Shown here: positions 1 to 40,647 of the stretch, one piece after another
How positions within the stretch are numbered: the first letter of the stretch is position 1
How the letters are laid out: each line of letters starts with the position of its first letter
Virus genome (UHGV): UHGV-0183130
DNA length: 40,647 nt
Origin: a virus
Direction: 5' to 3' (one strand)
Made by a program: the position numbers and the translations under genes
The notes under the pieces: generated by a model
The model's input: the letters and a program-made list of their open reading frames with translations, nothing else
What the model was told of the DNA's origin: nothing
Database searches by the model: none

Positions 1-3000
1 AAATGCAAACTGGCCACTGTCAGCGTAAAATTTGCCATGTAATTCAGCGTTTCCATTTTTATCAATGCGCCAGCCTGTTGAACCCGCTACGAAGTTATTC
101 GACTGGATAAAATCACCAATTTTGGCATTGGTGATACTGCCATTCTGAATAAACGCATCGCTGATAAACACCTGACCATTAACAACAGCAAAGGGTGAAT
201 ATTGCGTATCACCGCTGCCACTCATCAGGACGAACTGATTGGCGTTAAATCCGACACGAGTGACTACCGGCTTACCCGCCTCCGCCAGCACCGCAATCGA
301 CATTCCGGCGTTATACATCACACCGTTAATCCGGACCCCAGTTTTGAGGGTGTAAATCGCAGAGGCTCCGGTAGCATCAACCACGGCAGTAAGCTTGTCC
401 TCCAGTGCGGCAGTTACATTATTGAACTGCGCCTTCACCTGCGTCGACATTTCAGCCATGGCCTTATCGACCTGCGCAATGGTCGTTTTAACCACCAGAA
501 TATCCGCGCGTACCTCGCCGTACTGCGCCCACTGATGTTCCACGGTTGCATGGTTGGCCAGCGCGTTCTGCCATGCGGCTTCGAGGTTGGTATCAATGTC
601 GCCTGTCAGGCGGTCACCGTCTGCAGACGTCAGGAAGTCATCAGCAATATCGCCCAGGTAGTCGTCAGCATTCGCGTTGGATACACCACGAACCCAGTCG
701 GTCCAGCCTGATTCATTACCCGTTCTGTCAACCAGCTGCGCGCGGTACCAGAACTCCTGTCCCGCCTTCAGTCCCAGTTGGGTGTATTCGGCTGACGGAT
801 AAGGCACATCCGACAGCAATAGAGGATTAGAGAAATCACTGTTCGCGGTGTACTGAATTTCCGTTTTCAGCGTATCCCCGGTGTTAGCCGGGAATCCCCA
901 GTTCAGGCGAATCCCCCAGTTGATCGGCGTTGTCGCAAAGCCGACAGGTTTCGGTGGATTTCCCACCTTGCCCGTCAGCGTTTTCTCTTCGGAGTAGCCC
1001 CAGCCAGAGGAAATTTCAGCGGCATTAATGGCACGCACACGCACGAGGTAGCGCCCGGCATAAATACCCGATACATCAAATGAGGTGGTGGAGCTGCGCG
1101 GCACGTTTACCCAGTTACCATCATTGCGGCGCCACTGTGCCTCGTAGGCGATAGCATTCTGCGCCTGGTCCCAGCTCACACGCATGGTTTCGACGCTGAT
1201 ATTCTGCTGCACCACTGAAAACGAGCTGATCACAATGTTAGCCGGCGGCGACTGGTTACCAGGCGGGATTACACTCACGGGCCGCTGGTCAATGATGGCT
1301 CCGGTATCGATACGGGCATATTTATCCGGGTCATGCCATGCGCCGGTAATAGAGAAAGTGCCATCATCATTATCGGAGACGCTGACAACTCGATACTGCT
1401 GGGCGTAGAGTTCATCTGACTCAACCACCCATACAGCTTCGGCCTGTGGTGTCTCACTGTATGCCGTGGTGACTGTGACTGATTCCCCATTAATCGCCTG
1501 AATAGTCCTGCTCTGTGACGCACCGGAGGGAAGATTGATAATAAGGCGATCGCCTGCTGCTGCATCAACTACGCGGTCAAGTTTTATCACGCGACCGTTA
1601 ACAGCACTGATGCGGCCACCCATAACTTTGCCGGACAGAAGCTCGTCTGACACGGCGATGATGTATCCCGGCTGCGGAATGTTTCCGTCCAGGCCAACAT
1701 CAAACGAAACAACACGATCCTTATTGTTGGTGAGAATACCCCAGCGCCCCTTTCGGTTCGCTTCTGATTGACGGGTACAACCGATGGCTGTCATTTCCAG
1801 CTGATTAAATCCGTACCGGGCCACCAGAGGCTGCTCAAATACTGGCTCCATCGCATCCGCATAAGCGTTACCCGGATCAGACCAGGAAACCAGCGCGGTG
1901 GTATACCGCGTTTTTGTCGTGCTGCTGGAATAGGTAAAGCGTCCGTCGATAACGTTAGCGCGGGTGTAAGCGTAATCCACATCTCTCGGCATATCGGCAA
2001 GCGCAACAATCTGATCACCGCCCCAGTACGTCATACCCCGGAATATAGCCGCAAAGTCACGCAGCACAGTGTAAGCGTCATTCCTGTCCTGAACATAGAC
2101 GTTACAGGTATAGCGTGGCTCTGTCCCGCTTCCACCCTTTCCATCCGGTACCGGCTGATCGCAATACTGCGATACCTGGTACAACGTCCATTTATCGATG
2201 TTGGCTGCACTCAGGCGATTACCCAGACCAAAGCGATCGGTAATAACCAGATCGTAAAATATCCACGCCGGGTTATCGGTCCAGGCCCACTTAAACGCGC
2301 CCTGCCATGTACCACTATAAGTCCGCGTATCGGGGTCATAGTTATCAGGCACTCGGATCACCCGGCCACGTGGTTCACAGGATATCTGTGGAATCGAACC
2401 ATTGAACTGACTTGAGTCGAATTCGATGTACAGCAGCGCGGTGTTCGGATAGCGCAACTTGGCATCAATCACCTCCGTGAAGCTTTGCAGCGTCATCGTG
2501 TCGCCGATCTTGGCGCTGTTTGCGTCAGCGTTAATCTTACGCAGTCGGATTGTCCAGGTGCTGCCAGCCTGCGGTAAATCAATACGGTGGCTGCGCTCAT
2601 AACCAGACGTCGTTTTGCCGGTTACGCTGGTATTAAGAACGGTTTGCCAGGTCCCACCATCAGTTTGCAGGTCTATTGCATAATTGATGGAATACCCTAC
2701 CAGATCGCCGTTGTCCTCCTGCTTAAACAGAGAAGGCCATTTCAGTCGCAGGCGAACGGCTGATAGTTGGGTGTTGGTGAAAGTACGCGTCCAGGCTGTT
2801 GCGCTTGATACTTCAGTTCCAACGTTGATTTCGTTTTCGGTACCGGGAATGCCCTGAATGTAATTTTGTGCCTGAGTTCCCGCGCGAAATTCCCACGTCA
2901 CGCCGCTAAAGTTTTTGGTGCCATCGGAGTTTTCCAACGCCGTGCCGTCCAGGTAGATATTTTTTCCGGTTAATTGCCCTGCAAATTCCCCTTCCCCAAG

Positions 3001-3114
3001 CGCAACGAGGATTTTGGCCTTCGCTACAGATTGCAGATCATCAGGCTGTTCGGTAGGGGTTCGTGAACTGGAACTGCCGCCCTTGCGGCCTTTAATCGGG
3101 ATTGCTGTAGCCAT
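1..3114 (-). CDS. J: Tail tip / host specificity protein J (central tail fibre), partial: C-terminal part lies beyond window start
   Basis: Hand translation of minus strand from ATG at 3114 gives an open frame to position 1 (about 1038 codons, no stop), beginning MATAIPIKGRKGGSSSSRTPTEQ and containing blocks resembling lambda gpJ (e.g. YPNTALLYIEFDSSQFNG, TCNVYVQDR). Not in ORF track because it has no in-window stop. Follows I as in lambda. Confidence 0.85.
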   Translation of the reverse strand, partial: MATAIPIKGRKGGSSSSRTPTEQPDDLQSVAKAKILVALGEGEFAGQLTGKNIYLDGTALENSDGTKNFSGVTWEFRAGTQAQNYIQGIPGTENEINVGTEVSSATAWTRTFTNTQLSAVRLRLKWPSLFKQEDNGDLVGYSINYAIDLQTDGGTWQTVLNTSVTGKTTSGYERSHRIDLPQAGSTWTIRLRKINADANSAKIGDTMTLQSFTEVIDAKLRYPNTALLYIEFDSSQFNGSIPQISCEPRGRVIRVPDNYDPDTRTYSGTWQGAFKWAWTDNPAWIFYDLVITDRFGLGNRLSAANIDKWTLYQVSQYCDQPVPDGKGGSGTEPRYTCNVYVQDRNDAYTVLRDFAAIFRGMTYWGGDQIVALADMPRDVDYAYTRANVIDGRFTYSSSTTKTRYTTALVSWSDPGNAYADAMEPVFEQPLVARYGFNQLEMTAIGCTRQSEANRKGRWGILTNNKDRVVSFDVGLDGNIPQPGYIIAVSDELLSGKVMGGRISAVNGRVIKLDRVVDAAAGDRLIINLPSGASQSRTIQAINGESVTVTTAYSETPQAEAVWVVESDELYAQQYRVVSVSDNDDGTFSITGAWHDPDKYARIDTGAIIDQRPVSVIPPGNQSPPANIVISSFSVVQQNISVETMRVSWDQAQNAIAYEAQWRRNDGNWVNVPRSSTTSFDVSGIYAGRYLVRVRAINAAEISSGWGYSEEKTLTGKVGNPPKPVGFATTPINWGIRLNWGFPANTGDTLKTEIQYTANSDFSNPLLLSDVPYPSAEYTQLGLKAGQEFWYRAQLVDRTGNESGWTDWVRGVSNANADDYLGDIADDFLTSADGDRLTGDIDTNLEAAWQNALANHATVEHQWAQYGEVRADILVVKTTIAQVDKAMAEMSTQVKAQFNNVTAALEDKLTAVVDATGASAIYTLKTGVRINGVMYNAGMSIAVLAEAGKPVVTRVGFNANQFVLMSGSGDTQYSPFAVVNGQVFISDAFIQNGSITNAKIGDFIQSNNFVAGSTGWRIDKNGNAELHGKFYADSGQFAF

Positions 3115-3168
3115 ATTGCGCCCATAAAAAAAGCCACCATAAGGTAGCCTGAAAGGAAGATTATTTTG

Positions 3169-3759
3169 TTATTGCTGGTCTTCGACGTATATACCAGCAG
3201 AGATGATCGCCCCGCCAATACGCCTGCGTCCGTATAGAAGCGGAACTGGATTACCCTGAGCAGCAGTGTTAGTTACACCACCGAATGCATACGAAGCCCG
3301 ATTTTCGGCATCCTGTTTGCTGGCAAGTCCTGCTGGCTGTGGCGAAAGCATTTGGATTACGCCTCCAGCCATTAATGCAACACCGGGTGCGACCAATGCC
3401 ATACTTGCACCGCCAGTAAAACCTGACAAAGCGTAGCCAGCTACAACAAGGACGGCACCTAATATGGTTTGTAACAGGCCAGCTTTTTTACTACCAATAA
3501 CTACTGGCACGATCCGGATCACTTCACCTGTCGCCGGAAAGCCTAAATCATCTTCCCCAATATTTTTCTTTCCTCGAAAAACTGCATATGTCAGACCGCG
3601 CTGTTTACTTGAATTCATGAAGGCCTCAAACCCTTTCACTGTTGCAGCTAGCGCTCGACAGGCTTCTCGGGTTGAGCTAATTAAACGATGATGCGTCTTA
3701 CCAAAGGTTTTGCCAAGAATCCCGCTCAGTTCAATTTGGGTCATAACTTCTTGCTGCAT
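3169..3759 (-). CDS. I: Tail assembly protein I
   Basis: C-terminal region (LLQTILGAVLVVAGYALSGFTGG...NPVPLLYGRRRIGGAIISAGIYVEDQQ) matches lambda gpI pattern. Start moved to ATG at 3759 (MQQEVMTQ) preceded by GGAGAAGAG SD. Confidence 0.8.
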   Translation of the reverse strand: MQQEVMTQIELSGILGKTFGKTHHRLISSTREACRALAATVKGFEAFMNSSKQRGLTYAVFRGKKNIGEDDLGFPATGEVIRIVPVVIGSKKAGLLQTILGAVLVVAGYALSGFTGGASMALVAPGVALMAGGVIQMLSPQPAGLASKQDAENRASYAFGGVTNTAAQGNPVPLLYGRRRIGGAIISAGIYVEDQQ

Positions 3760-3770
3760 ACTCTTCTCCA

Positions 3771-3796
3771 ATAAAAAAGCCACCCGGAGGTGGCCA
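3771..3796 (-). terminator. Rho-independent terminator after the lipoprotein gene
   Basis: On minus strand: GCCACC-UCCG-GGUGGC hairpin followed by UUUUUUAU; sits between lipoprotein stop (3815) and I start. Confidence 0.55.
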
Positions 3797-3814
3797 TTTA
3801 TAAAATGACTCGAA

Positions 3815-4240
3815 CTATATGGTTGATGCTCTGATATCAAGTCCGGAATTAGTATCTCCGGTGATGCGGAATTTTTGATGTTCACGAGCATTGATCTGCG
3901 TGGCAGTCTCTTTGAGTGGTTGTCCGACCTGCATTCCACATAATCCTTTACCTTTTGAATCGCCAGATATTCCTAGAATATGTCGGCCGGATGTAACATT
4001 GATATCGATCGTTTCTCCCGTATCAATTCTTGCATAGGATTTTCCATCAATAGTTACTTCTACAAAGCATCCACCACCAGCAAACCATCCTTGATCTCGT
4101 GTAATTGTTATCACCGAGTCACCAGCCCCCTTCAGCAATACACGTTCAGATGGTACTTGTTTTGCAACGGTAGAATTCACCGCCGTGGTTGAACACCCAG
4201 CAACGCTAAGCGCAATTAGAAGCAGCAAAGTCTTTTTCAT
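3815..4240 (-). CDS. Predicted lipoprotein (accessory/moron gene)
   Basis: Start at ATG 4240 gives MKKTLLLLIALSVAGCSTTAV: signal peptide with lipobox VAGC; SD-like GGTGA upstream; own terminator downstream. Confidence 0.6.
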   Translation of the reverse strand: MKKTLLLLIALSVAGCSTTAVNSTVAKQVPSERVLLKGAGDSVITITRDQGWFAGGGCFVEVTIDGKSYARIDTGETIDINVTSGRHILGISGDSKGKGLCGMQVGQPLKETATQINAREHQKFRITGDTNSGLDIRASTI

Positions 4241-4350
4241 ATCCCTATCACCTTTGATTAATTTGCCAAAAGAGTAGCAGGGATCCGGTAACGACAAAAC
4301 CCGCAGTTAAGCGGGTTGGGATAGCAAAAACATTTTAACTGCTTTGAAAT

Positions 4351-5094
4351 TTATGCCACATCAGCACCATGAATCAGATGGCGCAACGCATCAATTCCGT
4401 TAGTGTTGTACCGGAACGCTTCAACCTGTTTACTTGAGTAGGCCGACTTGTCCAGAAAGAACTTGCCATGCGCTTCTGTCTTCAGCTTGTGTGTGTTAGC
4501 AACGCGTCCAATTTTCTGAGCAGAAACCCCCAGCATCTCCCCCACCTCACTCGCAGTGTGGTAATGCTCCTCGATAACAGGTAACGGGATGGCGTCATAA
4601 CCAATAAGCGGATTAATCAACGATGCCGTGAGCACCTGATGTGCCATCGGATCCAATCTAGGAAGCAGAGTAATGATTTCCCGCGCGCTCGCGATATTCT
4701 TCTCCAATGCCTGGGCTTTCAACTGTTCTGCCTTAGCCAATCGGTACTCAGTGATACCTGTGTTGCTTTTTGGCATCGCTGGTAATACCTGCATATCTTC
4801 CAGCTTATCAACCAGAGAACGTCGAACGGCTTTCGATTCACGAGCGGCTACTCGGAGGGCTTGCTTGATAGACATTGTAATTACTTCAATGTCTTGACCA
4901 TTTTTACGACCTACACTTTTTGTGTAGGTCTCCCCTTCAAGCTCATCAACAACCTTCTCAATGAACTTGTTATTTCGGACAGCCGGCTCACCGCATTGCT
5001 TTCGCGCAGCATTCACCATCTCCAGCAAGTACTGGCTATCAATGGTTTTCTCGGTGACATTAGCGCTATTTACTGCTAAATTTAATGAAGTCAT
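4351..5094 (-). CDS. Phage antirepressor-like protein (ANT/KilA-C type C-terminal domain)
   Basis: 247 aa ORF; C-terminal segment HYHTASEVGEMLGVSAQKIGRVANTHKLKTEAHGKF resembles the conserved C-terminal domain of phage antirepressors; adjacent to Arc/Mnt-like regulators. Confidence 0.5.
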   Translation of the reverse strand: MTSLNLAVNSANVTEKTIDSQYLLEMVNAARKQCGEPAVRNNKFIEKVVDELEGETYTKSVGRKNGQDIEVITMSIKQALRVAARESKAVRRSLVDKLEDMQVLPAMPKSNTGITEYRLAKAEQLKAQALEKNIASAREIITLLPRLDPMAHQVLTASLINPLIGYDAIPLPVIEEHYHTASEVGEMLGVSAQKIGRVANTHKLKTEAHGKFFLDKSAYSSKQVEAFRYNTNGIDALRHLIHGADVA

Positions 5095-5171
5095 TGGTTG
5101 GACCCTTATGACAGATTTATGGATAGCCGATAGCCCTAACTATCGGCTTTTCTATTTGCAGCATTGCAAAT

Positions 5172-5840
5172 TCAGTAGATTCTTGGCCTTTCTCCTTCCT
5201 GAAGCTGTAGTTCAGCATGAGTCTTAATCATGTACATAAACGCGGCCCCATCATTGAAACGATCGTGAAGACGGCCTGCGAGCGGAGACTCAATCGCCCT
5301 CAACGCTGGCTCTATCTGGTTAAACCATGCTTCACACATAATCTCGAAATAATCGAACATTGCGTTTGCATTGTGGGCGTGGACTTCTCGATCGCTGAGC
5401 ATCTTCGGTACTGGAAAGTTAATAGATACCTCACGGTCCAGAATGTCTAACACCCAGTGTCGGAATTCTTTAGCAACCGGAGTTCTGGCAAACATAGCGA
5501 CCATGTGTGCGCCACGTAGAGAAAAAACCCTAGTTTCCTGATGCCCACCAGGGGTGGTCAACTTGACCACCCTTGTCATTTTTTCTGTAAACTCATCAAT
5601 ATGACGAGCAAAAATTCGCTGAACAGCTTTATCGTCTGCATATTGAAGCGCGTAACCAATCTGATTAGCGGTCAGCCAGATGCCATCGATATCAGGAGCC
5701 GGCTGCAGAGAAATGCCATGGAAGTTCAGCTCTTCTTTCGTTACACTGTTCATGTCGATATTTCCTGCCAAGGATTTCTTCGATAAGAAACCCAGGGTGT
5801 TCGCGCACTCCTGGGTTTCACTGTTTTTATGCTTGTTCAC
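5172..5840 (-). CDS. Phage antirepressor-like protein (AntA/Bro-N-like N-terminal region)
   Basis: 222 aa ORF (track start is GTG at 5840 with GGGGGGAAG SD; alternative ATG at 5753). Segment ELNFHGISLQPAPDIDGIWLTANQIGYALQY resembles antirepressor N-domains. Directly downstream of the Arc-like gene, as ant follows arc in P22 immI. Confidence 0.5.
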   Translation of the reverse strand: MNKHKNSETQECANTLGFLSKKSLAGNIDMNSVTKEELNFHGISLQPAPDIDGIWLTANQIGYALQYADDKAVQRIFARHIDEFTEKMTRVVKLTTPGGHQETRVFSLRGAHMVAMFARTPVAKEFRHWVLDILDREVSINFPVPKMLSDREVHAHNANAMFDYFEIMCEAWFNQIEPALRAIESPLAGRLHDRFNDGAAFMYMIKTHAELQLQEGERPRIY

Positions 5841-5994
5841 TCTTCCCCCCTTCTAATCCGTACGCTTTCCTCAACTGATAGATGAGCTCAGTATTGAACT
5901 GACGGCACTCATCTTCCCCATTTCTCTCTATCGCCAACCGGACATCTTCAGGAAATCGAACCTTACGCTGGTACATATCTTTAGCTTTTTCCAT
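5827..5994 (-). CDS. Arc-like ribbon-helix-helix repressor
   Basis: Start at ATG 5994 (SD GGAGGGG) gives 55 aa MEKAKDMYQRKVRFPEDVRLAIERNGE..., size and pattern like P22 Arc. The longer track ORF would read through the operator palindromes. Confidence 0.6.
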   Translation of the reverse strand: MEKAKDMYQRKVRFPEDVRLAIERNGEDECRQFNTELIYQLRKAYGLEGGKSEQA

Positions 5995-6007
5995 AACCCC
6001 TCCAATT

Positions 6008-6075
6008 ATGCCCCACGGTGGGACACATAAAGTGTCACACCGTGCGTCATTGATGTCAACCCCACCGTGGGGCAT
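6008..6075. promoter_or_regulatory. Operator region between divergent Arc-like and Mnt-like genes
   Basis: Perfect 15-bp inverted repeat ATGCCCCACGGTGGG (6008-6022) / CCCACCGTGGGGCAT (6061-6075), each holding an 11-bp palindrome (CCCACGGTGGG, CCCACCGTGGG), flanking a central near-palindrome GACACATAAAGTGTC. Confidence 0.5.
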
Positions 6076-6113
6076 AATTTACATAATGTGAACTTTTTGA
6101 GTGAGGCAACCAA

Positions 6114-6557
6114 ATGAGCAGAGAAGATCCTCAACTAAGAATAAGATTACCAATTGAATTAAAAGAAAAAATTGAAGATGCAGCAAAATCCAATAACCGC
6201 TCTATGAATGCTGAAATAGTTCAACGTCTCGACAACAGCTTCCTTAGCGAATTACGTGAAGATGAAGTAATTTCTGCTCAAGATGCAATTCAACTTGTTG
6301 AAAAAGCGAGGGATGAACTCTCTGAAATAATATTCAAAAGGACTTTTTCAGAGATCAACAAAAAGGTACGGATTGGTCATTCCACATTCCATATTCATCT
6401 CAGCGATCTTGAGTTGGACGGACTTAGTGACGATGATTTCAACACTGTTTTCAAAAAAACTTTTAGTCGCCTAAAAGAGTTAGGTTACGAAGTCTGGGAA
6501 AAGACTTGGGATGCGGATGGTTTTGGGGTGGAAATTCCAGGGGAACAGTCCACCTAA
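6114..6557 (+). CDS. Mnt-like ribbon-helix-helix repressor with C-terminal extension
   Basis: N-terminus MSREDPQLRIRLPIELKEKIEDAAKSNNRSMNAEIVQRLDNSF parallels P22 Mnt; 147 aa, AT-rich; divergent from the Arc-like gene. Confidence 0.6.
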   Translation: MSREDPQLRIRLPIELKEKIEDAAKSNNRSMNAEIVQRLDNSFLSELREDEVISAQDAIQLVEKARDELSEIIFKRTFSEINKKVRIGHSTFHIHLSDLELDGLSDDDFNTVFKKTFSRLKELGYEVWEKTWDADGFGVEIPGEQST

Positions 6558-6563
6558 ATGGGC

Positions 6564-7274
6564 TTAAGCTAGAGTCTTATAGCGAAGTACCTTCATTGTT
6601 CTTTCTTGCCAGTAGCCGCCGTATGGCACACGTTGGCTGAGGTGCCCATACAGGTGATGCAACAGCATGTTACCTTCCAGTAGAATTCCCGCGTGATTCC
6701 ACTTATTGGCCTGGACCTGCATGATAACCATATCACCTGGCTGCGGTACGCCACTGAATTCACGGAATCCGCATTCATACCAGCAATCGTGGTAGAAGTT
6801 TTCGGGATAACTGTCTTCCCACCAGGGATAATCCACGCGGTAATCCGTCAGCTCAATGCCATGCGTTTGCCGGAAATAGCTCATCACCAGCCCCCAGCAA
6901 TCGAAATGACCGAGCACAAATGGGCGCTCAAGTAGCGGCAACTCGCCCCGCGGCTGAATGGTACGCAGATCCCCCTCCGGCCAGCTGAGGATATGCCACG
7001 GAAGTAACGTAGCGTCACACTGTGCCTTATCCAGTTCGCTCGGCTGTGTCGTTGCGTCCGGGTGACTGTGGACAATGGCAATCACTGTTCCCCAGTCTTC
7101 GGCAGCGGCATAATCTTCCGGCGACAGGTGGAAATGCTCTGTCGGATCGGTTGCCAGATTACGGCAAGGAATGTACCGCTGCACCCTGCTTTTTTGCACC
7201 ACTACGCCGCAGCATTCGCGGGGATATTCAGAAGCGGCATGCGCCATAATGGCGTCGATAATTTTCTGACGCAT
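6564..7274 (-). CDS. K: Tail assembly protein K
   Basis: 236 aa; lambda position between L and I; strong resemblance to gpK including the HSHP motif region (AIVHSHPDATTQPSELD). Confidence 0.85.
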   Translation of the reverse strand: MRQKIIDAIMAHAASEYPRECCGVVVQKSRVQRYIPCRNLATDPTEHFHLSPEDYAAAEDWGTVIAIVHSHPDATTQPSELDKAQCDATLLPWHILSWPEGDLRTIQPRGELPLLERPFVLGHFDCWGLVMSYFRQTHGIELTDYRVDYPWWEDSYPENFYHDCWYECGFREFSGVPQPGDMVIMQVQANKWNHAGILLEGNMLLHHLYGHLSQRVPYGGYWQERTMKVLRYKTLA

Positions 7275-7275
7275 A

Positions 7276-8031
7276 TCAACTCCTGATCAGGGATGTGCCA
7301 GGGAAACCACCGAACGGCAACTCGTTCCCCTCGCCATGCCTCAATTTGCACGCGGTGAGCGTGCCGTTACATTCATCGCGCGAAGGATCGGTAACAGGAT
7401 TATTAAGTTTGTCGAAATAGCGAGTTCCGGCGTAGTCACAACCATCACCGGAGCGGTATTTGTTACGGATGCACCAGGTACAAAGCGAATGTAACTGGCG
7501 CGTCGGGATCATCAGCCCCTGCAGGTCCATCGGACTGGACAACGTAAACGCCACCACCTCGTTGGTTTCAGTGCTCTTGGCGTCTATGTAAAACACCTTC
7601 AGCTTTTCCTGCTGAGGATCCCCAGACGGGTTGCCCTCCGGATAGTTTTTCGCATCCAGATACTGCGCCAGTGTGTCATGAATGGTGACCTTTGCCTGCA
7701 GCAGGTCATCATAAGCAAGACACAGCGCCGTAATGGAACTATCCAGGTTAGCGACCGAGAGCGTTGGCTGCGCACTGGTCCCGTCGGTCGCAGTCTCAAT
7801 TCCCTCTATCTGGCAGGGCCAGGCTTTATATTCCTGCCCCTGCCACCAGATCGATTTCGCCGGTAGCTTATTTTCATCTCCACCAGCAGCGGCAATTTCA
7901 TCGGGAGTGTGGGCAATATTGTGGGCGTGGAAGCGGAGAACGTCGGAAACACCAAATGCGGTGCCATCGACATCAAAAAGCCGGACAACATTGCCCGGCT
8001 CAAGTTTCTGATAATCACTGTTTAAGCTCAT
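7276..8031 (-). CDS. L: Minor tail protein L
   Basis: 251 aa; C-terminal cysteine cluster (CTWCIRNKYRSGDGCDYAG...CNGTLTACKLRHG) like lambda gpL; position between M and K. Confidence 0.85.
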   Translation of the reverse strand: MSLNSDYQKLEPGNVVRLFDVDGTAFGVSDVLRFHAHNIAHTPDEIAAAGGDENKLPAKSIWWQGQEYKAWPCQIEGIETATDGTSAQPTLSVANLDSSITALCLAYDDLLQAKVTIHDTLAQYLDAKNYPEGNPSGDPQQEKLKVFYIDAKSTETNEVVAFTLSSPMDLQGLMIPTRQLHSLCTWCIRNKYRSGDGCDYAGTRYFDKLNNPVTDPSRDECNGTLTACKLRHGEGNELPFGGFPGTSLIRS

Positions 8032-8375
8032 GGTGCAAACGCCTGTTCAAAGGTGGCTGATACGGTTTCCACTGTTTTACTTTTGGTGACGCGCTGCAGG
8101 CTTTCTGCCTCAACGCGCCACAGCGCAAGATCACCGCCTGGCGGGGTAAACGAAAATGATTTCGTCTTATGGCGCCGCAGGAAAGCATAAATATCCCGGA
8201 CGGTTTGCGGTTCGCCGGTAAATGAAAACTCATAACTTAGCGTTTCATCATTCAGCCCGGCACCTGAAACCTGCTTATAGCCATCACCAAACTGCGCCGT
8301 ACGGACGGTATCCTTACTTTTCAGGGTCGGCTGGCTGGATGCTTTAATCCGCCACGCAAAATGCTCGATCGCCAT
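8028..8375 (-). CDS. M: Minor tail protein M
   Basis: 115 aa, lambda gpM size and position immediately after the tape measure gene. Confidence 0.8.
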   Translation of the reverse strand: MAIEHFAWRIKASSQPTLKSKDTVRTAQFGDGYKQVSGAGLNDETLSYEFSFTGEPQTVRDIYAFLRRHKTKSFSFTPPGGDLALWRVEAESLQRVTKSKTVETVSATFEQAFAP

Positions 8376-8378
8376 TGC

Positions 8379-10895
8379 TTACCTCTGTTTTGTTGCATTC
8401 CAGATAATGCCTCCGGGTCGGACCTCTCTGGTGATACCTTCCCTGATGGAACTGTTGATCACCTGCTGATAGGCTTTCCCCAGCGCATCGCCGTTTCCTT
8501 TCTGCTGACCGGAATCCCCCTGGCCTGTTGTAACCGAAACCGGTGCATACACGCTGACACCAAAAGGAGAAGCAACGCCAGCGCCACTCCCCCCGACCAG
8601 GCCACCAGTCGCATAACCACGCATCATGCGATAAAGGTTGCCGACACCGATTCGGTTGGTGGCTTCCTGCGTAAAGACAAACTCTCCACGGTGCACCACA
8701 CCTGCAGGCTCATACTTACCGCCGGTCCCGGTAAAACCACCGCCAGCAAAACCCAGCGCAGAAGTGGCAGAACTGACCAGGCCAGCCATGGCCTGCTTCA
8801 TCAGGATCTGCGTCAGCATCGACAACGTGGAACGGGTGAAATCTGCCCAGTTTGCTTTCCCAGTCGTCAGCATATCGGCCATATTCTGGCTGATACCATC
8901 GAATGTGGCTGAAGCAGCGGACTTCATCGAACCATAGGCATCAGCTGCTGAATCGGCATAGTCAGCCCACGCTGATTTCGCCCCGGCCTGCCAGTTGCCA
9001 CGTAGCTCGTCCTGCGCGGCATAATATTTCTTCAGTGCATCCAGTTCGTTCTGATAACCCTGATCGGTGTCCGTACCGCCGGCATTCATCCAGCCCTGCC
9101 GCAGCTGTGCCTCTTCGTTTTGCCGCTGCGCGCCGCGACTGCTCATGCTGCCCCCGGCCACAAGCGCTCGTGTTTTCTCCCCAATCTGGGTAACGTACTT
9201 CTGCGAGCTGTCCTGCAGGCGGTTTAACCGTTCCTGGGCAACAATCTGATCGCCCAACCGGGCATTCACTTCGGCCCGCGCCAGTACCTCGTCTTTGTTC
9301 GCCAGCACCGATTTTTCATCGGCGGTCAGCGCGCGCTTTTTGGCGGCCTCTTCCAGCACCGAAAAGCGGGATTGCTGTTTCCACAATTCCAGCCGCTGCT
9401 GGCTGATGGTATCCGTGATGCTCTTATGCTCCTGCAGAGTGCGTAACTGCGCCTCCAGCTCCAGCGTCTGTGCGCTGGCAGTATCGACACTTTTTACACC
9501 TGCAGGTGTTTTTACCGCTGAAGGGGCTTTGGGTTTCTTCAGCGAGTCGTCGTATTCTTTTTTCGCAGCTTCCAGATTGATGTTGTAGTCAGCCTGGAGG
9601 ATCCGTCCGTCTTTCAGCGCCTTGTTCAGTTCATTCTGACGGGCCGTGTACTTCTCCAGCGCAGTCTGCGTCTTTGCATAATTCGACTGCGCCTGCGCGG
9701 CATACTTCTGGCGGTCAGATTCAATCACTGCCTCGCGGGCGGCGTTATCCTCAGTGGCCTTTGCCACACTGGCCTGCTGCTGAGCCATTTCCAGTGCAAG
9801 GCGGGCAGACTCCCGATCGTTCCAGTAGCTGGCGCGCGCATCATCATTGACATAAGAATCACCTTTACGCAGATTCCAGATTTCATCCGCCCGCTTAAAG
9901 GCCGCTTCCGCTTTGGCAACCATCTCCTGCGTGGTGTCAGGCCGCCCAATATCGAGCGCCGCATCCCACATCGATTTAAAGGCACGCTTCAGGCTGTCGG
10001 CAGCAGTCTCAATCGACCCCATATTGTCGCGCAGGCTCTTTGTCTGTTCGCGAAAACCGTTCGTCGCCGCATCATTAGCTGCCTGTAGAGCCCCGGCCTC
10101 ATCCCCGGCACGCTGCAGTTGCGCCACATAAGCAATCTGTTCCGCGGTAACGTTGTGGAACTGTTGCGCCATAGCAATAAGGCCTGAAGTCGGATCATTC
10201 GTCAGTTTGCCAAATGCCGCTGCCACCTTGTCGACCGGCACGCCCGACGCATCGGTGAACTTCGCTACCGCCTGACTCATCTCATCGAACCGGGCACCGG
10301 CACGCACTCCGGCGTTGACCAGCTCCGTCAGCGCGCTGCTGGTCTGGTTAAACGTGAGTCCCGCCTGCTCGCCGGATTTCGCCAGCACCAGCATGCGGTT
10401 TGAGGTCAGCCCGGCAGTGTTACCGGACAGGACCAGCGTTTTGTTGAAATCAGACAGCGTGGACGAGCCCTGATACCAGGCGTAAACCACCGCTCCAGTG
10501 GCGGCAGCCAGCGCGCCAACACCTACCATCACCGGCGATATGGTGCCCAGCAACGCCCGAAAGGTCGGAATAATACCGCCGAAGGAGTCTTTCACCTGAC
10601 CGCCCTGCTGCAGCAGGATAAGCCACGGACTCTGCCCACCGGCCAGCTGGGTGGCAATATCCGTAAACTGCGCAGGCAGCATACGCATCGCCGCGTTGTA
10701 CTGTCCTACAGAAATGCCGGCCTTCTTCGCGGCGCTCTCCTGGCGGGTAAATGACTGCTGCACCTTCAGCGCCGAGTCATTCGCTGCGTCACCCGTCTGC
10801 TTAAACTGCCTTTTTACGTACTCCATCTGCTCGTTGAACTTTGACGAATTAACGTCAAGGTTAACGACCAGGTCACCCACTGCCGTCTGGGCCAT
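8379..10895 (-). CDS. H: Tail length tape measure protein H
   Basis: About 838 aa; start moved to ATG 10895 (MAQTAVGDLVV, SD AGGAGG), paralleling lambda gpH MAEPVGDLVV; many conserved blocks (AGISVGQY..AAMRMLPAQFTD..QSPWLILLQQGGQVKDSFGG). Confidence 0.9.
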   Translation of the reverse strand: MAQTAVGDLVVNLDVNSSKFNEQMEYVKRQFKQTGDAANDSALKVQQSFTRQESAAKKAGISVGQYNAAMRMLPAQFTDIATQLAGGQSPWLILLQQGGQVKDSFGGIIPTFRALLGTISPVMVGVGALAAATGAVVYAWYQGSSTLSDFNKTLVLSGNTAGLTSNRMLVLAKSGEQAGLTFNQTSSALTELVNAGVRAGARFDEMSQAVAKFTDASGVPVDKVAAAFGKLTNDPTSGLIAMAQQFHNVTAEQIAYVAQLQRAGDEAGALQAANDAATNGFREQTKSLRDNMGSIETAADSLKRAFKSMWDAALDIGRPDTTQEMVAKAEAAFKRADEIWNLRKGDSYVNDDARASYWNDRESARLALEMAQQQASVAKATEDNAAREAVIESDRQKYAAQAQSNYAKTQTALEKYTARQNELNKALKDGRILQADYNINLEAAKKEYDDSLKKPKAPSAVKTPAGVKSVDTASAQTLELEAQLRTLQEHKSITDTISQQRLELWKQQSRFSVLEEAAKKRALTADEKSVLANKDEVLARAEVNARLGDQIVAQERLNRLQDSSQKYVTQIGEKTRALVAGGSMSSRGAQRQNEEAQLRQGWMNAGGTDTDQGYQNELDALKKYYAAQDELRGNWQAGAKSAWADYADSAADAYGSMKSAASATFDGISQNMADMLTTGKANWADFTRSTLSMLTQILMKQAMAGLVSSATSALGFAGGGFTGTGGKYEPAGVVHRGEFVFTQEATNRIGVGNLYRMMRGYATGGLVGGSGAGVASPFGVSVYAPVSVTTGQGDSGQQKGNGDALGKAYQQVINSSIREGITREVRPGGIIWNATKQR

Positions 10896-11238
10896 AGCGA
10901 ACACCTCCTGAAATGCCCTCGGCCTTTGCCATCAGCACAGCGTCACCAGGTTCATCATCGGCAATATCCTCCGCAGAAGGTGAAAGCAGGCTGAAGCTGG
11001 CAGGGGTTGATGTGGTTTTGGGGTCAAGCGCGGTAATGACGATATGCATCAGCGAGGAAAAATGTGCATCCAGTTGCGCATCATTAAAAAAATTGTCCTG
11101 GTAGAACGTTCGCCAGTCGGCGTATTCCGTTGACGACATACCAGCAAGCATGGCGCGCCAGTCCGGGCGGCGAAATTCACGCGCCAGTTTCAGGACGAAT
11201 GTCAGCTCGCTGGCGAGGACTTTTCCAGACTGACCGGC
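10873..11238 (-). CDS. T: T segment of tail assembly chaperone GT, reached from G by programmed -1 frameshift
   Basis: The -1 frame relative to G is open from 11238 to the stop at 10873 and overlaps the last 12 codons of G; candidate slip site GGAAAAG at 11220-11226. G/GT frameshifting is conserved in lambda-like tails. Confidence 0.7.
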   Translation of the reverse strand, partial: AGQSGKVLASELTFVLKLAREFRRPDWRAMLAGMSSTEYADWRTFYQDNFFNDAQLDAHFSSLMHIVITALDPKTTSTPASFSLLSPSAEDIADDEPGDAVLMAKAEGISGGVRYGPDGSG

Positions 11239-11609
11239 TCAGTCACAGCGATATCCTCTGGATCATTCGCTTCCTGCAGCGGCACCATGCCGGATAACAG
11301 CTTCACGCTGTACTCTGCAGCGGAAACAATCTCCAGCGGCCAGGTCATCAGCACTTCATTCTGGATCTGCTCAACGTCTTCTTTCGGTGTTTTGTGCGTC
11401 CCTTTCAGGGGATGTCCATGCCATAAAGACATGGCCACCAGCAGTGCGCCGGATTTAATCGTCATATCCATCGCCGCCTGCATGTCGGCATCGGTGATAC
11501 TTTCCAGCGTCTTCAGGTGTTCAAGATGCTCAATACGCTGCAGCGCCGACAGTTCGTAGAGCGTGACGGTCTTGCCGTTGCGTTCGAACGGCTCACTTTT
11601 TAAAAACAT
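11202..11609 (-). CDS. G: Tail assembly chaperone G
   Basis: 135 aa MFLKSEPFERNGKTVTLYELSALQRIEHL... closely parallels lambda gpG. Confidence 0.85.
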   Translation of the reverse strand: MFLKSEPFERNGKTVTLYELSALQRIEHLEHLKTLESITDADMQAAMDMTIKSGALLVAMSLWHGHPLKGTHKTPKEDVEQIQNEVLMTWPLEIVSAAEYSVKLLSGMVPLQEANDPEDIAVTEPVSLEKSSPAS

Positions 11610-11645
11610 GGGTTACTCCGGAAAGCGGGGCCACAGCCCCGGAAG

Positions 11646-12383
11646 TCAGGAAACGGTGACTTTACAGGTCGCGACAAAAAGCCCGTCGTTGGTCATCACG
11701 ATAATGTCGGCGGTTCCGGCGGCAATGCCGGTTACTGTCAGAACCGTACCGGCGACAGTCACTGTGGCTTTACCTGCATCCGTGGTGGTGGCCCGGAAAG
11801 ATGGATCGCTTGCGCTGGCTGGCGCCACGGTGACATTCAGCGTGGTGGTGGCAGCAACCGCAACGGTGGTGGTCGATTTATCCAGGCTGACGCCGGTTAC
11901 GGCAATCGCTGCAGCAGCGCTGTCTTCAGCAAGACCTGGTTTGCCGTTGTTGCTGATCTTGACAGAACGGGTAATGGTGTCTTTTGCCGTCACCGTTTTA
12001 CCCAGGCTGCTTACCCAGCCACGGAACACATCGATGGCGCCATTCGGGTATTTGATTTTGTACGCCAGCACGGTACCGTCATCAAACCAGCGAACCAGAT
12101 CCTGCTGCCCGCTCTCGGCAGGTTTCCAGGCCAGCGTAAAACTGGCCTCCCCCGCCGATTTCTGCCCCTGCGCGGTAGCAGTCCAGTCGGCATCTTCGTC
12201 GTCCAGATAGGTGTCGTCGTTTGATTCGGCAGTCAGTTCACCGGGCTGCAGGTCTTTAATCTTTGCCAGGCGCGTCCAGTCAACATCCGATAATGGGTTG
12301 GCGAAGGGGTTACCCGATCCGGAATAAATCCAGAGCGTGGTGGTGGCACCCTTTACCGGCGCCAGTGGGTTTGGTGTAGTCAT
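11646..12383 (-). CDS. V: Major tail protein V
   Basis: 245 aa; N-terminus MTTPNPLAPVKGATTTLWIYSGSGNPFANPLSDVDWTRLAK parallels lambda gpV; C-terminal Ig-like region. Confidence 0.9.
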   Translation of the reverse strand: MTTPNPLAPVKGATTTLWIYSGSGNPFANPLSDVDWTRLAKIKDLQPGELTAESNDDTYLDDEDADWTATAQGQKSAGEASFTLAWKPAESGQQDLVRWFDDGTVLAYKIKYPNGAIDVFRGWVSSLGKTVTAKDTITRSVKISNNGKPGLAEDSAAAAIAVTGVSLDKSTTTVAVAATTTLNVTVAPASASDPSFRATTTDAGKATVTVAGTVLTVTGIAAGTADIIVMTNDGLFVATCKVTVS

Positions 12384-12390
12384 TACGTCC

Positions 12391-12789
12391 TCACATTTCG
12401 TAAGTAATGGAATATTTCAGATCAGCCGAACTCCAGAGCCCAAGATCGTCATCGCGCTGGTAGTCATATCCCTGCTGCACCATGTTATTGATCAGGAGGG
12501 AAAGTCCTGGCACATTGCCAAGCACCGGATAAATACGTGACTCCATCCAGTCATCGAGCTCGGAATCGGGTACCTGCGCCGGTAAAAAGATTTCGATATG
12601 CAGCGTGGCCTGCCAGATATCAGCATCCAGTTCTTCGCCGGTATACCCGGCATCCGTCAGGAAGACAGCGACCGCCGGAAAATCCCCCTCCTCCAGTACC
12701 GCTGGACGTCCGTCAAAATAGAGTGCGTCTTTACCAATATGGCTCTCCAGCGCATCAATAATCGCCTTTCTAATATCAGTGTGTTTCAT
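12391..12789 (-). CDS. U: Tail terminator protein U
   Basis: 132 aa; MKHTDIRKAIIDALE...FDGRPAV...FPAVAV parallels lambda gpU almost throughout. Confidence 0.85.
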   Translation of the reverse strand: MKHTDIRKAIIDALESHIGKDALYFDGRPAVLEEGDFPAVAVFLTDAGYTGEELDADIWQATLHIEIFLPAQVPDSELDDWMESRIYPVLGNVPGLSLLINNMVQQGYDYQRDDDLGLWSSADLKYSITYEM

Positions 12790-13340
12790 CGTTTCAGAAT
12801 CAGCCTGAGTTGGTTTTTAAGGGATGCCCGAAGTTCTTTAGGCATATCCGATTCCATGAGCTTCGGCAGCTCATCTTTAAATGCGGTCGTCAGTGGCGCT
12901 GCCAGTGGAATGCTGACCACTTCGATCGGATAGCGGGGTCTGGATGTCCGTCGCATCACATGCCAGCGACCATTTTCCAGTTGTTGAATAAAGGCCCCGG
13001 GGAAACGAAAAGGGCCAATACGCAACACACTATTGGCCCCGTTTTTGTCCCGTTTTCTGCGGGATAACCGTACGCTGGCGGTACCGAGCTTTATCGCGGG
13101 CAGGTTGCCCCGGTTCACGCGGATCATTGCCATCGGCTTTTTCGCCGTGGCGCGTTTTATCCTCGCGCGTTGTTTTACCAGCTTGCGTGGCACCCGCGTA
13201 TCTTTCGAGACAACGGCAACGCTTCGGCTGACTGCCCGGGTGGCGACACGGTTAACAGCCTGCGCCGAGGCCCGCGGAACCGCCGTATTGCTGATGCTGT
13301 TCAGGTTTGCTATAGCCTGTTCAAGCCCTTTTAAAGACAT
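12786..13340 (-). CDS. Z: Tail completion protein Z
   Basis: 184 aa; MSLKGLEQAIANLNSI...AVPRASAQAVNRVA parallels lambda gpZ. Confidence 0.85.
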   Translation of the reverse strand: MSLKGLEQAIANLNSISNTAVPRASAQAVNRVATRAVSRSVAVVSKDTRVPRKLVKQRARIKRATAKKPMAMIRVNRGNLPAIKLGTASVRLSRRKRDKNGANSVLRIGPFRFPGAFIQQLENGRWHVMRRTSRPRYPIEVVSIPLAAPLTTAFKDELPKLMESDMPKELRASLKNQLRLILKR

Positions 13341-13349
13341 AGTTTTCCC

Positions 13350-13703
13350 TTAACGGCGCCGGGTCGCTGCGGGAGGAGAACCCGTACCAAGCCAGATATG
13401 GCAGGAGCCACAGTCATCAGGACCAATACGATCAACCCAGAAAGGTTTTCCGTTAATATCCAGCGTGTCCAGCCGCGCCAGCTGCCCAATCGTTGCTGAT
13501 TTCACAAACAACGACGGGCTGGTCCCCTCGACACGGATGCCGGGTGTGGCGTAACCGATATTTTCCGGATCATCGAAAACACCACTCAACGTGACGCCAG
13601 AAATCGCGCCGGACGTTACCGTTGCAGAAGTCCCCATAACCTGCCGAATAGTGTCATCGGCCTGTGTTATTGCAGCATCAAAAAGGTTATCGAAATCAGC
13701 CAC
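13350..13703 (-). CDS. FII: Head-tail joining protein FII
   Basis: 117 aa; MADFDNLFDAAI...PDDCGSCHIWLG parallels lambda gpFII; apparent GTG start with AGGGGG SD. Confidence 0.85.
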   Translation of the reverse strand: MADFDNLFDAAITQADDTIRQVMGTSATVTSGAISGVTLSGVFDDPENIGYATPGIRVEGTSPSLFVKSATIGQLARLDTLDINGKPFWVDRIGPDDCGSCHIWLGTGSPPAATRRR

Positions 13704-13714
13704 ACAGCCCCCTG

Positions 13715-14119
13715 CTAGTACTCGCGGACCAGTCCGAGTGCAACCAGGCTGTCCGCATCCGCTTGTGTCACGCGGATCACGGTCCCCGCTTCCACAATAG
13801 ATACCCGTTCATCGCGGGTCGCGTGCAGCGCCTCAATGTGCAGCGTGGCCAGCGTTTCGACGGCCATCAGCGCGCTATCTGTTCTGCCGCTTAACACAGT
13901 ATCCACTGGCGGCACGGGTTCTGCGGCGCCGGTGGATGCACTACCATCACTTACGCCACCATTTTCAACACTATCGGTATCAGTGCCGTCATTCAGTTCT
14001 TCCTCCAGCTCTGCAATGCGCATAGAGAGCTCCTGAATGGTGCCACTGGTATTCACTTCCCGACCAAGCTGCGCGCCAAGCTCATTAAGCCGCGCAATCA
14101 ACTTTTCTTTTTCTGTCAT
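13715..14119 (-). CDS. FI: DNA packaging / head assembly protein FI
   Basis: 134 aa; MTEKEKLIARLNELGAQL... and C-terminal LHIEALHATRDE resemble lambda gpFI. Confidence 0.8.
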   Translation of the reverse strand: MTEKEKLIARLNELGAQLGREVNTSGTIQELSMRIAELEEELNDGTDTDSVENGGVSDGSASTGAAEPVPPVDTVLSGRTDSALMAVETLATLHIEALHATRDERVSIVEAGTVIRVTQADADSLVALGLVREY

Positions 14120-14164
14120 AAGAACAACTCCGGAACAGGGCCCCGCAGGGCCACAGAATGGACA

Positions 14165-15190
14165 TCAGGCGAGTTTGACAGACACGAACGCATCCGGGTC
14201 AGCCAGCAGCATCAGTGGTGCAGACTGGATCATGGTGAACTCACGCGCCGGATCGCCTGTCTGTACCCAGTTTTTCGGATAACGCGTGGAAGCGTTAATG
14301 CCTTCACGCTGGGCATCAACATCCTGAATGCAGCCGTAGGTGCGCAAACCGCGCGCCTGGGTATTACCCAGCACCATGCTCAAATCCGGCAGGTAGTTCT
14401 TTTTGGTGTCGTCTTCAATGTATTGCCCGGAGTAAACGACAATGGCCACATCGCCATACATTCCCTTATAGGAGACCGCTTCACCCAGATCCTTCAGCGC
14501 CGTTTCCAGTTCAGAGTTAGAACCGCGACGGGTGTCGAGCTTCTCTTTTACCGCTTTGAATGAACGGAACAACGCCCAGCCCTTCGGATCAAAGACGATA
14601 ATATTGACCACGCCGCTGGCGTTCAGCGCATAGGTTTCAATATCGTCAGTGGGATCATAGGTTTCTTTGTCGCGGGTGCTCCATGCCGCAGCACCTGCCT
14701 GGATGATGTTGTTTCCGGCACTGCGTCCCATATCCACCTCAACCGGTTCAAACGCTTCGCCGGTCATGGTGTATTTACCGTTGAGAACAGCAGCCACAGC
14801 CTGTTTCTCTTCCACCTGAGCAATCGCCAGTTCTTCATCCTTCATGTTCTGCAGGATAATGCGACGGCGGCGGTAGGCCGGGTCAGCCAGATTTTGCGGG
14901 TCTTCATCCGGCAGGCGGCGCAGCGTCATCTGCGGGTTTACCTCGTGCTTGGGCTTGACGTAACCCGGCGTAAACTCTGACGTTGCGCCGCCGCGGGAGC
15001 GGATAACCTTGCCGGAAATAACAGGCGAGACGTACAGCGCCATGTTGACCATGCCCGGAATTTGCGACAGATACACCTTCTCAGTGCTGAAAGGGTAGCT
15101 TTCACGGAAGAAGATACGCAGGAAAAGCGGATCGAACTTGAATTTCTTCTCATTGACCGCCAGCAGTTGGGCCGTTGTGTAAATTGACAT
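14165..15190 (-). CDS. E: Major capsid protein E
   Basis: Start moved to ATG 15190 (MSIYTTAQLLAVNEKKFKFDPLFLR, SD AGGAAAC), 341 aa, near-colinear with lambda gpE; the longer track ORF start is upstream of the SD. Confidence 0.9.
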   Translation of the reverse strand: MSIYTTAQLLAVNEKKFKFDPLFLRIFFRESYPFSTEKVYLSQIPGMVNMALYVSPVISGKVIRSRGGATSEFTPGYVKPKHEVNPQMTLRRLPDEDPQNLADPAYRRRRIILQNMKDEELAIAQVEEKQAVAAVLNGKYTMTGEAFEPVEVDMGRSAGNNIIQAGAAAWSTRDKETYDPTDDIETYALNASGVVNIIVFDPKGWALFRSFKAVKEKLDTRRGSNSELETALKDLGEAVSYKGMYGDVAIVVYSGQYIEDDTKKNYLPDLSMVLGNTQARGLRTYGCIQDVDAQREGINASTRYPKNWVQTGDPAREFTMIQSAPLMLLADPDAFVSVKLA

Positions 15191-15202
15191 AGATGTTTCC
15201 TG

Positions 15203-15226
15203 TAAAAAAAGCCGCGATGGCGGCTT
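15203..15226 (-). terminator. Terminator-like hairpin plus U-tract between D and E
   Basis: On minus strand AGCCGC-CAUC-GCGGCU followed by UUUUUUU, immediately upstream of the E ribosome-binding site. Confidence 0.4.
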
Positions 15227-15257
15227 CTGTGGATGATGGTTAGTATTAAGTCGGATG

Positions 15258-15590
15258 TCAGACGATACTGATGGCTGTACCTGCGAATGCGTTGCGTTTG
15301 ATGTGTTCATCCGTCACCGCATCCGGCCAGAGCACATCTTCAATACGGAAAGAGCCGGACTTATAGAATGCCAGCTCAGTGCTGCTCTGGTCGGCAGACA
15401 CCGCCAGAACGCCACAGGCAGCCCCAGCATGCTGGCCATCCCAGACGGTCAGCTTGCCGGAAGTGGCATCCAGCATCAGAGGCGTCATCGCCGGTACTGC
15501 TTTCGTCAGTTCACCAGGTGCAAAACCGGTATGCGCCGGATCACTGTTCCCGAGGGGCTGATTGTGCGTAAATTGTTCAGTGTTAGACAT
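15258..15590 (-). CDS. D: Head decoration protein D
   Basis: 110 aa; ...GNSDPAHTG...AMTPLMLD...FAGTAISIV parallels lambda gpD. Confidence 0.9.
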
Positions 15591-15599
15591 ATTGACCTC

Positions 15600-16937
15600 T
15601 TAAACAGGCGTATTTAACAAATCGTCACCCGCTTCGGCAGAAGCGCTACCTGCCGTTACGGTGCCGGGTGCGGTTTCCATCAGACGATCCAGCGCGGTAT
15701 CCGTACGCGCCTGGGCACTCTGAGGAGCCGCGGCAAGGATGCGCTGGGCACTTTCCACCGTCATCCCTGGCGTTTCCGCCAGCGCGCGCGCCTGTGATTC
15801 ACGCCCTTTCGCCTCTTCACAGTTCAGGATCCCCATAATGCGACCGTTTTCGGCTGCGACCGCCGCTGCCAGCTGGCTGCTGATATCAACAGTTGCACCC
15901 GCTGCAGGGTCAGTAACGACCGCAGCAGGCACGTCAACGGTGGTCACGGTCTGGTCAGCAGATGCTGCTGGTTGAGTGGTATCTGCGGATGCAGTAGTAC
16001 CTTTCATGCTTCCTCCTCGGGAAATCATCGTTCGTTTGTTAATTGCATCGCGCATAACGTTCAGCGCATCCATGTTGTTGACCAGCTGCTCCGCCAGGCC
16101 GTTGTCTACTGATTCCTGGCCTGAAAACACAGCGGCTTCAGTATCAAGAACGGCCTGAACCGACATGCCGGTATAACCCGCCACCTTTTCAGCGAACATC
16201 TGCCGGGTAGCGTCGATACGCGCCTGAAAATCTGCACGTACCTCTTTGGGTAATTTCTCGTAGGGGTTCCCGTCCACCTTGTGATCGCCGCTGTAAATCA
16301 ACGTGACCTCAACGCCGCTGGTTTTAAGGGCGGCGCCGTAATTGCTGTGGGCCATCATGACCCCGATGGATCCAGTTCTGGCCGTCTGCGTCACAAGCCG
16401 ACGCGATGCCGCACTGGCAATCAGCTGGCCAGCGCTGCAGTTCATATCGTTGGCTAACGCCCATATGGGTTTGATATCCCGCATGCGGGCGATGATGTCC
16501 GCACAGTCAAAGGCACCCGCCACCATTCCACCTGGCGTATCCATATCCAGAAGAATGCCGTCTACACCCGGGTCACTGATGGCCTGCTGGAGGCGCGCGA
16601 TGATGCCGTTGTACCCCGTCATCCCCGAATACGGCTGGAGTGAGCGGGTTTTACTGACCAGCGTCCCGGAAACAGGCAGCACTGCGATACCATCAGTGAT
16701 CTGGTAGCTTCGCGCCGGCTTTGGCCCCATTTCCTCATCATCACCAAAGAGTGCCAGCGGTTCAGCCATCTGCTCTGCGCCAAGCGTAACGCCCGACACG
16801 GTGTCGGTCAGACGGGTGATACCTAACTGGCCAGCGAGCGCGCAAAAGAAAACCCGCGCATAGGCGGGTTCAAGTAAAAGCGGCTCATTGAAAGCCATAC
16901 TGGCAATGTGCGGGAGATTACGCAGCTCTGGCGTCAT
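15600..16937 (-). CDS. C: Head maturation protease C (S49 family) with nested scaffold (Nu3-equivalent) C-terminal region
   Basis: Start moved to ATG 16937 ([30 protein letters not shown]); long conserved core (LLDMDTPGGMVAGAFDCADIIARMRDIKPIWALANDMNCSAGQL) parallels lambda gpC; C-terminus ENGRIMGILNCEEAKGRE matches the Nu3 region. Confidence 0.9.
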   Translation of the reverse strand: MTPELRNLPHIASMAFNEPLLLEPAYARVFFCALAGQLGITRLTDTVSGVTLGAEQMAEPLALFGDDEEMGPKPARSYQITDGIAVLPVSGTLVSKTRSLQPYSGMTGYNGIIARLQQAISDPGVDGILLDMDTPGGMVAGAFDCADIIARMRDIKPIWALANDMNCSAGQLIASAASRRLVTQTARTGSIGVMMAHSNYGAALKTSGVEVTLIYSGDHKVDGNPYEKLPKEVRADFQARIDATRQMFAEKVAGYTGMSVQAVLDTEAAVFSGQESVDNGLAEQLVNNMDALNVMRDAINKRTMISRGGSMKGTTASADTTQPAASADQTVTTVDVPAAVVTDPAAGATVDISSQLAAAVAAENGRIMGILNCEEAKGRESQARALAETPGMTVESAQRILAAAPQSAQARTDTALDRLMETAPGTVTAGSASAEAGDDLLNTPV

Positions 16938-18510
16938 CGGTCCCCTCCTCATTCGATTTTTTCAGTCCAGACTCAAAGGCCGAAGCCGCCCACGCTGGCG
17001 GTTTAAGTCCCGCAGCGCGGCGCTCCATCGTTTCACGAACCTGCTGGGCAAAGATTTCCTGATAGTCTTCCCCGCGTTTGGCGCATTCCTTCTCATAGGT
17101 GCTCAGCCCCGCCTCAATGAGCATGACGGCCTCCTGCACCTCCTTCAGTCCGTCAATGGCCATTCGCCCGGAGCCGATCCAGTCAGCATTTCCCCAGGCG
17201 CTTCTCGCCTCCTGAAAACTGAACCGGGCTTTAGACGGTAATGTCACTACCCGGCGAACAATGGCCTCTTCCAGCCAGCATAAAAACATCTGACAGGCCT
17301 GGCGGGAGGCAACAAATTTGCGACGCCCCATAAAGTACGCCCAGGACTCGTTAGCACTGGCGCGGGCGGTGGAATAACTCATCTGCGAATAGTTGCGAGA
17401 GAGTTGCTCATATGACACACCCAGCCCTGCAGCAATGTAGCGCAGCAATGATTGTTCAAACGTCGAATAGCCGTTATCAGTATCCTGCGCTGACTGAAGA
17501 TTCAGGGAGTCGCCCGGCATCAGATGCGGCACCTTCGCGCCGCCGAGACGAACCGGCGCCGCGGTATAGTACGAGGCCATCTCCCCCAGCCAGCCGGTCA
17601 TCTTGCTTTGCTGCTCTTTACTGTCTGAGCCAAGAATAAAGTCCATCGCGGTTTGCGTATCCAGCTCACTTTCAATCGTGGCGGCATACATCGCCTTGAC
17701 AATCGCGCTCTGGAGCTGCGTATTCTGCAGCGTATCGAGCATTTTCATTTGCTCCATGACGCTGTAAAACACGTTGGCACCGCGTGTCTGCCCATCTTCC
17801 AGGGGTTCAAATACGTGGATAAAGGAAGGCCGCCCGCCGGGCAGTTCACGCGGAATATAGGTCCACTTCTGCGCCATCCACCCCGGATAGCCATCCTCGC
17901 TGACGTAATATCCCAGCGCGGCGCCACTGTCATTTGTTCTGACACCTGCCCGACAGTTTCGCGTGTCTCCGGCGTTATTGGGGTTGCTGATGCGTTTTGG
18001 GCTCACCATTTTGAACTGTGTGCGGAAAAGACGCGTGGAATCACTGTCCCAGGTGGCCTGTGCACATAACTCACCGTTAAACGCATGCATGGAAACACCT
18101 TCACGGATCATCATGGTGAATGTACGCTTACGTTCCGCATCAATGCAGCAGCAATCGTCCTCCGCAAATTCTTTCCAGGCCGCCTCAACTTCACGGGAGA
18201 ACGCCCGGGCCTCTTCCTCCCCAATGCCCAGAAAACGCCAGCTGGGCCGATAACTGAGTCGGAAAAACGACCCGACAATGTGATCCTGGTGGAGCTGTAC
18301 CGCGTTTGCCGCATAGCCGTTATTGCGGACCAGATCGTCAGCGCGCGCGTTACCACGGGAAAAATTAGGCAATAACGCAGCATCTGCGCTTTCACTCGGT
18401 GGGTTCCAGGCGCGGAGCTGACCGCCAAAGCCACCAGCACCGCCATGATATCCGGCATAATCCCGCAGAGCGGTTTTACCGTCCGGTCCTAACAAAGCAG
18501 GTGTTTTCAT
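16918..18510 (-). CDS. B: Portal protein B
   Basis: 530 aa, lambda gpB size and position, overlapping the C start. Confidence 0.9.
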
Positions 18511-18713
18511 GCGTAAAATCCTGCCGGTCCCCGGCGTCGTGGAGTGGTGCCAACCTGTGACTCAAGTTCGGCAATGTATTTCTTCAGGTCACTGACTGAA
18601 GTCGCAGTGAACTCAACCCGCCGGCCGTCTTTCTGCACCGTTGCCACCCGCTTTCCCATCATGAGGTCATGCAACGCAGCGCGGGCGGCATCCAGATCAG
18701 TCTGTGTCGCCAT
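18507..18713 (-). CDS. W: Head-tail joining protein W
   Basis: 68 aa; [43 protein letters not shown] is near-identical to remembered lambda gpW. Confidence 0.85.
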
Positions 18714-20635
18714 TATTCATCTCCAGATAATGCCCGGGCATAATCAGCCAGGGTTTTGTTATTGGTCCGGCTCCCCTCTTCCTCCTGCAGGCTCGCGAGC
18801 AGTGAATCAAGATTCAGTTGCCATCGCGAAATACTGATCCGCAGGGCCGCCAGCGCATAAACGAAGCAGTCCAGCGCTTCATTTCGTCGCTTTTTGCTGT
18901 CCCAGACGATTTTCTTACGCCCGTCCACCCATTTTTCAACCTGCTCCTCAGCAGTCAGTTGCTGAGCCTCAGCCAGATCGTAAATTTCGGGGTTATTGGG
19001 AAAATGCACGGCTCCGGCAAGAGGTTCACTCCCTTCCGGCTGAAGTGTGAAGCGGTTATAAATCTGCTCCTTTGCGGTATCAGTCCCCACTTCCGTCAGA
19101 TAAACGCCGTTCTTGTTGCGTTTACGCGGCATATTCGCGACGGGCTTACCGTAAACGGAAGCCCCTTTAATCGGGATCACGCGAAACAGGCCATGCTTTT
19201 TTGAGCGATTGTAGACAATGGTCGGGTCAATACCGCCGATATCCCAGCAGATACGGGATACCGACATTTCCACGCCATTCTTTCGGGAGTAGGTTTTGTT
19301 AATCGCCTCGTCCACCCTGACGAGGGTCGCTTCATCATCATGACGGCCCATAATGATTTGCCGGTCAATCAGCCAGCTTTCCTCTCCGGGTCCCCATCCC
19401 CAGACGCGCATTTCATATCGATCCAGCTGGGAGTCAATCCCGGCTGTCAGATAAGCAACACGATCCGGTACGGATGCCCCGAAAAACTCTTTGCGTTCGG
19501 CCATGAGCTCCGCGTCAGGCCGTTCACCAATTTTAGGCTCCCATGTTTCGCCCAGCGTAGTGTTCACGAAGGTTTTACGCTTTCCGGTATCCCCTTTCGT
19601 TTTTAGCCAGTCTTTGACGATCTGTACCCAGGTGGTAAATGGGCTGTATGCCGTCCAGATGTGAAACGTCACGCTGTCCGGCGGGTCGATTTCTGTGCCT
19701 GTTGATGAAAACCAGGATAAACCATCGCGCGTCCAGATCCCGGTGGTGTCGCAGATGTAACGAGCTTCAGTGAAATCCAGCTCCTGCTGCTTAATGACGC
19801 AGGCATTATGTTCACACAGGTAAAAGACGCTGGAGGGTTCGCCCGGTGTCCATTTGAACCCGAACGGGGTTTCTTTGTCGCCGAACTTAAGGTACTGCTC
19901 TTCACCACAGTGCGGACAGGCAACATGAAAGCGCATGAAATGCCCGGACTCGCTGGCAGCACGCTCAATCTGGCAGGTCCCCTTTGTTTTTGGCGTTGAG
20001 CCACGAATAGATTTAGGCCAGACAGAGCCCTCAATACGTTTATCACCCAGAAACGTCGGGGAACCCTCTTTCTCAATATCCTCATCAAAAGCAGCGAGTT
20101 CGTCATAGCCGGCAACATCCACTGACTTTTCGCGATAGTTTTTCGCCGCCTTACCCCCCAGACACCAGAACCCGCGACCGTTGGAGAAGCGTTTCATACT
20201 GAGCGTATTGTCCCGGTGCTTTTTGCCATACCAGGGGGCCAGCGCCAGAAGTGACGGAATATCACGGATCGTGGGTTCAACATGCGACTTCATGAAGTTT
20301 TCGGCGTCACCATCCGTGGGCAGCCAGATAAGGGAATTTCGCTGCTTGTGCTGTATAAAATACGCATAAACACCCAGCAACATTTTTGAATAGCCAACAC
20401 GGGCAGACTTAACAACGTTAACTTCACGAATGTAGTCGTTACCCATCGCATTCATGATCGCGCGCTGAAATGGCAATGTTTCCCAGCGCCCTTCCTGGTA
20501 GGCCGACTCTTTGGGGAGATAGTAATTATCGTCTGCCCATTCAACCGCCGTTTGCGGCTCAGGTCGGTACAGCGAAAGTAGACCCGCGCGCGCAGAGTGC
20601 TGCAGCCCCTTAACCTGACTGTTCGATATATTCAC
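18713..20635 (-). CDS. A: Terminase large subunit A
   Basis: 640 aa starting MNISNSQV (GTG start overlapping Nu1, as in lambda); extensive near-identity to lambda gpA blocks. Confidence 0.9.
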
Positions 20636-21155
20636 TCAGCAACCCCGGTATTATTTCATCCAGCGCAGCTGCTTTGTTCATGGCTTTAATGATGTCCTTC
20701 TTGAGGAAATCAATATGTCGGTTTTCCAGCTCCGGGAAGCGCCGCTGAACAGACAGAGCAACTCCATCAAGAATGCTGGCTACTTCTCCGGCCATCCGCG
20801 ACAGCACGAACGTGCAGAATGCGGTTTCCACCACCTCAGCGGAATCTTTTGCATTTTTTAGTTCCTGGGCGTCAGCCTGTGCCCGGGTGAGGCGATGACG
20901 CTCATAGTCAATCGTACCAGGCTGAAGGTCGGATTCCGATGCAAGACGAAGGTCTTCCACCTCCTTCCGTAATTTCTCATTCTCAATCGCCGCGTCGCGT
21001 GCGGAATACCATTCAATAGCCGCGGAAGATTCATAGAGGACCTCATTACCTTTTCCGCCGCCACGTGCTACAGGCATTCCCTGATCCTGCCAGTTCTGAA
21101 TGGTTCGCACGCTGACCCCAAATATTTCAGAAAGACGCTTTTTGTTGACCTCCAT
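20610..21155 (-). CDS. Nu1: Terminase small subunit Nu1
   Basis: 181 aa MEVNKKRLSEIFGVSVRTIQNWQDQGMPV..., close to lambda Nu1 along its length. Confidence 0.9.
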   Translation of the reverse strand: MEVNKKRLSEIFGVSVRTIQNWQDQGMPVARGGGKGNEVLYESSAAIEWYSARDAAIENEKLRKEVEDLRLASESDLQPGTIDYERHRLTRAQADAQELKNAKDSAEVVETAFCTFVLSRMAGEVASILDGVALSVQRRFPELENRHIDFLKKDIIKAMNKAAALDEIIPGLLSEYIEQSG

Positions 21156-21159
21156 AGCT

Positions 21160-21400
21160 CACTCCATGCACAAAAACAGAGAAAGGAAACGCCCTCTGGC
21201 TATTTAGCCGTTTTTAAGGCTTATCATTTCCTTTCTTTTCAGGGGGTGTTTACAGTTAAAACAATGAATTAGCGAGAAGAAGAACGGAAACGGCAAATGC
21301 CTGAAAATTTTCATAAATAGCGAGAATCTGCGCGGTCGCCGCCCCGTAACGGAGCGGATCGCTGGAAAGGACCCGCAAACGATAATAAATATCAATTTCA
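21160..21400. other. cos site (cosB - cosN - cosQ), lambda type
   Basis: Reverse complement of 21300-21344 reads GGGCGGCGACCGCGCAGATTCTCGCTATTTATGAAAATTTTCAG, close to the lambda left end; 12-nt cohesive-end equivalent at 21333-21344; cosB-like sequence toward Nu1 and cosQ-like GCGGGTCCTTTCC...GTTACG on the other side. Confidence 0.8.
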
Positions 21401-21496
21401 CAATTCGATTTATAAGCTATCCCTATAATGATTCTCTTAGCGTATGCACAATTAAATGGGCACATCACATTTAGTGCCCTTAGGTTTTCTTCTAGA

Positions 21497-22000
21497 TTAC
21501 TTTGCTTTAAGAACGCTTTTTGATTCTTTAACTAAATCTTCCAGAAGTTTATTTGTCAACGATAAGAGATGTTCTTCAGCATCATCTGTATCTAACCCCT
21601 GAAAATTAACTTCATAGTCAACCTTATCTTCTCGTTTCAAATAATCAGTTAGAAGTTTTGATACTGATTCAGTAACCAGCAAGGGGCCGATATTGCTATA
21701 TTTTACTATTAAATCTTTTGCCTCAGCAGCTGAGATTTGTAATTTACTAAGTTTCTCAGCACTCAATTTGATAAAGTTTGGATATTCATCTGGACCTAAT
21801 CGTTGATACTCTTTCAAATCAGAATAATAATCTTGTAGAACCTTTACCTGATAAATTGCATTAGTTAATTCAATAAGGGCCCCTGCTCTCTTCTCCCACC
21901 ACTTTTCACTATAAAAACGTTTTAAAGCAAATAACATTGCAATCCATGCACCAAGTCCACCCGCTACTACAGAGATCACTAATTGGTAAATATAATTCAT
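21497..22000 (-). CDS. Hypothetical membrane-anchored protein, AT-rich cargo gene
   Basis: 167 aa, N-terminal hydrophobic helix IYQLVISVVAGGLGAWIAMLFAL then a charged helical region; SD GAGG before ATG; local GC roughly 35-38 percent versus about 52 percent in phage core. Confidence 0.5.
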   Translation of the reverse strand: MNYIYQLVISVVAGGLGAWIAMLFALKRFYSEKWWEKRAGALIELTNAIYQVKVLQDYYSDLKEYQRLGPDEYPNFIKLSAEKLSKLQISAAEAKDLIVKYSNIGPLLVTESVSKLLTDYLKREDKVDYEVNFQGLDTDDAEEHLLSLTNKLLEDLVKESKSVLKAK

Positions 22001-22420
22001 GATAGCCTCGCATATTTATACTGTGACTATTCTGCATGATTTTGACTAATCAGTACATATCAACCATTCTTTCCGGATGACCGCGCTAATGATATCGAGA
22101 CAATCCCTACAGATTAGTCTGCTCCCTATGGAATTTTTCTCTTCCACATTTCCTTCAGTACAGGGGGAGTTATTGTGCATTATCTCAGGCGCTCAGTGAA
22201 TGCCTCTGTAATGGCAGCCTGTGTAACAAACAACCTACCGTTCAATGGCTGAGCGACCTGCTATCACGATGGCAGTCATCATGGAAAAACCCCATATTTT
22301 CTATAATTAATAAGAAAATCATGACATAAGTCATTGAAATACTGATTGCTCATTGTAACTTGGATTTATCTCCCCACTTCCCTATTGCGCTATTGTTGGC
22401 GTAATTAGGAGAAGCTATAA

Positions 22421-22846
22421 ATGACTGGTAAAACAATTAATCTGCAATTTGATGGGTATTGGCGTGAAGCCAATAAGAGTGGCGTTCCAGATCAGTCAGG
22501 AATCTACTGCGTATACGCATGCAAAGCTGTTACTAATGGCTCCAAGACAACACTCGAAATTCGTAAGTTGATTTATATCGGCGAATCATCGAACGTCCGA
22601 TCCCGTGTGGCCACGCACGACAGGCTGGGTGACTGGAATGAACATTTAATGGTCGGTGAGACTCTCTGCTATTCCGTCGCTACTATTACTGGAAAAGATG
22701 ATCGGGTGCGCGCAGAAGCTGCATTGATTAACAAAATGACTCCCCCTGCAAATAGCGAGTATACGGGTGAATTCCCTTACAACGAAACCACTGTTAACTG
22801 CTCTGGGGAAACTTCGCATTTGCTTTCCACATTAACCGTTGGTTAA
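22421..22846 (+). CDS. Putative GIY-YIG-like nuclease domain protein
   Basis: 141 aa; SGIYCVY ... KLIYIGESSNVRSRVATH ... RVRAEAALINKMTPPAN fits GIY / YIG / Arg / Glu / Asn motif order, though the GIY-YIG spacing is longer than canonical. Opposite strand to flanking late genes. Confidence 0.45.
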   Translation: MTGKTINLQFDGYWREANKSGVPDQSGIYCVYACKAVTNGSKTTLEIRKLIYIGESSNVRSRVATHDRLGDWNEHLMVGETLCYSVATITGKDDRVRAEAALINKMTPPANSEYTGEFPYNETTVNCSGETSHLLSTLTVG

Positions 22847-22880
22847 CTCTTTAAAATGGCTGGCTAAGTCTAGCGGCCAT

Positions 22881-23042
22881 TCACTTCAAACATTGCTGCC
22901 TGATGTAATCCTGTAAGTAACTCACTTGCCCGGTGATGGTGCTGATTCGCTCTCTGAGGGTGAAATAATCCCGTTTAGCGGCGTCAGTAAGTCGGGGGCT
23001 ATTGCCATCATCCTTACCGATGATATTGTCTGTTTCACTCAC
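22881..23042 (-). pseudogene. Remnant of an Rz (i-spanin) 3' end
   Basis: In-frame minus translation [43 protein letters not shown] matches the Rz C-terminus; about 54 bp at 22945-22998 is a near-repeat of 24061-24114 inside the intact Rz; no N-terminal part. Confidence 0.55.
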
Positions 23043-23165
23043 TCAGTAGTTAGTATGGTTCTGCATTGTCCCTTCACTAATGTCGTGCTGCGATGTAATT
23101 TCACGGAGGGCCATCACTCCGGCACAGTACGCCGCCCCGATGACCTCCCAGTCCGGCTTGCTCAT
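23043..23165 (-). CDS. Small ORF (40 aa) with HTH-like sequence resembling terminase small-subunit N-termini; possibly a gene remnant
   Basis: MSKPDWEVIGAAYCAGVMALREITSQHDISEGTMQNHTNY; AGGA-type SD upstream; ends with stop directly followed in frame by the Rz remnant. Confidence 0.3.
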   Translation of the reverse strand: MSKPDWEVIGAAYCAGVMALREITSQHDISEGTMQNHTNY

Positions 23166-23251
23166 GCTTCTTTCCTATTAAAGTAATCCCATTGATGACC
23201 TATGGTAAGACGGAAGTAAACCTGTCATCTATGCTACCGAGGAGATTCTCG

Positions 23252-23440
23252 ATGGACGAAACAATTACTGAAAATGCTATTAAGCAAGCATATAGCGTTA
23301 CCATCATGCAGCTTTTTAATGTCTATCTAAATTCAGCAAACGATCCCAACGCATCAGCAAGATTTCAGGAAGGGCTTCGTCTTGCGATACAAGTCCGAGA
23401 TGCCTGCTTGCAAATCGCCTCCCAAAACCATGCGCCATGA
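23252..23440 (+). CDS. Hypothetical small protein (AT-rich cargo)
   Basis: ATG with GAGGAG SD; 62 aa; first of three tandem same-strand small ORFs; 4-nt overlap with next ORF. Confidence 0.3.
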   Translation: MDETITENAIKQAYSVTIMQLFNVYLNSANDPNASARFQEGLRLAIQVRDACLQIASQNHAP

Positions 23441-23685
23441 ATTCATTAGCGGCCTATTCAAAAACTACCATTACGATGGGTCTGCCCATGGTTATGGCAA
23501 CGCAGAAAGGTAATAGAATAAGAGTTAATCCCCTGACCTTACCAAACCAGCGGCCCACCCTAATTAGCTCGATTACTTTGAATACAACTTTTGTGTTTAG
23601 GCAACCTCAAAAATCATACAAACATATCACCCACGCTGATAAAAAAACAATCCAAAATAAAATCTCATTTACATCACTGGAGTAA
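23437..23685 (+). CDS. Hypothetical small protein (AT-rich cargo)
   Basis: 82 aa ORF overlapping the previous stop (ATGA); no recognisable family. Confidence 0.25.
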   Translation: MNSLAAYSKTTITMGLPMVMATQKGNRIRVNPLTLPNQRPTLISSITLNTTFVFRQPQKSYKHITHADKKTIQNKISFTSLE

Positions 23686-23690
23686 CAACC

Positions 23691-23936
23691 ATGCCTAACT
23701 GTGAACTTTTAACCGAAACCGGCGTTGATAACTTTGCCATTGTTATCAAATTTCTATCAGAAAACAACCTTATAGATGAAGCAGTTAATTATTTAAAAAA
23801 CAATGGCCATACAAATATTAGAGTCAGCATCGAAGCTGTTGAAGACATACAGAAATTCTTATCCGAAAAATATCCATCATCCTCATCAAGCAAAGCTGAT
23901 GCCATAATTAATTGCAGTCATAGCCATTGCAGTTAA
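23691..23936 (+). CDS. Hypothetical small protein (AT-rich cargo)
   Basis: 81 aa ORF with GGAG SD; acidic, Ser-rich C-terminus; no recognisable family. Confidence 0.3.
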   Translation: MPNCELLTETGVDNFAIVIKFLSENNLIDEAVNYLKNNGHTNIRVSIEAVEDIQKFLSEKYPSSSSSKADAIINCSHSHCS

Positions 23937-23996
23937 TTACTAACGCTATGCCAACTAATATTGAATAACTAATCAGACAGCGAAATAGGTGACAAG

Positions 23997-24461
23997 TCAT
24001 TTTAAATTCTGCGCACTGACATATTCTTGTAATCCGGCAAGTTGCTTGGTGACAGTTTCTATTCGCTCTCTGAGAGTGAAATAATCCCGTTGAGCGGTGT
24101 CAGTAAGTCTGGGGCCGGTTGCATCATCCATGCTGGCGGTGTCGGTGGTTTGACGCACTTTATTGCAGGCGGCTGCAACGCGCAGCTGCTTGCGCCCAGA
24201 CTCAACATCGCCACGTAGACCGCTAATGGTGTTTTTCGCATCAGCTAACTCCTTCGTATATTTGGCATCCAGTGCAGCGACATCGCGCTGGCGGGTTTGC
24301 ATGTCGGTGATAGTAACGTTAGCTAGGCTGAGCTTTTCAGTTGCTTTGTTGCGTTGGTCTTTGTAGGTGATCGCGTTGTCGCGGTAGTGGTTAACGGCCC
24401 AGCCTAGAGATAAGATTATGCAGATGATCACAGTAATGATGATGTTTGTTAGTCGACTCAC
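23997..24461 (-). CDS. Rz: Spanin inner-membrane subunit Rz
   Basis: 154 aa; [16 protein letters not shown]...[20 protein letters not shown] parallels lambda Rz; GTG start overlapping endolysin stop. Confidence 0.85.
24059..24241 (-). CDS. Rz1: Spanin outer-membrane lipoprotein Rz1, embedded in Rz in +1 frame
   Basis: 60 aa with signal peptide and lipobox (LGASSC), proline-rich [17 protein letters not shown] and C-terminal TPLNGIIS, as in lambda Rz1. Confidence 0.75.
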
Positions 24462-25006
24462 CGGTCAATCCCCCAGCACGTCAGCGCACTTTCTTGATCG
24501 CGCCGCTCGACCTGCCCATAGCACCCATTTTTCTGGCCTTTGGTCAGACGACAGTCGCGGCCGCCGTCTTTAATCCACCAGCGGATCGCTTCACAGGCGC
24601 CTTTACGGTCACCAGCGTTAATGCGCTTATAGAACGTAGAAGGGAAACATTTTCCGGGGCCGATGTTGTAAGGACAAAATGACGCAATACCCGCTTTCTG
24701 TGGTTCGGTCAGTGGTACTTTGATATTTCGCTCAACCCACGCCAGCGCCTTGTCGCGTTCTATGGCGTTCACCTTGGCGCATTTCTCAGCAGACAGCTTC
24801 ATGCCCTGAACTACTGGCTTACCATCAACCATCGTGGCGCCACGGCAAATAGTCCAGATTCCGCCGCCGTCGCGATATGCTGTCAGGCTGTTACCCTCTT
24901 TCTCATCCAGAAACTGATCGAGAATCACGGGCGCGGAAGCCCCCGCAAGAATCAAACCAACGACCGCTGCGCTCAGTTTATTCTTCAGCTTTGGTGGCAT
25001 AGCCAT
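24458..25006 (-). CDS. Endolysin, T4-lysozyme family (GH24) with N-terminal signal-anchor-release-like segment
   Basis: Gly/Ala-rich weakly hydrophobic N-terminus [19 protein letters not shown] then E-x8-D-x5-T catalytic spacing ([16 protein letters not shown]); resembles phage 21-type SAR endolysins. Confidence 0.8.
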
Positions 25007-25256
25007 TGCGCCGATCCTCCCGTTCTTTCCAGCGGAAATACCAGTTCACTGCACAAGTGATAACTGTGCATGCGATACCGACAATAATTGCCCAGTCGCT
25101 CAGGCTTAACCCTGCAATTCTGTCGGCCAGCATCCAGGACACCTCTTTTGCTGTTTTAGCTGTTTCGGCATATGCCTTCGCTGATACACCGCAGCCGGCA
25201 AGCGTGGTTCCTGATCCATATGAAAGTCTGCTGTAAATGGTGCTCATTCTGGTCAT
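24978..25256 (-). CDS. Holin, pinholin-like, possible dual start (MTRM)
   Basis: 92 aa with two hydrophobic segments, the first Gly/Ser/Ala-rich; C-terminus [15 protein letters not shown] resembles the phage 21 pinholin tail; SD GGAGG; overlaps endolysin start. Confidence 0.7.
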   Translation of the reverse strand: MTRMSTIYSRLSYGSGTTLAGCGVSAKAYAETAKTAKEVSWMLADRIAGLSLSDWAIIVGIACTVITCAVNWYFRWKEREDRRNGYATKAEE

Positions 25257-25360
25257 AGCCCTACCTCCGATTATTCGGATGGCGCTGTGTGATGAAAGGG
25301 TCAGGCTTCACGGGCTGGATTTATCAACAATATGTATCGTGGATGATTCCCGTGAGCCTG

Positions 25361-25390
25361 AAATAAAAAAGCCCCGGCGAATGCCAGGGC
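25361..25390 (-). terminator. Rho-independent terminator upstream of the lysis cassette (tR'-like)
   Basis: On minus strand GCCCUGGC-AUUC-GCCGGGGC (8-bp stem with one G-U) followed by UUUUUUAUUU. Confidence 0.6.
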
Positions 25391-25915
25391 TGGTAAATCT
25401 CAAATTTAAATATCAAAGGGATTTCGTTTTAGCTCCAGAGCTTCCTGTTGTCGCCAATGCAACCAGGTTGGTTTTAATGACTTAGCCTTCTCTGATGATG
25501 AGCAAGTTTTTTGGTATAGGTATTCAGTCATACTTATACCAACCTTGGTATCTGGAAATACCCCATGGTATGTGCCGTCAGGATCCTGATGATTGGATAC
25601 GAATAACAATTGCACAAAAGTATTCATACCTTCATTAGACAAATAACAAGAATGAATAAAACGTAGGGTATGAAAATGGTGACTATCTAAATTAACCATG
25701 ATGCTCTCCATGTGGAGTTTATAGCACTCATGTGCACATCACCCGGCGGGTGAAGGGCAAATTTTAACCTTTCCCCTCAGTTTCATCCAACAACAATAAT
25801 AAAACCCGCTCATCGGCGGGTTTATAAAATTTTGGCAACATATCAAATATGCTTAAAATATGGCTTATTTTGTTGCATTTTGCAAGCGCGTTTGAAGGAG
25901 ATAGTGAAATTTACT

Positions 25916-26605
25916 TCACATTTCTGCCACTTTGAGGGCTTCTTCTTCCTCATAGTATTCAAGAGCCATTGCCAACGCAGATTCATCAAGCTGGGTAAAA
26001 GCGGCCTTTAACCCAGCCCAGTGCCATGAATAGACACGCAACCATGTCGAACGGTCAACGCTAACCATGCGGGCCAACGCTGCACCAGCATAGTCTTTAT
26101 AGGTTTCATTATTTCTGTTTGCGGCAATTTCCTGCCCTGCCAGCCATACCAGACCTATCAGTTTCTTTACTACACGCTCCTGAAGCGAGTTTTCACCCAG
26201 GCATTTCTGATAAGTTTTCCAGACGTATTCACACATCATCACCTGGTGCTTATAGCTAAGGTCAAAACCGTAGCAGTACCGCAACCAGGCCTGCTGGTAT
26301 CCACTAAGCGCGGACACTGCCCTACGCCACGGCGCGGACTCAAATTCCGCATCTTTTATCGGCGGCATTGGCCTGCGGCGGCTGCGTGTTTCCAGCACAT
26401 ACAGTGGCGCGGAAAGCGAGTTAACAAAGCGTGGCCCCTTCTCTCCTTCGAGTTCGACGAGATGAATTCCACGGCGCGGGGTGGCATTTTTGTCTGCTGG
26501 TGGGTGTTCACTGAAAGCCTCAAGCTGCCCTTTTGTTCCCCCAGAGAGGTCAGGTAGCGCGCGGCGCAATTCTATTCTTACAAAATTCAGGTCTTGTTGA
26601 TTCAT
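25916..26605 (-). CDS. Putative late-gene antiterminator (Q-like, QuuQ-type), assigned mainly by position
   Basis: About 229 aa from ATG 26605; sits between the DUF968-like gene and the lysis cassette, matching the ydfU - quuQ - holin order recalled from E. coli Qin prophage; not similar to lambda Q itself. Confidence 0.45.
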   Translation of the reverse strand: MNQQDLNFVRIELRRALPDLSGGTKGQLEAFSEHPPADKNATPRRGIHLVELEGEKGPRFVNSLSAPLYVLETRSRRRPMPPIKDAEFESAPWRRAVSALSGYQQAWLRYCYGFDLSYKHQVMMCEYVWKTYQKCLGENSLQERVVKKLIGLVWLAGQEIAANRNNETYKDYAGAALARMVSVDRSTWLRVYSWHWAGLKAAFTQLDESALAMALEYYEEEEALKVAEM

Positions 26606-26626
26606 GCTTCTTTGCGCTCCATACAC

Positions 26627-27622
26627 TTAAGCTTTCGCAATTACGCCGATCGCCAGCGCCCGATCCATAAAACGCAGTAGCAGCTCAAGCTGCGTACCAT
26701 GCTTCTGCTCGAATGCTGGTACATCGGCGTGTAACTCGTCGTGGCACTCTCTGCACAGAGGGATCACGAAGAGGTCATGGGCTTTTGTTGCTGTACCACC
26801 CATACCGTGCCCTACGATATGGTGCGGATCATCTGCTGGCCGTCGGCAACACTCACAGGGTTGTGTTTTAACCCAGCGGGTGTACGTCTCATTTATCCAG
26901 CGGCGTCGCTTTGGCCTGAGCATGAAAGATTCTGGAGACTCCGGATCAACAGAGAGCGTGAGGATCTTCTTCGCCTTCTCCTGCACGAGGCTGGTTGCAG
27001 ACGCTGAAGGCACAATGTCGCTTTCCCTCATGACAGAGCGGATGTTCTCATCCGGGAGGCGCAGCCCTTTGTGCGCAACGCTTTCCGGAATAACATCAGC
27101 CAGGTCGTTTCTGACCATCCACCAGCACAGTTCCGGAAGCGTCAGGATATGCGACTCGGGAAAACCAGAATCACGCCGAATGACTTCCAGAATCCAGGAT
27201 ACCAGGTTTCCTGCCGCTATACCTGCAAGCTGTTCGGTATGCTGCCCCGACAAAGTGTGATCGCAATGCCAGCACAGGCGAATGCTTCCTGGTGGGTGCC
27301 GCATTGTTGTGAAGTTCTTGTCGTGCCACGATGAATGTGGCCACTGGCATTCAAACCGAGAACTCAGCCACTGCTCAAGGGAAGGAAGCCCACCGGCACG
27401 CTGAATAACCCGCTCATTCCCGAAGACCTGCCGCATTACCGGATCATCAGCCAGCGGCTGAATGGCTGCCGGAACAGCCCCGGTACTGAATGACGCCATT
27501 TCTTCTGGTTCAGGTTCGAGCAGAACGCGACCACGCATGAAGAGGTGCATCAGTTCCGCGCCGGGACGAAACAACACAATCCCCATACGATGGGCTACTT
27601 CAGGAGTTAACAAAGCCCTCAC
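26627..27622 (-). CDS. DUF968-family phage protein (YdfU-like) with C-terminal Cys/His cluster
   Basis: 331 aa; C-terminus CECCRRPADDPHHIVGHGMGGTATKAHDLFVIPLCRECHDELH looks like an HNH/zinc-finger type motif; GTG start overlapping Rha stop (GTGA). Confidence 0.5.
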   Translation of the reverse strand: MRALLTPEVAHRMGIVLFRPGAELMHLFMRGRVLLEPEPEEMASFSTGAVPAAIQPLADDPVMRQVFGNERVIQRAGGLPSLEQWLSSRFECQWPHSSWHDKNFTTMRHPPGSIRLCWHCDHTLSGQHTEQLAGIAAGNLVSWILEVIRRDSGFPESHILTLPELCWWMVRNDLADVIPESVAHKGLRLPDENIRSVMRESDIVPSASATSLVQEKAKKILTLSVDPESPESFMLRPKRRRWINETYTRWVKTQPCECCRRPADDPHHIVGHGMGGTATKAHDLFVIPLCRECHDELHADVPAFEQKHGTQLELLLRFMDRALAIGVIAKA

Positions 27623-28305
27623 GCCGCCTGCCCCCCTGCAATATGTTCAGCCCACAAACCACCAATCCAGCGTACTCCCTTGGCAGTGAAACGCGTCTGG
27701 CTAAATGCGTGATTGGATGTGTTCGATGTTCCCGTCTTAACTTCAAATCTTCCTGCGGAAATGTGCTGCGCCATAGGGGTAAGTGTGCCGCCGAGGCGAT
27801 ACAGGATATTGCGTTCAATAAGGAACAGGCGGAACTCAGTTTCTTTTGCGTTGAGCAATTTGGCTACCTGCCGGAATGACATGGAGCCTTTTGCAGAGCA
27901 ATAACGATCAACAAACTCCACTTTTGGCGCCGCAGCTGCCAGCTGGATGGTCAGTTGCTCTTTCTGCTCGGCTAAATCAGCAGCCAGGCGAAGCGCTTCC
28001 GGCAATGAGCGGGGAACACTGACACTCTGCCCTTCTTCCAGTTCCTGCCACCGATCAACAACCGCAGCGGTAAATTCTGGTGACAGTCTGGCAACAATCA
28101 CCAGAGAGTCGCGTTTGTTAAAACGATACTCCTGGTAAACATTGCCGTTATGCTCAAAATCGAACTGCGCCAACGGCGCGGTTAAAATTCCCGCAGCAAC
28201 AAGACGCTCAGCCGAGCGTTTCACGTCACTGTGTTTACTCTGAACCAGATCCGCAATATCACGGCTGGACATTGTTACTACACCATTCACGATTAACTGG
28301 CTCAT
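27619..28305 (-). CDS. Rha-family phage regulatory protein / antirepressor
   Basis: Start at ATG 28305 (SD GGAG); N-terminus LIVNGVVTMSSRDIADLVQSKHSDVKRSAERL fits Rha N-domains; C-terminal half resembles antirepressor C-domains. Confidence 0.6.
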   Translation of the reverse strand: MSQLIVNGVVTMSSRDIADLVQSKHSDVKRSAERLVAAGILTAPLAQFDFEHNGNVYQEYRFNKRDSLVIVARLSPEFTAAVVDRWQELEEGQSVSVPRSLPEALRLAADLAEQKEQLTIQLAAAAPKVEFVDRYCSAKGSMSFRQVAKLLNAKETEFRLFLIERNILYRLGGTLTPMAQHISAGRFEVKTGTSNTSNHAFSQTRFTAKGVRWIGGLWAEHIAGGQAA

Positions 28306-28318
28306 ACTTTTCTCCATA

Positions 28319-28705
28319 TCAGGCGGCTGCACCCGCCGGTTCATATCTGCTGATCGTTATCTCTACCCGACCTTTCGGCACTACGGGTCCCCATTCCACC
28401 AGCATGCGCTTAATCTGGCTGTCGTCTTCCCAGACACCCGCATGCGTCAGCGCGTCAAACAGGGCTTTGTTGTAATTATCGATATCCCGGCGGCGCGCAT
28501 CCGGCGGGTACAGAGTGATTTCTACCGCTGCCAGTTCAGTCGATGGCTTCGGGAGACGTCGTAATTGCTCAATGATCGCCACGCAGGCAGCGCTCTGGTA
28601 TTTACGGCCATCAGCGCTAATGAGGTGACGACCGGCCAGCGGCCCCTTGTTAGGGGCGCGCCAGTAGGTGTTCACGCTCGGAGGGAACGGGAGCACAAGT
28701 TTCAT
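28319..28705 (-). CDS. rusA: Holliday junction resolvase RusA
   Basis: Start at ATG 28705 (SD AGGAGG): MKLVLPFPPSVNTYWR ... DARRRDIDNYNKALFDALTHAGVWEDDSQI parallels E. coli RusA. Confidence 0.75.
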   Translation of the reverse strand: MKLVLPFPPSVNTYWRAPNKGPLAGRHLISADGRKYQSAACVAIIEQLRRLPKPSTELAAVEITLYPPDARRRDIDNYNKALFDALTHAGVWEDDSQIKRMLVEWGPVVPKGRVEITISRYEPAGAAA

Positions 28706-30591
28706 GCCACCTCCTGATGTTGCACTGCACACAGTTCCGGAAGATTTGCCTCCACCAGCGCCCTGGCGAATGGTGGTGGTACCGCATTACCACAGCGGGC
28801 TACCTGCTTATCTTTTGCATAGCGATTTCCACGGTAGTCCTGATCAATAACGTATCCATCCGGGAAGCCCTGCGCTTTGTAGAGTTCATGCGGCTGCAAC
28901 ATGCGCATTCCGATATCAACGATCTGGTATTTAACCCCATCGATCGTTACCAGCCATTCATCGTCACTTTCCCCGCAATACGTCTCGAGAAATGTGCGTA
29001 CCTCACCCACGTGTTGGCCACCAGAGGTGATTGTTGGCATGGGCACATCAAGACGTTGCCCGTCGCGGCATGTTCCACGCAGTTTCACCAAATGAGAGGC
29101 AACAACCGCATGATGATCGACAGTGGTCACTGAGTGTGCGGGTTCATCCATACTGACACCCGGTCCCGTATAGTTACCGCCGTAGTGTTTAGCCAGAAAC
29201 GCGCCCACCAATTGTGATTTACCTCCACCACCAGCTGTAATTGTGGCGCTCGGTTCGTCTGCCCGGTGGCCGACGCTGGCCCCAAACTGGCGGGCTATCA
29301 CTGGCGCAACAAGACAGGCGCGGGATTGCTTCATAATGGTATGAGCAGGTTTATCCAGCGGGCGCGGTTTAGCCTGGTATTCACTACCACCATTACCCGC
29401 CAGGAATGGCGTCAGTGCAGCCTCAACAATCCCGAGTGCATGCCCATTCCCACCCGGGCGTTTTGACGTGCCAGCGGTTACCGTCGGGACAGGTTCGGTA
29501 ACGGGCTGCCCGGTTGCCCCAGTGCGGAATTTTGTCAGGTGTGGAACAGCTAACGCGTAACCGTGGGTTTTAGTAATAGTTTGCAAAGGCTCGTCCAGCT
29601 TCTGACCACGGAAACAGTCGTAACTCGTTTTGGTGCTGGTGTGATTGCACTTCACGATAAACGGCGACGCACTTTCGATAACAAAGCGCTGTATGCCGCG
29701 CGCGATCCGCTTCAGCGTGTTCTCCGCCAGCGTTTTTTTGCGGTCGAAGATGGACAGGGCCGGAACATTCCAGTCGATACATTCCGCAGCGGTACGCCAT
29801 GGCATCAGCCTGCCGCTCTGCACCTCCAGAGACTTAGGATCCCCATGGGTAACTGCAGGCCACTGGATTGGGCAGCCATCGCAGCGCATAACCATGAAGA
29901 AGCGTTTGCGGATCGTCGGCGCGCCGTAATCACACGCGCGTAGTTCGCGATAATCAACATCATATCCAAGCCCATCCACCAGCTTTTGCGCCTGCTCGCT
30001 ACCTCTTTCGATAGACAGAAACTCACAAACCTCAGCCAGTGCCGGGTGATCAGCAGGAATACCAGTGGATAGCATGCCGACAAATGCCTCAAATGTTTCA
30101 CCAGCTCGTGCCGGATCCGGACGCTGCGCATCATAAGGCGGTATAACTGGGCCAACAAATGCAGCCAAATCATCCCCCACCAGATTGGGATTTTGTGGCT
30201 CAGCTGGTAATAGCGGTCCCCACGTTTTGAACTCTTCCACGTTCTCCAGCATCATCACGCGCGGTCGCTTTGCCAGTGCCCAACGCAGAACAATCCAGGC
30301 CAGACCGCGTATCTCTTTTTTCACAGGCTTGGCGCCTTTTGCCTTCGAGAAGTGTCGGCAGTCCGGGCTAAACCATGCCAGGCCGACAGGATTACCTCCG
30401 GTGGCGGCTACCGGATCCACGTCAAATACGGATTCGCAGTAATGCAGTGTTTCCGGGTGATTCGTCTTGTGCATCGCAATGGCGTTTTCGTCGTGGTTGA
30501 TCGCAATATCCACGCTGCGTCCGATCGCCAGTTCAATACCCGTTGATGCGCCACCGCCACCAGCAAAGTTATCAACGATAATCTCACGCAT
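28702..30591 (-). CDS. DNA (cytosine-5)-methyltransferase, orphan, with large extra region
   Basis: 629 aa; motif I-like DNFAGGGGASTG, PC-motif-like SPDCRHFSKAKG, ENV motif (MLENVEEF); no adjacent restriction endonuclease candidate. Confidence 0.7.
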   Translation of the reverse strand: MREIIVDNFAGGGGASTGIELAIGRSVDIAINHDENAIAMHKTNHPETLHYCESVFDVDPVAATGGNPVGLAWFSPDCRHFSKAKGAKPVKKEIRGLAWIVLRWALAKRPRVMMLENVEEFKTWGPLLPAEPQNPNLVGDDLAAFVGPVIPPYDAQRPDPARAGETFEAFVGMLSTGIPADHPALAEVCEFLSIERGSEQAQKLVDGLGYDVDYRELRACDYGAPTIRKRFFMVMRCDGCPIQWPAVTHGDPKSLEVQSGRLMPWRTAAECIDWNVPALSIFDRKKTLAENTLKRIARGIQRFVIESASPFIVKCNHTSTKTSYDCFRGQKLDEPLQTITKTHGYALAVPHLTKFRTGATGQPVTEPVPTVTAGTSKRPGGNGHALGIVEAALTPFLAGNGGSEYQAKPRPLDKPAHTIMKQSRACLVAPVIARQFGASVGHRADEPSATITAGGGGKSQLVGAFLAKHYGGNYTGPGVSMDEPAHSVTTVDHHAVVASHLVKLRGTCRDGQRLDVPMPTITSGGQHVGEVRTFLETYCGESDDEWLVTIDGVKYQIVDIGMRMLQPHELYKAQGFPDGYVIDQDYRGNRYAKDKQVARCGNAVPPPFARALVEANLPELCAVQHQEVA

Positions 30592-31465
30592 GGGTTACCC
30601 CCTGCATGCTGCCGACAAGACCACGCGCAATTGTGATAATTTCGCTGGTGGCCGTTCGTTCCAGCCAGAGTTGATTGATGTTGGCTTTCAGCTTGTTCTG
30701 CTGAGCCTCACTCAATACGTCAACGCCTTCCACCTGGTTAAACACCAGACCAACCTCGAGAGGCCAGATACGTGACTCAGTTTCCGATGGTATGACTGGC
30801 TCCTGGGGTGCTCGCATTGCAATTGTCGGCTCTTTGCCAACAGCGAATTGAGCCAGCGCCATAAATGCCCGACCTTTTGCCTCCAGTTCTGTGCGGTTGA
30901 TATAGCTGAACCGCTCACCACGCCATGACTTATCGAATACAGCTATGGCACCGGCAAAAAACGCGCTGGTGGGCTTCTGTTTTTCGTCAGCAGGTACAAA
31001 CCACACTGGCAGATCGAACCCAATGCGCCCGCGAATGAATACAATGTGATCGGCATCTTCCGGCCACCACGTTTCACTTGGCGCGGCTTTTATCAGGAAT
31101 ACATAGCGACCGCCCTTCTCGCACTGGGCTGCTGCGTACTTCATGATGTGCGTCATACCAGTGATCGCCTGTTTCTCGTGGTACTGCGAACGGCTATACG
31201 GTGGGTTGCCATAACCTGCGCCACCCAGTTCTGCCAGACGTTCAGACCAGTCCTGGGTCAGCGCGTTATCTTCGGCGGTGTACCATGCCGGGCATTTCGC
31301 GTTGTCGTCGTCAGCAAACAAATCCAGAACTAATGGACCAAATAGCGCGTTGATCCCCCAAAACAGCAGATCCGGTGTTCGCCACTGATCGCCAACTTCT
31401 TTCAATTCGTGAGCTGGTTTACTGCGCAGTTCTGCCAGCGACTGGCAATATTTATTTGGCATCAT
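30584..31465 (-). CDS. Phage-type DNA N6-adenine methyltransferase (Dam-like), orphan
   Basis: 293 aa; catalytic NPPY motif (GYGNPPYSRSQ); overlaps downstream MTase start by 8 nt. Confidence 0.65.
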   Translation of the reverse strand: MMPNKYCQSLAELRSKPAHELKEVGDQWRTPDLLFWGINALFGPLVLDLFADDDNAKCPAWYTAEDNALTQDWSERLAELGGAGYGNPPYSRSQYHEKQAITGMTHIMKYAAAQCEKGGRYVFLIKAAPSETWWPEDADHIVFIRGRIGFDLPVWFVPADEKQKPTSAFFAGAIAVFDKSWRGERFSYINRTELEAKGRAFMALAQFAVGKEPTIAMRAPQEPVIPSETESRIWPLEVGLVFNQVEGVDVLSEAQQNKLKANINQLWLERTATSEIITIARGLVGSMQGVTHA

Positions 31466-32328
31466 GAGCGGAACCCCGAATGTTCTGGAAGTGAGTAGTC
31501 AACATTTTGGAAGCTTGCGCGGCTGGCTGAGTTAGCCGTCCATTTACCGTTAACGCGCTCAGGTCGCCCAGCGGCAGACCATTTGGTCGCGCTTTGCAGG
31601 TAACCAGGGAAGTTTTTTGGAATAAACAGAGTTGCCGGACGGAGATATTGAGCCTGCTCGCTATCACGCCAATCAGCGTTTTTGTAATCCACCACAAGGC
31701 ACAGATCATCAACAGTGAACCGTTCCCGCAGACGGGCACGAATGTTCTCCAGCGACGTGCTGCATACCTGATAGCGTGAACCAGTTGTCTGGTTCAGGTA
31801 AGACAAAACCTGTCTGGCCTGATCAGTAATCACAATCTCAGGGTCGGGTTGCGCCGCAACCGGACAAGAGGGTTTTGAAGTTACTTGTGGATCTTGTGTT
31901 GATTTTACTGACGGATCCCCGCCAGATTCTGACGGGTCAAAACCGCCGTTTTTGCCAGATTTCGACGGGTCAGTTTTTGAGGCGTCAAATTTTGATGCGT
32001 CAGATTTTGACGTGTCAGAATCTGACAGTTGAGAAAATGCGGCAGCCTGAAGTTTCGCCACATTCAGGCGGTACACGTTCGAAGCATTACGGTTACCATT
32101 ACGGCGCTGTGTGCGCGTGAGCCAGCCATCTTTTTCAAGCTTTGCGATTGCCGTTCTGATAGTGCTCGGCCCTGCGCCAAGCTGGCGAGCAATAGTTTCA
32201 ATGGACGGCCAGCACACACCTTCATCGCTGCTGAAATCAGCAAGGCGAGCCATGATCGCGACACTAGACAACTTCATGCCCGACGCTGCGCAACCATCCC
32301 ATACGTAGCCGGTTAATTTAGTGCTCAT
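31462..32328 (-). CDS. Replication initiation protein (lambda O-like), iterons inside its coding sequence
   Basis: 288 aa; N-terminal winged-HTH-like region, repetitive linker (SDSDTSKSDASKFDASKTDPSKSG) encoded by DNA iterons, conserved-looking C-terminal domain. Confidence 0.65.
   Translation of the reverse strand: MSTKLTGYVWDGCAASGMKLSSVAIMARLADFSSDEGVCWPSIETIARQLGAGPSTIRTAIAKLEKDGWLTRTQRRNGNRNASNVYRLNVAKLQAAAFSQLSDSDTSKSDASKFDASKTDPSKSGKNGGFDPSESGGDPSVKSTQDPQVTSKPSCPVAAQPDPEIVITDQARQVLSYLNQTTGSRYQVCSTSLENIRARLRERFTVDDLCLVVDYKNADWRDSEQAQYLRPATLFIPKNFPGYLQSATKWSAAGRPERVNGKWTANSASRASFQNVDYSLPEHSGFRS
31900..32030. repeat. Origin iterons (putative ori) within the O-like gene
   Basis: Six to seven tandem copies of a roughly 15-17 bp unit related to AGATTTTGACGNGTC (e.g. 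ccagattctgacgggtc, ccagatttcgacgggtc, aaattttgatgcgtc, agattttgacgtgtc, agaatctgacag). Confidence 0.6.
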
Positions 32329-32337
32329 GATCGTCCG

Positions 32338-32664
32338 TTATCTCCCTGAACTTTTGCCTGAAATGCTCAAGTGGGCTGAAGCATTCGTGCGGGTAGCCAT
32401 CACGCAGATAGATAACGCGCTGTGTTTCTGGCTCCCAGCGGATAACACGGACTGGCACTCCGCGGTTGTCTTTGAACCTTCGATTAAGTTCGCGCACAGG
32501 CGTTTTGCCCTCCGGTTGTAGACCCCCACAATTGAAACCGCCCTACTGTGGTTACACGGAACCCAGCGGTTTGATAATCTGCGTTCATACCGAAACAACG
32601 GAGTACCCGAAACCGGGATCATCCTGAGTTGCGGTAGACGGTCAAAAGCCGTTAAACTGCTCAT
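32338..32664 (-). CDS. Hypothetical ORF between the CII-position gene and the O-like gene (uncertain)
   Basis: 108-codon minus ORF from ATG 32664, 6 nt after the upstream stop, ending 10 nt before the O-like ATG; atypical Ser/Arg-rich composition, weak SD; competing plus-strand ORF 32321-32521. Confidence 0.25.
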   Translation of the reverse strand: MSSLTAFDRLPQLRMIPVSGTPLFRYERRLSNRWVPCNHSRAVSIVGVYNRRAKRLCANLIEGSKTTAECQSVLSAGSQKHSALSICVMATRTNASAHLSISGKSSGR

Positions 32665-32669
32665 GCGGA

Positions 32670-33221
32670 TTATTTCTCCATACTCGAAGAGTTGTTCGCC
32701 AAGGCGCCCGGAGCTGCACACTCGCGGGCGTCACTCTTTTCAGCGACACAAAAAACTCGATACAGAAGCGTTACGTGCTCCTGGAACTTAGCGATAACCT
32801 GATAGCTGTTTTCCTCAATCTGACCACGCTCATCTGCGTCAATTACCCCATCAGCCGTGGCTTTACGTACAAAATTCGAATGACGGCCTATCCATTCGAT
32901 GGACTCCATCAGGCGCTGATTTATATCGGCGTTATCCAGATCATCAACATCTGCCAGTGGTACAAATACGCCCTGAGAATGGCGCGCAACGGCATCAGCG
33001 ATATGAGTTGAACCACCAGCACGTTGTAAAACCATTGCCCAGCCCAGTGGGAAGATCTGGTCGCCGTCAACACGAAGGCGGTTAAACAATGCGTTCTCTG
33101 TCACGCCCAACCATTCCGCCGCCTCGGCATAACCACCAGGTAGATCGGTGATCGTTTTTTTTATCGCCGCTACCAGCCAGGCTGGCTGACGTTCGACTTT
33201 CCAAATAGGTTCGTTACCCAC
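32670..33221 (-). CDS. CII-position HTH regulatory protein (YdaT/CII-like), function uncertain
   Basis: 183 aa immediately after cro; GTG start with AAGGAG SD; HTH-like segment GGYAEAAEWLGVTENALFNRLR. Confidence 0.4.
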   Translation of the reverse strand: MGNEPIWKVERQPAWLVAAIKKTITDLPGGYAEAAEWLGVTENALFNRLRVDGDQIFPLGWAMVLQRAGGSTHIADAVARHSQGVFVPLADVDDLDNADINQRLMESIEWIGRHSNFVRKATADGVIDADERGQIEENSYQVIAKFQEHVTLLYRVFCVAEKSDARECAAPGALANNSSSMEK

Positions 33222-33243
33222 GGCTTACTCCTTTTTCCTGTGG

Positions 33244-33447
33244 TTACTGGTTAGCAGATACGCCTGTAACCTTGTGATATAGGGATGCGTCATACTTAAG
33301 TTTCCCATTAGTAATTCTCTCTATTACGAAGGCTTGCTTCTCAGGGATGACCTTTCCCCAACGACATACGGCAGGGTGTGAGATATTCAAAGCAACAGCG
33401 GTTTTAGAGATACCGCCAAAATGCTTTACGACTTCGGACTTATACAT
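33244..33447 (-). CDS. cro: Cro-like HTH repressor
   Basis: 67 aa, divergent from cI across the operator region; HTH-like SKTAVALNISHPAVCRWGK; SD GGAGG. Confidence 0.65.
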   Translation of the reverse strand: MYKSEVVKHFGGISKTAVALNISHPAVCRWGKVIPEKQAFVIERITNGKLKYDASLYHKVTGVSANQ

Positions 33448-33539
33448 AGTTCCTCCGGTGTGATGAATGAACCAAAGGTAACAAAAGGTACATTAAATAG
33501 CAAACAACAGTTACAAGCAAAGGGTGTAACATTGGTTAC
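33448..33539. promoter_or_regulatory. Right operator / divergent promoter region (OR, pR and pRM candidates)
   Basis: Contains AAAGGTAACAAAAGGTACATT (33474-33494), a motif repeated twice downstream of cI, and perfect palindrome GTAACATTGGTTAC (33526-33539) abutting the cI ATG (short-leader cI message possible). Confidence 0.55.
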
Positions 33540-34199
33540 ATGAAAACAGAGATGAAAGACCGCATCAGATCCAGACGAATCCAGCTGGATATAACCCAAT
33601 TAGCACTGGCTAAAAAGCTTGGTGTAAGCCGTGTATCGGTTACAAAATGGGAAAACGGCACGACAAAGCCTGATGGTGAGAACCTTCACCAGTTGGCTCA
33701 GGCTCTATCAACAACACCAGAGTGGATACTCTATGGAAGCGGTGATGAGGCCATTGACGACACGCGCGTCGTGCCTTTTTTGAAACCCCCTGTAGCTGTA
33801 CCGATCATATCGGCAGTTCAAGCCGGTTTATGGACGGATAGCTATGCCTGCTCAAGACTTACAGACGTGATTTCCTGGACTCAAACAACTGCAAATGTAT
33901 CGGATGAAGCGTTTGGGTTAGTAGTCCGCGGTGAGTCGATGACTAACCCGCAAGGACTTCCATCTATACCAGAAGGTTCTATTGTTATAGTCGAGCCCCA
34001 TTATGGGCAGCTTGATGATCTATATGGGAAAATAGTCGTTGCTATATTGGATGGGACATCAGAAGCAACGGTTAAAAAATTAGTTTGGGATAGCCCCTAC
34101 TCATACCTAATGCCACTGAATCCGTTATTTAAGCCAATCCAAATTGATGGTAACTGTCGCATTGTCGGAAAAGTTGTACAAATCACTCAAAACATTTAA
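33540..34199 (+). CDS. cI: CI-like repressor (HTH_XRE N-domain plus LexA/S24 autopeptidase C-domain)
   Basis: 219 aa; N-terminal HTH (ITQLALAKKLGVSRVSVTKWENG), C-terminal S24 features (VRGESM serine region, KK pair); divergent from cro. Confidence 0.85.
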   Translation: MKTEMKDRIRSRRIQLDITQLALAKKLGVSRVSVTKWENGTTKPDGENLHQLAQALSTTPEWILYGSGDEAIDDTRVVPFLKPPVAVPIISAVQAGLWTDSYACSRLTDVISWTQTTANVSDEAFGLVVRGESMTNPQGLPSIPEGSIVIVEPHYGQLDDLYGKIVVAILDGTSEATVKKLVWDSPYSYLMPLNPLFKPIQIDGNCRIVGKVVQITQNI

Positions 34200-34213
34200 T
34201 CCCTTCAAAATTA

Positions 34214-34240
34214 AGAGCCGAGCATAGCCTCGGCTTTTTT
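34214..34240 (+). terminator. Rho-independent terminator after cI
   Basis: AGAGCCGAG-CAUAGC-CUCGGCU hairpin (7-bp stem) followed by UUUUUU, 15 nt after the cI stop. Confidence 0.65.
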
Positions 34241-34244
34241 ACAT

Positions 34245-34340
34245 TCCCAAAGGTAACATAAAGTACATTACTCGCTTGACCGCAAAGGTAACTAAAGGTA
34301 CATTTAAATCATCAAACGTAATCATTGGTACGTTTGGTGA
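34245..34340. promoter_or_regulatory. Left operator region (OL) with candidate pL
   Basis: Two further copies of the OR motif (AAAGGTAACATAAAGTACATT 34249-34269; AAAGGTAACTAAAGGTACATT 34284-34304) plus GTAATCATTGGTAC; candidate -35 TTGACC (34276-34281) and -10 TACATT (34299-34304) with 17-bp spacer. Confidence 0.5.
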
Positions 34341-34367
34341 GGATAACAAATGCCTTGTACCACTATT

Positions 34368-34415
34368 CTGGCGGCCCGGTGTTTTCCCACTTGTCCGGTA
34401 ACCGCCAGCCTTTTT
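34368..34415 (+). promoter_or_regulatory. Structured leader hairpin with U-tract just downstream of candidate pL
   Basis: CTGGCGG (34368-34374) pairs with CCGCCAG (34402-34408) around an inner CCGG/CCGG stem, followed by CCTTTTTC; lies inside a doubtful 77-aa ORF (34350-34583). Confidence 0.4.
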
Positions 34416-34579
34416 CAAGGCACAACAGAAAAGGGCATCACCGGGCGACGGGCTCATAACCCAATCCACCCGGGCAAAAAGAAAGCGGTCTCTGCAAGCC
34501 GCCGACCAATGCAGGTGCCCTTCTCTGTTGTGTATGGAGAAAGTTCGGCGGTTGCAGCCGCCTTAACGAGGGTAAAACC

Positions 34580-34951
34580 ATGAGTAATGACCGCATGACC
34601 GTAGTGCCAGATTTTCTTGGCGAACTGGATGCCGGCGTGTTCATGAACAAAATCGCGGCAGCACTTAATACTACCGCGCTTGGCGTTCTGAACAACGGCA
34701 ACAAAGGCAAAGTAGTCCTCACATTTGATTTTGAGCGTATGGGTAATTCCGTTGAAGAGAAGCGCGTGAAGATCAAGCACAAGCTGAACTACAGCACCCC
34801 GACACCGCGTGGTAAAGCCTCCGAAGAGGACACAACCGAAACCCCGATGTGGGTCAACAAAGGCGGGAAGCTAACCATCCTGCAGGAAGATCAGGGTCAG
34901 CTGTTCGGGATCACTGGCGCGGTGGATGGAAAGCTTAAAGCGGCACAGTGA
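34580..34951 (+). CDS. Hypothetical early protein (YfdP-like by size and position)
   Basis: 123 aa, SD GAGGG; first convincing gene of the early-left operon; no N-like arginine-rich motif recognised. Confidence 0.5.
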   Translation: MSNDRMTVVPDFLGELDAGVFMNKIAAALNTTALGVLNNGNKGKVVLTFDFERMGNSVEEKRVKIKHKLNYSTPTPRGKASEEDTTETPMWVNKGGKLTILQEDQGQLFGITGAVDGKLKAAQ

Positions 34952-35007
34952 TCCGCAACAACAAACTCACTGATACCACTTTGATCATCAGTTAATAAGG
35001 AATTTTT

Positions 35008-35835
35008 ATGTCTCAGTTAGACAGCGGTACCTTCAAGCAGGTCAAAGACCTGGTTCTTTCAGGTTATCACCTGAATGATATTCATGGCCTGGCTTGCCCG
35101 ACCGCATTGCTGCCAGATGGTACTGGCGTTGAAAGCCTTGAGCGCTTTTCTCTGGAGCGTTTCCGCTTTCGTGGCGCAATGACCACAACCAGTATTGACG
35201 ACTTCGCACGTTATTCTAAAGGTTACGCCAGCGACAGTGAGCCAGCTCGTTGCTTCATTGACGCTGACAATATGACCGCCCGTTCAGTGTTCAACATCGG
35301 CACCCTGGATAATCCCGGTCACGCCGATAACGTTGCTTCAATCACCCTGAAGAAAACCGCCCCGTTCCGCGCGTTACTGCAGATCGATGGTCAACGTCTG
35401 AAGCAAAAGCAAATTGCTGAATGGCTGGAAGACTGGAGTGATTACCTGCTGGCGTTTGATGCCGATGGTAATACGATGCAGATTTCCCAGGCGGCTCAGG
35501 CAGTGCGTCGTATCACCATTCAACAAGCAACCCAGCAGGACCATGAAACTAGTGATTTCGCTGGTAAAAAATCCCTGATGCAAAGCGTTGAAGCAAGCAG
35601 CAAAGACGTAATGCCTGTGGCATTCGAGTTCAAATGTGTGCCGTATGAAGGTCTGGGCGAACGCCGCTTTAGCTTGCGTAACAGCCTGCTGACCAGCGAT
35701 GAACCCTGCTTTGTTCTGCGCATCATCCAACTTGAAGCCCAGGAAGAAGAGATCGCCAACGAATTCCGCGATTTGCTGATCAGCAAGTTCGACGGTGAAT
35801 CAGTGGAAACTTTCATCGGTAACTTTAAAGCCTAA
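35008..35835 (+). CDS. DUF2303-family protein (YfdQ-like)
   Basis: 275 aa with AAGGA SD; size and neighbourhood (before an HD-domain YfdR-like gene) match the yfdQ-yfdR pair recalled from E. coli prophage CPS-53. Confidence 0.5.
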   Translation: MSQLDSGTFKQVKDLVLSGYHLNDIHGLACPTALLPDGTGVESLERFSLERFRFRGAMTTTSIDDFARYSKGYASDSEPARCFIDADNMTARSVFNIGTLDNPGHADNVASITLKKTAPFRALLQIDGQRLKQKQIAEWLEDWSDYLLAFDADGNTMQISQAAQAVRRITIQQATQQDHETSDFAGKKSLMQSVEASSKDVMPVAFEFKCVPYEGLGERRFSLRNSLLTSDEPCFVLRIIQLEAQEEEIANEFRDLLISKFDGESVETFIGNFKA

Positions 35836-35847
35836 TTGCTCTGCATT

Positions 35848-35871
35848 AAATCCCCGGCGCCGCGGGGATTT
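35848..35871 (+). terminator. Strong hairpin (possible terminator/attenuator) after the YfdQ-like gene
   Basis: AAAUCCCCGG-CGCC-GCGGGGAUUU, 10-bp stem, followed by AUUG; weak U-tract, so termination efficiency is uncertain. Confidence 0.45.
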
Positions 35872-35963
35872 ATTGAAGCGTAATTCCATTAATTATCGCC
35901 AACCGGCGAGGGATTCGTGCAACCAAAATCTGCGCGGTGCAGCGCGCCAATATGGAGAAAACC

Positions 35964-36503
35964 ATGAGCTACATTCAGACATTATCCGGCAAACATTTTA
36001 ATTACCTCGATATCCAACAGGACGATATCGTGATCGAAGATATCGCTACCGCGTTGTCTCATATCTGCCGCTTTGCTGGGCATCTTCCTGAGTTTTACAG
36101 CGTCGGCCAGCATAGCGTTTTAACCAGCCATCTCGTTCCGCAGGAGTTTGCATTAGAAGCACTGCTTCATGATGCCGCCGAAGCATACCTGCAGGATATC
36201 CCCTCACCGCTTAAGCGCCTGTTACCGGATTACCAGGTGATCGAAGCTCGCGTAGACGCTGCTATTCGCCAGAAATTTGGCCTTCCTATGGAGCAACACC
36301 CAACCGTGAAATATGCCGATCTGGTGATGCTCGCCAGCGAACGCCGCGATTTTGAAATTGACGAAGGTTCCGTGTGGCCATGCCTCAATGGCGTTGTCCC
36401 GACGGACCTATTCATCATCAACCCAGTTCGTCCAGGCCAGTCATACGGCATGTTCATAAATCGCTTTAATGAGTTGATGGAGCAGCGCCAATGTGCCGCA
36501 TGA
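35964..36503 (+). CDS. HD-domain phosphohydrolase (YfdR-like 5'-deoxynucleotidase)
   Basis: Start at ATG 35964 (SD GGAG): MSYIQTLSGKHFNYLD...ICRFAGH...LLHDAAEAY fits HD-domain metal-binding His/Asp pattern and remembered YfdR. Confidence 0.6.
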   Translation: MSYIQTLSGKHFNYLDIQQDDIVIEDIATALSHICRFAGHLPEFYSVGQHSVLTSHLVPQEFALEALLHDAAEAYLQDIPSPLKRLLPDYQVIEARVDAAIRQKFGLPMEQHPTVKYADLVMLASERRDFEIDEGSVWPCLNGVVPTDLFIINPVRPGQSYGMFINRFNELMEQRQCAA

Positions 36504-36667
36504 AGGTAAAAGAACTCGTAGCGGAGGCTTTTGCCTCCGTTGCTGAATTGCCACCAAAGCATGCACCGCTTATGCGCGAAGTCGCCACCAGACTGGACAC
36601 TACGTTCGCAGCATTAAAAGAGTCTCTGGTGCAACTGGAACAGGAACGTAAAGGTAAAACGCCATGA
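36500..36667 (+). CDS. Small ORF (55 aa), translationally coupled on both sides
   Basis: ATG overlaps the YfdR-like stop (ATGA) and its stop overlaps the next ATG (ATGA); MKVKELVAEAF...; below the ORF-track length cut-off. Confidence 0.3.
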   Translation: MKVKELVAEAFASVAELPPKHAPLMREVATRLDTTFAALKESLVQLEQERKGKTP

Positions 36668-36918
36668 CCGTATTTGAATATCTCCAGGCTCATCCGAATA
36701 CCACCAGCGGTGAAATCGCCAAAGGTATGAACAAAACTACGCCAGCGGTCGCCGGAGCATTATCGCAACTCTATGGCACAGGCCGGATCGTGAAGTCTGG
36801 TGTTCGCAAGGGCATTCCAACATACCGTGTTAACGATATGCCGTTTGGGTGTAGTAACAGCCTAACCATGATGTTTAACCAGCTATTGAATAGAGCCAGA
36901 CAGGGAAGCGCGCTATGA
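36664..36918 (+). CDS. Small winged-helix DNA-binding protein (MarR-like wHTH)
   Basis: 84 aa; FEYLQAHPNTTSGEIAKGMNKTTPAVAGALSQLYGTGRIV is a typical wHTH recognition-helix/wing layout; coupled (ATGA) to flanking ORFs. Confidence 0.45.
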   Translation: MTVFEYLQAHPNTTSGEIAKGMNKTTPAVAGALSQLYGTGRIVKSGVRKGIPTYRVNDMPFGCSNSLTMMFNQLLNRARQGSAL

Positions 36919-37991
36919 GCAAATCGAGTATGGAGTATTACTTCGAGTTCCCTGCCTCTCGCGGCTTGCAGGGGGATACGCTTATTCTTTTGATGAACGT
37001 TCCAGGACGAACCCTATCCCGCGTACTGGCATCTGATAATTACGGACACACGCTTGAGCGTTCTCAGCGTGAACTCAATAAATCACGCGTAAAAAATTTT
37101 TACGAATACCTAGTGGCAGCTGCTGAAAATAAGGAGCCTTTCATCATCCCACCACTGGTTGGTAACTGTGCTTCACATGTGGAGTTTGAAGAGTTCGGCA
37201 ATACAAACGTAGGCGTTGTTCGGTTCCCAATGGACGCAGAAATTAAACTTTTTGATGGGCAACATCGTGGTGCAGGTATAACCATGTTCTGCAGAGAATA
37301 CGATACACCCCTGTTTGTACCTTTGATGATGACTCTGCAACTACCACTGAAGACACGCCAGCAATTTTTCTCTGATATCAATAACAACGTATCTAAGCCT
37401 TCTGCAGCAATAAATATGGCTTATAACGGCAGGGATCAGGTTGCCCAGACAATGGTGTCATTCCTCTCCACTCACTCAGTGTTCTCCGAGATCACCGATT
37501 TTGAACACAGCGTGGTTCCGGCAAAAAGTGACCTCTGGATTAGTTTTAAGGCCGTTGGTGATGCAACTGCTAAATTCGCGGGTAACGGGGACGATGCGCT
37601 GTCTACTGGCGATATTTATGACCTTTGGGAAGCGTGGCTGAAGCTGACGGCTATTGATGGTATCCGACACGGTGTATCACCAGCTGAATACAAGCGAGAT
37701 TACATCCAATTCCATGCGGTGATGATCAATGCGTTTGGCTATGCAGTCCAGGAACTACTGAGGCGTCGCCCTGCGCATATCATCGTGCAGATGATCGAAG
37801 AACTGGTAACAAAAGCCACAATGACCGAGCTGGAAGACTTCTTCCTTATCTCTTCATGGGATGGTGTTTGTGCTGATGCCAGCAAAGAAAGAGCCACGGT
37901 AATTGCCAGCGTTCCGGCACAGAAAGCTGCAGCACAAAGGCTTGCAATGGCTATCACAGCAGGGACATTCGCAATGGAGGCAGCCCAATGA
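36915..37991 (+). CDS. DGQHR-domain protein (DndB-like / ParB-like fold)
   Basis: 358 aa with the signature FDGQHRGAGI; coupled by ATGA overlaps to the wHTH gene upstream and the Ea22-like gene downstream. Confidence 0.6.
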   Translation: MSKSSMEYYFEFPASRGLQGDTLILLMNVPGRTLSRVLASDNYGHTLERSQRELNKSRVKNFYEYLVAAAENKEPFIIPPLVGNCASHVEFEEFGNTNVGVVRFPMDAEIKLFDGQHRGAGITMFCREYDTPLFVPLMMTLQLPLKTRQQFFSDINNNVSKPSAAINMAYNGRDQVAQTMVSFLSTHSVFSEITDFEHSVVPAKSDLWISFKAVGDATAKFAGNGDDALSTGDIYDLWEAWLKLTAIDGIRHGVSPAEYKRDYIQFHAVMINAFGYAVQELLRRRPAHIIVQMIEELVTKATMTELEDFFLISSWDGVCADASKERATVIASVPAQKAAAQRLAMAITAGTFAMEAAQ

Positions 37992-38458
37992 CAGCACTCA
38001 ACAAACAGGCGCTGCGCCAAACAGCAGAGAAAGCCACCCAGGGCGAATGGTGGTCCGATGTTGTCGAAACTGACGGTGAATACGGCGAGGGTGAAGACAG
38101 AGCGTCTGGATACCACTCATACGCGGTTTACGTCGGTAGCGAGTCATTGCTCGACATGACCAATTCCACAGCAGCGTGCATTCACGAAGAGTTGGATCAC
38201 GATTACCACATGGCTTGGGATGAGACAGCCAAACGCAACGCAGAATTCATCGCCGCCGCTAACCCTGCCACTGTGCTGGCGCTGCTGGATGAGCTGGAAA
38301 TTGCAGAGAAGCGCATAGCAGAACTGGTGGCGCGGACCGTGACGCTGCCGACGCCGTACCCGAAAGGTTACGGGCTAGTTTCTGATAAATATAACTTTGC
38401 ACTGGAAGAATGTGCCGACGCAATCCGCGCCGCTGGCATTGGCGTGAAGGGGGAATGA
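37988..38458 (+). CDS. Ead/Ea22-like protein
   Basis: 156 aa; C-terminal AANPATVLALLDELEIAEKRIAEL resembles the conserved motif of Ea22-family phage proteins. Confidence 0.45.
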   Translation: MTALNKQALRQTAEKATQGEWWSDVVETDGEYGEGEDRASGYHSYAVYVGSESLLDMTNSTAACIHEELDHDYHMAWDETAKRNAEFIAAANPATVLALLDELEIAEKRIAELVARTVTLPTPYPKGYGLVSDKYNFALEECADAIRAAGIGVKGE

Positions 38459-38931
38459 TGGCAGAGCAAATAATTTTGGATGTGTGTTGTGGCTCCCGCA
38501 TGTTCTGGTTCAACAAGCAGGACACCCGCGCCGTGTTCACTGATATCCGCGCCGAAGAGCACGAACTGTGCGACGGTCGCCGCCTGGTTATCAGTCCAGA
38601 CCTGATTGCCGACTTTCGTTCATTGCCGTTCGCTGATTCTTCTTTTCCGGTTGTGGTGTTTGACCCGCCGCACCTGGAACGCGTGGGCCAGTCTGCCTGG
38701 ATGGGTAAAAAGTACGGGCGATTGAACAAAAAAACGTGGCGTTCTGATTTGCGCGCCGGTTTCAAAGAAGCGTTTCGGGTGCTGTGGCCACGCGGCGTGC
38801 TTATTTTCAAATGGAACGAAACACAAATCCCAGTTAGCCAGATTCTGGCTCTTACAGATGTGAAACCTGCAATTGGTCAGCGTACCGGGAAGAACGACAA
38901 AACCCACTGGATTATCTTTGTGAAGGACTAA
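38455..38931 (+). CDS. Small amino-methyltransferase-like protein (DPPH motif), putative DNA methyltransferase (YfdM-like)
   Basis: SAM-binding-like ILDVCCGSRMF and catalytic-type VVVFDPPH motif; ATG overlaps upstream stop (ATGA). Confidence 0.55.
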   Translation: MMAEQIILDVCCGSRMFWFNKQDTRAVFTDIRAEEHELCDGRRLVISPDLIADFRSLPFADSSFPVVVFDPPHLERVGQSAWMGKKYGRLNKKTWRSDLRAGFKEAFRVLWPRGVLIFKWNETQIPVSQILALTDVKPAIGQRTGKNDKTHWIIFVKD

Positions 38932-38934
38932 CCC

Positions 38935-39237
38935 ATGACAACTAACAACCACCCGGCGCACGGTCCTGTATCACTCGATCGCCTGCACCAGATACACGAA
39001 ATACTCAGCAAAGCAGTAGCACAAAGCGACGGCGGTAATCTCGGCTACGCAATGGCTGATGCTGTGAAGGTGATTGATGGGGCTATTGCGGCGTTTGATG
39101 CTGAGCCTGTGGCTGACGTCGTGGCATGGTCATCGCCGAACGAGGAAAGAACCTGCGATATCCGATGGCGTCATCACGATGTTGCGCCTGGTCCGCTCTA
39201 TGCTGTCCCACTTATGCCAACCAGCAGTAAATTATAA
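38935..39237 (+). CDS. Hypothetical protein
   Basis: 100 aa ORF with GAAGGA SD between the methyltransferase-like gene and xis; no recognisable motif. Confidence 0.4.
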   Translation: MTTNNHPAHGPVSLDRLHQIHEILSKAVAQSDGGNLGYAMADAVKVIDGAIAAFDAEPVADVVAWSSPNEERTCDIRWRHHDVAPGPLYAVPLMPTSSKL

Positions 39238-39278
39238 TTTTGTAAGCCCGGGTGCAGCCGGGTTGTATGGAGAAAATA

Positions 39279-39515
39279 ATGTCGCGAATGATCCCTTTAC
39301 TTGACTGGGCAAAAGAGGAATTTGGAGAGCAAGCACCAAGTGAACGCATATTGAAAAAATATGCAAAGGGAAAAATGATGGCTCCTCCAGCAATTAAGGT
39401 TGGTCGCTGCTGGATGGTTGATCGTAATGCCCGATTTGTAGGAATGCTTGCAGAACCGAAAATTCCGACTTCGGCCAGCCCAAGATTACAACGGATAATT
39501 GCTGATGGCTGCTAG
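39279..39515 (+). CDS. xis: Excisionase-like protein
   Basis: About 78 aa from ATG 39279 (SD GGAG); immediately upstream of and overlapping int; KVGRCWMVDRNARFVG fits small excisionase DNA-binding proteins. Confidence 0.5.
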   Translation: MSRMIPLLDWAKEEFGEQAPSERILKKYAKGKMMAPPAIKVGRCWMVDRNARFVGMLAEPKIPTSASPRLQRIIADGC

Positions 39516-40647
39516 ACCACGCACTCACAAAATACCAATCCCTAACCTGTACTGCAAATTGGATAAGCGCACCGGTAAGGTATATTGGCAATATAAACAT
39601 CCTATTTCAGGTCGTTTTCACAGCCTTGGAACCGATGAATCCGAGGCTAAACAAGTCGCCACAGAAGCTAACATAATCATAGCTGAACAGCGAACTAGGC
39701 AGATCTTGAGCGTGAATGATCGCCTGGCACGGATGAAAGGCAGGCGCACTGATATTACGGTTACTGAGTGGCTCGATAAATACATAGGCATTCAGGAGGA
39801 AAGGCTTAAAAATAACGAGCTTAAACCAAACTCCTTTCTTCAAAAAGGTAAGCCTGTCCGTTTATTCAGAGAACACTGCGGCCTGCAGCATCTAAAGGAT
39901 ATTTCAGCTCTCGATATTGCAGAAATAACTGATGCCATTAAAGCCGAAGGCCACAATCGCATGGCTCAGGTAGTTAGAATGGTGCTCATCGATGTTTTTA
40001 AAGAGGCGCAACATGCCGGACACGTTGCCCCCGGATACAATCCGGCGCAAGCCACTAAGCAACCGAGAAATAGAATAACAAGGCAGCGTCTTTCCTTTGA
40101 TGAATGGAGTGTTATTTATAAGACGGCGGAACAGCAGCAGCCTTATCTTCAGTGTGGCATGTTATTAGCCCTAATCACTGGTCAGCGTCTTGGTGATATA
40201 TGCAATATGAAATTCACCGATGTATGGGATGACATGCTCCATATCGAGCAGGAAAAAACAGGTTCTCGTCTGGCTATTCCGTTAGATCTTAGATGCGAGG
40301 TGCTGGGCCTCACTCTCAGGGATGTTATTTCAAAATGTCGGGATGCGGTTGTCAGTAAATATCTTGTCCATTTCAGGCACACCACATCCCAGGCCAATAG
40401 AGGTGATCGAGTGTCGAGCAGCTGCCTGACATCCACTTTTAAAAAAGCCAGAGACAAAAGCGGCCTAGAGTGGAAAAACGGTACGCCCCCAACTTTCCAT
40501 GAACAGCGTTCTTTATCGGAGCGACTGTATCGTGAACAGGGTCTGGATACTCAGAAACTGCTGGGGCACAAGTCCAGAAAAATGACGGATAAGTATAACG
40601 ACGATCGAGGGAAAGACTGGGTCGTTGTTGGGGTAAAAACGGGGTAA
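39505..40647 (+). CDS. int: Tyrosine integrase, lambda Int family
   Basis: C-terminal catalytic region parallels lambda Int (ITGQRLGDICNMKFTDV, PPTFHEQRSLSERLY, LLGHKS, DKYNDDRGKDW); track ORF begins at TTG 39499, first ATG at 39505; stop codon is the last three bases of the window. Confidence 0.85.
   Translation: MAARPRTHKIPIPNLYCKLDKRTGKVYWQYKHPISGRFHSLGTDESEAKQVATEANIIIAEQRTRQILSVNDRLARMKGRRTDITVTEWLDKYIGIQEERLKNNELKPNSFLQKGKPVRLFREHCGLQHLKDISALDIAEITDAIKAEGHNRMAQVVRMVLIDVFKEAQHAGHVAPGYNPAQATKQPRNRITRQRLSFDEWSVIYKTAEQQQPYLQCGMLLALITGQRLGDICNMKFTDVWDDMLHIEQEKTGSRLAIPLDLRCEVLGLTLRDVISKCRDAVVSKYLVHFRHTTSQANRGDRVSSSCLTSTFKKARDKSGLEWKNGTPPTFHEQRSLSERLYREQGLDTQKLLGHKSRKMTDKYNDDRGKDWVVVGVKTG

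What the first reader, a model, noticed from the sequence alone, without database searches (positions are those of the whole stretch)
22881..23165. Recombination scar: second Rz 3' end fused behind a 40-aa HTH-like ORF
A near-repeat of the last ~54 bp of Rz (22945-22998 versus 24061-24114) lies about 1 kb from the intact gene. Its in-frame upstream extension encodes an Rz-like C-terminus whose ending (QQCLK) is closer to lambda Rz (EQCR) than to the resident Rz (AQNLK). It is immediately preceded, across a stop codon, by a short ORF resembling a terminase small-subunit N-terminus. This marks a mosaic joint where a different lysis/packaging module was replaced.
Basis: seen in the sequence. Interest (0 to 1): 0.5.

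Follow-up and report, generated by a model that had tools for sequence, protein, structure and literature searches.

The report
Old phage recombination scar: terS stub joined to Rz tail
This stretch is a dead junction left when the first 32 codons of one phage's small terminase gene were joined to the last third of another phage's Rz lysis gene; the scar itself is ordinary, but its terminase-side break sits in a 12-base hot spot shared by many independent broken prophages, which may mark where that terminase cuts DNA.

Summary
22945-22998 matches 24061-24114 at 50/54 bases. The 53-codon frame is an Rz C-terminus (Pfam PF03245, E=1.6e-14). The 40-aa ORF is the N-terminus of an HK639/KO-TP1-type small terminase (phrog_1206, E=1.2e-11).

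Anatomy on the minus strand:
- terS codons 1-32 (23165-23070)
- a 26-nt filler of unknown origin (23069-23044)
- a TGA at the joint
- Rz codons ~102-154 (23043-22881)

The order is terS then Rz, the reverse of the natural gene order. It is therefore an illegitimate join, not a remnant of neighbouring genes.

The joint was not made in this phage. The same filler and joint occur in at least 26 samples, as 8 sequence variants, behind 4 different upstream and in front of 3 different downstream neighbourhoods. The flanks have been reassorted by homologous recombination inside the two gene remnants. Both remnants behave as pseudogenes. The Rz piece carries frameshifts or stops in every variant except that of the window and L022. 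The terS stub has pN/pS near 1, against 0-0.12 in working alleles.

One result was unexpected. At least 17 other independent chimeras break terS within codons 33-36, mostly joined to downstream late genes. That suggests a terminase cut site there; this is inferred, not shown.

The parts
23070..23165 (-). terS' stub: codons 1-32 of an HK639/KO-TP1-type small terminase gene (start ATG at 23165-23163). Residues 18-32 cover the first helix and the turn of the HTH; the recognition helix is cut.
   Evidence: phrog_1206 positions 4-39/207, E=1.2e-11. tblastn to terS starts in 34 phage records. The DNA alignment to four working alleles is clear up to nt ~95. In variant L036 the stub is 31/32 identical to canonical terS, and the next 8 residues are 0/8 identical. 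The HTH maps to residues 18-40 in full-length terS.
23166..23180 (-). Native terS ribosome-binding region (AGGAAAGAAGC before the ATG). An RBS (GGA/GGAG before the ATG) is present in most variants that have other upstream neighbours.
   Evidence: Alignments: apart from the RBS, similarity between variants with different upstream contexts begins at the ATG.
23044..23069 (-). 26-nt filler ACAATGCAGAACCATACTAACTACTG of unknown origin. It encodes TMQNHTNY and supplies the first two bases of the stop codon.
   Evidence: Unique in the window even with 3 mismatches allowed. 96-100% identical in every pair of the six variants compared, and all 8 variants carry it. Matches neither terS nor Rz alleles.
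23043..23045 (-). TGA stop that ends the 40-aa ORF, lying exactly at the filler/Rz junction.
   Evidence: Rz homology (A GTG xGT xAA AC) begins at 23043.
22881..23043 (-). 'Rz remnant: codons ~102-154 of an Rz i-spanin gene, including its stop codon. It has no N-terminal transmembrane segment, and no ribosome-binding site is apparent upstream of its GTG start.
   Evidence: PF03245 positions 85-125/126, E=1.6e-14. phrog_13 positions 110-154/154. 89.9% identical to Klebsiella phage ST147-VIM1phi7.2 Rz over 99 nt. In the other 6 variants the frame is broken by indels or a stop.
22945..22998 (.). 54-bp core where the Rz and Rz1 reading frames overlap. It is the most conserved part of the repeat and a site of later crossovers.
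   Evidence: 50/54 identical to 24061-24114. Segment identities switch partner at or after this core.
22922..23038 (-). Rz1-frame remnant (38-aa ORF). It keeps only the C-terminal [18 protein letters not shown] and has no signal peptide or lipobox cysteine.
   Evidence: PF06085 positions 20-41/41, 25.4 bits, which is below the curated cut-off of 27.9. Compare the resident Rz1 sequence.
23997..24461 (-). Resident, intact Rz (154 aa) with embedded Rz1 (24059-24241). This is the working spanin pair of this phage.
   Evidence: PF03245 over 1-124/126, E=1.4e-41. PF06085 over 1-41/41, E=1.1e-17.
23166..23996 (+). Upstream neighbour 'X': small plus-strand ORFs (81 aa at 23691-23936; 82 aa at 23437-23685; 62 aa at 23252-23440) lying between Rz and the scar.
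   Evidence: X is also found joined to other cargo, in L005-L009.
21401..22880 (.). Downstream neighbour 'Y': a GIY-YIG-like 141-aa ORF (22421-22846, +) and a 167-aa ORF (21497-22000, -). Y travels with the scar in two phage backgrounds.
   Evidence: Window 21277-23501 is 99.1% identical in L022/25/26/28, which carry a different spanin and a P27-type terminase.
20610..21155 (-). Nu1, the small terminase this phage actually uses, followed by gpA (18713-20635).
   Evidence: PF07471 over 1-164/164, E=1.7e-92. The gpA, W and portal genes are called.

Best explanation
This is a non-functional scar of one old illegitimate recombination event. It lies in the late operon of a lambda-like Citrobacter freundii prophage, between the lysis cassette and the Nu1/A packaging genes.

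A DNA end broken at about nt 96 of an HK639/KO-TP1-type terS gene was joined to a DNA end broken at about codon 102 of an Rz gene. 26 nt of filler were inserted, and a TGA arose at the joint. The product is a 40-codon terS stub with its own RBS, followed by an untranslatable Rz/Rz1 tail.

The scar then spread. Its left half is still homologous to terS genes and its right half to Rz genes, especially the 54-bp Rz/Rz1 dual-coding core. Ordinary homologous or homeologous recombination with other phages has therefore repeatedly swapped what lies upstream and downstream, while the scar-specific centre was carried along unchanged. In the window, the Rz tail and the GIY-YIG/167-aa cargo behind it are one such import.

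Shown:
- the anatomy of the scar;
- its single origin;
- the reassortment of its flanks;
- pseudogene-like evolution of both halves.

Inferred:
- end joining as the mechanism;
- absence of any function.
For: Anatomy.

Natural gene order. In intact relatives the order is Rz, then roughly 0.4-1.0 kb, then terS and terL. The scar has the reverse order.

Single origin. The filler and joint sequence are shared by 8 variants from at least 26 samples in NCBI, ENA, JGI, Logan and IMG/VR. The filler is 96-100% identical in all pairs compared.

Reassortment.
- There are four upstream classes and three downstream classes.
- All of X-GIY (window), X-164aa (L037), 145aa-164aa (L044) and 145aa-Rha (L036) exist.
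- Identity of terS nt 1-96 tracks the upstream class.
- Identity of the Rz tail tracks the downstream class.
- L041 has the core of one class and the tail of another.

Decay.
- The Rz frame is interrupted in L036, L037/38, L041, L042 and L044.
- Close stub variants differ by 5 non-synonymous and 0 synonymous changes (window versus L037).
- Two other close pairs give 8:2 and 7:2, so pN/pS is about 0.9-1.0. Working terS alleles give 0-0.12, and all four are identical in residues 4-41.
- The stub ends inside the HTH recognition helix; the HTH spans residues 18-40.

Other checks. There is no Rfam match and no promoter or terminator signal above shuffled controls.

A second stub. L005/6/8/9 keep X but carry a different, shorter terS stub (~14 codons) followed by other cargo.
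Against: The 40-aa ORF is open, keeps the same length and keeps an RBS in all 8 variants. Its last 12 codons are almost invariant. That could mean selection, although the variants found by protein search were ascertained as intact ORFs, and the invariant part has no homologous partner elsewhere to recombine with.

The origin of the 26-nt filler is unknown. No parental phage with a full-length Rz of this exact allele followed by the Y cargo was found; Y has no match in the phage or complete E. coli collections.

The persistence of 290 bp of junk in at least 6 backgrounds is explained only by hitch-hiking and flank homology. That is plausible but untested.
Confidence: 0.75

Rival explanations
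1. The scar has the same anatomy, but the terS-side break was not random. It marks the site where the HK639/KO-TP1-type terminase cuts DNA to start packaging (a pac or cos cleavage site inside the part of terS that encodes its DNA-binding domain). On this view the scar is a fossil of a terminase-made DNA end that was joined to other DNA. This refines the best explanation rather than excluding it.
For: Break positions.
- HMMER against 1.84 billion representatives returned 14 other chimeric clusters that follow canonical terS and then break after residue 33 (6 clusters), 34 (3), 35 (4) or 36 (1). Only 4 break between codons 37 and 100.
- A separate DNA-pattern census of 137 loci found 4 truncated copies. 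Three of them (L079, L143, L170) break at nt 100-106.
- The window scar breaks at nt 96-101.

Break partners. The in-frame partners include late genes on the same strand that lie downstream of terS in the usual phage gene order: terL (inferred from the sequence match to the ST101 terL), major head protein, a virion structural protein, tail assembly chaperone, central tail fibre J and a tail protein. L079 is a terS-to-J deletion.

Reality of the chimeras. Several are in isolate genomes: P0022 is on 14 contigs, P0025 on 6, P0037 is on a 4.9-Mb K. pneumoniae contig with a RefSeq protein accession, and L170 is Enterobacter vonholyi.

Not a domain border. The break lies inside the HTH (residues 18-40).

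Synonymous diversity. It is low at codons 1-20, dips at 30-36 (GAA GGN GCT ATC CGY AAG), and is lowest at 49-70. There, three GTACGC repeats use invariant CGC and the codon GTA in 75-76 of 78 sequences. From codon 78 onward it rises to 0.7-0.8.

Precedents. SPP1 pac overlaps the gene 1 DNA-binding-domain coding sequence, with a precise cut in pacC between the pacL and pacR binding sites (PMC6316719). The P22 pac site lies in terS (PMC11260489). Packaging can start in situ from prophage pac sites (PMC8575938).
Against: No physical end data exist for any phage of this terS family; the SEN34 paper states that its packaging sequences were not identified (PMC5261728).

Low synonymous diversity at the 5' end could instead reflect recent spread of a shared segment.

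The representative library under-samples chimeras with late breaks, and cannot detect breaks before about codon 25. Indeed a second class of stub breaks at nt ~40 (BL21, L008).

Many chimeras are single Logan contigs and could be misassemblies.

It is unclear why the unpackaged end should be preserved to within 12 nt.
Confidence: 0.4
2. The 40-aa ORF is a working small gene: a truncated HTH peptide expressed late from the native terS RBS. It might interfere with the terminase or pac recognition of competing HK639-type phages, or regulate something. On this view the scar is retained by selection.
For: The ORF is intact, with the same length and stop, in all 8 variants. An RBS is present in most upstream contexts. 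The last 12 codons are nearly invariant. One source names a variant 'helix-turn-helix, Psq domain'.
Against: Among closely related stubs pN/pS is about 1, with radical changes (Y13C/H, R14C/W, S19F/A, E10G) at residues that are invariant in working terS. The recognition helix is replaced by filler-encoded residues. The invariance of the 3' part extends equally into the untranslated Rz linker, so it is a property of the DNA and not of the ORF. Four of the variants were found by protein search, which can only return open frames.
Confidence: 0.08
3. A local tandem duplication of this phage's own Rz 3' end, followed by divergence.
For: It is a direct repeat 1116 bp from the intact gene, on the same strand.
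Against: The fragment is 75% identical to the resident Rz over 118 nt, but about 90% identical over 99 nt to a Klebsiella-phage allele, and its tail is of a different allelic type. The same scar occurs in phages whose spanin gene has no Pfam Rz hit on record and no blastn match to the resident Rz (L022/25/26/28). It is fused to a terS fragment, which a local duplication cannot produce.
Confidence: 0.02
4. An assembly chimera in the source contig.
For: Short conserved repeats can mislead assemblers.
Against: The window-type scar variant is found in 21 of the sources held here, and 3.6 kb around it is 97.6-100% identical in 17 loci fetched from NCBI, ENA and Logan assemblies.
Confidence: 0.01

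Closest known systems
'Novel joints' left by illegitimate recombination in lambdoid phage genomes (Juhala, Hendrix and colleagues on HK97/HK022; cited from my own knowledge, and as refs 7-8 of PMC2327257)
   Same: Homology is lost abruptly on both sides. The join is between sequences that are not neighbours in any working phage. It lies at a module boundary (lysis/packaging). The leftover gene fragments are tolerated because they disrupt nothing essential.
   Different: Here the joint falls inside two genes rather than at gene borders, carries a 26-nt filler, and can be shown to be a single event later distributed to at least 6 phage backgrounds.
Homeologous recombination at short conserved sequences as a driver of phage mosaicism (Martinsohn, Radman and Petit 2008, PMC2327257; De Paepe et al. 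2014, PMC3945230)
   Same: The scar's two halves (terS nt 1-96; the Rz/Rz1 core and tail) show the pattern of high-identity patches flanked by intermediate-identity 'shoulders'. Their partner allele changes with the neighbouring module.
   Different: The homologous patches here are dead gene fragments acting as passive recombination substrates, not working genes or dedicated linker sequences. No recombinase dependence was tested.
pac sites inside small-terminase genes: SPP1 pacL-pacC-pacR over the gene 1 DNA-binding-domain coding region (PMC6316719); P22 pac in terS (PMC11260489)
   Same: The break hot spot (terS nt ~96-108) lies in the sequence encoding the HTH. On both sides it is flanked by stretches with unusually low synonymous diversity, one of them holding three GTACGC repeats.
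   Different: No physical ends, binding or cleavage have been measured for this terS family. The link between deletion or fusion junctions and terminase cutting is my inference.
PHROG 2934, a 63-residue phage protein family of 'unknown function'
   Same: The window's 53-aa fragment and the C-terminus of the resident Rz both match it end to end (E=1.9e-16 and 2.7e-23). This suggests the family collects Rz C-terminal remnants like this one. Other short Rz C-terminal ORFs with unrelated N-terminal extensions were found in Enterobacter and Klebsiella.
   Different: Those other remnants have different upstream junctions (for example a tail-tube N-terminus in P0010). They are separate events, not copies of this scar.

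Membership tests
Rz i-spanin (Pfam PF03245 / phrog_13) | Full periplasmic coiled-coil domain matched over the whole model | tested here: not met
   Only model positions 85-125 of 126 are present. The resident Rz matches 1-124.
Rz i-spanin (Pfam PF03245 / phrog_13) | N-terminal transmembrane anchor and a usable translation start | tested here: not met
   The frame opens with GTG directly after the TGA of the stub, and I see no Shine-Dalgarno sequence upstream of it. The 53 residues contain no hydrophobic segment.
Rz i-spanin (Pfam PF03245 / phrog_13) | Embedded Rz1 o-spanin with signal peptide and lipobox cysteine | tested here: not met
   The Rz1-frame ORF matches only positions 20-41/41 at 25.4 bits, below the cut-off of 27.9, and has no lipobox.
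Rz i-spanin (Pfam PF03245 / phrog_13) | Reading frame conserved among relatives | tested here: not met
   Indels or an in-frame stop break the frame in 6 of 8 scar variants.
Small terminase, HK639/KO-TP1 type (phrog_1206) | Complete N-terminal HTH DNA-binding motif (residues 18-40) | tested here: not met
   Homology stops after residue 32. The recognition helix is replaced by the filler-encoded TMQNHTNY.
Small terminase, HK639/KO-TP1 type (phrog_1206) | Central oligomerisation and TerL-binding region (about 160 further residues) | tested here: not met
   The ORF is 40 aa. Only profile positions 4-39 of 207 are matched.
Small terminase, HK639/KO-TP1 type (phrog_1206) | Directly followed by its cognate terL | tested here: not met
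   It is followed by an Rz remnant and cargo genes. The phage's terminase is Nu1/gpA. Intact relatives have terS-terL adjacent.
Small terminase, HK639/KO-TP1 type (phrog_1206) | Purifying selection on the N-terminal residues | tested here: not met
   pN/pS is about 0.9-1.0 (or 5 non-synonymous to 0 synonymous changes) among close stub variants, against 0-0.12 in working alleles.
Illegitimate-recombination scar (mosaic 'novel joint') | Two flanks homologous to genes that are not adjacent, or are in the wrong order, in working genomes | tested here: met
   The scar has terS 5' end then Rz 3' end. The natural order is Rz ... terS.
Illegitimate-recombination scar (mosaic 'novel joint') | Sharp loss of homology at the joint, without a shared homologous stretch between the partners | tested here: met
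   terS homology ends at about 23070 and Rz homology starts at 23043, with 26 nt between them that match neither.
Illegitimate-recombination scar (mosaic 'novel joint') | Single origin: an identical joint wherever it occurs | tested here: met
   All 8 variants carry the filler, which is 96-100% identical in every pair of the six variants compared.
Terminase cleavage site (pac or cos) | Physical DNA ends of virion or packaging-series DNA at the site | not testable with these tools
   No end data were found. The packaging sequences of SEN34 are reported as not identified (PMC5261728).
Terminase cleavage site (pac or cos) | DNA-level constraint beyond the coding constraint at and around the site | tested here: inconclusive
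   Synonymous diversity dips at codons 30-36 and is very low at 1-20 and 49-70, against 0.7-0.8 after codon 78. Recent spread of the 5' segment would look similar.
Terminase cleavage site (pac or cos) | Repeated TerS-binding motifs flanking the cut | tested here: inconclusive
   Three GTACGC repeats lie at codons 59-69 with invariant codon choice. Binding was not tested.

The most novel reading that the evidence does not exclude
The terS-side break of this scar, and of at least 17 other independent terS chimeras and prophage deletions, marks the packaging-initiation cut site of the HK639/KO-TP1-type terminase. That site would be a 12-nt window inside the HTH-coding part of terS, flanked by SPP1-like binding regions. 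If so, terminase-made ends are a recurrent source of both phage mosaic joints and one-sided prophage deletions. Such scars could then be used to map pac or cos cleavage sites from genome data alone.
Probability: 0.4. Interest if true: 0.6.

Novelty: new member of a known kind. Interest (0 to 1): 0.4.

Why it matters
The scar in itself is a textbook product of phage mosaicism and has no likely function, so annotators should not call its two ORFs 'lysis protein' or an 'HTH protein'.

Two things make it more useful than most scars. First, it is a well-resolved natural example of both proposed mosaicism mechanisms acting in sequence. One illegitimate join was made. Homologous recombination through the two dead gene halves then repeatedly reassorted its neighbours, and every recombinant class is observed.

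Second, its terS breakpoint coincides with a sharp hot spot of independent breakpoints in this terminase family. If that hot spot is the terminase cut site, it links DNA packaging to the origin of mosaic joints and to the directional decay of prophages. It would also offer a sequence-only way of locating packaging sites for a phage group in which none has been mapped.

Tried and rejected
(1) A parental phage with a full-length Rz of the fragment's allele followed by the GIY-YIG/167-aa cargo. The cargo region 21400-22945 has no match in the phage collection or in complete E. coli genomes. Every context of the exact 141-aa and 167-aa proteins already contains the scar.

(2) A parental phage with X followed by a full terS. 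None was found. Contexts of the 81-aa X protein gave only the scar or a shorter stub.

(3) The joint pattern in one genome per species: no hit. The filler pattern in the metagenome collection returned only two contigs already known, and in IMG/VR three.

(4) A templated origin of the filler from elsewhere in the window: no second copy with up to 3 mismatches.

(5) The idea that TMQNHTNY is a diverged terS AIRKRAK. It looked possible from codon-wise similarity. I rejected it because variant L036 is 31/32 canonical up to residue 32 and 0/8 after it.

(6) The idea that the 185-aa gene after the short stub in L008 was a full terS. It is a predicted membrane protein.

(7) A domain-boundary explanation for the hot spot. 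Rejected because the break lies inside the HTH (residues 18-40), while the working-gene module boundary is near codon 39.

(8) A known RNA family, promoter or terminator in the region: none found.

(10) Literature searches found no description of this scar, and no mapped packaging site for this terS family.

Full report
**Setting.** The window is a lambda-like prophage. One source names the exact 53-aa fragment as a Citrobacter freundii protein. On the minus strand the late genes run in this order:
- an antiterminator gene (25916-26626; its counterpart in related loci hits Pfam Phage_antiter_Q), holin, lysozyme
- Rz (23997-24461) with embedded Rz1 (24059-24241)
- about 2.8 kb of small ORFs
- Nu1 (20610-21155), gpA, W and the portal gene

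The finding lies inside that 2.8-kb gap.

**Observation.** The repeat is real.
- 22945-22998 versus 24061-24114 is 50/54 identical.
- In-register similarity extends from the stop codon at 22881 to 23043.
- blastn scores 69 nt at 87% with E=2.5e-17.

The 53-codon frame is an Rz C-terminus (PF03245 positions 85-125/126, E=1.6e-14). The overlapping frame keeps the Rz1 C-terminus, at 25.4 bits, just under that family's curated cut-off.

The 40-aa ORF (23043-23165) lies in the same frame, separated by one TGA. It is the N-terminus of a small terminase of the HK639/SEN34/KO-TP1 type:
- phrog_1206 positions 4-39/207, E=1.2e-11
- its residues 1-35 align at or near the start of annotated terS genes, and 34 of 35 phage records cover at least 80% of the query
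- 82-85% DNA identity to the starts of those genes

**Exact anatomy.** On the terS side, four working alleles align cleanly up to about nt 95. The decisive evidence comes from other copies of the stub. In L036 the first 32 residues are 31/32 canonical and the next eight (TMQNHTNY) are 0/8. The terS part therefore ends after codon 32, at window position ~23070.

On the Rz side, alignment to the resident gene begins at 23043 (A GTG xGT xAA AC). The 26 nt between (23044-23069) match neither gene and occur nowhere else in the window. The TGA that closes the ORF straddles the filler/Rz junction.

In intact relatives the order is holin, lysin, Rz or spanin, roughly 0.4-1.0 kb, terS, terL. The scar has the reverse order, terS' then 'Rz. 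It cannot be a decayed neighbourhood. It must be a join of two broken genes. That join could have been between two phages, or across nearly a whole genome length in a concatemer or tandem prophage.

**The scar is older than this phage.**
- 3.6 kb around the window-type scar is 97.6-100% identical in 17 fetched loci.
- The block 21277-23501 is 99.1% identical in phages with a different spanin gene and a P27-type HNH/terminase module (L022/25/26/28).
- 40-aa ORF variants at 83-88% identity, all ending ISEGTMQNHTNY*, occur in further backgrounds that use Terminase_2-type packaging genes.

In total the filler is found in 8 sequence variants from at least 26 samples. A segment-by-segment comparison is the key result:
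- The filler is 96-100% identical in every pair.
- Upstream sequence falls into four unrelated classes, and downstream sequence into three.
- terS nt 1-96 tracks the upstream class (93-94% within a class, 81-90% between).
- The Rz tail tracks the downstream class (87-98% within a class, 57-60% for the window against all others).
- L041 combines the core of one class with the tail of another.
- All four combinations of two upstream and two downstream classes exist.

This fits one founding joint followed by repeated crossovers inside the two gene remnants. Each remnant is still homologous to widespread working genes. The 54-bp Rz/Rz1 dual-coding core is the best-conserved piece of the repeat (92.6% identical between the scar and the resident gene). 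That behaviour matches the homeologous-recombination model of phage mosaicism (PMC2327257).

**Is either half functional?** The Rz remnant is not. It lacks the membrane anchor and a ribosome-binding site, and the Rz1 frame lacks its lipobox. In six of eight variants its frame is broken by indels or a stop. The window's copy looks intact only because its tail is a recent import from a working allele, about 90% identical to Klebsiella phage ST147-VIM1phi7.2.

The stub keeps its native RBS and is open in all eight variants. Several observations nevertheless argue against function:
- It ends inside the HTH recognition helix; the HTH spans residues 18-40.
- Among closely related copies the changes are mostly non-synonymous and radical: 5:0, 8:2 and 7:2, giving pN/pS ≈ 0.9-1.0.
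- Working alleles have pN/pS of 0-0.12, and the four compared are identical in residues 4-41.
- The near-invariance of its last codons continues into the untranslated Rz linker, so it is a feature of the scar DNA and not of the ORF.
- No Rfam family, promoter or terminator signal stands out.

I conclude that it is a dead scar, with about 0.75 confidence.

**An unexpected pattern.** I searched the stub against 1.84 billion representative proteins. This returned 14 further clusters that begin with canonical terS and then switch to unrelated sequence after residue 33 (6 clusters), 34 (3), 35 (4) or 36 (1). Only four break between codons 37 and 100.

Where the partner is in frame, it is in most cases a late gene on the same strand: major head protein, a virion structural protein, tail assembly chaperone, central tail fibre J and a tail protein. 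The partner of P0023 matches part of the ST101 terL sequence. Several chimeras are in isolate genomes.

An independent DNA-pattern census covered 120 IMG/VR loci and 17 species genomes. It found four truncated copies, and three of them break at nt 100-106. One of these, L079, is a terS-to-J deletion. The window scar breaks at nt 96-101. So at least 18 independent events fall in a 12-nt window inside the HTH-coding sequence.

Synonymous diversity across 78 working alleles shows this profile:
- low at codons 1-20
- a dip at codons 30-36
- lowest at codons 49-70, where three GTACGC repeats use invariant codons
- 0.7-0.8 from codon 78 onward

This resembles SPP1, where pac overlaps the coding sequence of the TerS DNA-binding domain and a precise cut in pacC is flanked by the pacL and pacR binding sites (PMC6316719). 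It also resembles P22, whose pac site lies in terS (PMC11260489). Packaging can begin in situ on prophages (PMC8575938).

My inference, at about 0.4 probability, is that the hot spot is the terminase cut site and that such ends seed both mosaic joints and one-sided prophage deletions.

Caveats:
- No physical end data exist for this family.
- The representative library under-samples late breaks and cannot detect very early ones.
- A second stub class breaks at nt ~40 (BL21 and L008).
- Low 5' diversity could instead reflect recent spread of that segment.
- Some chimeras are single-contig observations.

**Verdict.** The scar is a new, well-documented member of a known kind (mosaic joints) and has no likely function. 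The breakpoint hot spot is the part worth following up.

Noticed in passing
terS genes of loci L047-L185 (codons 59-69, nt 175-207 of terS); not in the window: There are three GTACGC repeats (GTA CGC AAA CAG GAG GTA CGC AAA CAG GTA CGC). CGC is used in 78/78 sequences at each of three Arg codons and GTA in 75-76/78 at each of three Val codons, whereas other Arg codons in the same gene vary freely. This is a candidate TerS-binding or pac element.
   Followed up: partly
L168 (E. coli BL21, NZ_CP010816.1 751344-751383) and L008 4430-4470: A second class of terS stub keeps only about 13-14 codons and breaks at nt ~40. It is followed by unrelated cargo in the two cases (a 182-aa protein versus a 185-aa membrane protein). 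Matches confined to the first 40 nt of terS were common among the 219 complete E. coli genomes with any match. This may be a second break site.
   Followed up: partly
L167 (E. coli CE0021a) 3501-4250: This is a working-looking 249-aa terS next to a Terminase_3-type terL. It shares only the first ~116 nt (the HTH module, 77% identity) with the HK639-type terS. The N-terminal DNA-binding module is therefore itself shuffled between terS families at about codon 39.
   Followed up: partly
window 21277-21400: This 124-bp segment upstream of Nu1 is shared at 85-96% by phages with lambda-type and with P27-type packaging modules. It acts as the left homologous flank for exchange of the cargo region. 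In E. coli genomes the overlapping stretch is annotated 'Fur-regulated protein'.
   Followed up: no
window 22421-22846 (+) and 21497-22000 (-): The cargo behind the scar is a weakly GIY-YIG-like 141-aa ORF (PF01541, E=0.0019, below cut-off) and a 167-aa protein of phrog_17948 (unknown function). The region has no DNA match in the phage collection or in complete E. coli genomes.
   Followed up: partly
L005, L006, L008 and L009, about 2830-4310: At the same position there is an alternative cargo cassette: a 185-aa predicted membrane protein (-), a 204-aa protein (+) and a 63/76-aa ORF, none with a Pfam hit on record. These are possibly moron or defence genes.
   Followed up: no
proteins P0003-P0014 and phrog_2934: Many other short Rz C-terminal ORFs (50-88 aa) occur in Enterobacter and Klebsiella. 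Their unrelated N-terminal extensions all join just upstream of PRLTDSAERDYF. One is fused to a tail-tube N-terminus (P0010), and some are Rz1-to-Rz frame fusions (P0004, P0006). Rz 3' remnants are a recurrent class.
   Followed up: partly
L001 3460-3648 and L002 2111-2269 (Klebsiella phages ST101-KPC2phi6.1 and ST147-VIM1phi7.2): Both phages carry an ORF annotated 'Rz1 lytic protein' (…PFTWQASLELNAKLYS…), 0.4-0.7 kb downstream of the intact Rz/Rz1 pair. This looks like another kind of spanin remnant at the lysis/packaging boundary.
   Followed up: no
window 23997-24461: The resident Rz ends in AQNLK and lacks the Cys near the C-terminus that is present in the scar fragment (QQCLK) and in the ST147-type Rz (MQCSRR).
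   Followed up: no

Follow-up and report, generated by a model that had tools for sequence, protein, structure and literature searches.

Organization of the interval between Q and the holin gene

The DNA analyzed here, referred to below as the window, is the whole stretch of 40,647 nucleotides of the virus genome UHGV-0183130, and the region of interest within it is the gap at 25257-25915 (659 bp) between the open reading frames of a Q antiterminator (25916-26626) and a holin (24978-25256). All of the genes in this part of the window lie on the minus strand and are read from right to left. The Q product matched Pfam family PF06323 (E = 1.2e-36) and PHROG 304, 'anti-termination protein Q-like' (E = 6.7e-72); in its relatives, gene callers chose a 229-aa start. 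The initial annotation had described the gap as unusually long. However, the corresponding Q-S gap of phage lambda is 676 bp (from the end of Q at 44509 to the start of S at 45186), and the length of the gap is therefore ordinary. The individual features listed in that annotation were all found in the sequence, and all of them read on the minus strand. By comparison with related genomes, the gap could be divided into a late control part (25798-25915), an insert (25392-25797) and a holin leader (25257-25369). The features of the locus, in the order in which they are read, are as follows.

26627-27622, minus strand, DUF968 gene
25916-26626, minus strand, Q antiterminator gene of the 82 type (PF06323, PHROG 304)
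25857-25885, minus strand, candidate late promoter pR' (blocks conserved in 12 sequences with an 82-type Q)
25837-25845, minus strand, putative -10-like pause-inducing element TGATATGTT, in a conserved block
25794-25823, minus strand, tR', intrinsic terminator of the late leader (terminator scan, inverted repeat and fold)
25392-25797, minus strand, AT-rich inserted module (moron) between two terminators (GC content and breakpoints with E. coli)
25761-25790, minus strand, candidate moron promoter (TAnAAT invariant in 12 unique upstream sequences)
25724-25755, minus strand, 5'-UTR hairpins HP1 (25755-25737) and HP2 (25735-25724) (RNAalifold consensus)
25406-25699, minus strand, ORF97, 97 aa (homologue family; codons 25699-25409, stop codon TAA at 25408-25406)
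25511-25542, no strand assigned, 13-nt inverted repeat of GGTAT units inside ORF97, judged incidental
25361-25391, minus strand, terminator t2 after ORF97 (terminator scan; 9-bp stem and U-tract)
about 25257-25369, minus strand, structured holin leader (fold)
24978-25256, minus strand, holin, class II or phage-21-like (Pfam PF16080 and PF04971; PHROG 20, 'holin'), whose N-terminus MTRM is a possible dual start
24458-25006, minus strand, endolysin of the lysozyme family
23997-24461, minus strand, Rz-like gene

A probable late control region of the phage-82 type

We aligned the region following Q in 12 sequences that carry an 82-type Q (the window, 434, Flotzy, Eeyore, phiNP, pAEv1818, yong2 and five prophages), and found that the conserved blocks of this alignment were TTGCAA, a 17-nt spacer, nATATT, TTTGATATGTTGCC and the terminator. 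In the window, the first three of these blocks make up the candidate promoter pR', with TTGCAA at the -35 position (25885-25880), the 17-nt spacer AATGCAACAAAATAAGC (25879-25863) and CATATT at the -10 position (25862-25857). A consensus promoter scan did not report pR', because each of its hexamers matches the consensus at only four of six positions. The block TTTGATATGTTGCC (25847-25834), which contains the -10-like TGATATGTT, was among the best conserved of the whole alignment. In the PR' promoter of phage 82, the Q-binding element lies between the -35 and -10 elements, and a -10-like pause element is located in the early transcribed region, with the native pause at +25 (PMC4914094). In the window, the spacer AATGCAACAAAATAAGC is the candidate Q-binding element. 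We infer that transcription from pR' starts near 25850, about 7 nt past CATATT; from such a start, TGATATGTT would be located at about +6 to +14, which fits a pause near +25, and the stem of tR' would begin at about +28, just past the expected pause. The leader RNA running from pR' to tR' would then be approximately 55 nt long when terminated.

The tR' hairpin (25823-25802) starts 93 nt past the Q stop codon and consists of eight pairs and a 6-nt loop, followed by the U-rich TATTATTGTT, and the terminator scan called it an intrinsic terminator. The initial annotation had correctly noted a hairpin at these positions, roughly 100 nt after the Q stop, but had missed its role as the late terminator. 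The terminator was conserved in most of the aligned relatives with an 82-type Q, and in the record of phage 434, Q is annotated as 'Q82-like' and a terminator is annotated at the equivalent place. With a PF06323-family antiterminator gene directly upstream and an intrinsic terminator shortly past the promoter, 25798-25915 is, as judged from its sequence, a late control region of the phage-82 type, in which promoter activity, pausing and Q binding are predicted. It resembles the late regions of phages 82 and 434 in its PF06323-family Q, in a candidate promoter with a conserved spacer directly after Q, in the -10-like element of the predicted early transcribed region, and in the terminator located within about 50 nt; the likeness to phage 82 was established through 434 and other relatives, with the start, the pause and Q binding being predictions in the window. 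The proposal in the initial annotation that this gap is where pR', a Q-utilization site and a moron would be found thus agrees with the conserved 82-type late blocks and with the inserted module described below. That annotation had also recommended promoter and terminator prediction, which called both terminators of the gap, but left pR' and the candidate moron promoter unreported.

We also searched for structured RNAs. ARAGORN found no tRNA in the window, and Rfam 15 gave no match at the gathering score. A relaxed Rfam search returned sub-threshold matches that were driven by the terminators, the best of which was Trp_leader over the pR'-tR' segment (23.8 bits, as compared to a gathering score of 41). 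These tRNA and Infernal-type searches had been suggested by the initial annotation, and its remark that it saw no tRNA or toxin-like gene held up, as ORF97 also lacked a match to toxin or defence families in the Pfam and PADLOC searches.

At the other end of the gap, the holin leader is predicted to fold strongly (-38.4 kcal/mol, z = -4.8), into a long bulged stem-loop (about 25361-25301) and a small hairpin over part of the holin ribosome binding site. E. coli prophages and the phages mEp237 and HK225 share this sequence at 87-94% identity. Reading the sequence of one locus that carries an ORF97 homologue (L016) by eye, we observed that the long stem of the holin leader was kept with an unrelated loop.

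The inserted module and the ORF97 protein family

The middle of the gap differs from its surroundings in base composition, with a GC content of 0.35-0.40 versus 0.51-0.59 in the flanks; likewise, the GC content of the window-type ORF was 0.36-0.37, versus 0.51-0.52 for Q. Of 5,426 complete E. coli genomes, 90 matched the gap, and did so at its two ends only. The segment 25798-25915 together with Q was 95.8% identical to E. coli (for example, Nissle 1917), and the segment 25260-25391 together with the holin gene was 87% identical to E. coli (for example, strain P27_L1_05.20). The middle (25392-25797) had no match in these 5,426 genomes or in 50,697 phage records, including by sensitive blastn. 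The breakpoints of the local BLAST alignments, at 25798 (Nissle) and 25391 (P27_L1_05.20), coincide with the outer edges of the two terminators. Between the equivalent terminators, other genomes carry different cargo. It encodes a protein of 68 aa in Nissle, one of 171 aa in P27_L1_05.20 and one of 240 aa in pAEv1818; phage Flotzy has a small ORF together with a DNA methyltransferase gene, phiNP and yong2 are arranged similarly, and phage 434 carries genes for membrane proteins. The two terminators are the edges of a slot in which related phages exchange cargo.

The second of these terminators, t2, follows ORF97 and has a stem at 25391-25370 with nine pairs (seven of them G-C) and a 4-nt loop, followed by TTTTTTATTT; its predicted fold is -18.3 kcal/mol (z = -4.9), in agreement with the strong intrinsic terminator that had been noted at 25361-25390. 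Morons, as defined by Hendrix and Juhala, are said to consist of a promoter, a gene and a terminator placed between backbone genes, with deviant base composition. The module in the window is absent from homologous relatives, deviates in base composition and has its own terminator. Among the 12 closest loci, it contained only 3 variable sites in 406 bp, and Q contained approximately 75, mostly at third codon positions; as the module is nearly invariant, selection within that lineage is not readable from it. These same 12 loci carry two different lysis cassettes. The small number of module variants, the two lysis cassettes and the breakpoints at the terminators suggest a recent spread of the module through recombination in its conserved flanking sequences.

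The gene carried by the module, ORF97, is preceded by a ribosome binding site GGAG (25709-25706), 6 nt ahead of an ATG at 25699 that is most likely its start codon, and encodes a soluble protein of 11.4 kDa with a pI of 6.6. The initial annotation had listed a 101-aa ORF at 25406-25711 and called it doubtful. The ORF is present, but the doubt was not justified, as it is a conserved gene that occupies the same slot in other genomes, with the 97-aa start being the likely one. We rejected the N-terminally extended forms (101 aa here, and 107 aa in some database entries), because stop codons close the extension in the window and in four homologous loci (L033-L036) and because the extension overlaps the conserved hairpins of the untranslated region; the extension is also not conserved.

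A protein identical to that of ORF97 is listed as hypothetical in public databases, from Citrobacter freundii and other Enterobacteriaceae, and a word-indexed search found near-identical copies only. However, an exhaustive HMMER scan, which overturned the reading of ORF97 as an orphan, found full-length relatives at 52%, 39% and 29% identity, and a profile search extended the family to approximately 23 homologue clusters (26-58% identical), all of them unnamed. The family is confined to enterobacterial prophages, in Leclercia, Citrobacter, Kluyvera, Enterobacter, Cronobacter and Atlantibacter, and a scan of species-representative genomes added one further locus only. There was no significant match to ORF97 in Pfam, PHROGs, NCBIfam or PADLOC, no tblastn match in the 50,697 phage records, and a single chance-level match (E = 1.3) among PDB sequences. 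A match to a 1915-aa protein (P0011) was rejected, because 25 residues had aligned with an HTH-containing unit that is repeated in that protein, and the repetition had inflated the match. An alignment of 25 sequences showed conserved blocks at YHGLFPDTGVSIAMTEYSY and KPxWLHWRQQEALGLKRNPFD, the latter containing the conserved C-terminal motif WLHWRQQEALxLKRNPFD. Differences were most common at third codon positions in most of the homologue pairs compared, and synonymous and non-synonymous codon changes were about equal in number in the closer pairs. With the ORF97 sequence alone as input, AlphaFold2 gave a pLDDT of 47.5, which rose to 86.2 (pTM 0.73) when the family alignment was supplied; the latter model contains a long beta-hairpin and further strands, followed by short helices, so that the predicted fold is small and beta-barrel-like.

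Across the loci that were examined, the distance from Q to the gene is 170-330 bp, and the holin gene follows it. L019 and L020 depart from this pattern, having a different context with no Q gene called upstream, as does L029, in which neither of the two Q queries gave a match. Most loci (the window group, Kluyvera and others) have an 82-type Q ahead of the gene, and in L014, L024 and L032-L037, Q is of the lambda type (PF03589), which is unrelated. The holin cassettes downstream are of at least four kinds, and in L016-L018, a tRNA-Gly(UCC) gene and several hundred further bases are located between the gene and the holin. A near-identical t2-like terminator followed the family members examined. 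On the strength of these comparisons, ORF97 is a real, conserved gene that encodes an undescribed protein family. Its role is most likely that of a prophage accessory function, namely lysogenic conversion or interference with a process of the host or of competing phages.

Proposed expression of the module and alternative explanations

Upstream of ORF97, we identified a candidate moron promoter with a -35-like TTGGAT (25790-25785), an 18-nt spacer and the -10 hexamer TAAAAT (25766-25761). TAnAAT was invariant in 12 of 12 unique sequences upstream of family members, including that of L019, which is the most distant and lies in a non-Q context; it was preceded by GGAAAGG, and in most of the 12 sequences, TTGnnT was located 17-18 nt upstream. 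The consensus scan did not call this promoter, because its -35 element is weak. Phages in which tR' is followed by different cargo did not show the motif, except that P27_L1_05.20 had a faintly similar sequence. An extended -10 sequence particular to the window (TGCTATAAA, 25726-25718) was considered and dropped as a promoter, because it was not conserved in homologues.

Two hairpins, HP1 and HP2, begin approximately 6 nt past the -10 box. In the alignment of this region, 97.4% of the cells were paired, both bases had changed in three of the pairs, and the covariation score (11 distinct sequences) exceeded that of 500 of 500 shuffles and of all slid controls. Several of the pairs are G-U, and the pairing is therefore specific to the sense RNA. 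In L019, the box is kept and is accompanied by a different hairpin of 12 bp. HP1 and HP2 probably stabilize the mRNA. With its own putative promoter, a 5' stem-loop, a gene and a terminator, the module has the structure of a classical moron.

We consider it likely that the gap serves to control the late genes of a lambdoid prophage with an 82-type Q, and that a self-contained moron has been inserted into it. This model builds on the anatomy of the gap, its conservation, the coding status of ORF97 and the breakpoints. In it, pR' (TTGCAA-17-CATATT) would fire and RNA polymerase would pause near +25 at the -10-like TGATATGTT; polymerase lacking Q would stop at tR' (25823-25802) and release the ~55-nt leader RNA. 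Once made, Q would bind the conserved spacer of pR' and load onto the paused polymerase, which would then transcribe past tR', across ORF97 and past t2 until it reaches the holin, endolysin and Rz genes. The 406-bp module, in turn, would use its own sigma70-type promoter (TTGGAT-18-TAAAAT) to make a monocistronic mRNA of approximately 390 nt ending at t2. This terminator would be required because the moron promoter would otherwise turn on the lethal lysis genes in the lysogen, and the strong terminator kept after family members is what is expected of a promoter that needs to be insulated from those genes. During lytic growth, ORF97 would also be transcribed by the Q-modified polymerase moving past tR'.

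Other explanations of the module are less probable. ORF97 could lack a promoter of its own and simply be the first gene of the Q-dependent late transcript, with TAnAAT and the hairpins acting at the RNA level (in processing, translational control or pausing). The nearly constant position of the gene directly downstream of pR'-tR' would be consistent with this arrangement, as would the weak -35-like hexamer and the failure of the scan to call a promoter, and the sense-specific G-U pairs mark the hairpins as RNA elements, which suits either explanation. However, the invariant bases (T-A-n-A-A-T) match a -10 hexamer position for position, the hairpins start where a transcript from this box would begin, L019 and L020 keep the box and a 12-bp hairpin with no Q called upstream, and the family members examined have a strong terminator of their own, all of which make a promoterless ORF97 unlikely. 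That ORF97 is instead a chance open frame in an AT-rich non-coding spacer, with the region being regulatory or junk only, has almost no likelihood of being correct. The near-identical copies returned by the initial search, the lack of a family match in Pfam, PHROGs, NCBIfam and PADLOC and the poor single-sequence structure model would all have been expected of such a frame, but the HMMER and profile searches returned homologues that align over the full length, at identities as low as 26-39%, and share conserved blocks. Furthermore, the frame was open in all homologues while its in-frame upstream extension was not conserved, third codon positions were the most variable in most pairs, the alignment-based model reached a pLDDT of 86, and a good GGAG ribosome binding site lies 6 nt ahead of the ATG.

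The initial annotation had also drawn attention to a hairpin of GGTAT units (25513-25540) with further copies nearby, and this feature is indeed present: the arms (25511-25523 and 25530-25542) are 13 nt long and 92% complementary, and GGTAT occurs eight times in 25513-25671, with six of the copies packed into 59 bp. The cluster and the 13-bp repeat (25511-25571) might form a functional element overlapping the coding sequence, such as an array of protein binding sites spaced by about 10 bp, a hairpin that acts as an attenuator or is recognized by RNase III, or a segment of an antisense RNA. In favor of such an element, the six clustered copies fall in several reading-frame phases, the hairpin folds at -12.0 kcal/mol in the sense direction (z = -3.6) and at -14.4 kcal/mol in the antisense direction (z = -4.2), where the mismatch becomes a G-U pair, and a similar 5-mer cluster arose in only 2 of 3000 simulations of the 406-bp insert alone. 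However, when the full 40.6-kb window was simulated with a Markov-1 model, at least six copies of some 5-mer occurred within 60 bp in 25 of 200 simulations (12.5%). The comparison with related prophages that the initial annotation had recommended also found the gene of the 101-aa ORF to be conserved (with the 97-aa start), but not the GGTAT repeats: the equivalent 45-nt segment contained zero or one GGTAT in 11 homologues and lacked the hairpin (folds of -3.4 to -8.5 kcal/mol), and whole homologue ORFs contained one or two copies as compared to eight here. Additionally, the scan found no plus-strand promoter or terminator framing the cluster. We therefore rejected GGTAT as a binding array, and regard any functional element at this site as highly unlikely. 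As the cluster lies inside the coding sequence, in its best-conserved block (YHGVFPDTKVGISMTEYLYQ), and is not conserved in homologues, it and the hairpin are probably incidental to the lineage of the window. The 5-mer scan also returned a cluster of ATATC near 36009, which was set aside as three GATATC sites that apparently derive from Asp-Ile codons.

Relationship to known late regions and morons

The proposed arrangement of the gap is that of the Q-pR'-6S RNA-tR'-S region of phage lambda, where a constitutive short leader is made up to tR' and Q-modified polymerase reads through it, and the size of the gap is similar. The lambda leader is 194 nt long with a pause at +16/17, as compared to a predicted ~55 nt and about +25 here, and the Q of lambda (PF03589) is unrelated to the Q of the window. 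Unlike the gap described here, that of lambda holds no autonomous gene with its own terminator.

A second point of comparison for the leader is StxS, an Hfq-binding small RNA (74 nt when processed) that derives from the pR'-tR' leader of a Stx phage (PMC7547250). Like StxS, the transcript from pR' to tR' that we predict in lysogens is short and combines an AU-rich stretch with a terminator hairpin and a U-tail, but there is no sequence similarity between them, and the predicted length is ~55 nt rather than 74 nt. By analogy with this precedent (PMC7547250), the leader could have a function of its own. A bolder proposal combines two separate elements. In the first, the ORF97 family would be a new functional class, whose gene is the first behind the late terminator whatever the Q gene or lysis cassette, and which would have two modes of expression (from its own promoter, with a hairpin-stabilized mRNA, in lysogens, and by Q read-through upon induction) and would act on late transcription, on lysis timing, or in defence or anti-defence. 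In the second, the ~55-nt leader would be an StxS-like small RNA. We regard this proposal as possible but rather doubtful.

Like other lambdoid morons, the module is an AT-rich insert that lies between backbone modules and is missing in close relatives; the cargo of its slot is interchangeable, and it has its own terminator and a candidate promoter of its own. It differs from those morons in that its cargo belongs to an undescribed family, in its two conserved 5'-terminal hairpins, and in recurring in the same slot behind two unrelated Q families. Other morons of this Q-holin slot are stx (Stx phages), nmpC (DLP12) and cspB/cspF (Qin).

The architecture of the gap is thus ordinary, consisting of a standard 82-type late switch and a moron in the well-known Q-holin slot. 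For annotation, what had been an 'intergenic' stretch now contains a mapped candidate pR', a candidate Q-binding element, a putative pause element and tR', together with one validated gene (ORF97) and two terminators that bound a cargo-exchange slot. What is new is modest: an undescribed family of 97 residues that is conserved in position and is accompanied by a promoter-like box and 5' hairpins. The family has a confidently predicted fold with no clear relative and is absent from the curated family libraries searched. As the Shiga toxin is among the genes found at this position, ORF97 is a reasonable, if modest, candidate for a function in lysogenic conversion or phage interference.

Possible plus-strand signals at pR'

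A promoter-like sequence lies on the plus strand opposite the leader RNA of the late promoter pR', with a CII-type sequence beside it:

25832-25859, plus strand: promoter-like site TTGGCA-16-TAAAAT, 10/12 matches
25870-25883, plus strand: TTGT-N6-TTGC box of the CII-binding type, adjoining the promoter-like site

The promoter-like site is antisense to the pR' leader and is directed into Q, and the phage 434 record has a CII site and the -35 element of paQ annotated at the equivalent position. Because the -10 element reads TCAAAT in most relatives (TAAAAT in the window), the promoter-like site may be a chance match.

Elsewhere, a 5-mer scan of the window flagged a cluster at 36009-36045 (plus strand), consisting of three GATATC sites. 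These apparently derive from Asp-Ile codons in the plus-strand ORF 35937-36503, and we rejected the cluster as trivial.

The holin leader and the lysis cassette

25257-25369, minus strand: holin leader, predicted to fold into a long bulged stem plus a hairpin
24458-25006, minus strand: endolysin with a hydrophobic, SAR-like N-terminus
23997-24461, minus strand: Rz-like gene containing an embedded ORF in another frame
24059-24241, minus strand: this Rz1-like embedded ORF, encoding a lipoprotein-like signal (...LSLGASSC...)

Secondary structure in the holin leader is strong (z = -4.8), and in its predicted fold the hairpin partly covers the ribosome-binding site of the holin. This element is kept in the E. 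coli phages mEp237 and HK225, and by our reading L016, a locus carrying a homologue of the moron gene ORF97, has the same stem with another loop. The holin itself (24978-25256, minus strand) starts with MTRM, possibly a dual-start motif for holin and antiholin.

Judged from sequence, the endolysin N-terminus looks like a signal-anchor-release (SAR) domain and the nested ORF looks like Rz1, and the lysis genes would form a pinholin/SAR-endolysin type cassette. Directly downstream lies a second AT-rich stretch (~23500-24000, GC 0.33-0.39) with small plus-strand ORFs, such as 23691-23936 (81 aa), and could represent a further slot for cargo.

ORF97 homologues and a possible recent spread of the moron

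In relatives, 400-700 bp of GC-rich non-coding sequence separate the ORF97 homologue from the holin (5295-5702 in L014/L015). This stretch has common motifs in L014-L018, such as CACCGGGAGGCACCCGGCA, and no counterpart in the window. Three of these loci carry a tRNA-Gly(UCC) between homologue and holin:

L016, 5735-5809
L017, 5762-5836
L018, 5735-5809

L019 (3913-5315) and L020 hold the family's most divergent protein, P0012 (104 aa), and no Q gene was called ahead of it there. Its gene follows a 118-aa ORF and an ORF weakly resembling 'Rem', with DinI and DUF4224 genes nearby; the TAGAAT box is retained upstream, together with a 12-bp hairpin.

Across L001-L011, which are among the loci closest to the window, the 406 bp of the moron (25392-25797) contain 3 variable sites, whereas the adjacent Q (25916-26626) has ~75, mainly at third codon positions, suggesting that the moron module has spread recently via recombination.

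Follow-up and report, generated by a model that had tools for sequence, protein, structure and literature searches.

A tandem repeat array in the target-recognition region of an orphan C5-cytosine methyltransferase from a lambdoid prophage

The C5-cytosine methyltransferase encoded by UHGV virus genome UHGV-0183130, a lambdoid prophage probably of Citrobacter origin (the 40,647-nucleotide stretch analyzed here is referred to as the window), contains six tandem repeats of 32–48 aa at residues 327–547, between motif VIII and motif IX, which is the position of the target-recognition domain in C5 enzymes. Among close homologues, single repeat units are gained or lost whole. The gene lies directly downstream of a Dam-family N6-adenine methyltransferase gene, and the two tightly packed genes, both for orphan phage DNA methyltransferases, are probably coupled in translation (Table 1). 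The explanation we favor, to which we give about an even chance, is that the pair works in the lytic phase and that the array is modular and multispecific, allowing the C5 enzyme to protect phage DNA at several kinds of site.

Table 1. Methyltransferase genes of the window, with the parts and repeat units (R1–R6) of the C5 enzyme
Feature	Position	Strand	Remark
Dam-family N6-adenine methyltransferase gene	30584-31465	-	293 aa
C5-cytosine methyltransferase gene	28702-30591	-	629 aa
Overlap of Dam stop and C5 start, 8 nt, ATGCGTGA	30584-30591	-	read from sequence
Overlap of C5 stop and likely rusA start, ATGA	28702-28705	-	rusA MKLVL..., AGGAGG 5' of start
C5 enzyme, N-terminal catalytic part, residues 1-236	29884-30591	-	motifs I-VIII
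C5 enzyme, R1, residues 327-358, FRGQKLDEPLQTITKTHGYALAVPHLTKFRTG	29518-29613	-	kept in 120/120 close homologues
C5 enzyme, R2, residues 359-406, long variable loop	29374-29517	-	missing from one close homologue (P0092)
C5 enzyme, R3, residues 407-438	29278-29373	-	missing in 24/120 close homologues (570-, 591-, 594-, and 633-aa forms)
C5 enzyme, R4, residues 439-475	29167-29277	-	missing from P0095; extra unit Rx follows in many homologues
C5 enzyme, R5, residues 476-508, EPAHSVTTVDHHAVVASHL	29068-29166	-	kept in all close homologues
C5 enzyme, R6, residues 509-547, last unit	28951-29067	-	R6 type in 117/151 family members
C5 enzyme, C-terminal catalytic part, residues 548-629	28705-28950	-	motifs IX and X
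Class I SAM-dependent methyltransferase gene	38455-38931	+	158 aa; leftward early operon

A methyltransferase pair in the rightward early operon

Judged by its sequence matches, the 293-aa protein is an HP1/T1-type phage Dam-family N6-adenine methyltransferase. It matched Pfam PF05869 Dam (E 1.2e-43, 149.1 bits; cut-off 28.1), the NCBIfam equivalog TIGR01712 for phage N-6-adenine-methyltransferase (2.2e-61, 206.2 bits; cut-off 97.05), and, over its full length, the PADLOC MTase_II model PDLC03332 (2.4e-159), and it has an NPPY motif at residues 87–90. Like members of the HP1/T1/VT2-Sa Dam family, it is small and has no separate domain for recognition, and its gene lies in a temperate phage's early region. 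Unlike them, it bears a C-terminal extension of ~85 aa after the Dam domain (residues ~16–199), of which residues 229–286 matched phrog_16025. Relatives show other arrangements, including a Dam domain fused to a PAPS-reductase-like domain (Flotzy and ST64B) or placed within a longer protein of 439 aa. Characterized members of the HP1/T1-type Dam family are specific for GATC.

The 8-nt overlap between the Dam-family and C5 genes suggests translational coupling, and the same overlap is present in phages phiNP and Flotzy. The pair is flanked by genes for an O-like replication protein, RusA (128 aa in the E. coli homologue), Ant/Rha, DUF968, and Q; along this PR-type, rightward early operon the order runs O-like replication gene, Dam, C5, rusA, ant, DUF968, and Q. 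A promoter and terminator scan of positions 25500–34500 found no promoter above chance level. Searches for known restriction endonuclease families found no partner in the flanks or the other ORFs scanned (a novel type is conceivable). Where a type II restriction-modification system has a cognate endonuclease adjoining the methyltransferase, this pair is adjoined by the O-like gene and rusA. For the early operon of lambda-like prophages, a methyltransferase pair without a restriction enzyme is nothing unusual.

These observations bear out the first-pass annotation of the locus, which had described two adjoining, overlapping methyltransferase genes, one Dam-like N6A and one C5, in a nin-like location (here, between the replication genes and Q) and with no restriction endonuclease partner. 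It had also pointed to a third methyltransferase-like gene, and the corresponding 158-aa protein indeed carries a motif I, LDVCCGS, at residue 8 as well as DPPH at residue 70; its gene and the Ead/Ea22 gene upstream of it overlap by ATGA. The protein matched phrog_954 ‘DNA methyltransferase’ (5.3e-85) and the PADLOC MTase_II/oMTase models PDLC03288 and PDLC03730 (3.2e-71 and 2.3e-48), its Pfam matches (Methyltransf_11 and Methyltransf_25) were all below threshold, and PGAP names the E. coli homologue ‘class I SAM-dependent methyltransferase’. It is from database names that DNA is annotated as the putative substrate.

The C5 enzyme and its repeat array

The 629-aa protein matched PF00145 (E 3.4e-20, 73.2 bits; cut-off 22), phrog_116, and phrog_23072 (1e-103 to 1e-110) and scored below the cut-off of NCBIfam TIGR00675 ‘dcm’ (53.8 bits vs. 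100.65), which places it by sequence in a divergent C5 subfamily. Its N-terminal part carries motif I FAGGGG (residues 9–14), motif IV SPDC (residues 75–78, with the catalytic Cys78), in which P-D-C stands in place of the commoner P-C, motif VI ENV (residues 116–118), and motif VIII RKR (residues 228–230, with R228 and R230). The C-terminal part carries motif IX RMLQPHELYKAQGFPDGY (residues 563–580, of which RMLQPHEL is 563–570) and motif X GNAVPP (residues 601–606). Among 138 diverse homologues, motif I is nearly invariant, and the Pro and Cys of motif IV, the E, N, and V of motif VI, both Arg of motif VIII, and the Asn of motif X are invariant. A loss of catalytic residues, which the first-pass annotation had named as evidence that would count against its proposal, was therefore not observed.

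An AlphaFold2 model based on the 138 diverse homologue sequences had a mean pLDDT of 77 and values above 90 in the catalytic core (a model based on 36 close homologues had a pLDDT of 36 and was discarded). Foldseek matched the model to M.HhaI, M.HaeIII, DNMT1, and MET1 at a probability of 1.0, with target TM scores of 0.67 for M.HaeIII and 0.64 for M.HhaI. The motifs, the Pfam score above cut-off, and the modeled two-domain fold all point to a C5-cytosine methyltransferase, for which methyl transfer itself is predicted. In the Protein Data Bank, sequence searches turned up no closely related structure for any of the three methyltransferases, and the best match to the C5 enzyme (3g7u, E 3e-7) was confined to the motifs.

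The protein had been singled out as unusually large, which holds in comparison with typical C5 enzymes of ~330–440 aa, such as M.HhaI and M.SPRI, but not within its own family of 2,428 clusters at 50% identity, whose best 150 representatives range from 403 to 1113 aa. A length of 629 aa is thus normal for this phage family, and size alone is not the unusual feature. The extra length consists mostly of the six-repeat array, together with a variable 24-aa insert after motif VI (residues ~130–156) that has low pLDDT and is an indel among close homologues. Of the earlier suggestion of an “extra domain or multispecificity”, the anatomical half is accounted for by the array, while multispecificity is part of the interpretation proposed below.

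The repeats have a frame of G..DEP..T-I/V-T (or S-V-T), followed by a type-specific variable loop and L-V..L...G. The pattern P..[TS][IVL][TM] occurs six times in the enzyme against 0.07 expected, and none of 20,000 shuffled sequences contained it at least six times. The last unit, R6, sits where ordinary C5 enzymes have one ‘PxPTIT’ element before motif IX, an element exemplified by the canonical single KPSPTITT of a monospecific C5 enzyme (PMC11954522). HMMs of individual units, made from shallow alignments, cross-matched only weakly, though in register; in their place a repeat HMM from pooled units was used, with reversed sequences as the control. The pooled model detected 891 units of at least 8 bits in 151 family members and none in the reversed sequences, with a period of 35 aa and 1–12 units per protein. 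No DNA-level repeats were found beneath the protein repeats, and an origin by recent duplication or from a tract prone to slippage is therefore rejected.

Nine module architectures occur among 120 homologues with at least 75% identity, and they differ by whole, in-register units; the unit indels are exactly one period long, and the reading frame and motifs are kept where single units have been gained or lost. In these close homologues R1, R5, and R6 are constant, whereas R2, R3, R4, Rx, and Ry are each carried by some and missing from others. Pairwise identity is 0.81–0.95 for the units and 0.91–0.95 for the catalytic core; being conserved like the core, the units are not a decaying linker. 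The type-specific part is conserved between orthologous units and differs in length and sequence between units, and about ten unit types appear in varied combinations across relatives that are ~45–60% identical overall. No description of the array or of the specificity of the subfamily was found in the literature searched, REBASE lying outside that search.

Comparison with known phage methyltransferases

It is established that Bacillus phage methyltransferases acquire several specificities through tandem target-recognition domains (PMC8936443; Trautner et al., 1996, cited in PMC12707154). The known systems closest to the C5 enzyme are these multispecific, SPR/phi3T-type enzymes (M.SPRI, M.Phi3TI, M.Rho11sI, M.H2I, and SPbeta MtbP) and M.BssHII. 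The C5 enzyme resembles the SPR/phi3T type as a phage-borne orphan with a single catalytic core and tandem modules between motifs VIII and IX, a T-[LIV] element in each module, close relatives that differ in the modules carried, and a presumed role in evading several host restriction systems. Both anatomical hallmarks of the type, tandem modules between motifs VIII and IX and separable whole modules, were found. It differs in having SPDC(R/K)HFS at motif IV in place of PC(Q/P), in belonging to a family of Gram-negative lambdoid and P2-like phages and actinophages, and in the strong common frame of its units, which makes them recognizable as sequence repeats, unlike those of the SPR/phi3T type. 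Moreover, its six units, and the up to 12 in the family, exceed the active domains of the Bacillus phage multispecific enzymes, which number two to three.

BLASTP of the whole proteins against M.SPRI gave no significant full-length alignment; the best segment, between R5 and M.SPRI residues 354–376, was marginal (23 aa, E 0.009), and the core motifs aligned at E 0.065 or worse. HMMs of the unit types searched against the SPR/phi3T regions gave a best empirical p of ~0.003 before correction for ten types. Given this marginal signal, sequence homology between the units and the SPR/phi3T variable regions is not claimed. The C5 enzyme lies outside the SPR/phi3T sequence family and is at most an analogue.

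Phage P1 Dmt, a fused N6A and C5 methyltransferase, likewise represents adenine and cytosine methylation encoded and expressed together in a temperate enterobacterial phage, but where P1 has a fusion the window has two distinct genes that overlap. No Dam–C5 fusion was found in the ten of the longest family members that were scanned, of which four have inteins and the other six match PF00145 only. Citrobacter phage phiNP (mtase-met) has a Dam–C5 pair after the O gene, with a C5 protein 71.5% identical to that of the window. In Pectobacterium phage ZF40, the C5 enzyme has a 57% identical counterpart, gp21, and the 158-aa DPPH enzyme a 78% identical one, gp20; unlike the arrangement in the window, it is this small protein, not a Dam-family one, that is encoded directly 5' of the C5 gene. 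Two to three methyltransferase genes are often found in phages that have this C5 family (phiNP, Flotzy, ZF40, and LPM4), and no functional characterization of the phiNP or ZF40 methyltransferase proteins was found.

Function of the array and its significance

From the PR-type operon position, we infer that the two methyltransferases are made only in lytic growth, when both would act on replicating phage DNA. The C5 core would use alternative modules, behaving as the tandem target-recognizing domains of the multispecific Bacillus phage enzymes do, and would methylate several different cytosine-containing sequences, so that progeny DNA would be pre-protected against several host restriction systems. 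A role of orphan phage methyltransferases as guards against restriction enzymes is described in PMC4190342. Phage ZF40 bears a C5 homologue yet remains subject to restriction by the PcaI system (PMC8989522), and protection would therefore be selective at best.

Multispecificity is not the only way to read the array. It is possible, if somewhat doubtful, that the repeats form one composite DNA-binding or target-recognition domain of single, relaxed, or short specificity, in which the number of units would set affinity, reach, or processivity and bring in no further targets. Several units per protein are the rule in the family, even the shortest proteins looked at (464–488 aa) mostly have 3–5, and the types R1, R5, and R6 are near-universal and keep the same order, observations that fit a composite domain equally well. 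Consistent with it are also the two units of one coarse type found in 72 of the 151 proteins, the one strong consensus frame common to all unit types, and the AlphaFold2 model, in which R5–R6 pack on the core (pLDDT 66–89); R1–R4 have pLDDT values of 33–68, and the model thus offers those units no structural support. What speaks against a composite domain is that single units come and go with frame and motifs intact at 75% identity or more, and that the conservation of type-specific parts within, but not between, unit types is what specificity determinants would be expected to show. A bolder version of the modular reading, which we put forward tentatively as rather unlikely, treats each unit as an independent target-recognition cassette, with prophages shuffling cassettes by in-register recombination to track host restriction.

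Other alternatives concern the role or activity of the enzymes. The methyltransferases could serve the biology of the phage itself (replication, packaging, expression, the lysis–lysogeny decision, or epigenetics of the lysogen) rather than evasion of restriction, given that their genes adjoin replication and recombination genes and that Dam methylation plays parts of this kind elsewhere among phages, as in P1 packaging. Prophage methyltransferases can also alter host phenotypes (10.1101/2024.04.17.589803). We consider this role unlikely, however, because close relatives can dispense with the C5 gene (where E. coli prophages have ~90–94% identical flanks, Dam is joined straight to rusA, with no C5 gene), the rapid turnover of modules resembles an arms-race trait, and the PR operon position predicts silence in the lysogen. 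That the C5-like enzyme adds a non-methyl group, such as carboxymethyl from Cx-SAM as in CmoX, or that its 5mC is hypermodified, is brought to mind by the C5-carboxymethyltransferase structure 8yf3 among the Foldseek matches and by the existence of such phage enzymes (PMC12783734). This is very improbable, as Foldseek ranked 8yf3 below methyltransferases of the ordinary kind, the ORFs scanned showed no CmoA-like, TET/JBP-like, or glycosyltransferase gene, and every source that names the close homologues calls them cytosine methyltransferases. Prophage methyltransferases are sometimes silent or truncated, as reported for M.BatI homologues (PMC8936443), but it is extremely improbable that one or both genes here are inactive remnants: the ORFs are full-length with complete catalytic residues, the units are conserved at the level of the catalytic core, and six cluster representatives of equal 629-aa length and 96–100% identity come from several Citrobacter species.

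Orphan methyltransferases of temperate phages are a known form of counter-defense, and the gene pair alone therefore adds little. The repeat array is a moderately interesting lead that explains the size of the C5 enzyme and, with it, the odd size of the proteins annotated as ‘DNA cytosine methyltransferase’ in prophages, a very common, uncharacterized class that occurs in Enterobacteriaceae, actinophages, and others. The natural single-unit variants make it testable whether multispecific methylation, so far a curiosity of Bacillus phages, is more widely spread. If one unit corresponds to one motif, specificity would be predictable from sequence and engineerable, and the predicted specificities would aid the reading of 5mC methylomes and of phage host range. 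Were the units independent cassettes, these enzymes would be ‘key-ring’ methyltransferases, in which one core protects many unrelated sites; they would surpass all known DNA methyltransferases in multispecificity and offer a readable natural code between about ten cassette types and DNA motifs.

The C5 enzyme and its repeat array

Both methyltransferase ORFs proposed in the first-pass annotation were confirmed on the minus strand at the same coordinates (see the table of features). The larger product, of 629 aa, matches PF00145 (73 bits, cut-off 22) and is predicted to be a C5-cytosine methyltransferase with the full set of canonical motifs, including FAGGGG (9–14), SPDC (75–78), ENV (116–118), RKR (228–230), RMLQPHEL (563–570), and GNAVPP (601–606). 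None of the catalytic residues is missing, and no substitution occurs in the motif IV Pro and Cys, E-N-V, the two arginines, or the Asn of motif X when the protein is aligned with 137 diverse homologues (44–59% identity). AlphaFold2 reached a pLDDT of 36 with close homologues, and with the diverse alignment a mean pLDDT of 77 and over 90 in the catalytic core; Foldseek matched the latter model to M.HaeIII, M.HhaI, DNMT1, and MET1 at probability 1.0.

Residues 327–547 are filled by six tandem repeats of 32–48 aa each: R1, FRGQKLDEPLQTITKTHGYALAVPHLTKFRTG; R2, ATGQPVTEPVPTVTAGTSKRPGGNGHALGIVEAALTPFLAGNGGSEYQ; R3, AKPRPLDKPAHTIMKQSRACLVAPVIARQFGA; R4, SVGHRADEPSATITAGGGGKSQLVGAFLAKHYGGNYT; R5, GPGVSMDEPAHSVTTVDHHAVVASHLVKLRGTC; and R6, RDGQRLDVPMPTITSGGQHVGEVRTFLETYCGES... 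The pattern P..[TS][IVL][TM] is found six times, a count reached in 0 of 20,000 shuffles; 0.07 occurrences would be expected. No DNA-level repeats were found beneath the protein repeats, so the units are old. A repeat profile built on eight units was searched against the window protein and 150 family representatives. With a threshold of 8 bits it picked up 891 units in these 151 proteins, and when the sequences were reversed it picked up none. The median period is 35 aa and the number of units per protein ranges from 1 to 12, most commonly 6–7; the array therefore characterizes the subfamily as a whole. The family comprises 8,182 clusters (50% identity) at E ≤ 1e-3 and 2,428 at E ≤ 1e-30, and in the phage collection is common in Gordonia, Mycobacterium, Arthrobacter, Pseudomonas, Vibrio, and enterobacterial phages. 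In the literature searched, with REBASE and much of the older literature beyond reach, there was no description of the array or of the specificity of the subfamily.

The enzyme had been called unusually large. Its 629 aa are normal within the subfamily, although the size is indeed owed to the repeat array, together with a 24-aa insert that follows motif VI (variable, modeled at low pLDDT, and an indel when close homologues are compared) and a conserved stretch of about 90 aa after motif VIII. Four of the longest family members, the homologues P0154, P0204, P0224, and P0229 (931–1113 aa), are longer because of inteins, which start at about residue 80–100, near catalytic motif IV, and contain a Hint domain, in some cases accompanied by a LAGLIDADG homing endonuclease.

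Unit turnover and a proposed role in target recognition

Nine unit architectures were found among the 120 closest C5 homologues (75–100% identical). The order R1-R2-R3-R4-R5-R6 occurs in 61, R1-R6 without R3 in 23, R1-R6 with an extra unit (Rx) after R4 in 18, with Rx plus another extra unit (Ry) after R5 in 10, and with Ry only in 4; one homologue each has Rx and no R3, Rx and no R2, Rx and Ry and no R4, or Rx and a second R5-like unit. The variants include P0063 (570 aa, no R3), P0037 (644 aa, with Rx), P0081 (680 aa, with Rx and Ry), P0092 (no R2), and P0095 (no R4). Each indel among close homologues is exactly one period long in the alignment, and the breakpoints keep a constant repeat phase, in the L-V strand after the variable loop. 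Units that are present match the catalytic core in conservation, with mean pairwise identities of 0.81–0.95 for the units and 0.91–0.95 for the core. Across the 151 proteins of the wider family, the units sort into about ten types, and five of the six window units represent distinct major types that each occur in 47–117 of the proteins. The types share the frame G.GQ..DEPL.TVT ... LVAAFLVKYYG and differ mainly in the 4–12 residues after T-V-T.

The array lies between motifs VIII and IX, the site of the target-recognition domain in C5 enzymes, and the last unit, R6, takes the place that a single PxPTIT element holds ahead of motif IX in ordinary enzymes. In the M.HhaI–DNA complex, a conserved T-L dipeptide opens one of two base-reading loops, and we take the type-specific segment of each unit to occupy the place of that loop. 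A monospecific C5 enzyme has the single element KPSPTITT (quoted in PMC11954522). In the reading that we favor, at about even odds, the units are recognition modules, and one catalytic core served by them would methylate two or more kinds of site in phage DNA as it replicates. The main rival, that the units jointly build one composite DNA-binding domain, is somewhat less likely. In its favor, the shortest relatives mostly still have 3–5 units, the R1, R5, and R6 types occur almost universally and in the same order, 72 of the 151 proteins contain duplicates of one type, and AlphaFold2 placed only R5-R6 with confidence.

Recognition modules of this kind have a parallel in Bacillus phage enzymes, for which it is established that a single core can owe several specificities to recognition domains in tandem (PMC8936443; Trautner et al., 1996, cited in PMC12707154). 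The variable regions of SPR (SPTITT, SHTLSA, and EPAFTVNT) and phi3T (SPTLTT and EPAFTVNT) contain T-[LIV] elements in a context similar to that of the window units. When the whole window C5 enzyme is compared with M.SPRI by BLASTP, the top local match, ahead of any catalytic motif, aligns R5 (EPAHSVTTVDHHAVVA) with SPR 354–376 (EPAFTVNTIDRHGVAV) at E 0.009, and profiles of the unit types against SPR and phi3T gave a best empirical p of about 0.003 before correction for ten types. Homology of the window units to the Bacillus modules is unproven on these sequence likenesses, and the catalytic cores belong to different subfamilies.

Gene order and companion methyltransferases

Features of the window discussed in the text
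Feature	Coordinates	Strand	Remarks
BRO-N / P22 antirepressor-like gene	5172-5840	-	
Arc-like repressor gene	6114-6557	+	adjoins the antirepressor-like gene
ORF	21497-22000	-	no Pfam match
ORF	22421-22846	+	no Pfam match
Rz gene	23997-24461		
Lysozyme gene	24458-25006		
C5 methyltransferase gene	28702-30591	-	629 aa
Dam-family methyltransferase gene	30584-31465	-	293 aa
O-like replication protein gene	31462-32328		upstream of Dam-family gene; HTH_36, DnaD_N, Phg_2220_C domains
CII-like gene	32670-33221	-	lambdoid immunity region
CI-type repressor gene	33540-34199	+	lambdoid immunity region
DUF2303 protein gene	35008-35835	+	1.7e-66; leftward early operon
ORF with YfbR-like HD-domain 5'-deoxynucleotidase match	35937-36503	+	weak match, 1.4e-4, below cut-off; leftward early operon
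Stand-alone DndB-like / DGQHR-domain protein gene	36915-37991	+	leftward early operon
Small methyltransferase-like gene	38455-38931	+	158 aa; LDVCCGS (motif I), DPPH

The Dam-family and C5 genes overlap by 8 nt (ATGCGTGA). The Dam-family start codon shares an ATGA overlap with the O-like replication gene, and ATGA is also common to the C5 stop codon and the likely start codon of rusA (MKLVL..., with AGGAGG before the start), which is followed by genes for an Ant/Rha antirepressor, a DUF968/HNH protein, and antiterminator Q. Given these neighbors and the lambdoid immunity region, the pair belongs to the rightward early operon and takes the position that the nin region has in lambda. Co-expression of the pair in the lytic phase is predicted from this PR-operon location and from the overlapping stop and start codons. 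The closest protein relatives (Citrobacter freundii, C. werkmanii, and C. youngae, 96–100% identity) suggest that the host is probably Citrobacter.

Elsewhere in the window, G+C is 0.39–0.44 at 21001–24000 and 25001–26000, compared to 0.52–0.59 across the structural genes, and the two ORFs without a Pfam match inside the low-G+C stretch may be morons adjoining the lysis genes. The antirepressor-like and Arc-like pair (5172–6557) sits amid tail genes and looks like an immI-like module, with P22 as the model.

The 293-aa protein is assigned by its profile matches as a phage Dam-family enzyme (PF05869, E 1.2e-43; TIGR01712 equivalog, 206 bits, cut-off 97), with NPPY at residues 87–90 and a C-terminal extension of about 85 aa matching phrog_16025. 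The gene is modular, and its counterpart in E. coli MB06232 (3384–4703 of locus L002) encodes 439 aa. That of phage Flotzy (2674–4008 of locus L003) encodes 444 aa and is annotated “phosphoadenosine phosphosulfate reductase,” as is a gene adjoining rusA in ST64B; phrog_33262 (PAPS reductase) is a further match of the window protein, over profile positions 284–489.

The pair is of an ordinary, already known kind. The Dam-then-C5 arrangement also occurs in phiNP, Flotzy, and Eeyore. In E. coli prophages with flanks about 90–94% identical at the DNA level, a Dam-family gene is joined directly to rusA, and the C5 gene is an optional cassette.

The earlier suggestion of three methyltransferases in all is reasonable, with DNA the annotated substrate of the putative third enzyme. 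Its 158-aa product matches phrog_954 “DNA methyltransferase” (5e-85) and the PADLOC Type II and orphan methyltransferase models; its class I SAM-methyltransferase matches in Pfam are all sub-threshold, and no solved structure was matched by sequence. PGAP names the E. coli homologue “class I SAM-dependent methyltransferase,” and 253 phage records (Listeria A118 and Streptococcus T12 among them) contain relatives. In Pectobacterium phage ZF40 (gp20-gp21, 1779–4405 of locus L007), gp20 (78% identical) lies directly upstream of and overlaps gp21, a homologue of the window C5 enzyme with 57% identity, so the small DPPH and large C5 families travel together. The methyltransferase families co-travel in differing combinations. 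ZF40 encodes another methyltransferase, gp27, 2.4 kb downstream of gp20-gp21.

The DndB-like gene lies two genes upstream of the small DPPH methyltransferase gene. Its product matches PF14072 (4.8e-47), TIGR03187 (2.2e-56), PADLOC DndB (2.4e-39), and phrog_7901 (8e-202; function unassigned in PHROG), and no other dnd or dpd family was matched in the remaining window ORFs scanned. The protein could be a regulator or a counter-defense factor against phosphorothioate-type systems.

Orphan status and putative protection from restriction

The earlier view that the pair lacks a restriction endonuclease partner was borne out, with no match to restriction endonuclease families in the flanking genes or the other window ORFs scanned. 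For phage orphan methyltransferases, the established role is to guard against restriction (PMC4190342; PMC12707154), and this is the putative role of the window enzymes. Phage ZF40 has homologues of two of the three enzymes and yet remains subject to restriction by the PcaI system (PMC8989522), so such protection would be selective.

What the first reader, a model, noticed from the sequence alone, without database searches (positions are those of the whole stretch)
31462..32328. O-like initiator with internal iterons but no helicase loader or helicase gene
The iteron array (31900-32030) inside the initiator gene matches the lambda ori-in-O design, yet the gene is followed directly by methyltransferases and no P-like, DnaC-like or DnaB-like gene appears between it and Q. 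The initiator may recruit host helicase directly through its C-terminal domain.
Basis: partly seen in the sequence, partly recalled or inferred. Interest (0 to 1): 0.45.

Follow-up and report, generated by a model that had tools for sequence, protein, structure and literature searches.

The report
Loader-less phage origin and initiator
This prophage carries a common type of replication gene that contains its own origin and has no helicase-loader gene beside it; its C-terminal end resembles the tail of the host restart protein DnaT, which hints at how such phages borrow the host's helicase-loading machinery.

Summary
ORF 31462-32328 (-) encodes a 288-aa initiator with an N-terminal winged helix (HTH_36), a disordered linker and a helical C-domain (Phg_2220_C). 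The linker DNA holds six palindromic 13-bp sites, five at a 15-bp period, followed by the most AT-rich 40 bp of the gene. Across 83 distinct homologues, synonymous variation collapses in codons 98-157 (0.14 vs 0.83 bits, p=3e-20). That indicates a cis-acting DNA element, arranged like lambda ori inside O.

No P-, DnaC- or DnaB-like sequence exists in the whole prophage, in any frame, or in 160 related loci. The design is very common in enterobacterial lambdoid phages, including plaque-forming ones, so it is ordinary as genomics.

One thing was new to me. The family's extreme C-terminus (...IPxGFRG; here ...LPEHSGFRS) matches the conserved, functionally unassigned tail of host DnaT. This tail sits on several unrelated initiator backgrounds. 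Each is followed either by a DnaC-like loader or by no loader, and lambda O, which uses P, lacks it. The inferred mechanism is that the initiator engages host DnaB-DnaC through this C-terminal region. This is untested.

The parts
31462..32328 (-). Replication initiator gene (288 aa), intact
   Evidence: ORF list. Pfam HTH_36 (45 bits) and Phg_2220_C (89 bits). PHROGs 'replication initiation protein / O-like / primosomal protein'. 2224 homologues, mostly Citrobacter prophages; an 87% homologue occurs in E. coli Nissle 1917.
32020..32328 (-). N-terminal winged-helix DNA-binding domain (aa 1-103), presumed iteron reader
   Evidence: AF2 pLDDT above 90 with a wHTH topology. Foldseek best matches are MarR/ArsR-type winged-helix proteins, some bound to DNA. 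Pfam HTH_36, with weak DnaD_N.
31849..32019 (-). Disordered interdomain linker (aa 104-160), whose DNA carries the origin
   Evidence: AF2 pLDDT 51-60 and no secondary structure. The peptide contains S-K-x-D-x pentapeptide repeats.
31858..32037 (.). Zone of DNA-level (synonymous-site) constraint; proposed origin of replication
   Evidence: In 83 distinct homologous CDS, synonymous codon entropy is 0.14 bits in codons 98-157 and 0.83 bits elsewhere (Mann-Whitney p=3e-20). Amino-acid conservation is similar in both (0.89 vs 0.83).
31954..32026 (.). Five tandem 13-bp palindromic sites (GTCA-N5-TGAC type) at 15-bp spacing: 32014-32026, 31999-32011, 31984-31996, 31969-31981, 31954-31966
   Evidence: The same array, with 4-7 copies, is present in phiNP, SfII, LLS, YeP1, Klebsiella phage 1 LV-2017, vB_EcoS-733R5 and PhiR49_1.
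31921..31933 (.). Sixth, distal site (GCCAGATTCTGAC), 33 bp from the fifth
   Evidence: The 33-bp offset of the last copy recurs in five of the seven homologues examined: phiNP, SfII, YeP1, Klebsiella phage 1 LV-2017 and PhiR49_1.
31873..31912 (.). Most AT-rich 40 bp of the gene (67.5% AT), just downstream of the sites, with two conserved GATC; candidate unwinding region
   Evidence: The GATC-forming codons GAT-CCG (138-139) and GAT-CCA (146-147) are almost invariant.
31573..31842 (-). C-terminal helical domain (aa 163-252), Phg_2220_C / TIGR02220
31465..31503 (-). Conserved C-terminal peptide VDYSLPEHSGFRS, a diverged form of the DnaT-type tail ...IPxGFRG
   Evidence: 77 of 83 distinct homologues end in GFR[GST], after a poorly conserved stretch. 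Relatives end KRDVMAFGPVDTTIPEGFRG or RDINAISQPNDTIPPGFRG; E. coli DnaT ends [20 protein letters not shown]. The NCBIfam DnaT model matches the tail of relative L072 (E 2.6e-4) but not the window protein.
30584..31465 (-). Dam-type N6-adenine methyltransferase, overlapping the initiator by ATGA (context, not a loader)
   Evidence: Pfam Dam, 149 bits. The overlap was read from the sequence. The initiator is followed by a methyltransferase in phiNP, LLS, the Klebsiella phage and 733R5 as well.
28702..30591 (-). C5-cytosine methyltransferase (context, not a loader)
   Evidence: Pfam DNA_methylase; PHROGs.

Best explanation
This is the replication module of a lambdoid prophage, probably of Citrobacter freundii. 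It consists of one gene that is both initiator and origin.

Shown:
- The protein has a winged-helix N-domain, a disordered linker and a small helical C-domain.
- The linker-coding DNA holds six palindromic 13-bp sites followed by an AT-richer stretch, and this DNA is conserved at synonymous positions.
- No phage loader or helicase is encoded anywhere in the prophage.

Inferred:
- Dimers of the N-domain bind the sites during rightward early transcription and distort or open the adjacent AT-rich DNA.
- The C-terminal region then brings in the host's own DnaB-DnaC complex, so the host's DnaC does the loading that P does for lambda. This region comprises the Phg_2220_C domain (of the DnaD/'replisome organiser' class) and the conserved terminal peptide that resembles the tail of host DnaT.
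- The tail is most likely a docking peptide for the DnaC-type loading machinery. On other initiators the same tail occurs next to a phage DnaC-like gene or with no loader at all. In the host it sits on DnaT, encoded next to dnaC. It is absent from lambda O, which uses P.
For: Architecture.

Origin:
- The repeat array is far above chance.
- It is conserved with variable copy number in seven phages, including ones whose C-domain differs.
- Synonymous entropy falls six-fold exactly over the disordered linker.
- The AT maximum lies just downstream of the sites.
- Distant Firmicute homologues (phi4B1, SA13) carry different 15-bp-period repeats at the same position in the gene.

No loader:
- Domain searches of all early genes found none.
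- Six-frame tblastn of the window found none.
- 0 of 87 loci, and 0 of 80 window-type plus 0 of 80 SfII-type loci, have P, DnaC or DnaB, against 79 of 80 lambda O loci with P.
- The same layout occurs in isolated, propagating phages.

Tail:
- tblastn of DnaT against relative L072 gives E 5.6e-4.
- The NCBIfam DnaT model aligns to L072 residues 259-286, matching DnaT 152-179.
- hhalign of the initiator C-region plus tail against the DnaT C-terminal domain plus tail gives probability 90%, E 1.4e-6.
- The DnaT tail is conserved as far as Buchnera.
- The tail occurs on Rac YdaU, Gifsy-2 O and POCJ13 gp16, each followed by an IstB/DnaC-like gene. It also occurs on SPN1S Rep, HannyBb O, the SfII type and the window type, which have no loader.

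Literature: DnaT residues 154-179 have no known structure, and how DnaT recruits DnaB/DnaC is an open question (PMC4132743, PMC5778457, PMC13377028).
Against: - No binding or replication experiment exists for this family, as far as the searchable literature shows.
- The window protein's own tail (LPEHSGFRS) is a diverged variant. It is not matched by the DnaT NCBIfam model at E 0.1 or better.
- Most of the hhalign score against DnaT may come from the tail. Without the tail the C-domain profile does not match DnaT (probability 1%).
- The AT-rich stretch is modest (67.5%).
- The 2026 preprimosome structure paper proposes the DnaT N-domain, not the tail, as the candidate DnaB/DnaC recruiter (PMC13377028). 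The tail could instead bind PriA, PriB, ssDNA or something else.
- The related loci surveyed are close relatives, so the counts are not independent events.
Confidence: 0.55

Rival explanations
1. The initiator works through the PriA-type restart primosome rather than by contacting DnaB-DnaC itself. After origin opening, or R-loop formation by early transcription, the C-domain plus tail stand in for DnaT on PriA/PriB, and DnaB is then loaded as at a stalled fork. pBR322-type replication depends on dnaT in a comparable way.
For: The tail, and perhaps the C-domain, resemble the C-terminal region of DnaT. SPN1S Rep carries a complete DnaT DNA-binding domain plus the tail and has no loader. The DnaT C-terminal domain docks on PriA and forms filaments on ssDNA (PMC13377028). 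dnaT is required for pBR322 replication (cited in PMC4132743).
Against: The window protein lacks the Pfam DnaT domain. The PriB-binding acidic linker and the N-domain of DnaT are absent. Tail-bearing initiators often sit next to a DnaC-like gene, which points to the loader rather than to PriA.
Confidence: 0.2
2. A loader exists but is unrecognised. A small or unannotated neighbouring protein performs the P-like function. Candidates are DUF4222 at 32318-32497, the C-terminal extension of the Dam-type methylase, DUF968, and YfdN/PerC in SfII-type phages.
For: Several neighbours have no assigned function. The initiator and the methylase are translationally coupled by an ATGA overlap. SfII-type phages always have YfdN/PerC after the initiator.
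Against: No neighbour is shared by all loader-less relatives. The gene after the initiator is a methylase, YfdN, DUF1064 or Ren-like, depending on the phage. No loader-like domain or remnant was detected.
Confidence: 0.1
3. The 15-bp repeats are only a by-product of a low-complexity peptide linker (S-K-x-D-x repeats) that evolves by slippage. The origin lies elsewhere, or the prophage is replication-defective.
For: The repeat period is exactly five codons, the region is predicted disordered, and copy number varies between phages.
Against: - The units are DNA palindromes, which a peptide repeat does not require.
- Synonymous positions are almost frozen, while amino-acid conservation is no higher than elsewhere.
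- The constraint extends about 60 bp beyond the repeats into non-repetitive DNA.
- Distant homologues have different repeat sequences at the same position and with the same period.
- The same genes occur in plaque-forming phages.
Confidence: 0.07
4. Host DnaA supplies helicase recruitment, as in iteron plasmids (pSC101, F, R6K, RK2), where Rep and DnaA cooperate at the origin.
For: In principle the design, an iteron-binding initiator without its own loader, is the plasmid design (established knowledge).
Against: There is no DnaA box (TTWTNCACA, 1 mismatch allowed) anywhere in 31300-32800, and only one exact box in the whole window, at 30317.
Confidence: 0.05

Closest known systems
Phage lambda O/ori-lambda with P (initiator plus helicase-loader module)
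   Same: The initiator gene lies in the rightward early operon after cro/cII. It has an N-terminal DNA-binding domain, a flexible linker and a C-terminal partner-binding domain. Palindromic iterons with an A-rich centre lie inside the linker-coding DNA, followed by an AT-rich stretch. Sister phages (the SfII type) even carry a C-domain 31-38% identical to the lambda O C-terminal region (residues 78-270 or 179-280, depending on the phage).
   Different: There is no P gene. The N-domain is HTH_36 rather than Phage_rep_O. There are six 13-bp sites, five at 15-bp spacing, rather than lambda's four annotated 18-bp iterons at 20-24 bp spacing. The C-domain is Phg_2220_C. A DnaT-type C-terminal tail is present, which lambda O lacks.
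Initiator plus DnaC-like loader modules with the same tail (Rac ydaU-ydaV, Gifsy-2 O-DnaC, Stx phage POCJ13 gp16-gp17) and the host dnaT-dnaC operon
   Same: The protein ends in ...IPxGFRG-type residues, and the position in the early operon is the same. The O-P / DopC-DopE / DnaT-DnaC parallel has been drawn by Brezellec et al. 2017 (PMC5509034).
   Different: Those modules encode their own IstB/DnaC-like ATPase immediately downstream, and this prophage does not. Their N- and C-domains differ. The window's tail is a diverged variant.
Firmicute phage 'replisome organiser / DnaD-like' initiators with the Phg_2220_C domain (e.g. Bacillus phage phi4B1 gp44, Staphylococcus phage SA13 gp17)
   Same: The same C-domain family. 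15-bp-period repeats lie at the same place inside the gene.
   Different: They are followed directly by a DnaC-like loader. They have no DnaT-type tail (their hosts have no DnaT; own knowledge).
Iteron-plasmid Rep initiators (pSC101 RepA, R6K pi, RK2 TrfA) and phage P1 RepL/oriL
   Same: A single element-encoded initiator binds repeats and relies on host DnaB-DnaC. For P1 RepL the origin lies inside the gene (own knowledge, not tested here).
   Different: No sequence or domain relationship was found. There are no DnaA boxes at this origin. The plasmid Reps have two winged-helix domains (own knowledge).
'Initiator-solo' replication modules in the classification of Weigel and Seitz 2006 (FEMS Microbiol Rev 30:321)
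   Same: As I recall it, this class describes lambdoid modules with an O-type initiator and embedded origin but no loader or helicase gene.
   Different: The paper could not be retrieved, and the term is absent from the searchable library. The assignment rests on memory alone.

Membership tests
Lambda-type origin-inside-initiator module (by architecture) | Initiator with an N-terminal sequence-specific DNA-binding domain | tested here: met
   HTH_36 at 45 bits against a cut-off of 25. The AF2 model is a winged helix, with MarR-type Foldseek matches. DNA binding itself was not tested.
Lambda-type origin-inside-initiator module (by architecture) | Repeated initiator-binding sites inside the initiator's own coding sequence, in the interdomain linker, under DNA-level selection | tested here: met
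   Six sites. Synonymous entropy 0.14 vs 0.83 bits, p=3e-20, coinciding with the low-pLDDT linker.
Lambda-type origin-inside-initiator module (by architecture) | AT-rich unwinding region next to the sites | tested here: inconclusive
   The gene's AT maximum (67.5% over 40 bp) lies directly downstream of the last site, but the enrichment is modest.
Lambda O protein family (by homology) | Pfam Phage_rep_O (PF04492) N-domain, or detectable similarity to lambda O | tested here: not met
   No PF04492 hit for the window protein, whereas lambda O scores 123 bits. The best tblastn hit of lambda O in the window has E 0.085 and lies outside the gene. hhalign of the C-domain profile against lambda-O-type C-domains gives probability below 1%.
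Lambda O-P module | A P-type loader gene downstream of the initiator | tested here: not met
   No P in the window or in 160 related loci. 79 of 80 lambda O loci have P.
Phg_2220_C / TIGR02220 phage replication initiators ('replisome organiser', DnaD-like) | PF09524 / TIGR02220 domain above the curated cut-off | tested here: met
   PF09524 at 89.3 bits against 27. TIGR02220 at 73.5 bits against 66.65.
Phg_2220_C / TIGR02220 phage replication initiators ('replisome organiser', DnaD-like) | Fold like the DnaD C-terminal (DDBH2) domain | tested here: inconclusive
Phg_2220_C / TIGR02220 phage replication initiators ('replisome organiser', DnaD-like) | An adjacent DnaC/DnaI-like loader gene, as in the two Firmicute members examined (phi4B1, SA13) | tested here: not met
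   Present in phi4B1 and SA13. Absent here and in enterobacterial relatives.
DnaT (primosomal protein I) | DnaT DNA-binding domain (PF17948) / NCBIfam NF002770 | tested here: not met
   Neither model hits the window protein. NF002770 matches only the last 28 residues of relative L072. The C-domain profile against DnaT without the tail gives probability 1%; with the tail, 90%.
DnaT (primosomal protein I) | Conserved C-terminal tail ...(R)D(V/I)N..(S/P).PD..IPxGFRG | tested here: inconclusive
   The window ends ...FQNVDYSLPEHSGFRS. It shares the GFR terminus and the preceding proline but is diverged. Close relatives carry near-canonical tails.
Iteron-plasmid Rep initiators | DnaA boxes beside the iterons | tested here: not met
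   None with 1 mismatch or fewer in 31300-32800.

The most novel reading that the evidence does not exclude
The C-terminal peptide ...IPxGFRG is a portable docking motif for the DnaC-type helicase-loading machinery (DnaC or the DnaB-DnaC complex). Host DnaT and many phage initiators share it. Loader-less phages such as this one use it to hand their origin directly to host DnaB-DnaC. If this is right, the conserved but functionally unassigned DnaT tail (residues about 154-179) is the missing element by which the restart primosome recruits DnaB-DnaC.
Probability: 0.35. Interest if true: 0.7.

Novelty: new member of a known kind. Interest (0 to 1): 0.45.

Why it matters
As genomics this is routine. 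It is a very common initiator family, already annotated as 'replication protein O' or 'primosomal protein I', and the origin-inside-the-gene design is classical.

The value lies in the comparative pattern that emerged. One short C-terminal peptide is shared by host DnaT and by at least six differently built phage initiators. It is always found in settings where loading must go through a DnaC-type loader, and it is missing where P is used.

How DnaT recruits DnaB-DnaC is described as unknown in the 2017 review and in the 2026 preprimosome structure paper. This peptide gives a concrete, cheap hypothesis to test. It would also explain how a large group of temperate phages of Escherichia, Shigella, Salmonella, Citrobacter and Klebsiella replicate with a single phage-encoded replication protein.

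Tried and rejected
- **Degraded loader or helicase remnants.** tblastn of lambda P, DnaC, DnaT, DnaB and P22 gp12 against all frames found nothing.
- **Loader elsewhere in the prophage.** Pfam on the early-left operon and the lysis-proximal ORFs found none.
- **PDB relatives by sequence.** With the whole protein only marginal MarR-type winged-helix matches to the N-domain appeared (E 0.026 or worse); the C-domain profile found no replication protein.
- **Homology of the C-domain to lambda O or to the DnaT domain proper.** hhalign did not support it. Only the version including the tail scores.
- **DnaA boxes at the origin.** None.
- **Known RNA families.** None in the window.
- **Promoter and terminator scan around the origin.** Not above shuffled expectation.
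- **Degenerate DNA pattern for the tail in viral contigs.** A systematic tail-versus-loader census was therefore not possible, and only sampled loci were inspected.
- **Literature.** 'initiator-solo', 'DnaT-like' and Weigel and Seitz 2006 were not retrievable. The SfIV genome paper does not discuss the missing loader.
Full report
**What is there**

The window is a complete lambdoid prophage:
- integrase at 39499-40647 (+)
- cI-type repressor at 33540-34199 (+)
- cro at 33244-33447 (-)
- a cII-like gene at 32670-33221 (-)
- a 59-aa DUF4222 ORF at 32318-32497 (-)
- the gene in question at 31462-32328 (-)
- a Dam-type methylase, a C5 methylase, RusA, a Rha/KilAC antirepressor, DUF968 and Q (25916-26626)
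- lysis and structural genes

The closest proteins are from Citrobacter freundii prophages. An 87% homologue occurs in E. coli Nissle 1917 and on at least 1000 contigs.

**The protein**

Pfam finds HTH_36 (aa 23-70) and Phg_2220_C (aa 174-245), both well above cut-off. NCBIfam finds TIGR02220. PHROGs place it among replication initiators.

An AlphaFold2 model gives four regions:
- a confident winged-helix domain, aa 1-103
- a disordered linker, aa 104-160 (pLDDT 51-60)
- a confident helical domain, aa 163-252 (pLDDT 96-98)
- a low-confidence tail

**The origin**

The array is the best tandem repeat in the window. It comprises five 13-bp palindromic sites of the GTCA-N5-TGAC type at 15-bp spacing, plus a sixth site 33 bp further on. 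This clustering is far above chance.

The most AT-rich 40 bp of the gene (67.5% AT, 31873-31912) follow immediately and contain two GATC sites.

The same array, with four to seven copies, is present in seven phages from Citrobacter, Escherichia, Shigella, Yersinia and Klebsiella.

I collected 83 distinct homologous coding sequences. In these, synonymous codon entropy is 0.14 bits in codons 98-157 and 0.83 bits elsewhere (p=3e-20). Amino-acid conservation is about the same in both regions. The frozen zone (window 31858-32037) coincides with the disordered linker and extends beyond the repeats. This is what a cis-acting DNA element inside a tolerant peptide segment should look like, and it mirrors lambda ori inside O.

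Distant Firmicute homologues carry different repeats with the same 15-bp period at the same place in the gene. The arrangement therefore looks ancestral to the family, with the site sequence differing between lineages.

No DnaA box lies near the origin. No Rfam family or notable promoter or terminator signal explains the constraint.

**No loader**

None of the early genes has a helicase or loader domain. Six-frame tblastn with lambda P, DnaC, DnaT, DnaB and P22 gp12 finds no remnant.

This is not decay of one prophage:
- 0 of 80 window-type and 0 of 80 SfII-type viral loci contain P, DnaC or DnaB within 5 kb, against 79 of 80 lambda O loci with P.
- Isolated phages (phiNP, LLS, SfII, YeP1, Klebsiella phage 1 LV-2017, vB_EcoS-733R5, PhiR49_1) have the same layout.
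- In contrast, Firmicute phages with the same C-domain have a DnaC-like gene immediately downstream.

**The C-terminal tail**

After a poorly conserved stretch (aa about 253-275), the last residues are highly conserved at the protein level, with normal synonymous variation. 77 of 83 distinct homologues end in GFR[GST].

The tails compare as follows:
- close relatives: ...KKRDVMAFGPVDTTIPEGFRG or ...RDINAISQPNDTIPPGFRG
- E. coli DnaT: ...[20 protein letters not shown]
- the window: the more diverged ...FQNVDYSLPEHSGFRS

The similarity to DnaT is detected three ways:
- tblastn, E 5.6e-4
- the NCBIfam DnaT model, which aligns to residues 259-286 of relative L072, matching DnaT 152-179, E 2.6e-4
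- hhalign, probability 90%

It is not detected for the window protein itself by the DnaT model, nor for the C-domain without the tail.

The DnaT tail is conserved as far as Buchnera. It lies outside the solved DNA-binding domain. Its structure is unknown, and deleting it has been reported only to weaken cooperative ssDNA binding. How DnaT recruits DnaB-DnaC is described as unknown (PMC4132743, PMC5778457, PMC13377028).

The tail behaves as a portable module. It occurs in these settings:
- with a lambda-O-like C-domain in SfII-type and HannyBb initiators, which have no loader
- with a full DnaT domain in SPN1S Rep, which has no loader
- on Rac YdaU, on Gifsy-2 O (which has a true Phage_rep_O N-domain) and on Stx-phage POCJ13 gp16, each followed by an IstB/DnaC-like ATPase
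- in the host, where dnaT lies next to dnaC

Lambda O, which works with P, lacks it.

Brezellec et al. 2017 already compared O-P, DopC-DopE and DnaT-DnaC and noted the HTH_36, _2220_C and DnaT_C domains (PMC5509034). I found no discussion of this tail or of loader-less initiators.

**Mechanism proposed**

Shown: the domain layout, the origin signature and the absence of a loader.

Inferred:
- N-domain dimers bind the six sites and open the adjacent AT-rich DNA.
- The C-terminal region engages the host DnaC-type loading machinery, so that host DnaB is placed on the phage origin without a phage loader.
- The tail is the best candidate for the contact.

The main rival is that the C-terminal region stands in for DnaT on PriA/PriB. 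Lesser rivals are an unrecognised loader among the neighbours, repeats that are only a peptide by-product, and DnaA-assisted loading. Each is addressed in the rival list.

**Verdict**

However, the feature is a common, already annotated kind of replication module rather than an oddity. The DnaT-type tail is the one lead that a specialist might find worth an experiment.

Noticed in passing
Representative proteins P0131, P0135, P0139, P0147, P0158, P0160, P0176: Other members of the Phg_2220_C initiator family end in acidic-hydrophobic tips (..YDDNTVF..YDDDTPL..GNDDGLI..AHDEFI) that look like the C-terminal tip of SSB. A third tail class, W..IW..C.QR..G.KAA, occurs in YeP1 and others. Initiator tails may be interchangeable docking peptides for different host factors.
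   Followed up: partly
window 31873-31917 and 30584-31465: Two GATC sites sit in the AT-rich part of the origin and are almost invariant across 83 homologues. A Dam-type methylase gene follows the initiator with an ATGA stop/start overlap, and this adjacency recurs in several relatives. Origin methylation might be part of the module.
   Followed up: partly
L252:2866-2940 (Bacillus phage phi4B1) and L253:2827-2883 (Staphylococcus phage SA13): Distant homologues of the initiator carry tandem repeats with the same 15-bp period at the same position in the gene but with unrelated sequence (GAAAAGCCACATGTG-type; TTTTCGGAAAACGGA-type).
   Followed up: partly
window 36915-37991 (+): A 358-aa DndB-family protein (PF14072, 161 bits) sits in the early-left operon with no other dnd genes nearby. 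It is an orphan DndB-like gene in a prophage.
   Followed up: no
window 28702-30591 (-): The C5-cytosine methyltransferase is unusually long (629 aa). The Pfam DNA_methylase match is split into three stretches, which suggests a large insertion between the conserved motifs.
   Followed up: no
L002:5001-5942, L005:4001-4954, L006:4001-4984, L007:4001-4942: SfII-, PhiR49_1-, Klebsiella- and 733R5-type initiators share the window's N-domain and iterons. Their C-domain, however, is 31-38% identical to the lambda O C-terminal region (the part that binds P in lambda), yet these phages have no P gene.
   Followed up: yes
window 22421-23936 (+): A block of five small plus-strand ORFs, the first with a weak GIY-YIG match (E 0.0019), lies between the lysis genes and the packaging genes, on the opposite strand to both. 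It looks like a moron cluster.
   Followed up: no
P0329 (Salmonella, 160 aa): This protein has a complete DnaT C-terminal domain and tail but an unrelated, low-complexity N-terminus. It is a second, probably mobile-element-borne, DnaT-like protein.
   Followed up: no

Follow-up and report, generated by a model that had tools for sequence, protein, structure and literature searches.

The window, by which is meant the whole 40,647-nucleotide stretch of viral DNA analysed here, contains a cI-like repressor gene (33540..34199, + strand; 219 aa) that is divergent from a cro-like gene on the - strand (33244..33447; 67 aa), the two being separated by an intergenic region of 92 bp. A CII-like gene of the CP76 family (32670-33221) adjoins cro. 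The repressor is composed of an N-terminal HTH_3 domain and a C-terminal Peptidase_S24 domain (Pfam E-values of 4e-16 and 6e-22, respectively). When compared with structures in the PDB, residues 5-67 match the N-terminal domain of the P22 c2 repressor (1adr, 2r1j and 3jxb; E ~1e-13), the protein also matches the 434 repressor (E 2e-9), and its C-terminal domain matches that of lambda cI. In the alignment, residues Ala95-Gly96 (VQA95-G96) correspond to the cleavage site of lambda cI (A111-G112), and Ser133 and Lys180 to its catalytic dyad (S149 and K192). The cro-like product belongs to the P22_Cro family (PF14549, E 3e-22) and matches the P22 Cro structure 1rzs (E 3e-12).

A first-pass annotation of this DNA had described a 21-bp motif, AAAGGTAACNAAAGGTACATT, occurring once between cro and cI and twice beyond the cI terminator, and a search of the full 40.6 kb recovers exactly these three copies. 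With up to three mismatches allowed, matches are found only at 33474-33494 (no mismatches), 34249-34269 (two mismatches) and 34284-34304 (no mismatches), all on the + strand and none at unrelated positions, against a chance expectation of 0.00 from 100 shuffles. The shorter pattern GTAA-N7-TAC has seven distinct sites in the window, five of which lie in the immunity region (33478, 33526, 34253, 34288 and 34318). The palindromes said to flank cI are likewise present on both sides, the variant GTAACATTGGTTAC at 33526-33539 having perfect arms and GTAATCATTGGTAC at 34318-34331 being imperfect. A symmetrised 18-bp weight matrix scores five strong sites at 14-27 bits, with the rest of the window reaching no more than 6.6 bits. 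The core common to all five is GTAAY-N4-GKTAC, set within an 18-bp pseudo-dyad of 7+4+7 bp whose symmetric consensus is ATGTAAC-N4-GTTACAT; the half-site table gives aaaKGTAMC on either arm, and at the four central positions the information content falls to 0.45-0.72 bits. Taken together, the matrix and the GTAA-N7-TAC search define five strong sites and one weak site, distributed over the regions termed OR and OL below.

Three of these six sites are located between cro and cI. ORa (AGGTAACAAAAGGTACAT, 33476..33493; 26.3 bits) is an 18-bp operator lying within the spacer and -10 of a candidate PR on the - strand (33475..33503), which comprises a -35 TTGCTA (33503->33498), a 17-nt spacer and a -10 TACCTT (33480->33475), with a predicted start near 33468. 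A consensus promoter scan with a cut-off of 9/12 does not call this element, which falls below the cut-off. TTGCTA-17-TACCTT is preferred as PR because both hexamers are invariant in 17/17 loci (the window and the 16 relatives described below) and its geometry mirrors that of PL and of the tool-called PR of a homologous phage; the assignment is thus made by inference and analogy. A competing assignment, TTGCTT-17-TTTAAT, was rejected, as its -35 position varies in relatives (GTGGTG, TATTAG, ATCAAT and others) and its -10 also lacks an A at position 2. The second site, ORb (AGCAAACAACAGTTACAA, 33499..33516), is a candidate weak operator, whose centre is 23 bp away from that of ORa and 25 bp away from that of ORc, with its weak half on the PR -35 and a strong half, GTTAC. 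Its score of 5.6 bits is not in itself significant and lies below what shuffled sequence can reach, and on the weight matrix alone the site was rejected. It is kept as a mere candidate because of its position, its conservation and its counterpart in the homologous phage; in the relatives it is near-invariant, the sole change in the strong half being GTTAC to GGTAC in one locus (L008), which is within the K degeneracy.

The third site, ORc (GTGTAACATTGGTTACAT, 33524..33541; 22.2 bits), is an 18-bp operator with perfect 6-bp arms that shares 2 nt with the cI ATG and includes a candidate PRM -10, TAACAT (33527..33532, + strand), proposed from sequence. The predicted PRM start, at ~33539-33540, coincides with the A of the cI ATG, such that the cI mRNA is likely to be leaderless. 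No Shine-Dalgarno sequence precedes cI, and the first 21 nt of the gene are ~96% conserved, compared with ~80% for the remainder. ORb is centred near -32 of this proposed PRM, unlike lambda OR2, which is centred near -42 of its PRM, and therefore activation of PRM from the middle site in the manner of lambda does not obviously fit.

Downstream of cI, an intrinsic terminator (34213..34240, + strand) is formed by a 10-bp stem, a 6-nt loop and a T6 run (dG -13.8 kcal/mol, z -5.0). This hairpin was seen on folding and is not listed by a consensus scan of the + strand, probably because a G-U/A-U extension of the stem consumes the T-run; relatives retain a hairpin and T-run at the same position with differing stem sequences. 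The first downstream motif begins 49 nt past the cI stop codon, and the ORF listing holds no plausible reading frame between cI and the downstream sites. The earlier proposal that OL lies about 50 bp from the end of cI without intervening rex-like genes is supported, the 49 nt containing the terminator. A rex-type cassette between the cI stop codon and OL is absent from the window, from its relatives and from phage L, and its absence is normal for P22-type phages.

The leftward operator region follows directly. OL1 (AGGTAACATAAAGTACAT, 34251..34268; 22.8 bits) is positioned 8 bp upstream of the -35 of PL, a promoter called by the scan at 9/12 (TTGACC-17-TACATT, 34276..34304, + strand), of which TTGAC and TACATT are kept in relatives. 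OL2 (AGGTAACTAAAGGTACAT, 34286..34303; 26.9 bits) extends through the PL spacer and 5 nt into the -10, and its form GGTAACTAAAGGTAC is the same in 14/15 loci. OL1 is also present in the relatives, at a distance from OL2 of 35 bp (34 bp in four loci), with a centre composed only of A/T (AAAA, ATAA, AATA, TTTT or TAAA). The third site, OL3 (ACGTAATCATTGGTACGT, 34316..34333; 14.2 bits), falls at approximately +5 to +22 of the PL transcript. At 30-32 bp from OL2, a third OL site turns up in three distinct downstream settings, namely that of the window and L005, that of L001, L002 and L004, where it is inverted (GTACCGGTAGTTAC), and that of L014 (GTACCAATAGTTAC); it is missing in relatives that have a structured RNA element after PL. 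Searches of Rfam returned nothing relevant in the window and two relatives at the gathering threshold, or in 33200-34700 at E up to 1. The PL leaders of the window and its relatives show no likeness to HK022 put when compared with 24-31 kb of HK022, and a second copy of the leader element was not found in the PR operon.

The comparison set is composed of 16 related loci (17 with the window) from ~10 enterobacterial genera, including Kluyvera, Klebsiella, Escherichia, Buttiauxella and Edwardsiella, with cI identities of 75-99%. Across this set the OR block is conserved at 98-99%, ORc at 95-97% and OL2 at 95%, in contrast to ~80% for coding DNA and ~45% for the spacer after the stop codon. ORa has the same sequence in 15/17 loci, with a column conservation of ~99%, and the core of ORc is kept in 17/17. 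Because the motifs are conserved in 16 loci and overlap promoter hexamers, the first-pass view that they are operators on both sides of cI, with OL and PL beyond the terminator, is retained as their best explanation.

A homologous switch of different specificity is found in Escherichia phage Lys8385Vzw, whose cI is 51% identical and whose immunity region is uncharacterised. It shares the gene order and site architecture of the window, including a cI terminator. Three OR sites are spaced 22 and 25 bp apart, the third overlapping the cI ATG by 2 nt; OL1 lies upstream of the -35 and OL2 in the spacer and -10, again 35 bp apart. Both PR (TTGACA-18-TACATT) and PL are called by the promoter tool, the end of an operator forming the -10 TACATT, and a TAGGAT is located at the same distance from the ATG as the candidate PRM -10 of the window. 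The counterpart of ORb is ATGTCAAGAATCCTACAT, with its weak half coinciding with the PR -35. The operators themselves are clear 18-bp palindromes of the ATGTAGGATATCCTACAT type (ATGTAGG-ATAT-CCTACAT), unlike the half-sites of the window. The recognition helices also differ, being VNRVTVTGWE in the cI of Lys8385Vzw versus VSRVSVTKWE in that of the window, and IKHPSVSEW versus ISHPAVCRW in Cro. Both window helices are invariant among the relatives, and the helices co-vary with operator sequence between the two specificity groups.

The region displays divergent cI and cro genes, a repressor with HTH and S24 domains and operators placed on the early promoters, the overlap with PR resting on the promoter assignment given above. 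A lambdoid temperate phage or prophage of the P22 type probably has its immunity region here, and the repeated motif would serve as the cI operator; most likely, the P22-type Cro also binds the same sites. Judged by their sequence, the operators are of the ordinary two-fold symmetric 18-bp P22/lambda type and carry an immunity specificity that is new by sequence, a full-text search of 8 million papers having returned no match to the operator strings. Each operator would present a 7-bp half-site, ATGTAAC, an A/T-rich 4-bp centre that is probably uncontacted, and an inverted half-site, together accommodating one repressor dimer.

From this arrangement a scheme of regulation can be proposed. Reading from cro to cI, ORa would occupy the PR spacer and -10, the weak ORb the PR -35, and ORc the PRM -10, the start and the cI ATG; transcripts of cI would end at the intrinsic terminator, beyond which OL1 and the PL -35 come first, OL2 overlies the spacer and -10, and OL3 follows the start. 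In the lysogen, cI bound to ORa/ORb and OL1/OL2, probably cooperatively, would keep RNA polymerase off PR and PL. This repression would be lifted by RecA-stimulated self-cleavage at Ala95-Gly96, and Cro on ORc would then shut off cI. The sequences directly show the sites, their restriction to this region, their conservation, the protein families and the PL hexamers; which protein acts at which site, the PR and PRM assignments, the cooperativity and the leaderless cI mRNA are inferred.

A refinement of this reading, tentative and on balance doubtful, divides the operators into two classes, such that A-type sites (GGTAAC, an A-rich centre and RGTACAT; ORa, OL1 and OL2) would be high-affinity cI sites and B-type sites (GTAAC-ATTR-GTTAC; ORc, with OL3 related and less regular) would be the ones favoured by Cro, and the resulting switch would be more categorical than that of lambda. 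In support of this, each class can be told from the other and keeps its position across relatives, the A-type on the cores of PR and PL, ORc on the start of cI and OL3 downstream of the PL start. Furthermore, P22 repressor binds sites with A-tract centres ~3-13 times more tightly than those with T/A or C/G centres (PMC4267663). However, ORc fits the symmetric consensus better than any other site and might therefore be the one that cI binds most tightly, OL3 is missing in many relatives, and lambda, 434 and P22 achieve the same order of affinities through subtle differences between sites.

A related proposal, which is unlikely, gives a function to the conserved asymmetry of the A-type sites, the repressor or Cro reading them unlike the symmetric ORc-type sites. 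The A-type sequence, GGTAAC, A-tract and GGTACAT, always has the same + strand orientation, whether the site lies at PR, at PL or upstream of PL. If the asymmetry were functional, two operator classes or head-to-tail contacts with 10-bp repeats would separate cI and Cro occupancy, and the genetic switch would be encoded by the type of site and not by small differences in affinity among near-identical sites.

The first-pass annotation had gone further and regarded the motif as direct-repeat half-sites unlike the palindromic operators of lambda, a claim that the comparison does not support. The only feature common to the five strong sites and their orthologues is the dyad GTAAY-N4-GKTAC, whose second half reads GTTAC (inverted) or G/AGTAC and never GTAAC; the orientation of the G/AGTAC half is ambiguous because GTAC is self-complementary. 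The corresponding model, in which the repressor reads two units arranged head to tail, AAAGGTAAC and AAAGGTACA, at a spacing of 10 bp, in the manner of P2-family C repressors, is very improbable. It draws on the three A-type sites of the window, which share + strand orientation and fit 7/9 as a direct repeat versus 6/9 as a dyad, being only pseudo-symmetric; in numerical terms the direct repeat does as well as the dyad at these three sites, with 6.6 versus 5.7 of 9 at ORa and 6.1 versus 6.0 at OL2. The P2-family repressor fold also superposes on P22 c2, and the A-type sites do look directly repeated. On the other hand, OL3 does not fit and neither does ORc, an inverted repeat that matches 6.9/9 as a dyad versus 3.1/9 as a direct repeat, and GTAAC is never directly repeated at any site in any locus. 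The upstream AAAG is replaced in relatives by ACAG, ATTG, ACTG or TCAG and is not kept in orthologous OL1 and OL2, the OL1 centre varies among A/T tetramers with natural TTTT variants also pointing against the model, and the third OL site is inverted in L001, L002, L004 and L014. P2 C is a protein of 99 aa with no S24 domain, and each of its 8-bp repeats, spaced at 22 bp, takes up one dimer (PMC2995052), unlike the apparent 10-bp units and the 219-aa c2/cI-type S24 repressor of the window. The direct-repeat model was therefore rejected on the basis of ORc, the inverted OL3 orthologues, the variable AAAG and OL1 centres and the palindromes of the homologous Lys8385Vzw switch.

That the motifs are conserved merely as promoter elements, or through recent divergence, and are not protein binding sites is extremely improbable. 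ORa and OL2 do overlap -10 hexamers and spacers, and the loci are related to each other, but OL1 (before the -35), OL3 (past the start) and ORc (on the cI ATG) share one 14-bp core, flanking non-coding DNA and synonymous sites are conserved at ~45-80% versus 95-99% for the sites, and the recognition helices co-vary with the operators between the specificity groups. Still less credible is the idea, drawn by analogy with lambda CII, that GGTA-N6-GGTA direct repeats are sites for the CP76-type activator encoded next to cro: the lambda CII repeats are TTGC-N6-TTGC, whose spacing the 10-bp period here would match, but the sites lie on the lytic PR and PL cores and the cI ATG and not at an establishment promoter directed towards cI, ORc as a perfect palindrome is at odds with this idea, and the homologous Lys8385Vzw switch is palindromic. 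Recognition of direct repeats by lambda cII is documented (PMC2995052).

The preferred reading, of ordinary two-fold symmetric operators bound by cI and probably by Cro, places the region closest to P22 and phage L, although with a specificity of its own, the half-site of the window being ATGTAAC and that of P22 ATTTAAG. The nearest solved relatives of the two proteins include the P22 c2 N-terminal domain and P22 Cro, beside the 434 repressor and the lambda cI C-terminal domain, the operators are pseudo-symmetric 18-bp sites with an A/T-rich 4-bp centre that is free to vary, and the terminator and OL/PL directly follow the repressor gene without rex, the distance from the c2 stop codon to nutL in phage L, which is P22-type, being ~150 bp. 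P22 repressor binds six rotationally symmetric 18-bp sites, of which the central 4 bp are uncontacted (PMC4267663). The window differs from P22 and phage L in that its cII is of the CP76 type and neither the ORF list nor Pfam shows an evident N or gene-24-like antiterminator beyond PL; its cI shares ~36% identity with the c2 repressor of phage L, among the matches listed.

In common with lambda, cI and cro are divergent, with three sites ~23-25 bp apart between the genes and three at PL, the repressor has an S24 C-terminal domain with an Ala-Gly site and a Ser/Lys dyad, a terminator follows the immunity transcript and cI is likely to have a leaderless start. Lambda operators are, however, 17 bp long versus the 18 bp with a 4-bp centre found here, and rexA/rexB are absent between the cI of the window and OL. 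The OR-OL separation of ~0.8 kb is also shorter than the ~2.4 kb of lambda, whereas the OL1-OL2 distance of 35 bp exceeds the lambda spacing of ~24 bp by roughly one helical turn. The middle OR site, near -32 of the proposed PRM, constitutes a further difference. The 434 repressor belongs to the same HTH_3 fold family, and the 434 operator, whose outer bases are conserved and whose centre is not contacted and prefers A/T, is 14 bp long, as is the core of the window sites (GTAAC-N4-GTTAC); the 434 half-sites read ACAA and flank a 6-bp centre, and the cI of the window shows low sequence similarity to 434 repressor.

By sequence and comparison, an operator set, probable promoters and a terminator are thereby defined for a group that has no operator description in the literature searched. 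This immunity group spans at least 10 enterobacterial genera and includes prophages from clinical strains of Klebsiella and E. coli. With the operator set defined, co-immunity and superinfection exclusion among these prophages therefore become predictable. The operator variants of the related loci also form a clean natural series with which direct and indirect readout of the P22 type can be studied, and the general picture of how a lambdoid switch works is left unchanged.

A cro-like ORF (33244-33447, minus strand; Pfam P22_Cro), with a CP76-type cII as the next gene, is separated by a 92-bp gap from a cI-like ORF (33540-34199, plus strand) that carries HTH_3 and Peptidase_S24 domains. Among solved structures, the N-terminal domain of cI is nearest to that of P22 c2 (E about 1e-13), with 434 repressor second, and Cro is nearest to P22 Cro (1rzs). 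In its C-terminal domain, cI aligns to lambda cI, matching at the VQA-G cleavage site, at the GESM serine and at the KK lysine. The 21-bp motif AAAGGTAACNAAAGGTACATT, which the first-pass annotation had placed once between cro and cI and twice after cI, matches at 33474, 34249 and 34284 only (up to 3 mismatches, both strands, 40,647 bases); the window-wide search proposed in that annotation thus yielded no further copies, and shuffled sequence gave 0 matches. Five of the seven distinct window sites of a looser core, GTAA-N7-TAC, lie in the immunity region (33478, 33526, 34253, 34288 and 34318), and a symmetrised 18-bp weight matrix scores these five at 14.2-26.9 bits, the best elsewhere in the window reaching 6.6 bits. 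The first downstream motif lies 49 nt past the cI stop codon, with a hairpin between, where OL had been placed ~50 bp past the end of cI and after its terminator. As motif counts, matrix scores, distance and intervening hairpin all agree, that observation is correct as written. The absence of rex-like genes between cI and OL, also pointed out there, holds and is the ordinary state of P22-type phages. The hairpin itself (34213-34240), followed by T6, is a clear plus-strand intrinsic terminator of cI (folding dG -13.8 kcal/mol, z -5.0); a consensus terminator scan reported it on the minus strand only, probably because its G-U/A-U stem extension consumes the T-run.

Candidate 18-bp operators are designated ORa, ORb and ORc between cro and cI, and OL1, OL2 and OL3 downstream of cI. 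ORa, OL1 and OL2 (A-type) have A-rich centres; ORc is B-type, with OL3 related but less regular. The half-sites had initially been read as direct repeats ~10 bp apart, a reading that is now disfavoured, though not disproved, relative to a dyad. The half-site aaaKGTAMC, read outward-in, occurs on each arm in all five strong sites, and the symmetric consensus is ATGTAAC-N4-GTTACAT, with four central positions low in information. Taken alone, ORa and OL2 score about equally as direct repeats and as dyads, and A-type sites can be read both ways because the GTAC of the partner half-site, G/AGTAC, is self-complementary. However, the arms of ORc (GTGTAACATTGGTTACAT) are perfectly inverted, and its direct-repeat match is just 3.1/9. 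GTAAC is found in direct repetition in none of the loci, its partner being GTTAC or G/AGTAC; the upstream AAAG is replaced in orthologous OL1/OL2 by ACAG, ATTG, ACTG or TCAG; the OL1 centre varies across orthologues (AAAA, ATAA, AATA, TTTT, TAAA); and four related loci (L001, L002, L004 and L014) carry the third OL site in inverted orientation. The P22 repressor, the closest characterised homologue, reads rotationally symmetric 18-bp sites whose central 4 bp are uncontacted, binding tightest on A-tract centres (PMC4267663), whereas P2-type direct-repeat repressors, of 99 aa and with 8-bp repeats 22 bp apart, fit the cI and sites of the window in neither protein size nor repeat spacing (PMC2995052). 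In the OL2 region of Klebsiella phage ST13-OXA48phi12.2, three half-sites recur every 10 bp (GGTAAC-TAAA-GGTAC-ATTC-GGTTAC), which would amount to two overlapping operators with a common self-complementary GTAC half. A full-text literature search gave no match to the half-site sequence. In principle, cI and Cro could be distinguished through the asymmetry conserved in A-type sites, or through the division into A-type and B-type, but this appears improbable.

Megablast recovered the module (~74% nucleotide identity) from two phages each of Klebsiella and E. coli and from 21 E. coli chromosomes, and a one-genome-per-species scan added 12 loci with cI 75-99% identical, from Kluyvera (99%), Pseudescherichia, Buttiauxella, Mangrovibacter, Phytobacter, Kosakonia, Edwardsiella, Superficieibacter and Klebsiella. 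In an alignment of 16 sequences (the window plus 15 loci), column identity is ~80% in coding DNA, ~45% in the spacer past the cI stop codon, 98-99% at 33476-33514, 95-97% at 33526-33560 and 95% at 34288-34301; on sequence grounds, the regulatory sites stand out as a clean phylogenetic footprint. The order 3' of cI (hairpin and T-run, OL1, TTGAC, GGTAACTAAAGGTAC, ATT) recurs in all relatives but one with incomplete context, and the hairpin keeps its structure with a different stem sequence. In the closest relative, from Kluyvera sichuanensis (NZ_JABBJF010000028.1; cI 99% identical), ORa, ~62 bp upstream of cI, has two changes, one turning GGTAC of the invariant core into GGCAC and the other turning ATT into ATC; these may be operator-weakening mutations or a sign of prophage decay. 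One enterobacterial-type immunity region (cI 88% identical) lies on a 420-kb contig of an assembly labelled Chryseobacterium sp. (CACSKA010000005.1), which is probably mislabelled or contaminated.

The early promoter PL was called by the promoter scan on the plus strand (TTGACC 34276-34281, 17 nt, TACATT 34299-34304), with OL2 (34286-34303) inside it. By analogy, TTGCTA (33503-33498), 17 nt and TACCTT (33480-33475) on the minus strand would be PR; the pair falls below the scan threshold, both hexamers are invariant in 17/17 loci, and ORa is positioned relative to it as OL2 is to PL. ORb (33499-33516; AGCAAACAACAGTTACAA), which overlaps the candidate PR -35, scores only 5.6 bits, but is supported as a candidate by its exact spacing (23 and 25 bp from neighbouring sites), its near-invariance among relatives and the fact that the sole change to its strong half (GTTAC becomes GGTAC in one locus) is tolerated at other sites. 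For cI, the only conserved -10-like hexamer is TAACAT (33527-33532), 7 nt upstream of the 33540-33560 block, which would put the transcription start roughly on the first base of the ATG. With this start, no Shine-Dalgarno ahead of the ATG, and unusual conservation of the first seven codons (33540-33560, ATGAAAACAGAGATGAAAGAC; ~96% at the nucleotide level across genera versus ~80% in the rest of the gene), the cI mRNA is likely to be leaderless, like that of lambda, and the 5' coding region appears constrained. Lambda-style activation of the cI promoter, PRM, from the middle OR site is doubtful, since ORb would be centred near -32, not near -42 as in lambda.

The more distant Escherichia phage Lys8385Vzw has the same layout, although its cI is only 51% identical and the recognition helices of both cI and Cro differ. 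Its OR sites (1429-1446, 1451-1468 and 1476-1493) are spaced by 22 and 25 bp, the third overlapping the cI ATG by 2 nt, and 3' of cI a terminator precedes OL1 and OL2, 35 bp apart. The predicted operators, ATGTAGGATATCCAACAT and similar, are plainly palindromic. The promoter scan called both PR and PL (TTGACA-18-TACATT); in each, the spacer is filled by an operator whose last five bases form the -10. The weak half of the middle OR site is the PR -35 (TGTCAA), matching the overlap at ORb. Sequence comparison thus identifies a homologous switch of different specificity.

Downstream of PL, the predicted transcript has a strongly structured, 270-nt untranslated leader (34311-34580; MFE -107 kcal/mol, z -4.5), the first convincing gene starting at 34580. 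The leader has no Rfam match; an overlapping 77-aa ORF (34350-34583) has no Pfam match and may be non-coding. The leader core (34421-34475) recurs at ~91% identity in many lambdoid phages that differ in other respects (SfV, SfIV, mEp460, Stx2c phages, Lys8385Vzw), unannotated or beneath 'hypothetical protein' annotations. Relatives without OL3 have, directly after PL, a conserved element of ~63 nt (CAGCGAACAGGCAGGACGCCC...GGATGATTCGC; L006 2270-2345, also L007, L009-L013, L015 and L016), absent from the window, with compensatory changes at four base pairs. It is also present, unannotated, in ST64B, SfII, SfV, ZF40 and Yersinia phages YeP1-3, and resembles the HK022 putL antiterminator RNA in position but not in sequence.

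In the proposed mechanism, cI dimers at ORa/ORb and OL1/OL2 would occlude PR and PL, ORc would serve autoregulation and Cro repression of cI, and the terminator would keep cI transcription out of the PL operon; prophage induction would follow RecA-dependent cleavage at Ala95-Gly96. The 23-, 25- and 35-bp spacings have nearly equal helical phase (~0.2-0.4 turn past an integer), which would be consistent with lambda-like cooperativity between pairs of sites. The region belongs to the lambdoid cI/Cro switch family and has proteins and a predicted operator geometry of the P22 type.

Follow-up and report, generated by a model that had tools for sequence, protein, structure and literature searches.

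Exchangeable cassettes in a prophage early-left operon and a stand-alone DndB-family protein with a possible role in establishment or anti-defense

The genome of virus UHGV-0183130 (40,647 nucleotides, the whole of which is called the window here) harbors six consecutive + strand ORFs at positions 35964–38931, joined by five ATGA start/stop overlaps at 36500, 36664, 36915, 37988, and 38455. The locus raises the question of whether these genes form a single functional unit, as held by the first-pass annotation, which read them as one co-functional DNA-modification or anti-defense module. The arrangement it described was evident from the sequence and the ORF list, and its domain calls were found to be correct with Pfam, NCBIfam, PADLOC, and PHROG profiles. 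The first gene (35964–36503, 179 aa) encodes an HD-domain 5'-deoxynucleotidase homologous to YfdR of E. coli K-12 (63% identity over the full length; phrog_318, 7e-96), with a weak YfbR-like Pfam match. It is followed by a small ORF (36491–36667; phrog_12248, 2.1e-32), which codes for 55 aa from the ATG at 36500 (ORF 36500–36667) or for 58 aa from the ATG at 36491. The latter start has a better-placed GGAG, gives a 13-nt overlap with the HD gene, and corresponds to the RefSeq start of the homologue in E. coli Nissle, where, as in further prophages, the HD gene and the small ORF travel together. The third gene (36664–36918) encodes an 84-aa winged-HTH-like protein (phrog_1687 "MarR family," 1.3e-24; weak Pfam matches to HTH_24, FaeA, and MarR); the fourth (36915–37991), a 358-aa stand-alone DGQHR/DndB-family protein; and the fifth (37988–38458), a 156-aa Ead/Ea22-like protein (Pfam Ead_Ea22, 1.3e-18). 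The last gene (38455–38931) codes for a small orphan DNA methyltransferase of 158 aa (PADLOC MTase_II, 2.3e-71, and oMTase, 1.6e-48; phrog_954, 7.6e-85), with DPPH at residue 70 and motif I close to the N-terminus; a PDB sequence search with this protein gave no homologue.

Upstream of the chain, a repeat search revealed a 25-nt operator-like repeat, present twice at 34248–34307 (+ strand), a candidate oL/pL, and a third copy was located at 33473–33497, between cro and cI. The two copies lie over the sole promoter-like site upstream of the chain, TTGACC-17-TACATT (34276–34304). A crude consensus-match scan showed no promoter-like site between 34304 and 39351, which includes the whole chain; a terminator scan showed three weak + strand hairpins within it, every one in coding sequence; and an Rfam search of 33000–40647 gave no match. 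The start/stop overlaps and the absence of an internal promoter-like site are as in a translationally coupled operon, the coupling itself being predicted. Also present on the + strand are a yfdP-like early gene (34580–34951; 59% identity to YfdP of the K-12 prophage CPS-53; phrog_204), a yfdQ-like gene (35008–35835; Pfam DUF2303, 1.7e-66; 57% identity to K-12 YfdQ), a 100-aa ORF ending the variable zone (38935–39237; phrog_6144, 2e-9), which adjoins the methyltransferase gene in loci L111–L115, an excisionase (39252–39515; Pfam Exc, 9.9e-6), and a tyrosine integrase (39499–40647), the ORF of which reaches the last base of the window. The xis–int pair is 97–100% identical to that of L112 and L113. 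The order YfdP, YfdQ, and YfdR, with 57–63% identity, followed by an excisionase resembles the left arm of CPS-53 in E. coli K-12 (yfdP–yfdQ–yfdR–yfdS–yfdT–torI), whereas the small ORF, the wHTH, DGQHR, Ea22, and methyltransferase genes, and the 100-aa ORF stand where CPS-53 has yfdS and yfdT. The small ORF and the wHTH protein were considered as relatives of YfdS and YfdT, and no similarity was found. YfdR has been reported to bind DnaA, and overexpression of yfdQRST to inhibit replication initiation (PMC4776307). The first-pass annotation was correct in assigning the genes to the early operon of a temperate phage. They make up the distal portion of an early-left operon (pL-type), controlled by a repressor, in a lambda-like prophage that resembles CPS-53. 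The operon order runs from yfdP–yfdQ–yfdR through variable cassettes to xis–int.

Five successive overlaps, and the combination of nucleotide-pool, DNA-binding, ParB-fold, and methyltransferase functions in one set, would favor a translationally coupled module whose parts are mutually needed. However, at least six additional 4-nt overlaps occur among same-strand ORFs outside the chain in the same window, and the 4-nt overlap was the commonest junction in 92 distinct DGQHR neighborhoods of other elements (46 upstream and ∼32 downstream, with any neighbor). The ATGA overlaps represent generic gene packing in such operons and are no sign of a common function. Conservation of the set was likewise absent. 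At 109 loci with a DGQHR homologue, the HD gene was present at 13, the small ORF and the wHTH gene at five each, an Ea22 match at two, and the window-type methyltransferase at one; the sole locus sharing the four upstream genes with the window was L031. Conversely, the DGQHR gene was found at none of 80 loci of the window-type methyltransferase (83–96% identity; the best 80 of more than 600 IMG/VR matches). All six genes occur together in the window alone, and each was found elsewhere without the others. Since the six genes are not co-conserved, an outcome that the first-pass annotation itself had named as refuting, its reading of the chain as one module fails and retains next to no probability.

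Sister prophages have the backbone of the window in common, and the mosaic joints coincide precisely with gene boundaries. In L112, L113, and L115, homology to the window continues until 36925 and is regained from 38473, a 113-aa phrog_6675 gene replacing DGQHR and Ea22. In L031, homology runs through 38010 and returns from 38908; Ea22 has been swapped independently of the DGQHR gene, which is 99% identical, and the window-type methyltransferase has been lost. The component genes thus assort independently across elements. Each of the six is probably an independently exchangeable cassette with recombination joints at the gene boundaries, and within the variable zone, the DGQHR gene would be an autonomous single-gene cassette.

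A narrower link, between the DGQHR protein and a methyltransferase, was also considered, in which the former would be a trans-acting ParB-fold partner that loads or stimulates the enzyme, leading to early methylation and escape from restriction. The DNA methyltransferases located one or two genes downstream in ∼39 of 110 DGQHR loci, including those of homologues with 27–35% identity, belonged to five families (MT-A70, Dam PF05869, D12, N6_N4, and the phrog_954 type). The adjacency was seen in at least 12 upstream contexts and extended to remote homologues of Rheinheimera, Alkalimonas, and Shewanella; in the window, the methyltransferase is at position +2 from the DGQHR gene. Analogous fusions of ParB-fold domains with methyltransferases have been reported as enriched in prophages (PMC12704722). 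On the other hand, ∼64 of the 110 loci showed no recognized methyltransferase within 6 kb, and the two methyltransferase families tested nearly always occurred without a DGQHR gene, the SPN1S-type MT-A70 enzyme having one at two of 80 loci and the window type, as described above, at none. L031 retains the DGQHR gene and not the methyltransferase of the window. The slot directly upstream of the methyltransferases is a hypervariable hot spot, occupied by 33 gene clusters for the window type and 15 for the SPN1S-type MT-A70. A methyltransferase partnership is therefore rather unlikely, and the small methyltransferase two genes downstream would be an ordinary orphan phage enzyme working without the DGQHR protein. 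The adjacency in ∼39 of 110 loci could also reflect a functional link and not a hot spot in common. The methyltransferase of the window was compared with the one adjoining a DGQHR gene in phage SPN1S, which is an MT-A70 enzyme, and the two showed no similarity.

Other candidate partners were sought in the same neighborhoods, which were delimited with a same-strand ORF picker; in the window, this picker loses the Ea22 gene or merges it, and the methyltransferase there is in fact at +2. No universal downstream neighbor emerged, as Ea22, several methyltransferase families, HTH proteins, PsiA, and a dNTP pyrophosphohydrolase each formed a minority. Upstream, HTH_ParB (14 of 91) and DUF1317 (8 of 91) were found, the remainder being unknown small genes. 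A small HTH protein as an obligatory partner (wHTH in the window; phrog_323, KorA-like, or ParB-HTH proteins elsewhere) was rejected since no family was general, although it is retained as a lead. Of 20 loci with the 154-aa phrog_323 protein, 19 had a DGQHR gene immediately before it, and hence a two-gene unit is possible in some lineages.

The family assignment of the DGQHR protein was found to be genuine. It matched TIGR03187 with 191.6 bits (2.2e-56; cut-off 58.85) and Pfam DndB PF14072 with 161 bits (4.8e-47; cut-off 29.1), both above the curated cut-offs, and the FDGQHR motif was invariant among 20 homologues; these features place the protein in the DGQHR-domain/Pfam DndB superfamily. The N-domain showed the ParB/Srx fold and is followed by a helical C-domain, as in DndB (DptB), the regulator of dndBCDE, with which the protein also shares PF14072, TIGR03187, and the DGQHR motif. 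Neither the ParBc (PF02195) nor the ParB HTH Pfam model matched the protein, no nuclease or other effector domain was found in it, and a PDB sequence search with it gave no homologue. Domain fusions were sought in 805 remote relatives, the longer of which (430–660 aa) contained no second Pfam domain; hence, fusions give no functional clue. The protein differs from DndB in genomic setting, being encoded in a phage early operon, with homologues beside plasmid ssb and antirestriction genes, and not as the first gene of a dnd operon. No dndA/iscS, dndC, dndD, or dndE neighbor was found, the PADLOC matches in the chain being confined to DndB and methyltransferase models. Of 41 Pfam families matched by the other window ORFs of 100 aa or longer, the 25 listed were all typical of phages except for one further methyltransferase (Dam). 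No TGT or Que family, as would represent the TGT-like DpdA and the preQ0 synthesis genes adjoining a DpdB-type DGQHR protein in a Dpd system, was among the listed Pfam matches of the window, in accordance with the first-pass statement that Dnd and Dpd/Que partners are missing. No Dpd-named family was among the NCBIfam and PADLOC matches of the DGQHR protein, although these libraries may hold no DpdB model.

Membership in the DndB family raises the question of whether the protein targets phosphorothioate-based host defenses (Dnd, Ssp), for example, as a DndB mimic binding dnd promoters or phosphorothioate-sensing components. The host genera concerned include dnd carriers, which is in favor of such a role. 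DndB has also been reported as the repressor of the dnd operon (PMC4507180, PMC8569181). However, the protein falls short of the DndB equivalog level, scoring 111.3 bits (E 5e-32) with TIGR03233 against a cut-off of 328 bits, and the benefit to an invader of repressing modification genes is not obvious. Targeting of Dnd or Ssp is thus quite improbable.

Among 5,426 complete E. coli genomes, 321 had the DGQHR gene. A relative is encoded in at least 189 IMG/VR stretches, and homologues occur in many temperate phages. Homologues of ∼41% identity were also found in 1,061 plasmid records, of which 881 represent conjugative plasmids; many IncL/M conjugative plasmids are among the carriers. In IncL/M plasmids, it is part of a co-directional block comprising RadC-JAB, HTH, DGQHR, DUF4942, Hha, DUF1380, Antirestriction (PF03230), and ssb genes, which adjoins mobA/traI. 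In L014–L017, psiA lies directly after the DGQHR gene, followed in L014 by an Antirestriction-family gene. In the 63.6-kb plasmids, IS1 interrupts the IncL/M copy, and hence the DGQHR gene is dispensable there. The anti-defense islands of plasmid leading regions (PMC11541004) are similar in being a co-directional, high-turnover, first-expressed block with orphan methyltransferases and many small unknown genes, and the plasmid DGQHR homologues have ssb, Antirestriction-family, and psiA genes around them. DndB/DGQHR is absent from the text of that study, and one seven-member family appears in its supplementary table. The DGQHR gene of the window shares the location of an early-entry island, with a pL-type operon, hypervariable slots, and plasmid homologues beside ssb, Antirestriction, and psiA genes.

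Placement in the early operon also bears on whether the protein could serve the lysogen as a prophage defense or superinfection-exclusion factor. The gene lies within the repressor-controlled operon and has no promoter-like site of its own, the protein shows no nuclease or effector domain, PADLOC identifies it as DndB only, and the plasmid homologues are accompanied by ssb, antirestriction, and psiA genes and not by defense genes. A role in defense of the lysogen is, hence, very improbable.

It is probable that the chain consists of independently swappable cassettes of a prophage early-left operon and that the DGQHR gene is an autonomous DndB-family cassette, which may have a role in establishment or anti-defense. 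The plasmid context with ssb, antirestriction, and psiA genes, together with the frequent but not obligatory adjacency to DNA methyltransferases, somewhat strengthens an anti-restriction or establishment role for the DGQHR gene alone, and its genomic position suggests an autonomous, NTP-gated DNA-binding role in one of these processes. The protein, which consists of a ParB/Srx-fold, putatively nucleotide-binding N-domain, where the arginine motif FDGQHR is invariant, and of a helical C-domain, would be made early after infection or induction. By analogy with DndB, KorB, and ParB, it may bind DNA and ATP or GTP; a bacterial DndB-like protein has been reported to bind both nucleotides (PMC12704722). 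Unlike NTP-gated DNA clamps of the KorB/ParB type, among them the orphan ParB-fold proteins of plasmids and prophages (PMC12704722), the DGQHR protein matches no ParB model, and neither a parS-like site nor a ParA partner was found for it. It would act alone on the DNA of the incoming or replicating element, as a regulator or a protective factor, and the outcome would be that establishment is helped or host defenses are countered. The same family appears in the putative first-entering, anti-restriction-rich block of conjugative plasmids. A search of the literature for DGQHR/DndB-like proteins encoded on their own by phages or plasmids retrieved nothing specific. A broader proposal, offered tentatively, is that such proteins constitute an unrecognized class of establishment or anti-defense factors in phage early operons and plasmid leading regions. 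As NTP-gated DNA-binding switches, they might shield incoming DNA, silence genes, or recruit modification enzymes before host defenses strike.

There is no six-gene module of the kind proposed, and the chain is not worth pursuing as a system. The remaining interest lies in a widespread, uncharacterized branch of DndB/ParB-fold proteins without any Dnd or Dpd partners, which inhabits regions expressed first on entry, namely, prophage early-left operons and the ssb/antirestriction block of plasmids, the position of the latter being putative. If the DGQHR protein is an establishment or anti-defense factor, a nucleotide-switch protein would join a field consisting mostly of small inhibitor proteins and DNA mimics, and its action could bear on the spread of plasmids among hosts.

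Six consecutive ORFs are present on the plus strand between positions 35964 and 38931, and ATGA was found at all five junctions named in the first-pass annotation. The first gene (35964-36503) encodes an HD hydrolase with 63% identity to YfdR of the E. coli K-12 cryptic prophage CPS-53, annotated as a 5'-deoxynucleotidase. It is followed in the ORF list by a small ORF (36500-36667), an 84-aa wHTH protein (36664-36918) with weak Pfam HTH matches and a PHROG annotated as MarR-type, a 358-aa DGQHR/DndB-family protein (36915-37991; TIGR03187, 2.2e-56; Pfam DndB, 4.8e-47), an Ea22-like protein (37988-38458; Ead_Ea22, 1.3e-18) and a small DNA methyltransferase (38455-38931; PADLOC MTase_II, 2.3e-71; phrog_954). 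These matches upheld the domain labels given earlier to the six genes. The first junction is ambiguous, as an alternative ATG at 36491, preceded by GGAG, would yield a 58-aa product of the small ORF and a 13-nt overlap with the HD gene; the matching ATG is the RefSeq start of the homologue in E. coli Nissle. Within the methyltransferase gene, 42 nt (38793-38834) showed 93% identity to 'DNA methyltransferase' genes of 26 Vibrio phages, with no DNA-level match over the remainder of the gene; these nucleotides probably encode a conserved motif.

Elsewhere, the window carries the genes of a lambda-like siphovirus: Nu1, terminase gpA, portal, capsid E, tail Z/U/L, tape measure and Q antiterminator, as well as those for lysis. 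A 25-nt operator-like repeat is located between cro and the gene for a LexA-family cI-like repressor (33540-34199) at 33473-33497, and two further copies directly follow cI at 34248-34272 and 34283-34307. Both of the latter overlap a promoter-like site (34276-34304), the sole such site upstream of the chain; the scan revealed none within it. Homologues of CPS-53 YfdP and YfdQ (59 and 57% identity) and YfdR lie 3' of this candidate pL, followed by the small ORF, wHTH, DGQHR, Ea22 and methyltransferase genes, a 100-aa ORF, excisionase and integrase. The repressor, the operator-like repeats, the candidate pL and the gene order assign the chain to the distal part of an early-left operon under repressor control, a layout that predicts silence of its genes in the lysogen and their expression upon induction or infection. 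DnaA binding by YfdR and inhibition of replication initiation on yfdQRST overexpression have been reported (PMC4776307).

An imperfect inverted repeat (34400-34437/34516-34553; 38-nt arms, 79% complementary, 78 nt spacing) is located between the candidate pL and yfdP, and an Rfam search of 33000-40647 gave no match. The stretch between pL and the first early gene is the home of lambdoid antitermination RNA elements of the nut/put type. Just 5' of the chain, the 128-nt yfdQ-HD gap contains a G+C-rich 10-bp hairpin followed by AUUUAUU (35847-35872), which could be an intrinsic terminator needing antitermination for read-through; its fold z-score is only -2.0, and it is absent from the terminator scan list. 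In the early-right arm, a 293-aa minus-strand ORF (30584-31465) with NPPY at residue 87 is a candidate second DNA methyltransferase, being the only other ORF of the window with an NPPY/DPPY-type motif. The single Dam (PF05869, 1.2e-43) and Phg_2220_C Pfam matches of the window were placed on this ORF by motif rather than from a per-ORF table. Owing to the Dam match and the NPPY motif, the phage probably carries two orphan methyltransferases.

The six genes had been proposed to form one module. The remaining chain genes were screened for in 109 loci drawn from reference genomes, IMG/VR and phage records, all with a DGQHR homologue (27-99% identity). The HD gene was present in 13 loci, the small ORF and the wHTH in five each, an Ea22 match in two (adjacent in one only) and the window-type methyltransferase in one, while the four upstream chain genes were common only to the window and a single locus (L031). 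Reciprocally, of the 80 best loci for the window methyltransferase (83-96% identity), none had a DGQHR gene, and of the 80 best for the MT-A70 methyltransferase encoded after the DGQHR gene in Salmonella phage SPN1S, only two did. Pairwise DNA comparison revealed lambdoid mosaicism with joints at gene boundaries. Three loci (L112, L113, and L115) align with the window to 36925 and again from 38473, the gap being filled by one overlap-joined 113-aa gene (phrog_6675); L031 aligns through 38010 and resumes at 38908; and E. coli Nissle has kept the HD gene, small ORF and wHTH (∼94% identical at the nucleotide level), with different genes thereafter. A 4-nt overlap was the commonest junction at 92 distinct DGQHR neighbourhoods (46 upstream, ∼32 downstream) with any neighbour, and is frequent in the window outside the chain too. 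The overlaps of the chain are real, but low co-occurrence, which the first-pass annotation had named as a refuting outcome, mosaic joints and the generic nature of the overlaps show that the six-gene module is not. Host genome 2922317101 (IMG/VR) contains three related prophages (L032, L049, and L113): two with DGQHR genes, 98 and 78% identical to the window protein, and a third with the window backbone and methyltransferase but without a DGQHR gene, a contrast indicating that the DGQHR cassette moves freely.

The DGQHR protein belongs to phrog_7901 (8e-202), a PHROG of unknown function, and homologues are frequent among Enterobacterales (Citrobacter, Salmonella, Klebsiella, Enterobacter, Escherichia, Serratia, and others), with 321 carriers among 5,426 complete E. 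coli genomes. When 1.8 billion representatives were searched with a profile, 805 related clusters were recovered, of which 80 fell below 1e-30; no second recognisable domain was present in the longer relatives. Invariant motifs in an alignment of 20 homologues included RSQRE (49-53), PPLVGNC (79-85), FDGQHR (113-118), FFxDINNNxSKP (151-162), DFEH (195-198) and QFH (265-267). The AlphaFold model (mean pLDDT 79) showed a beta-rich N-domain and a helical C-domain, with low-confidence loops comprising part of RSQRE and most of the DINNN motif. The protein is not a DndB orthologue, scoring 111 bits against a cut-off of 328 bits. In agreement with the first-pass annotation, no Dnd, Dpd or Que partner genes were detected among the PADLOC matches of the chain or among the listed Pfam families (25 of 41) of the other window ORFs of at least 100 aa.

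No universal partner of the DGQHR gene was found across ∼110 loci. A ParB-HTH protein (phrog_1033) is directly upstream in about one-quarter, and a phrog_323 regulator-like protein lies between the DGQHR gene and a methyltransferase in ∼21; the 154-aa form of the latter directly follows a DGQHR gene in 19 of 20 loci, which represent one close lineage. The trio of DGQHR, phrog_323 'D5-like' regulator and methyltransferase is recurrent (L272-L291; L009, L087-L094, and others) with varying methyltransferase families (Dam, MT-A70, and N6_N4); one phrog_323 form has weak matches to GcrA and sigma-70 region 4, and regulator plus methyltransferase may constitute a separate unit. A role of the DGQHR protein as partner of a DNA methyltransferase would accord with the presence of such a gene at +1 or +2 downstream in ∼39 of 110 loci, involving five families (MT-A70, Dam PF05869, D12, N6_N4, and the window type), many upstream contexts, and homologues of only 27-35% identity in Rheinheimera, Alkalimonas and Shewanella. 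However, a DGQHR gene almost never accompanies the two tested methyltransferases (0/80 and 2/80 loci), and 33 and 15 different gene clusters, respectively, occupy the slot directly 5' of these. At least part of the adjacency is therefore accounted for by an accessory hot spot that both genes share at the early-left operon end, and such a partnership is considered improbable.

In a translated PLSDB search, 1,061 plasmid records contained DGQHR homologues (∼41% identity), most of them full length; 881 of these records were typed as conjugative and 564 came from Klebsiella. In IncL/M plasmids, a 427-aa DGQHR gene adjoins mobA/traI in a co-directional block ordered RadC-JAB, HTH, DGQHR, DUF4942, Hha, DUF1380, Antirestriction (PF03230) and ssb. 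The gene is split by IS1 in many near-identical conjugative plasmids, the 63,589-bp IncL/M Klebsiella plasmids (L295 7001-9045, NZ_CP068920.1), and is intact in larger IncL/M relatives. In Buttiauxella/Dryocola loci, a 438-aa homologue lies directly 5' of psiA (L014 5998-9484; also L015-L017), where psiB is expected in leading regions, and in L014 an Antirestriction-family gene follows ∼900 bp farther along. Genes for ssb, psiA and antirestriction typify plasmid leading regions, where anti-defence genes and orphan methyltransferases are enriched (PMC11541004); DGQHR/DndB proteins are not discussed in that study. MOBF plasmids (L292/L293) show the order parA-parB, DGQHR and a TrfB/KorA-like DNA-binding gene, an arrangement reminiscent of the KorA-KorB pair and a hint of a role as regulatory clamp. 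In phages and plasmids alike, DGQHR genes lie in regions expected to be expressed early.

By analogy with a bacterial DndB-like protein that binds ATP and GTP (PMC12704722), the DGQHR protein may bind ATP or GTP. In that case it could work by itself during establishment, with nucleotide-gated DNA binding serving either to regulate transcription in the fashion of KorB or of DndB, which has been described as a transcriptional repressor (PMC4507180; PMC8569181), or to protect or mark the DNA of the element. A specific establishment or anti-defence role is tentative and on balance doubtful, while the overall account of a mosaic operon with an autonomous DGQHR cassette is quite probable. The family, fold and conserved arginine motif of the protein and the autonomy of its cassette are established; the gene, a variant of a known family, stands alone and has a suggestive distribution. 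The chain is ordinary as an operon, and the single DGQHR gene is a reasonable experimental lead.
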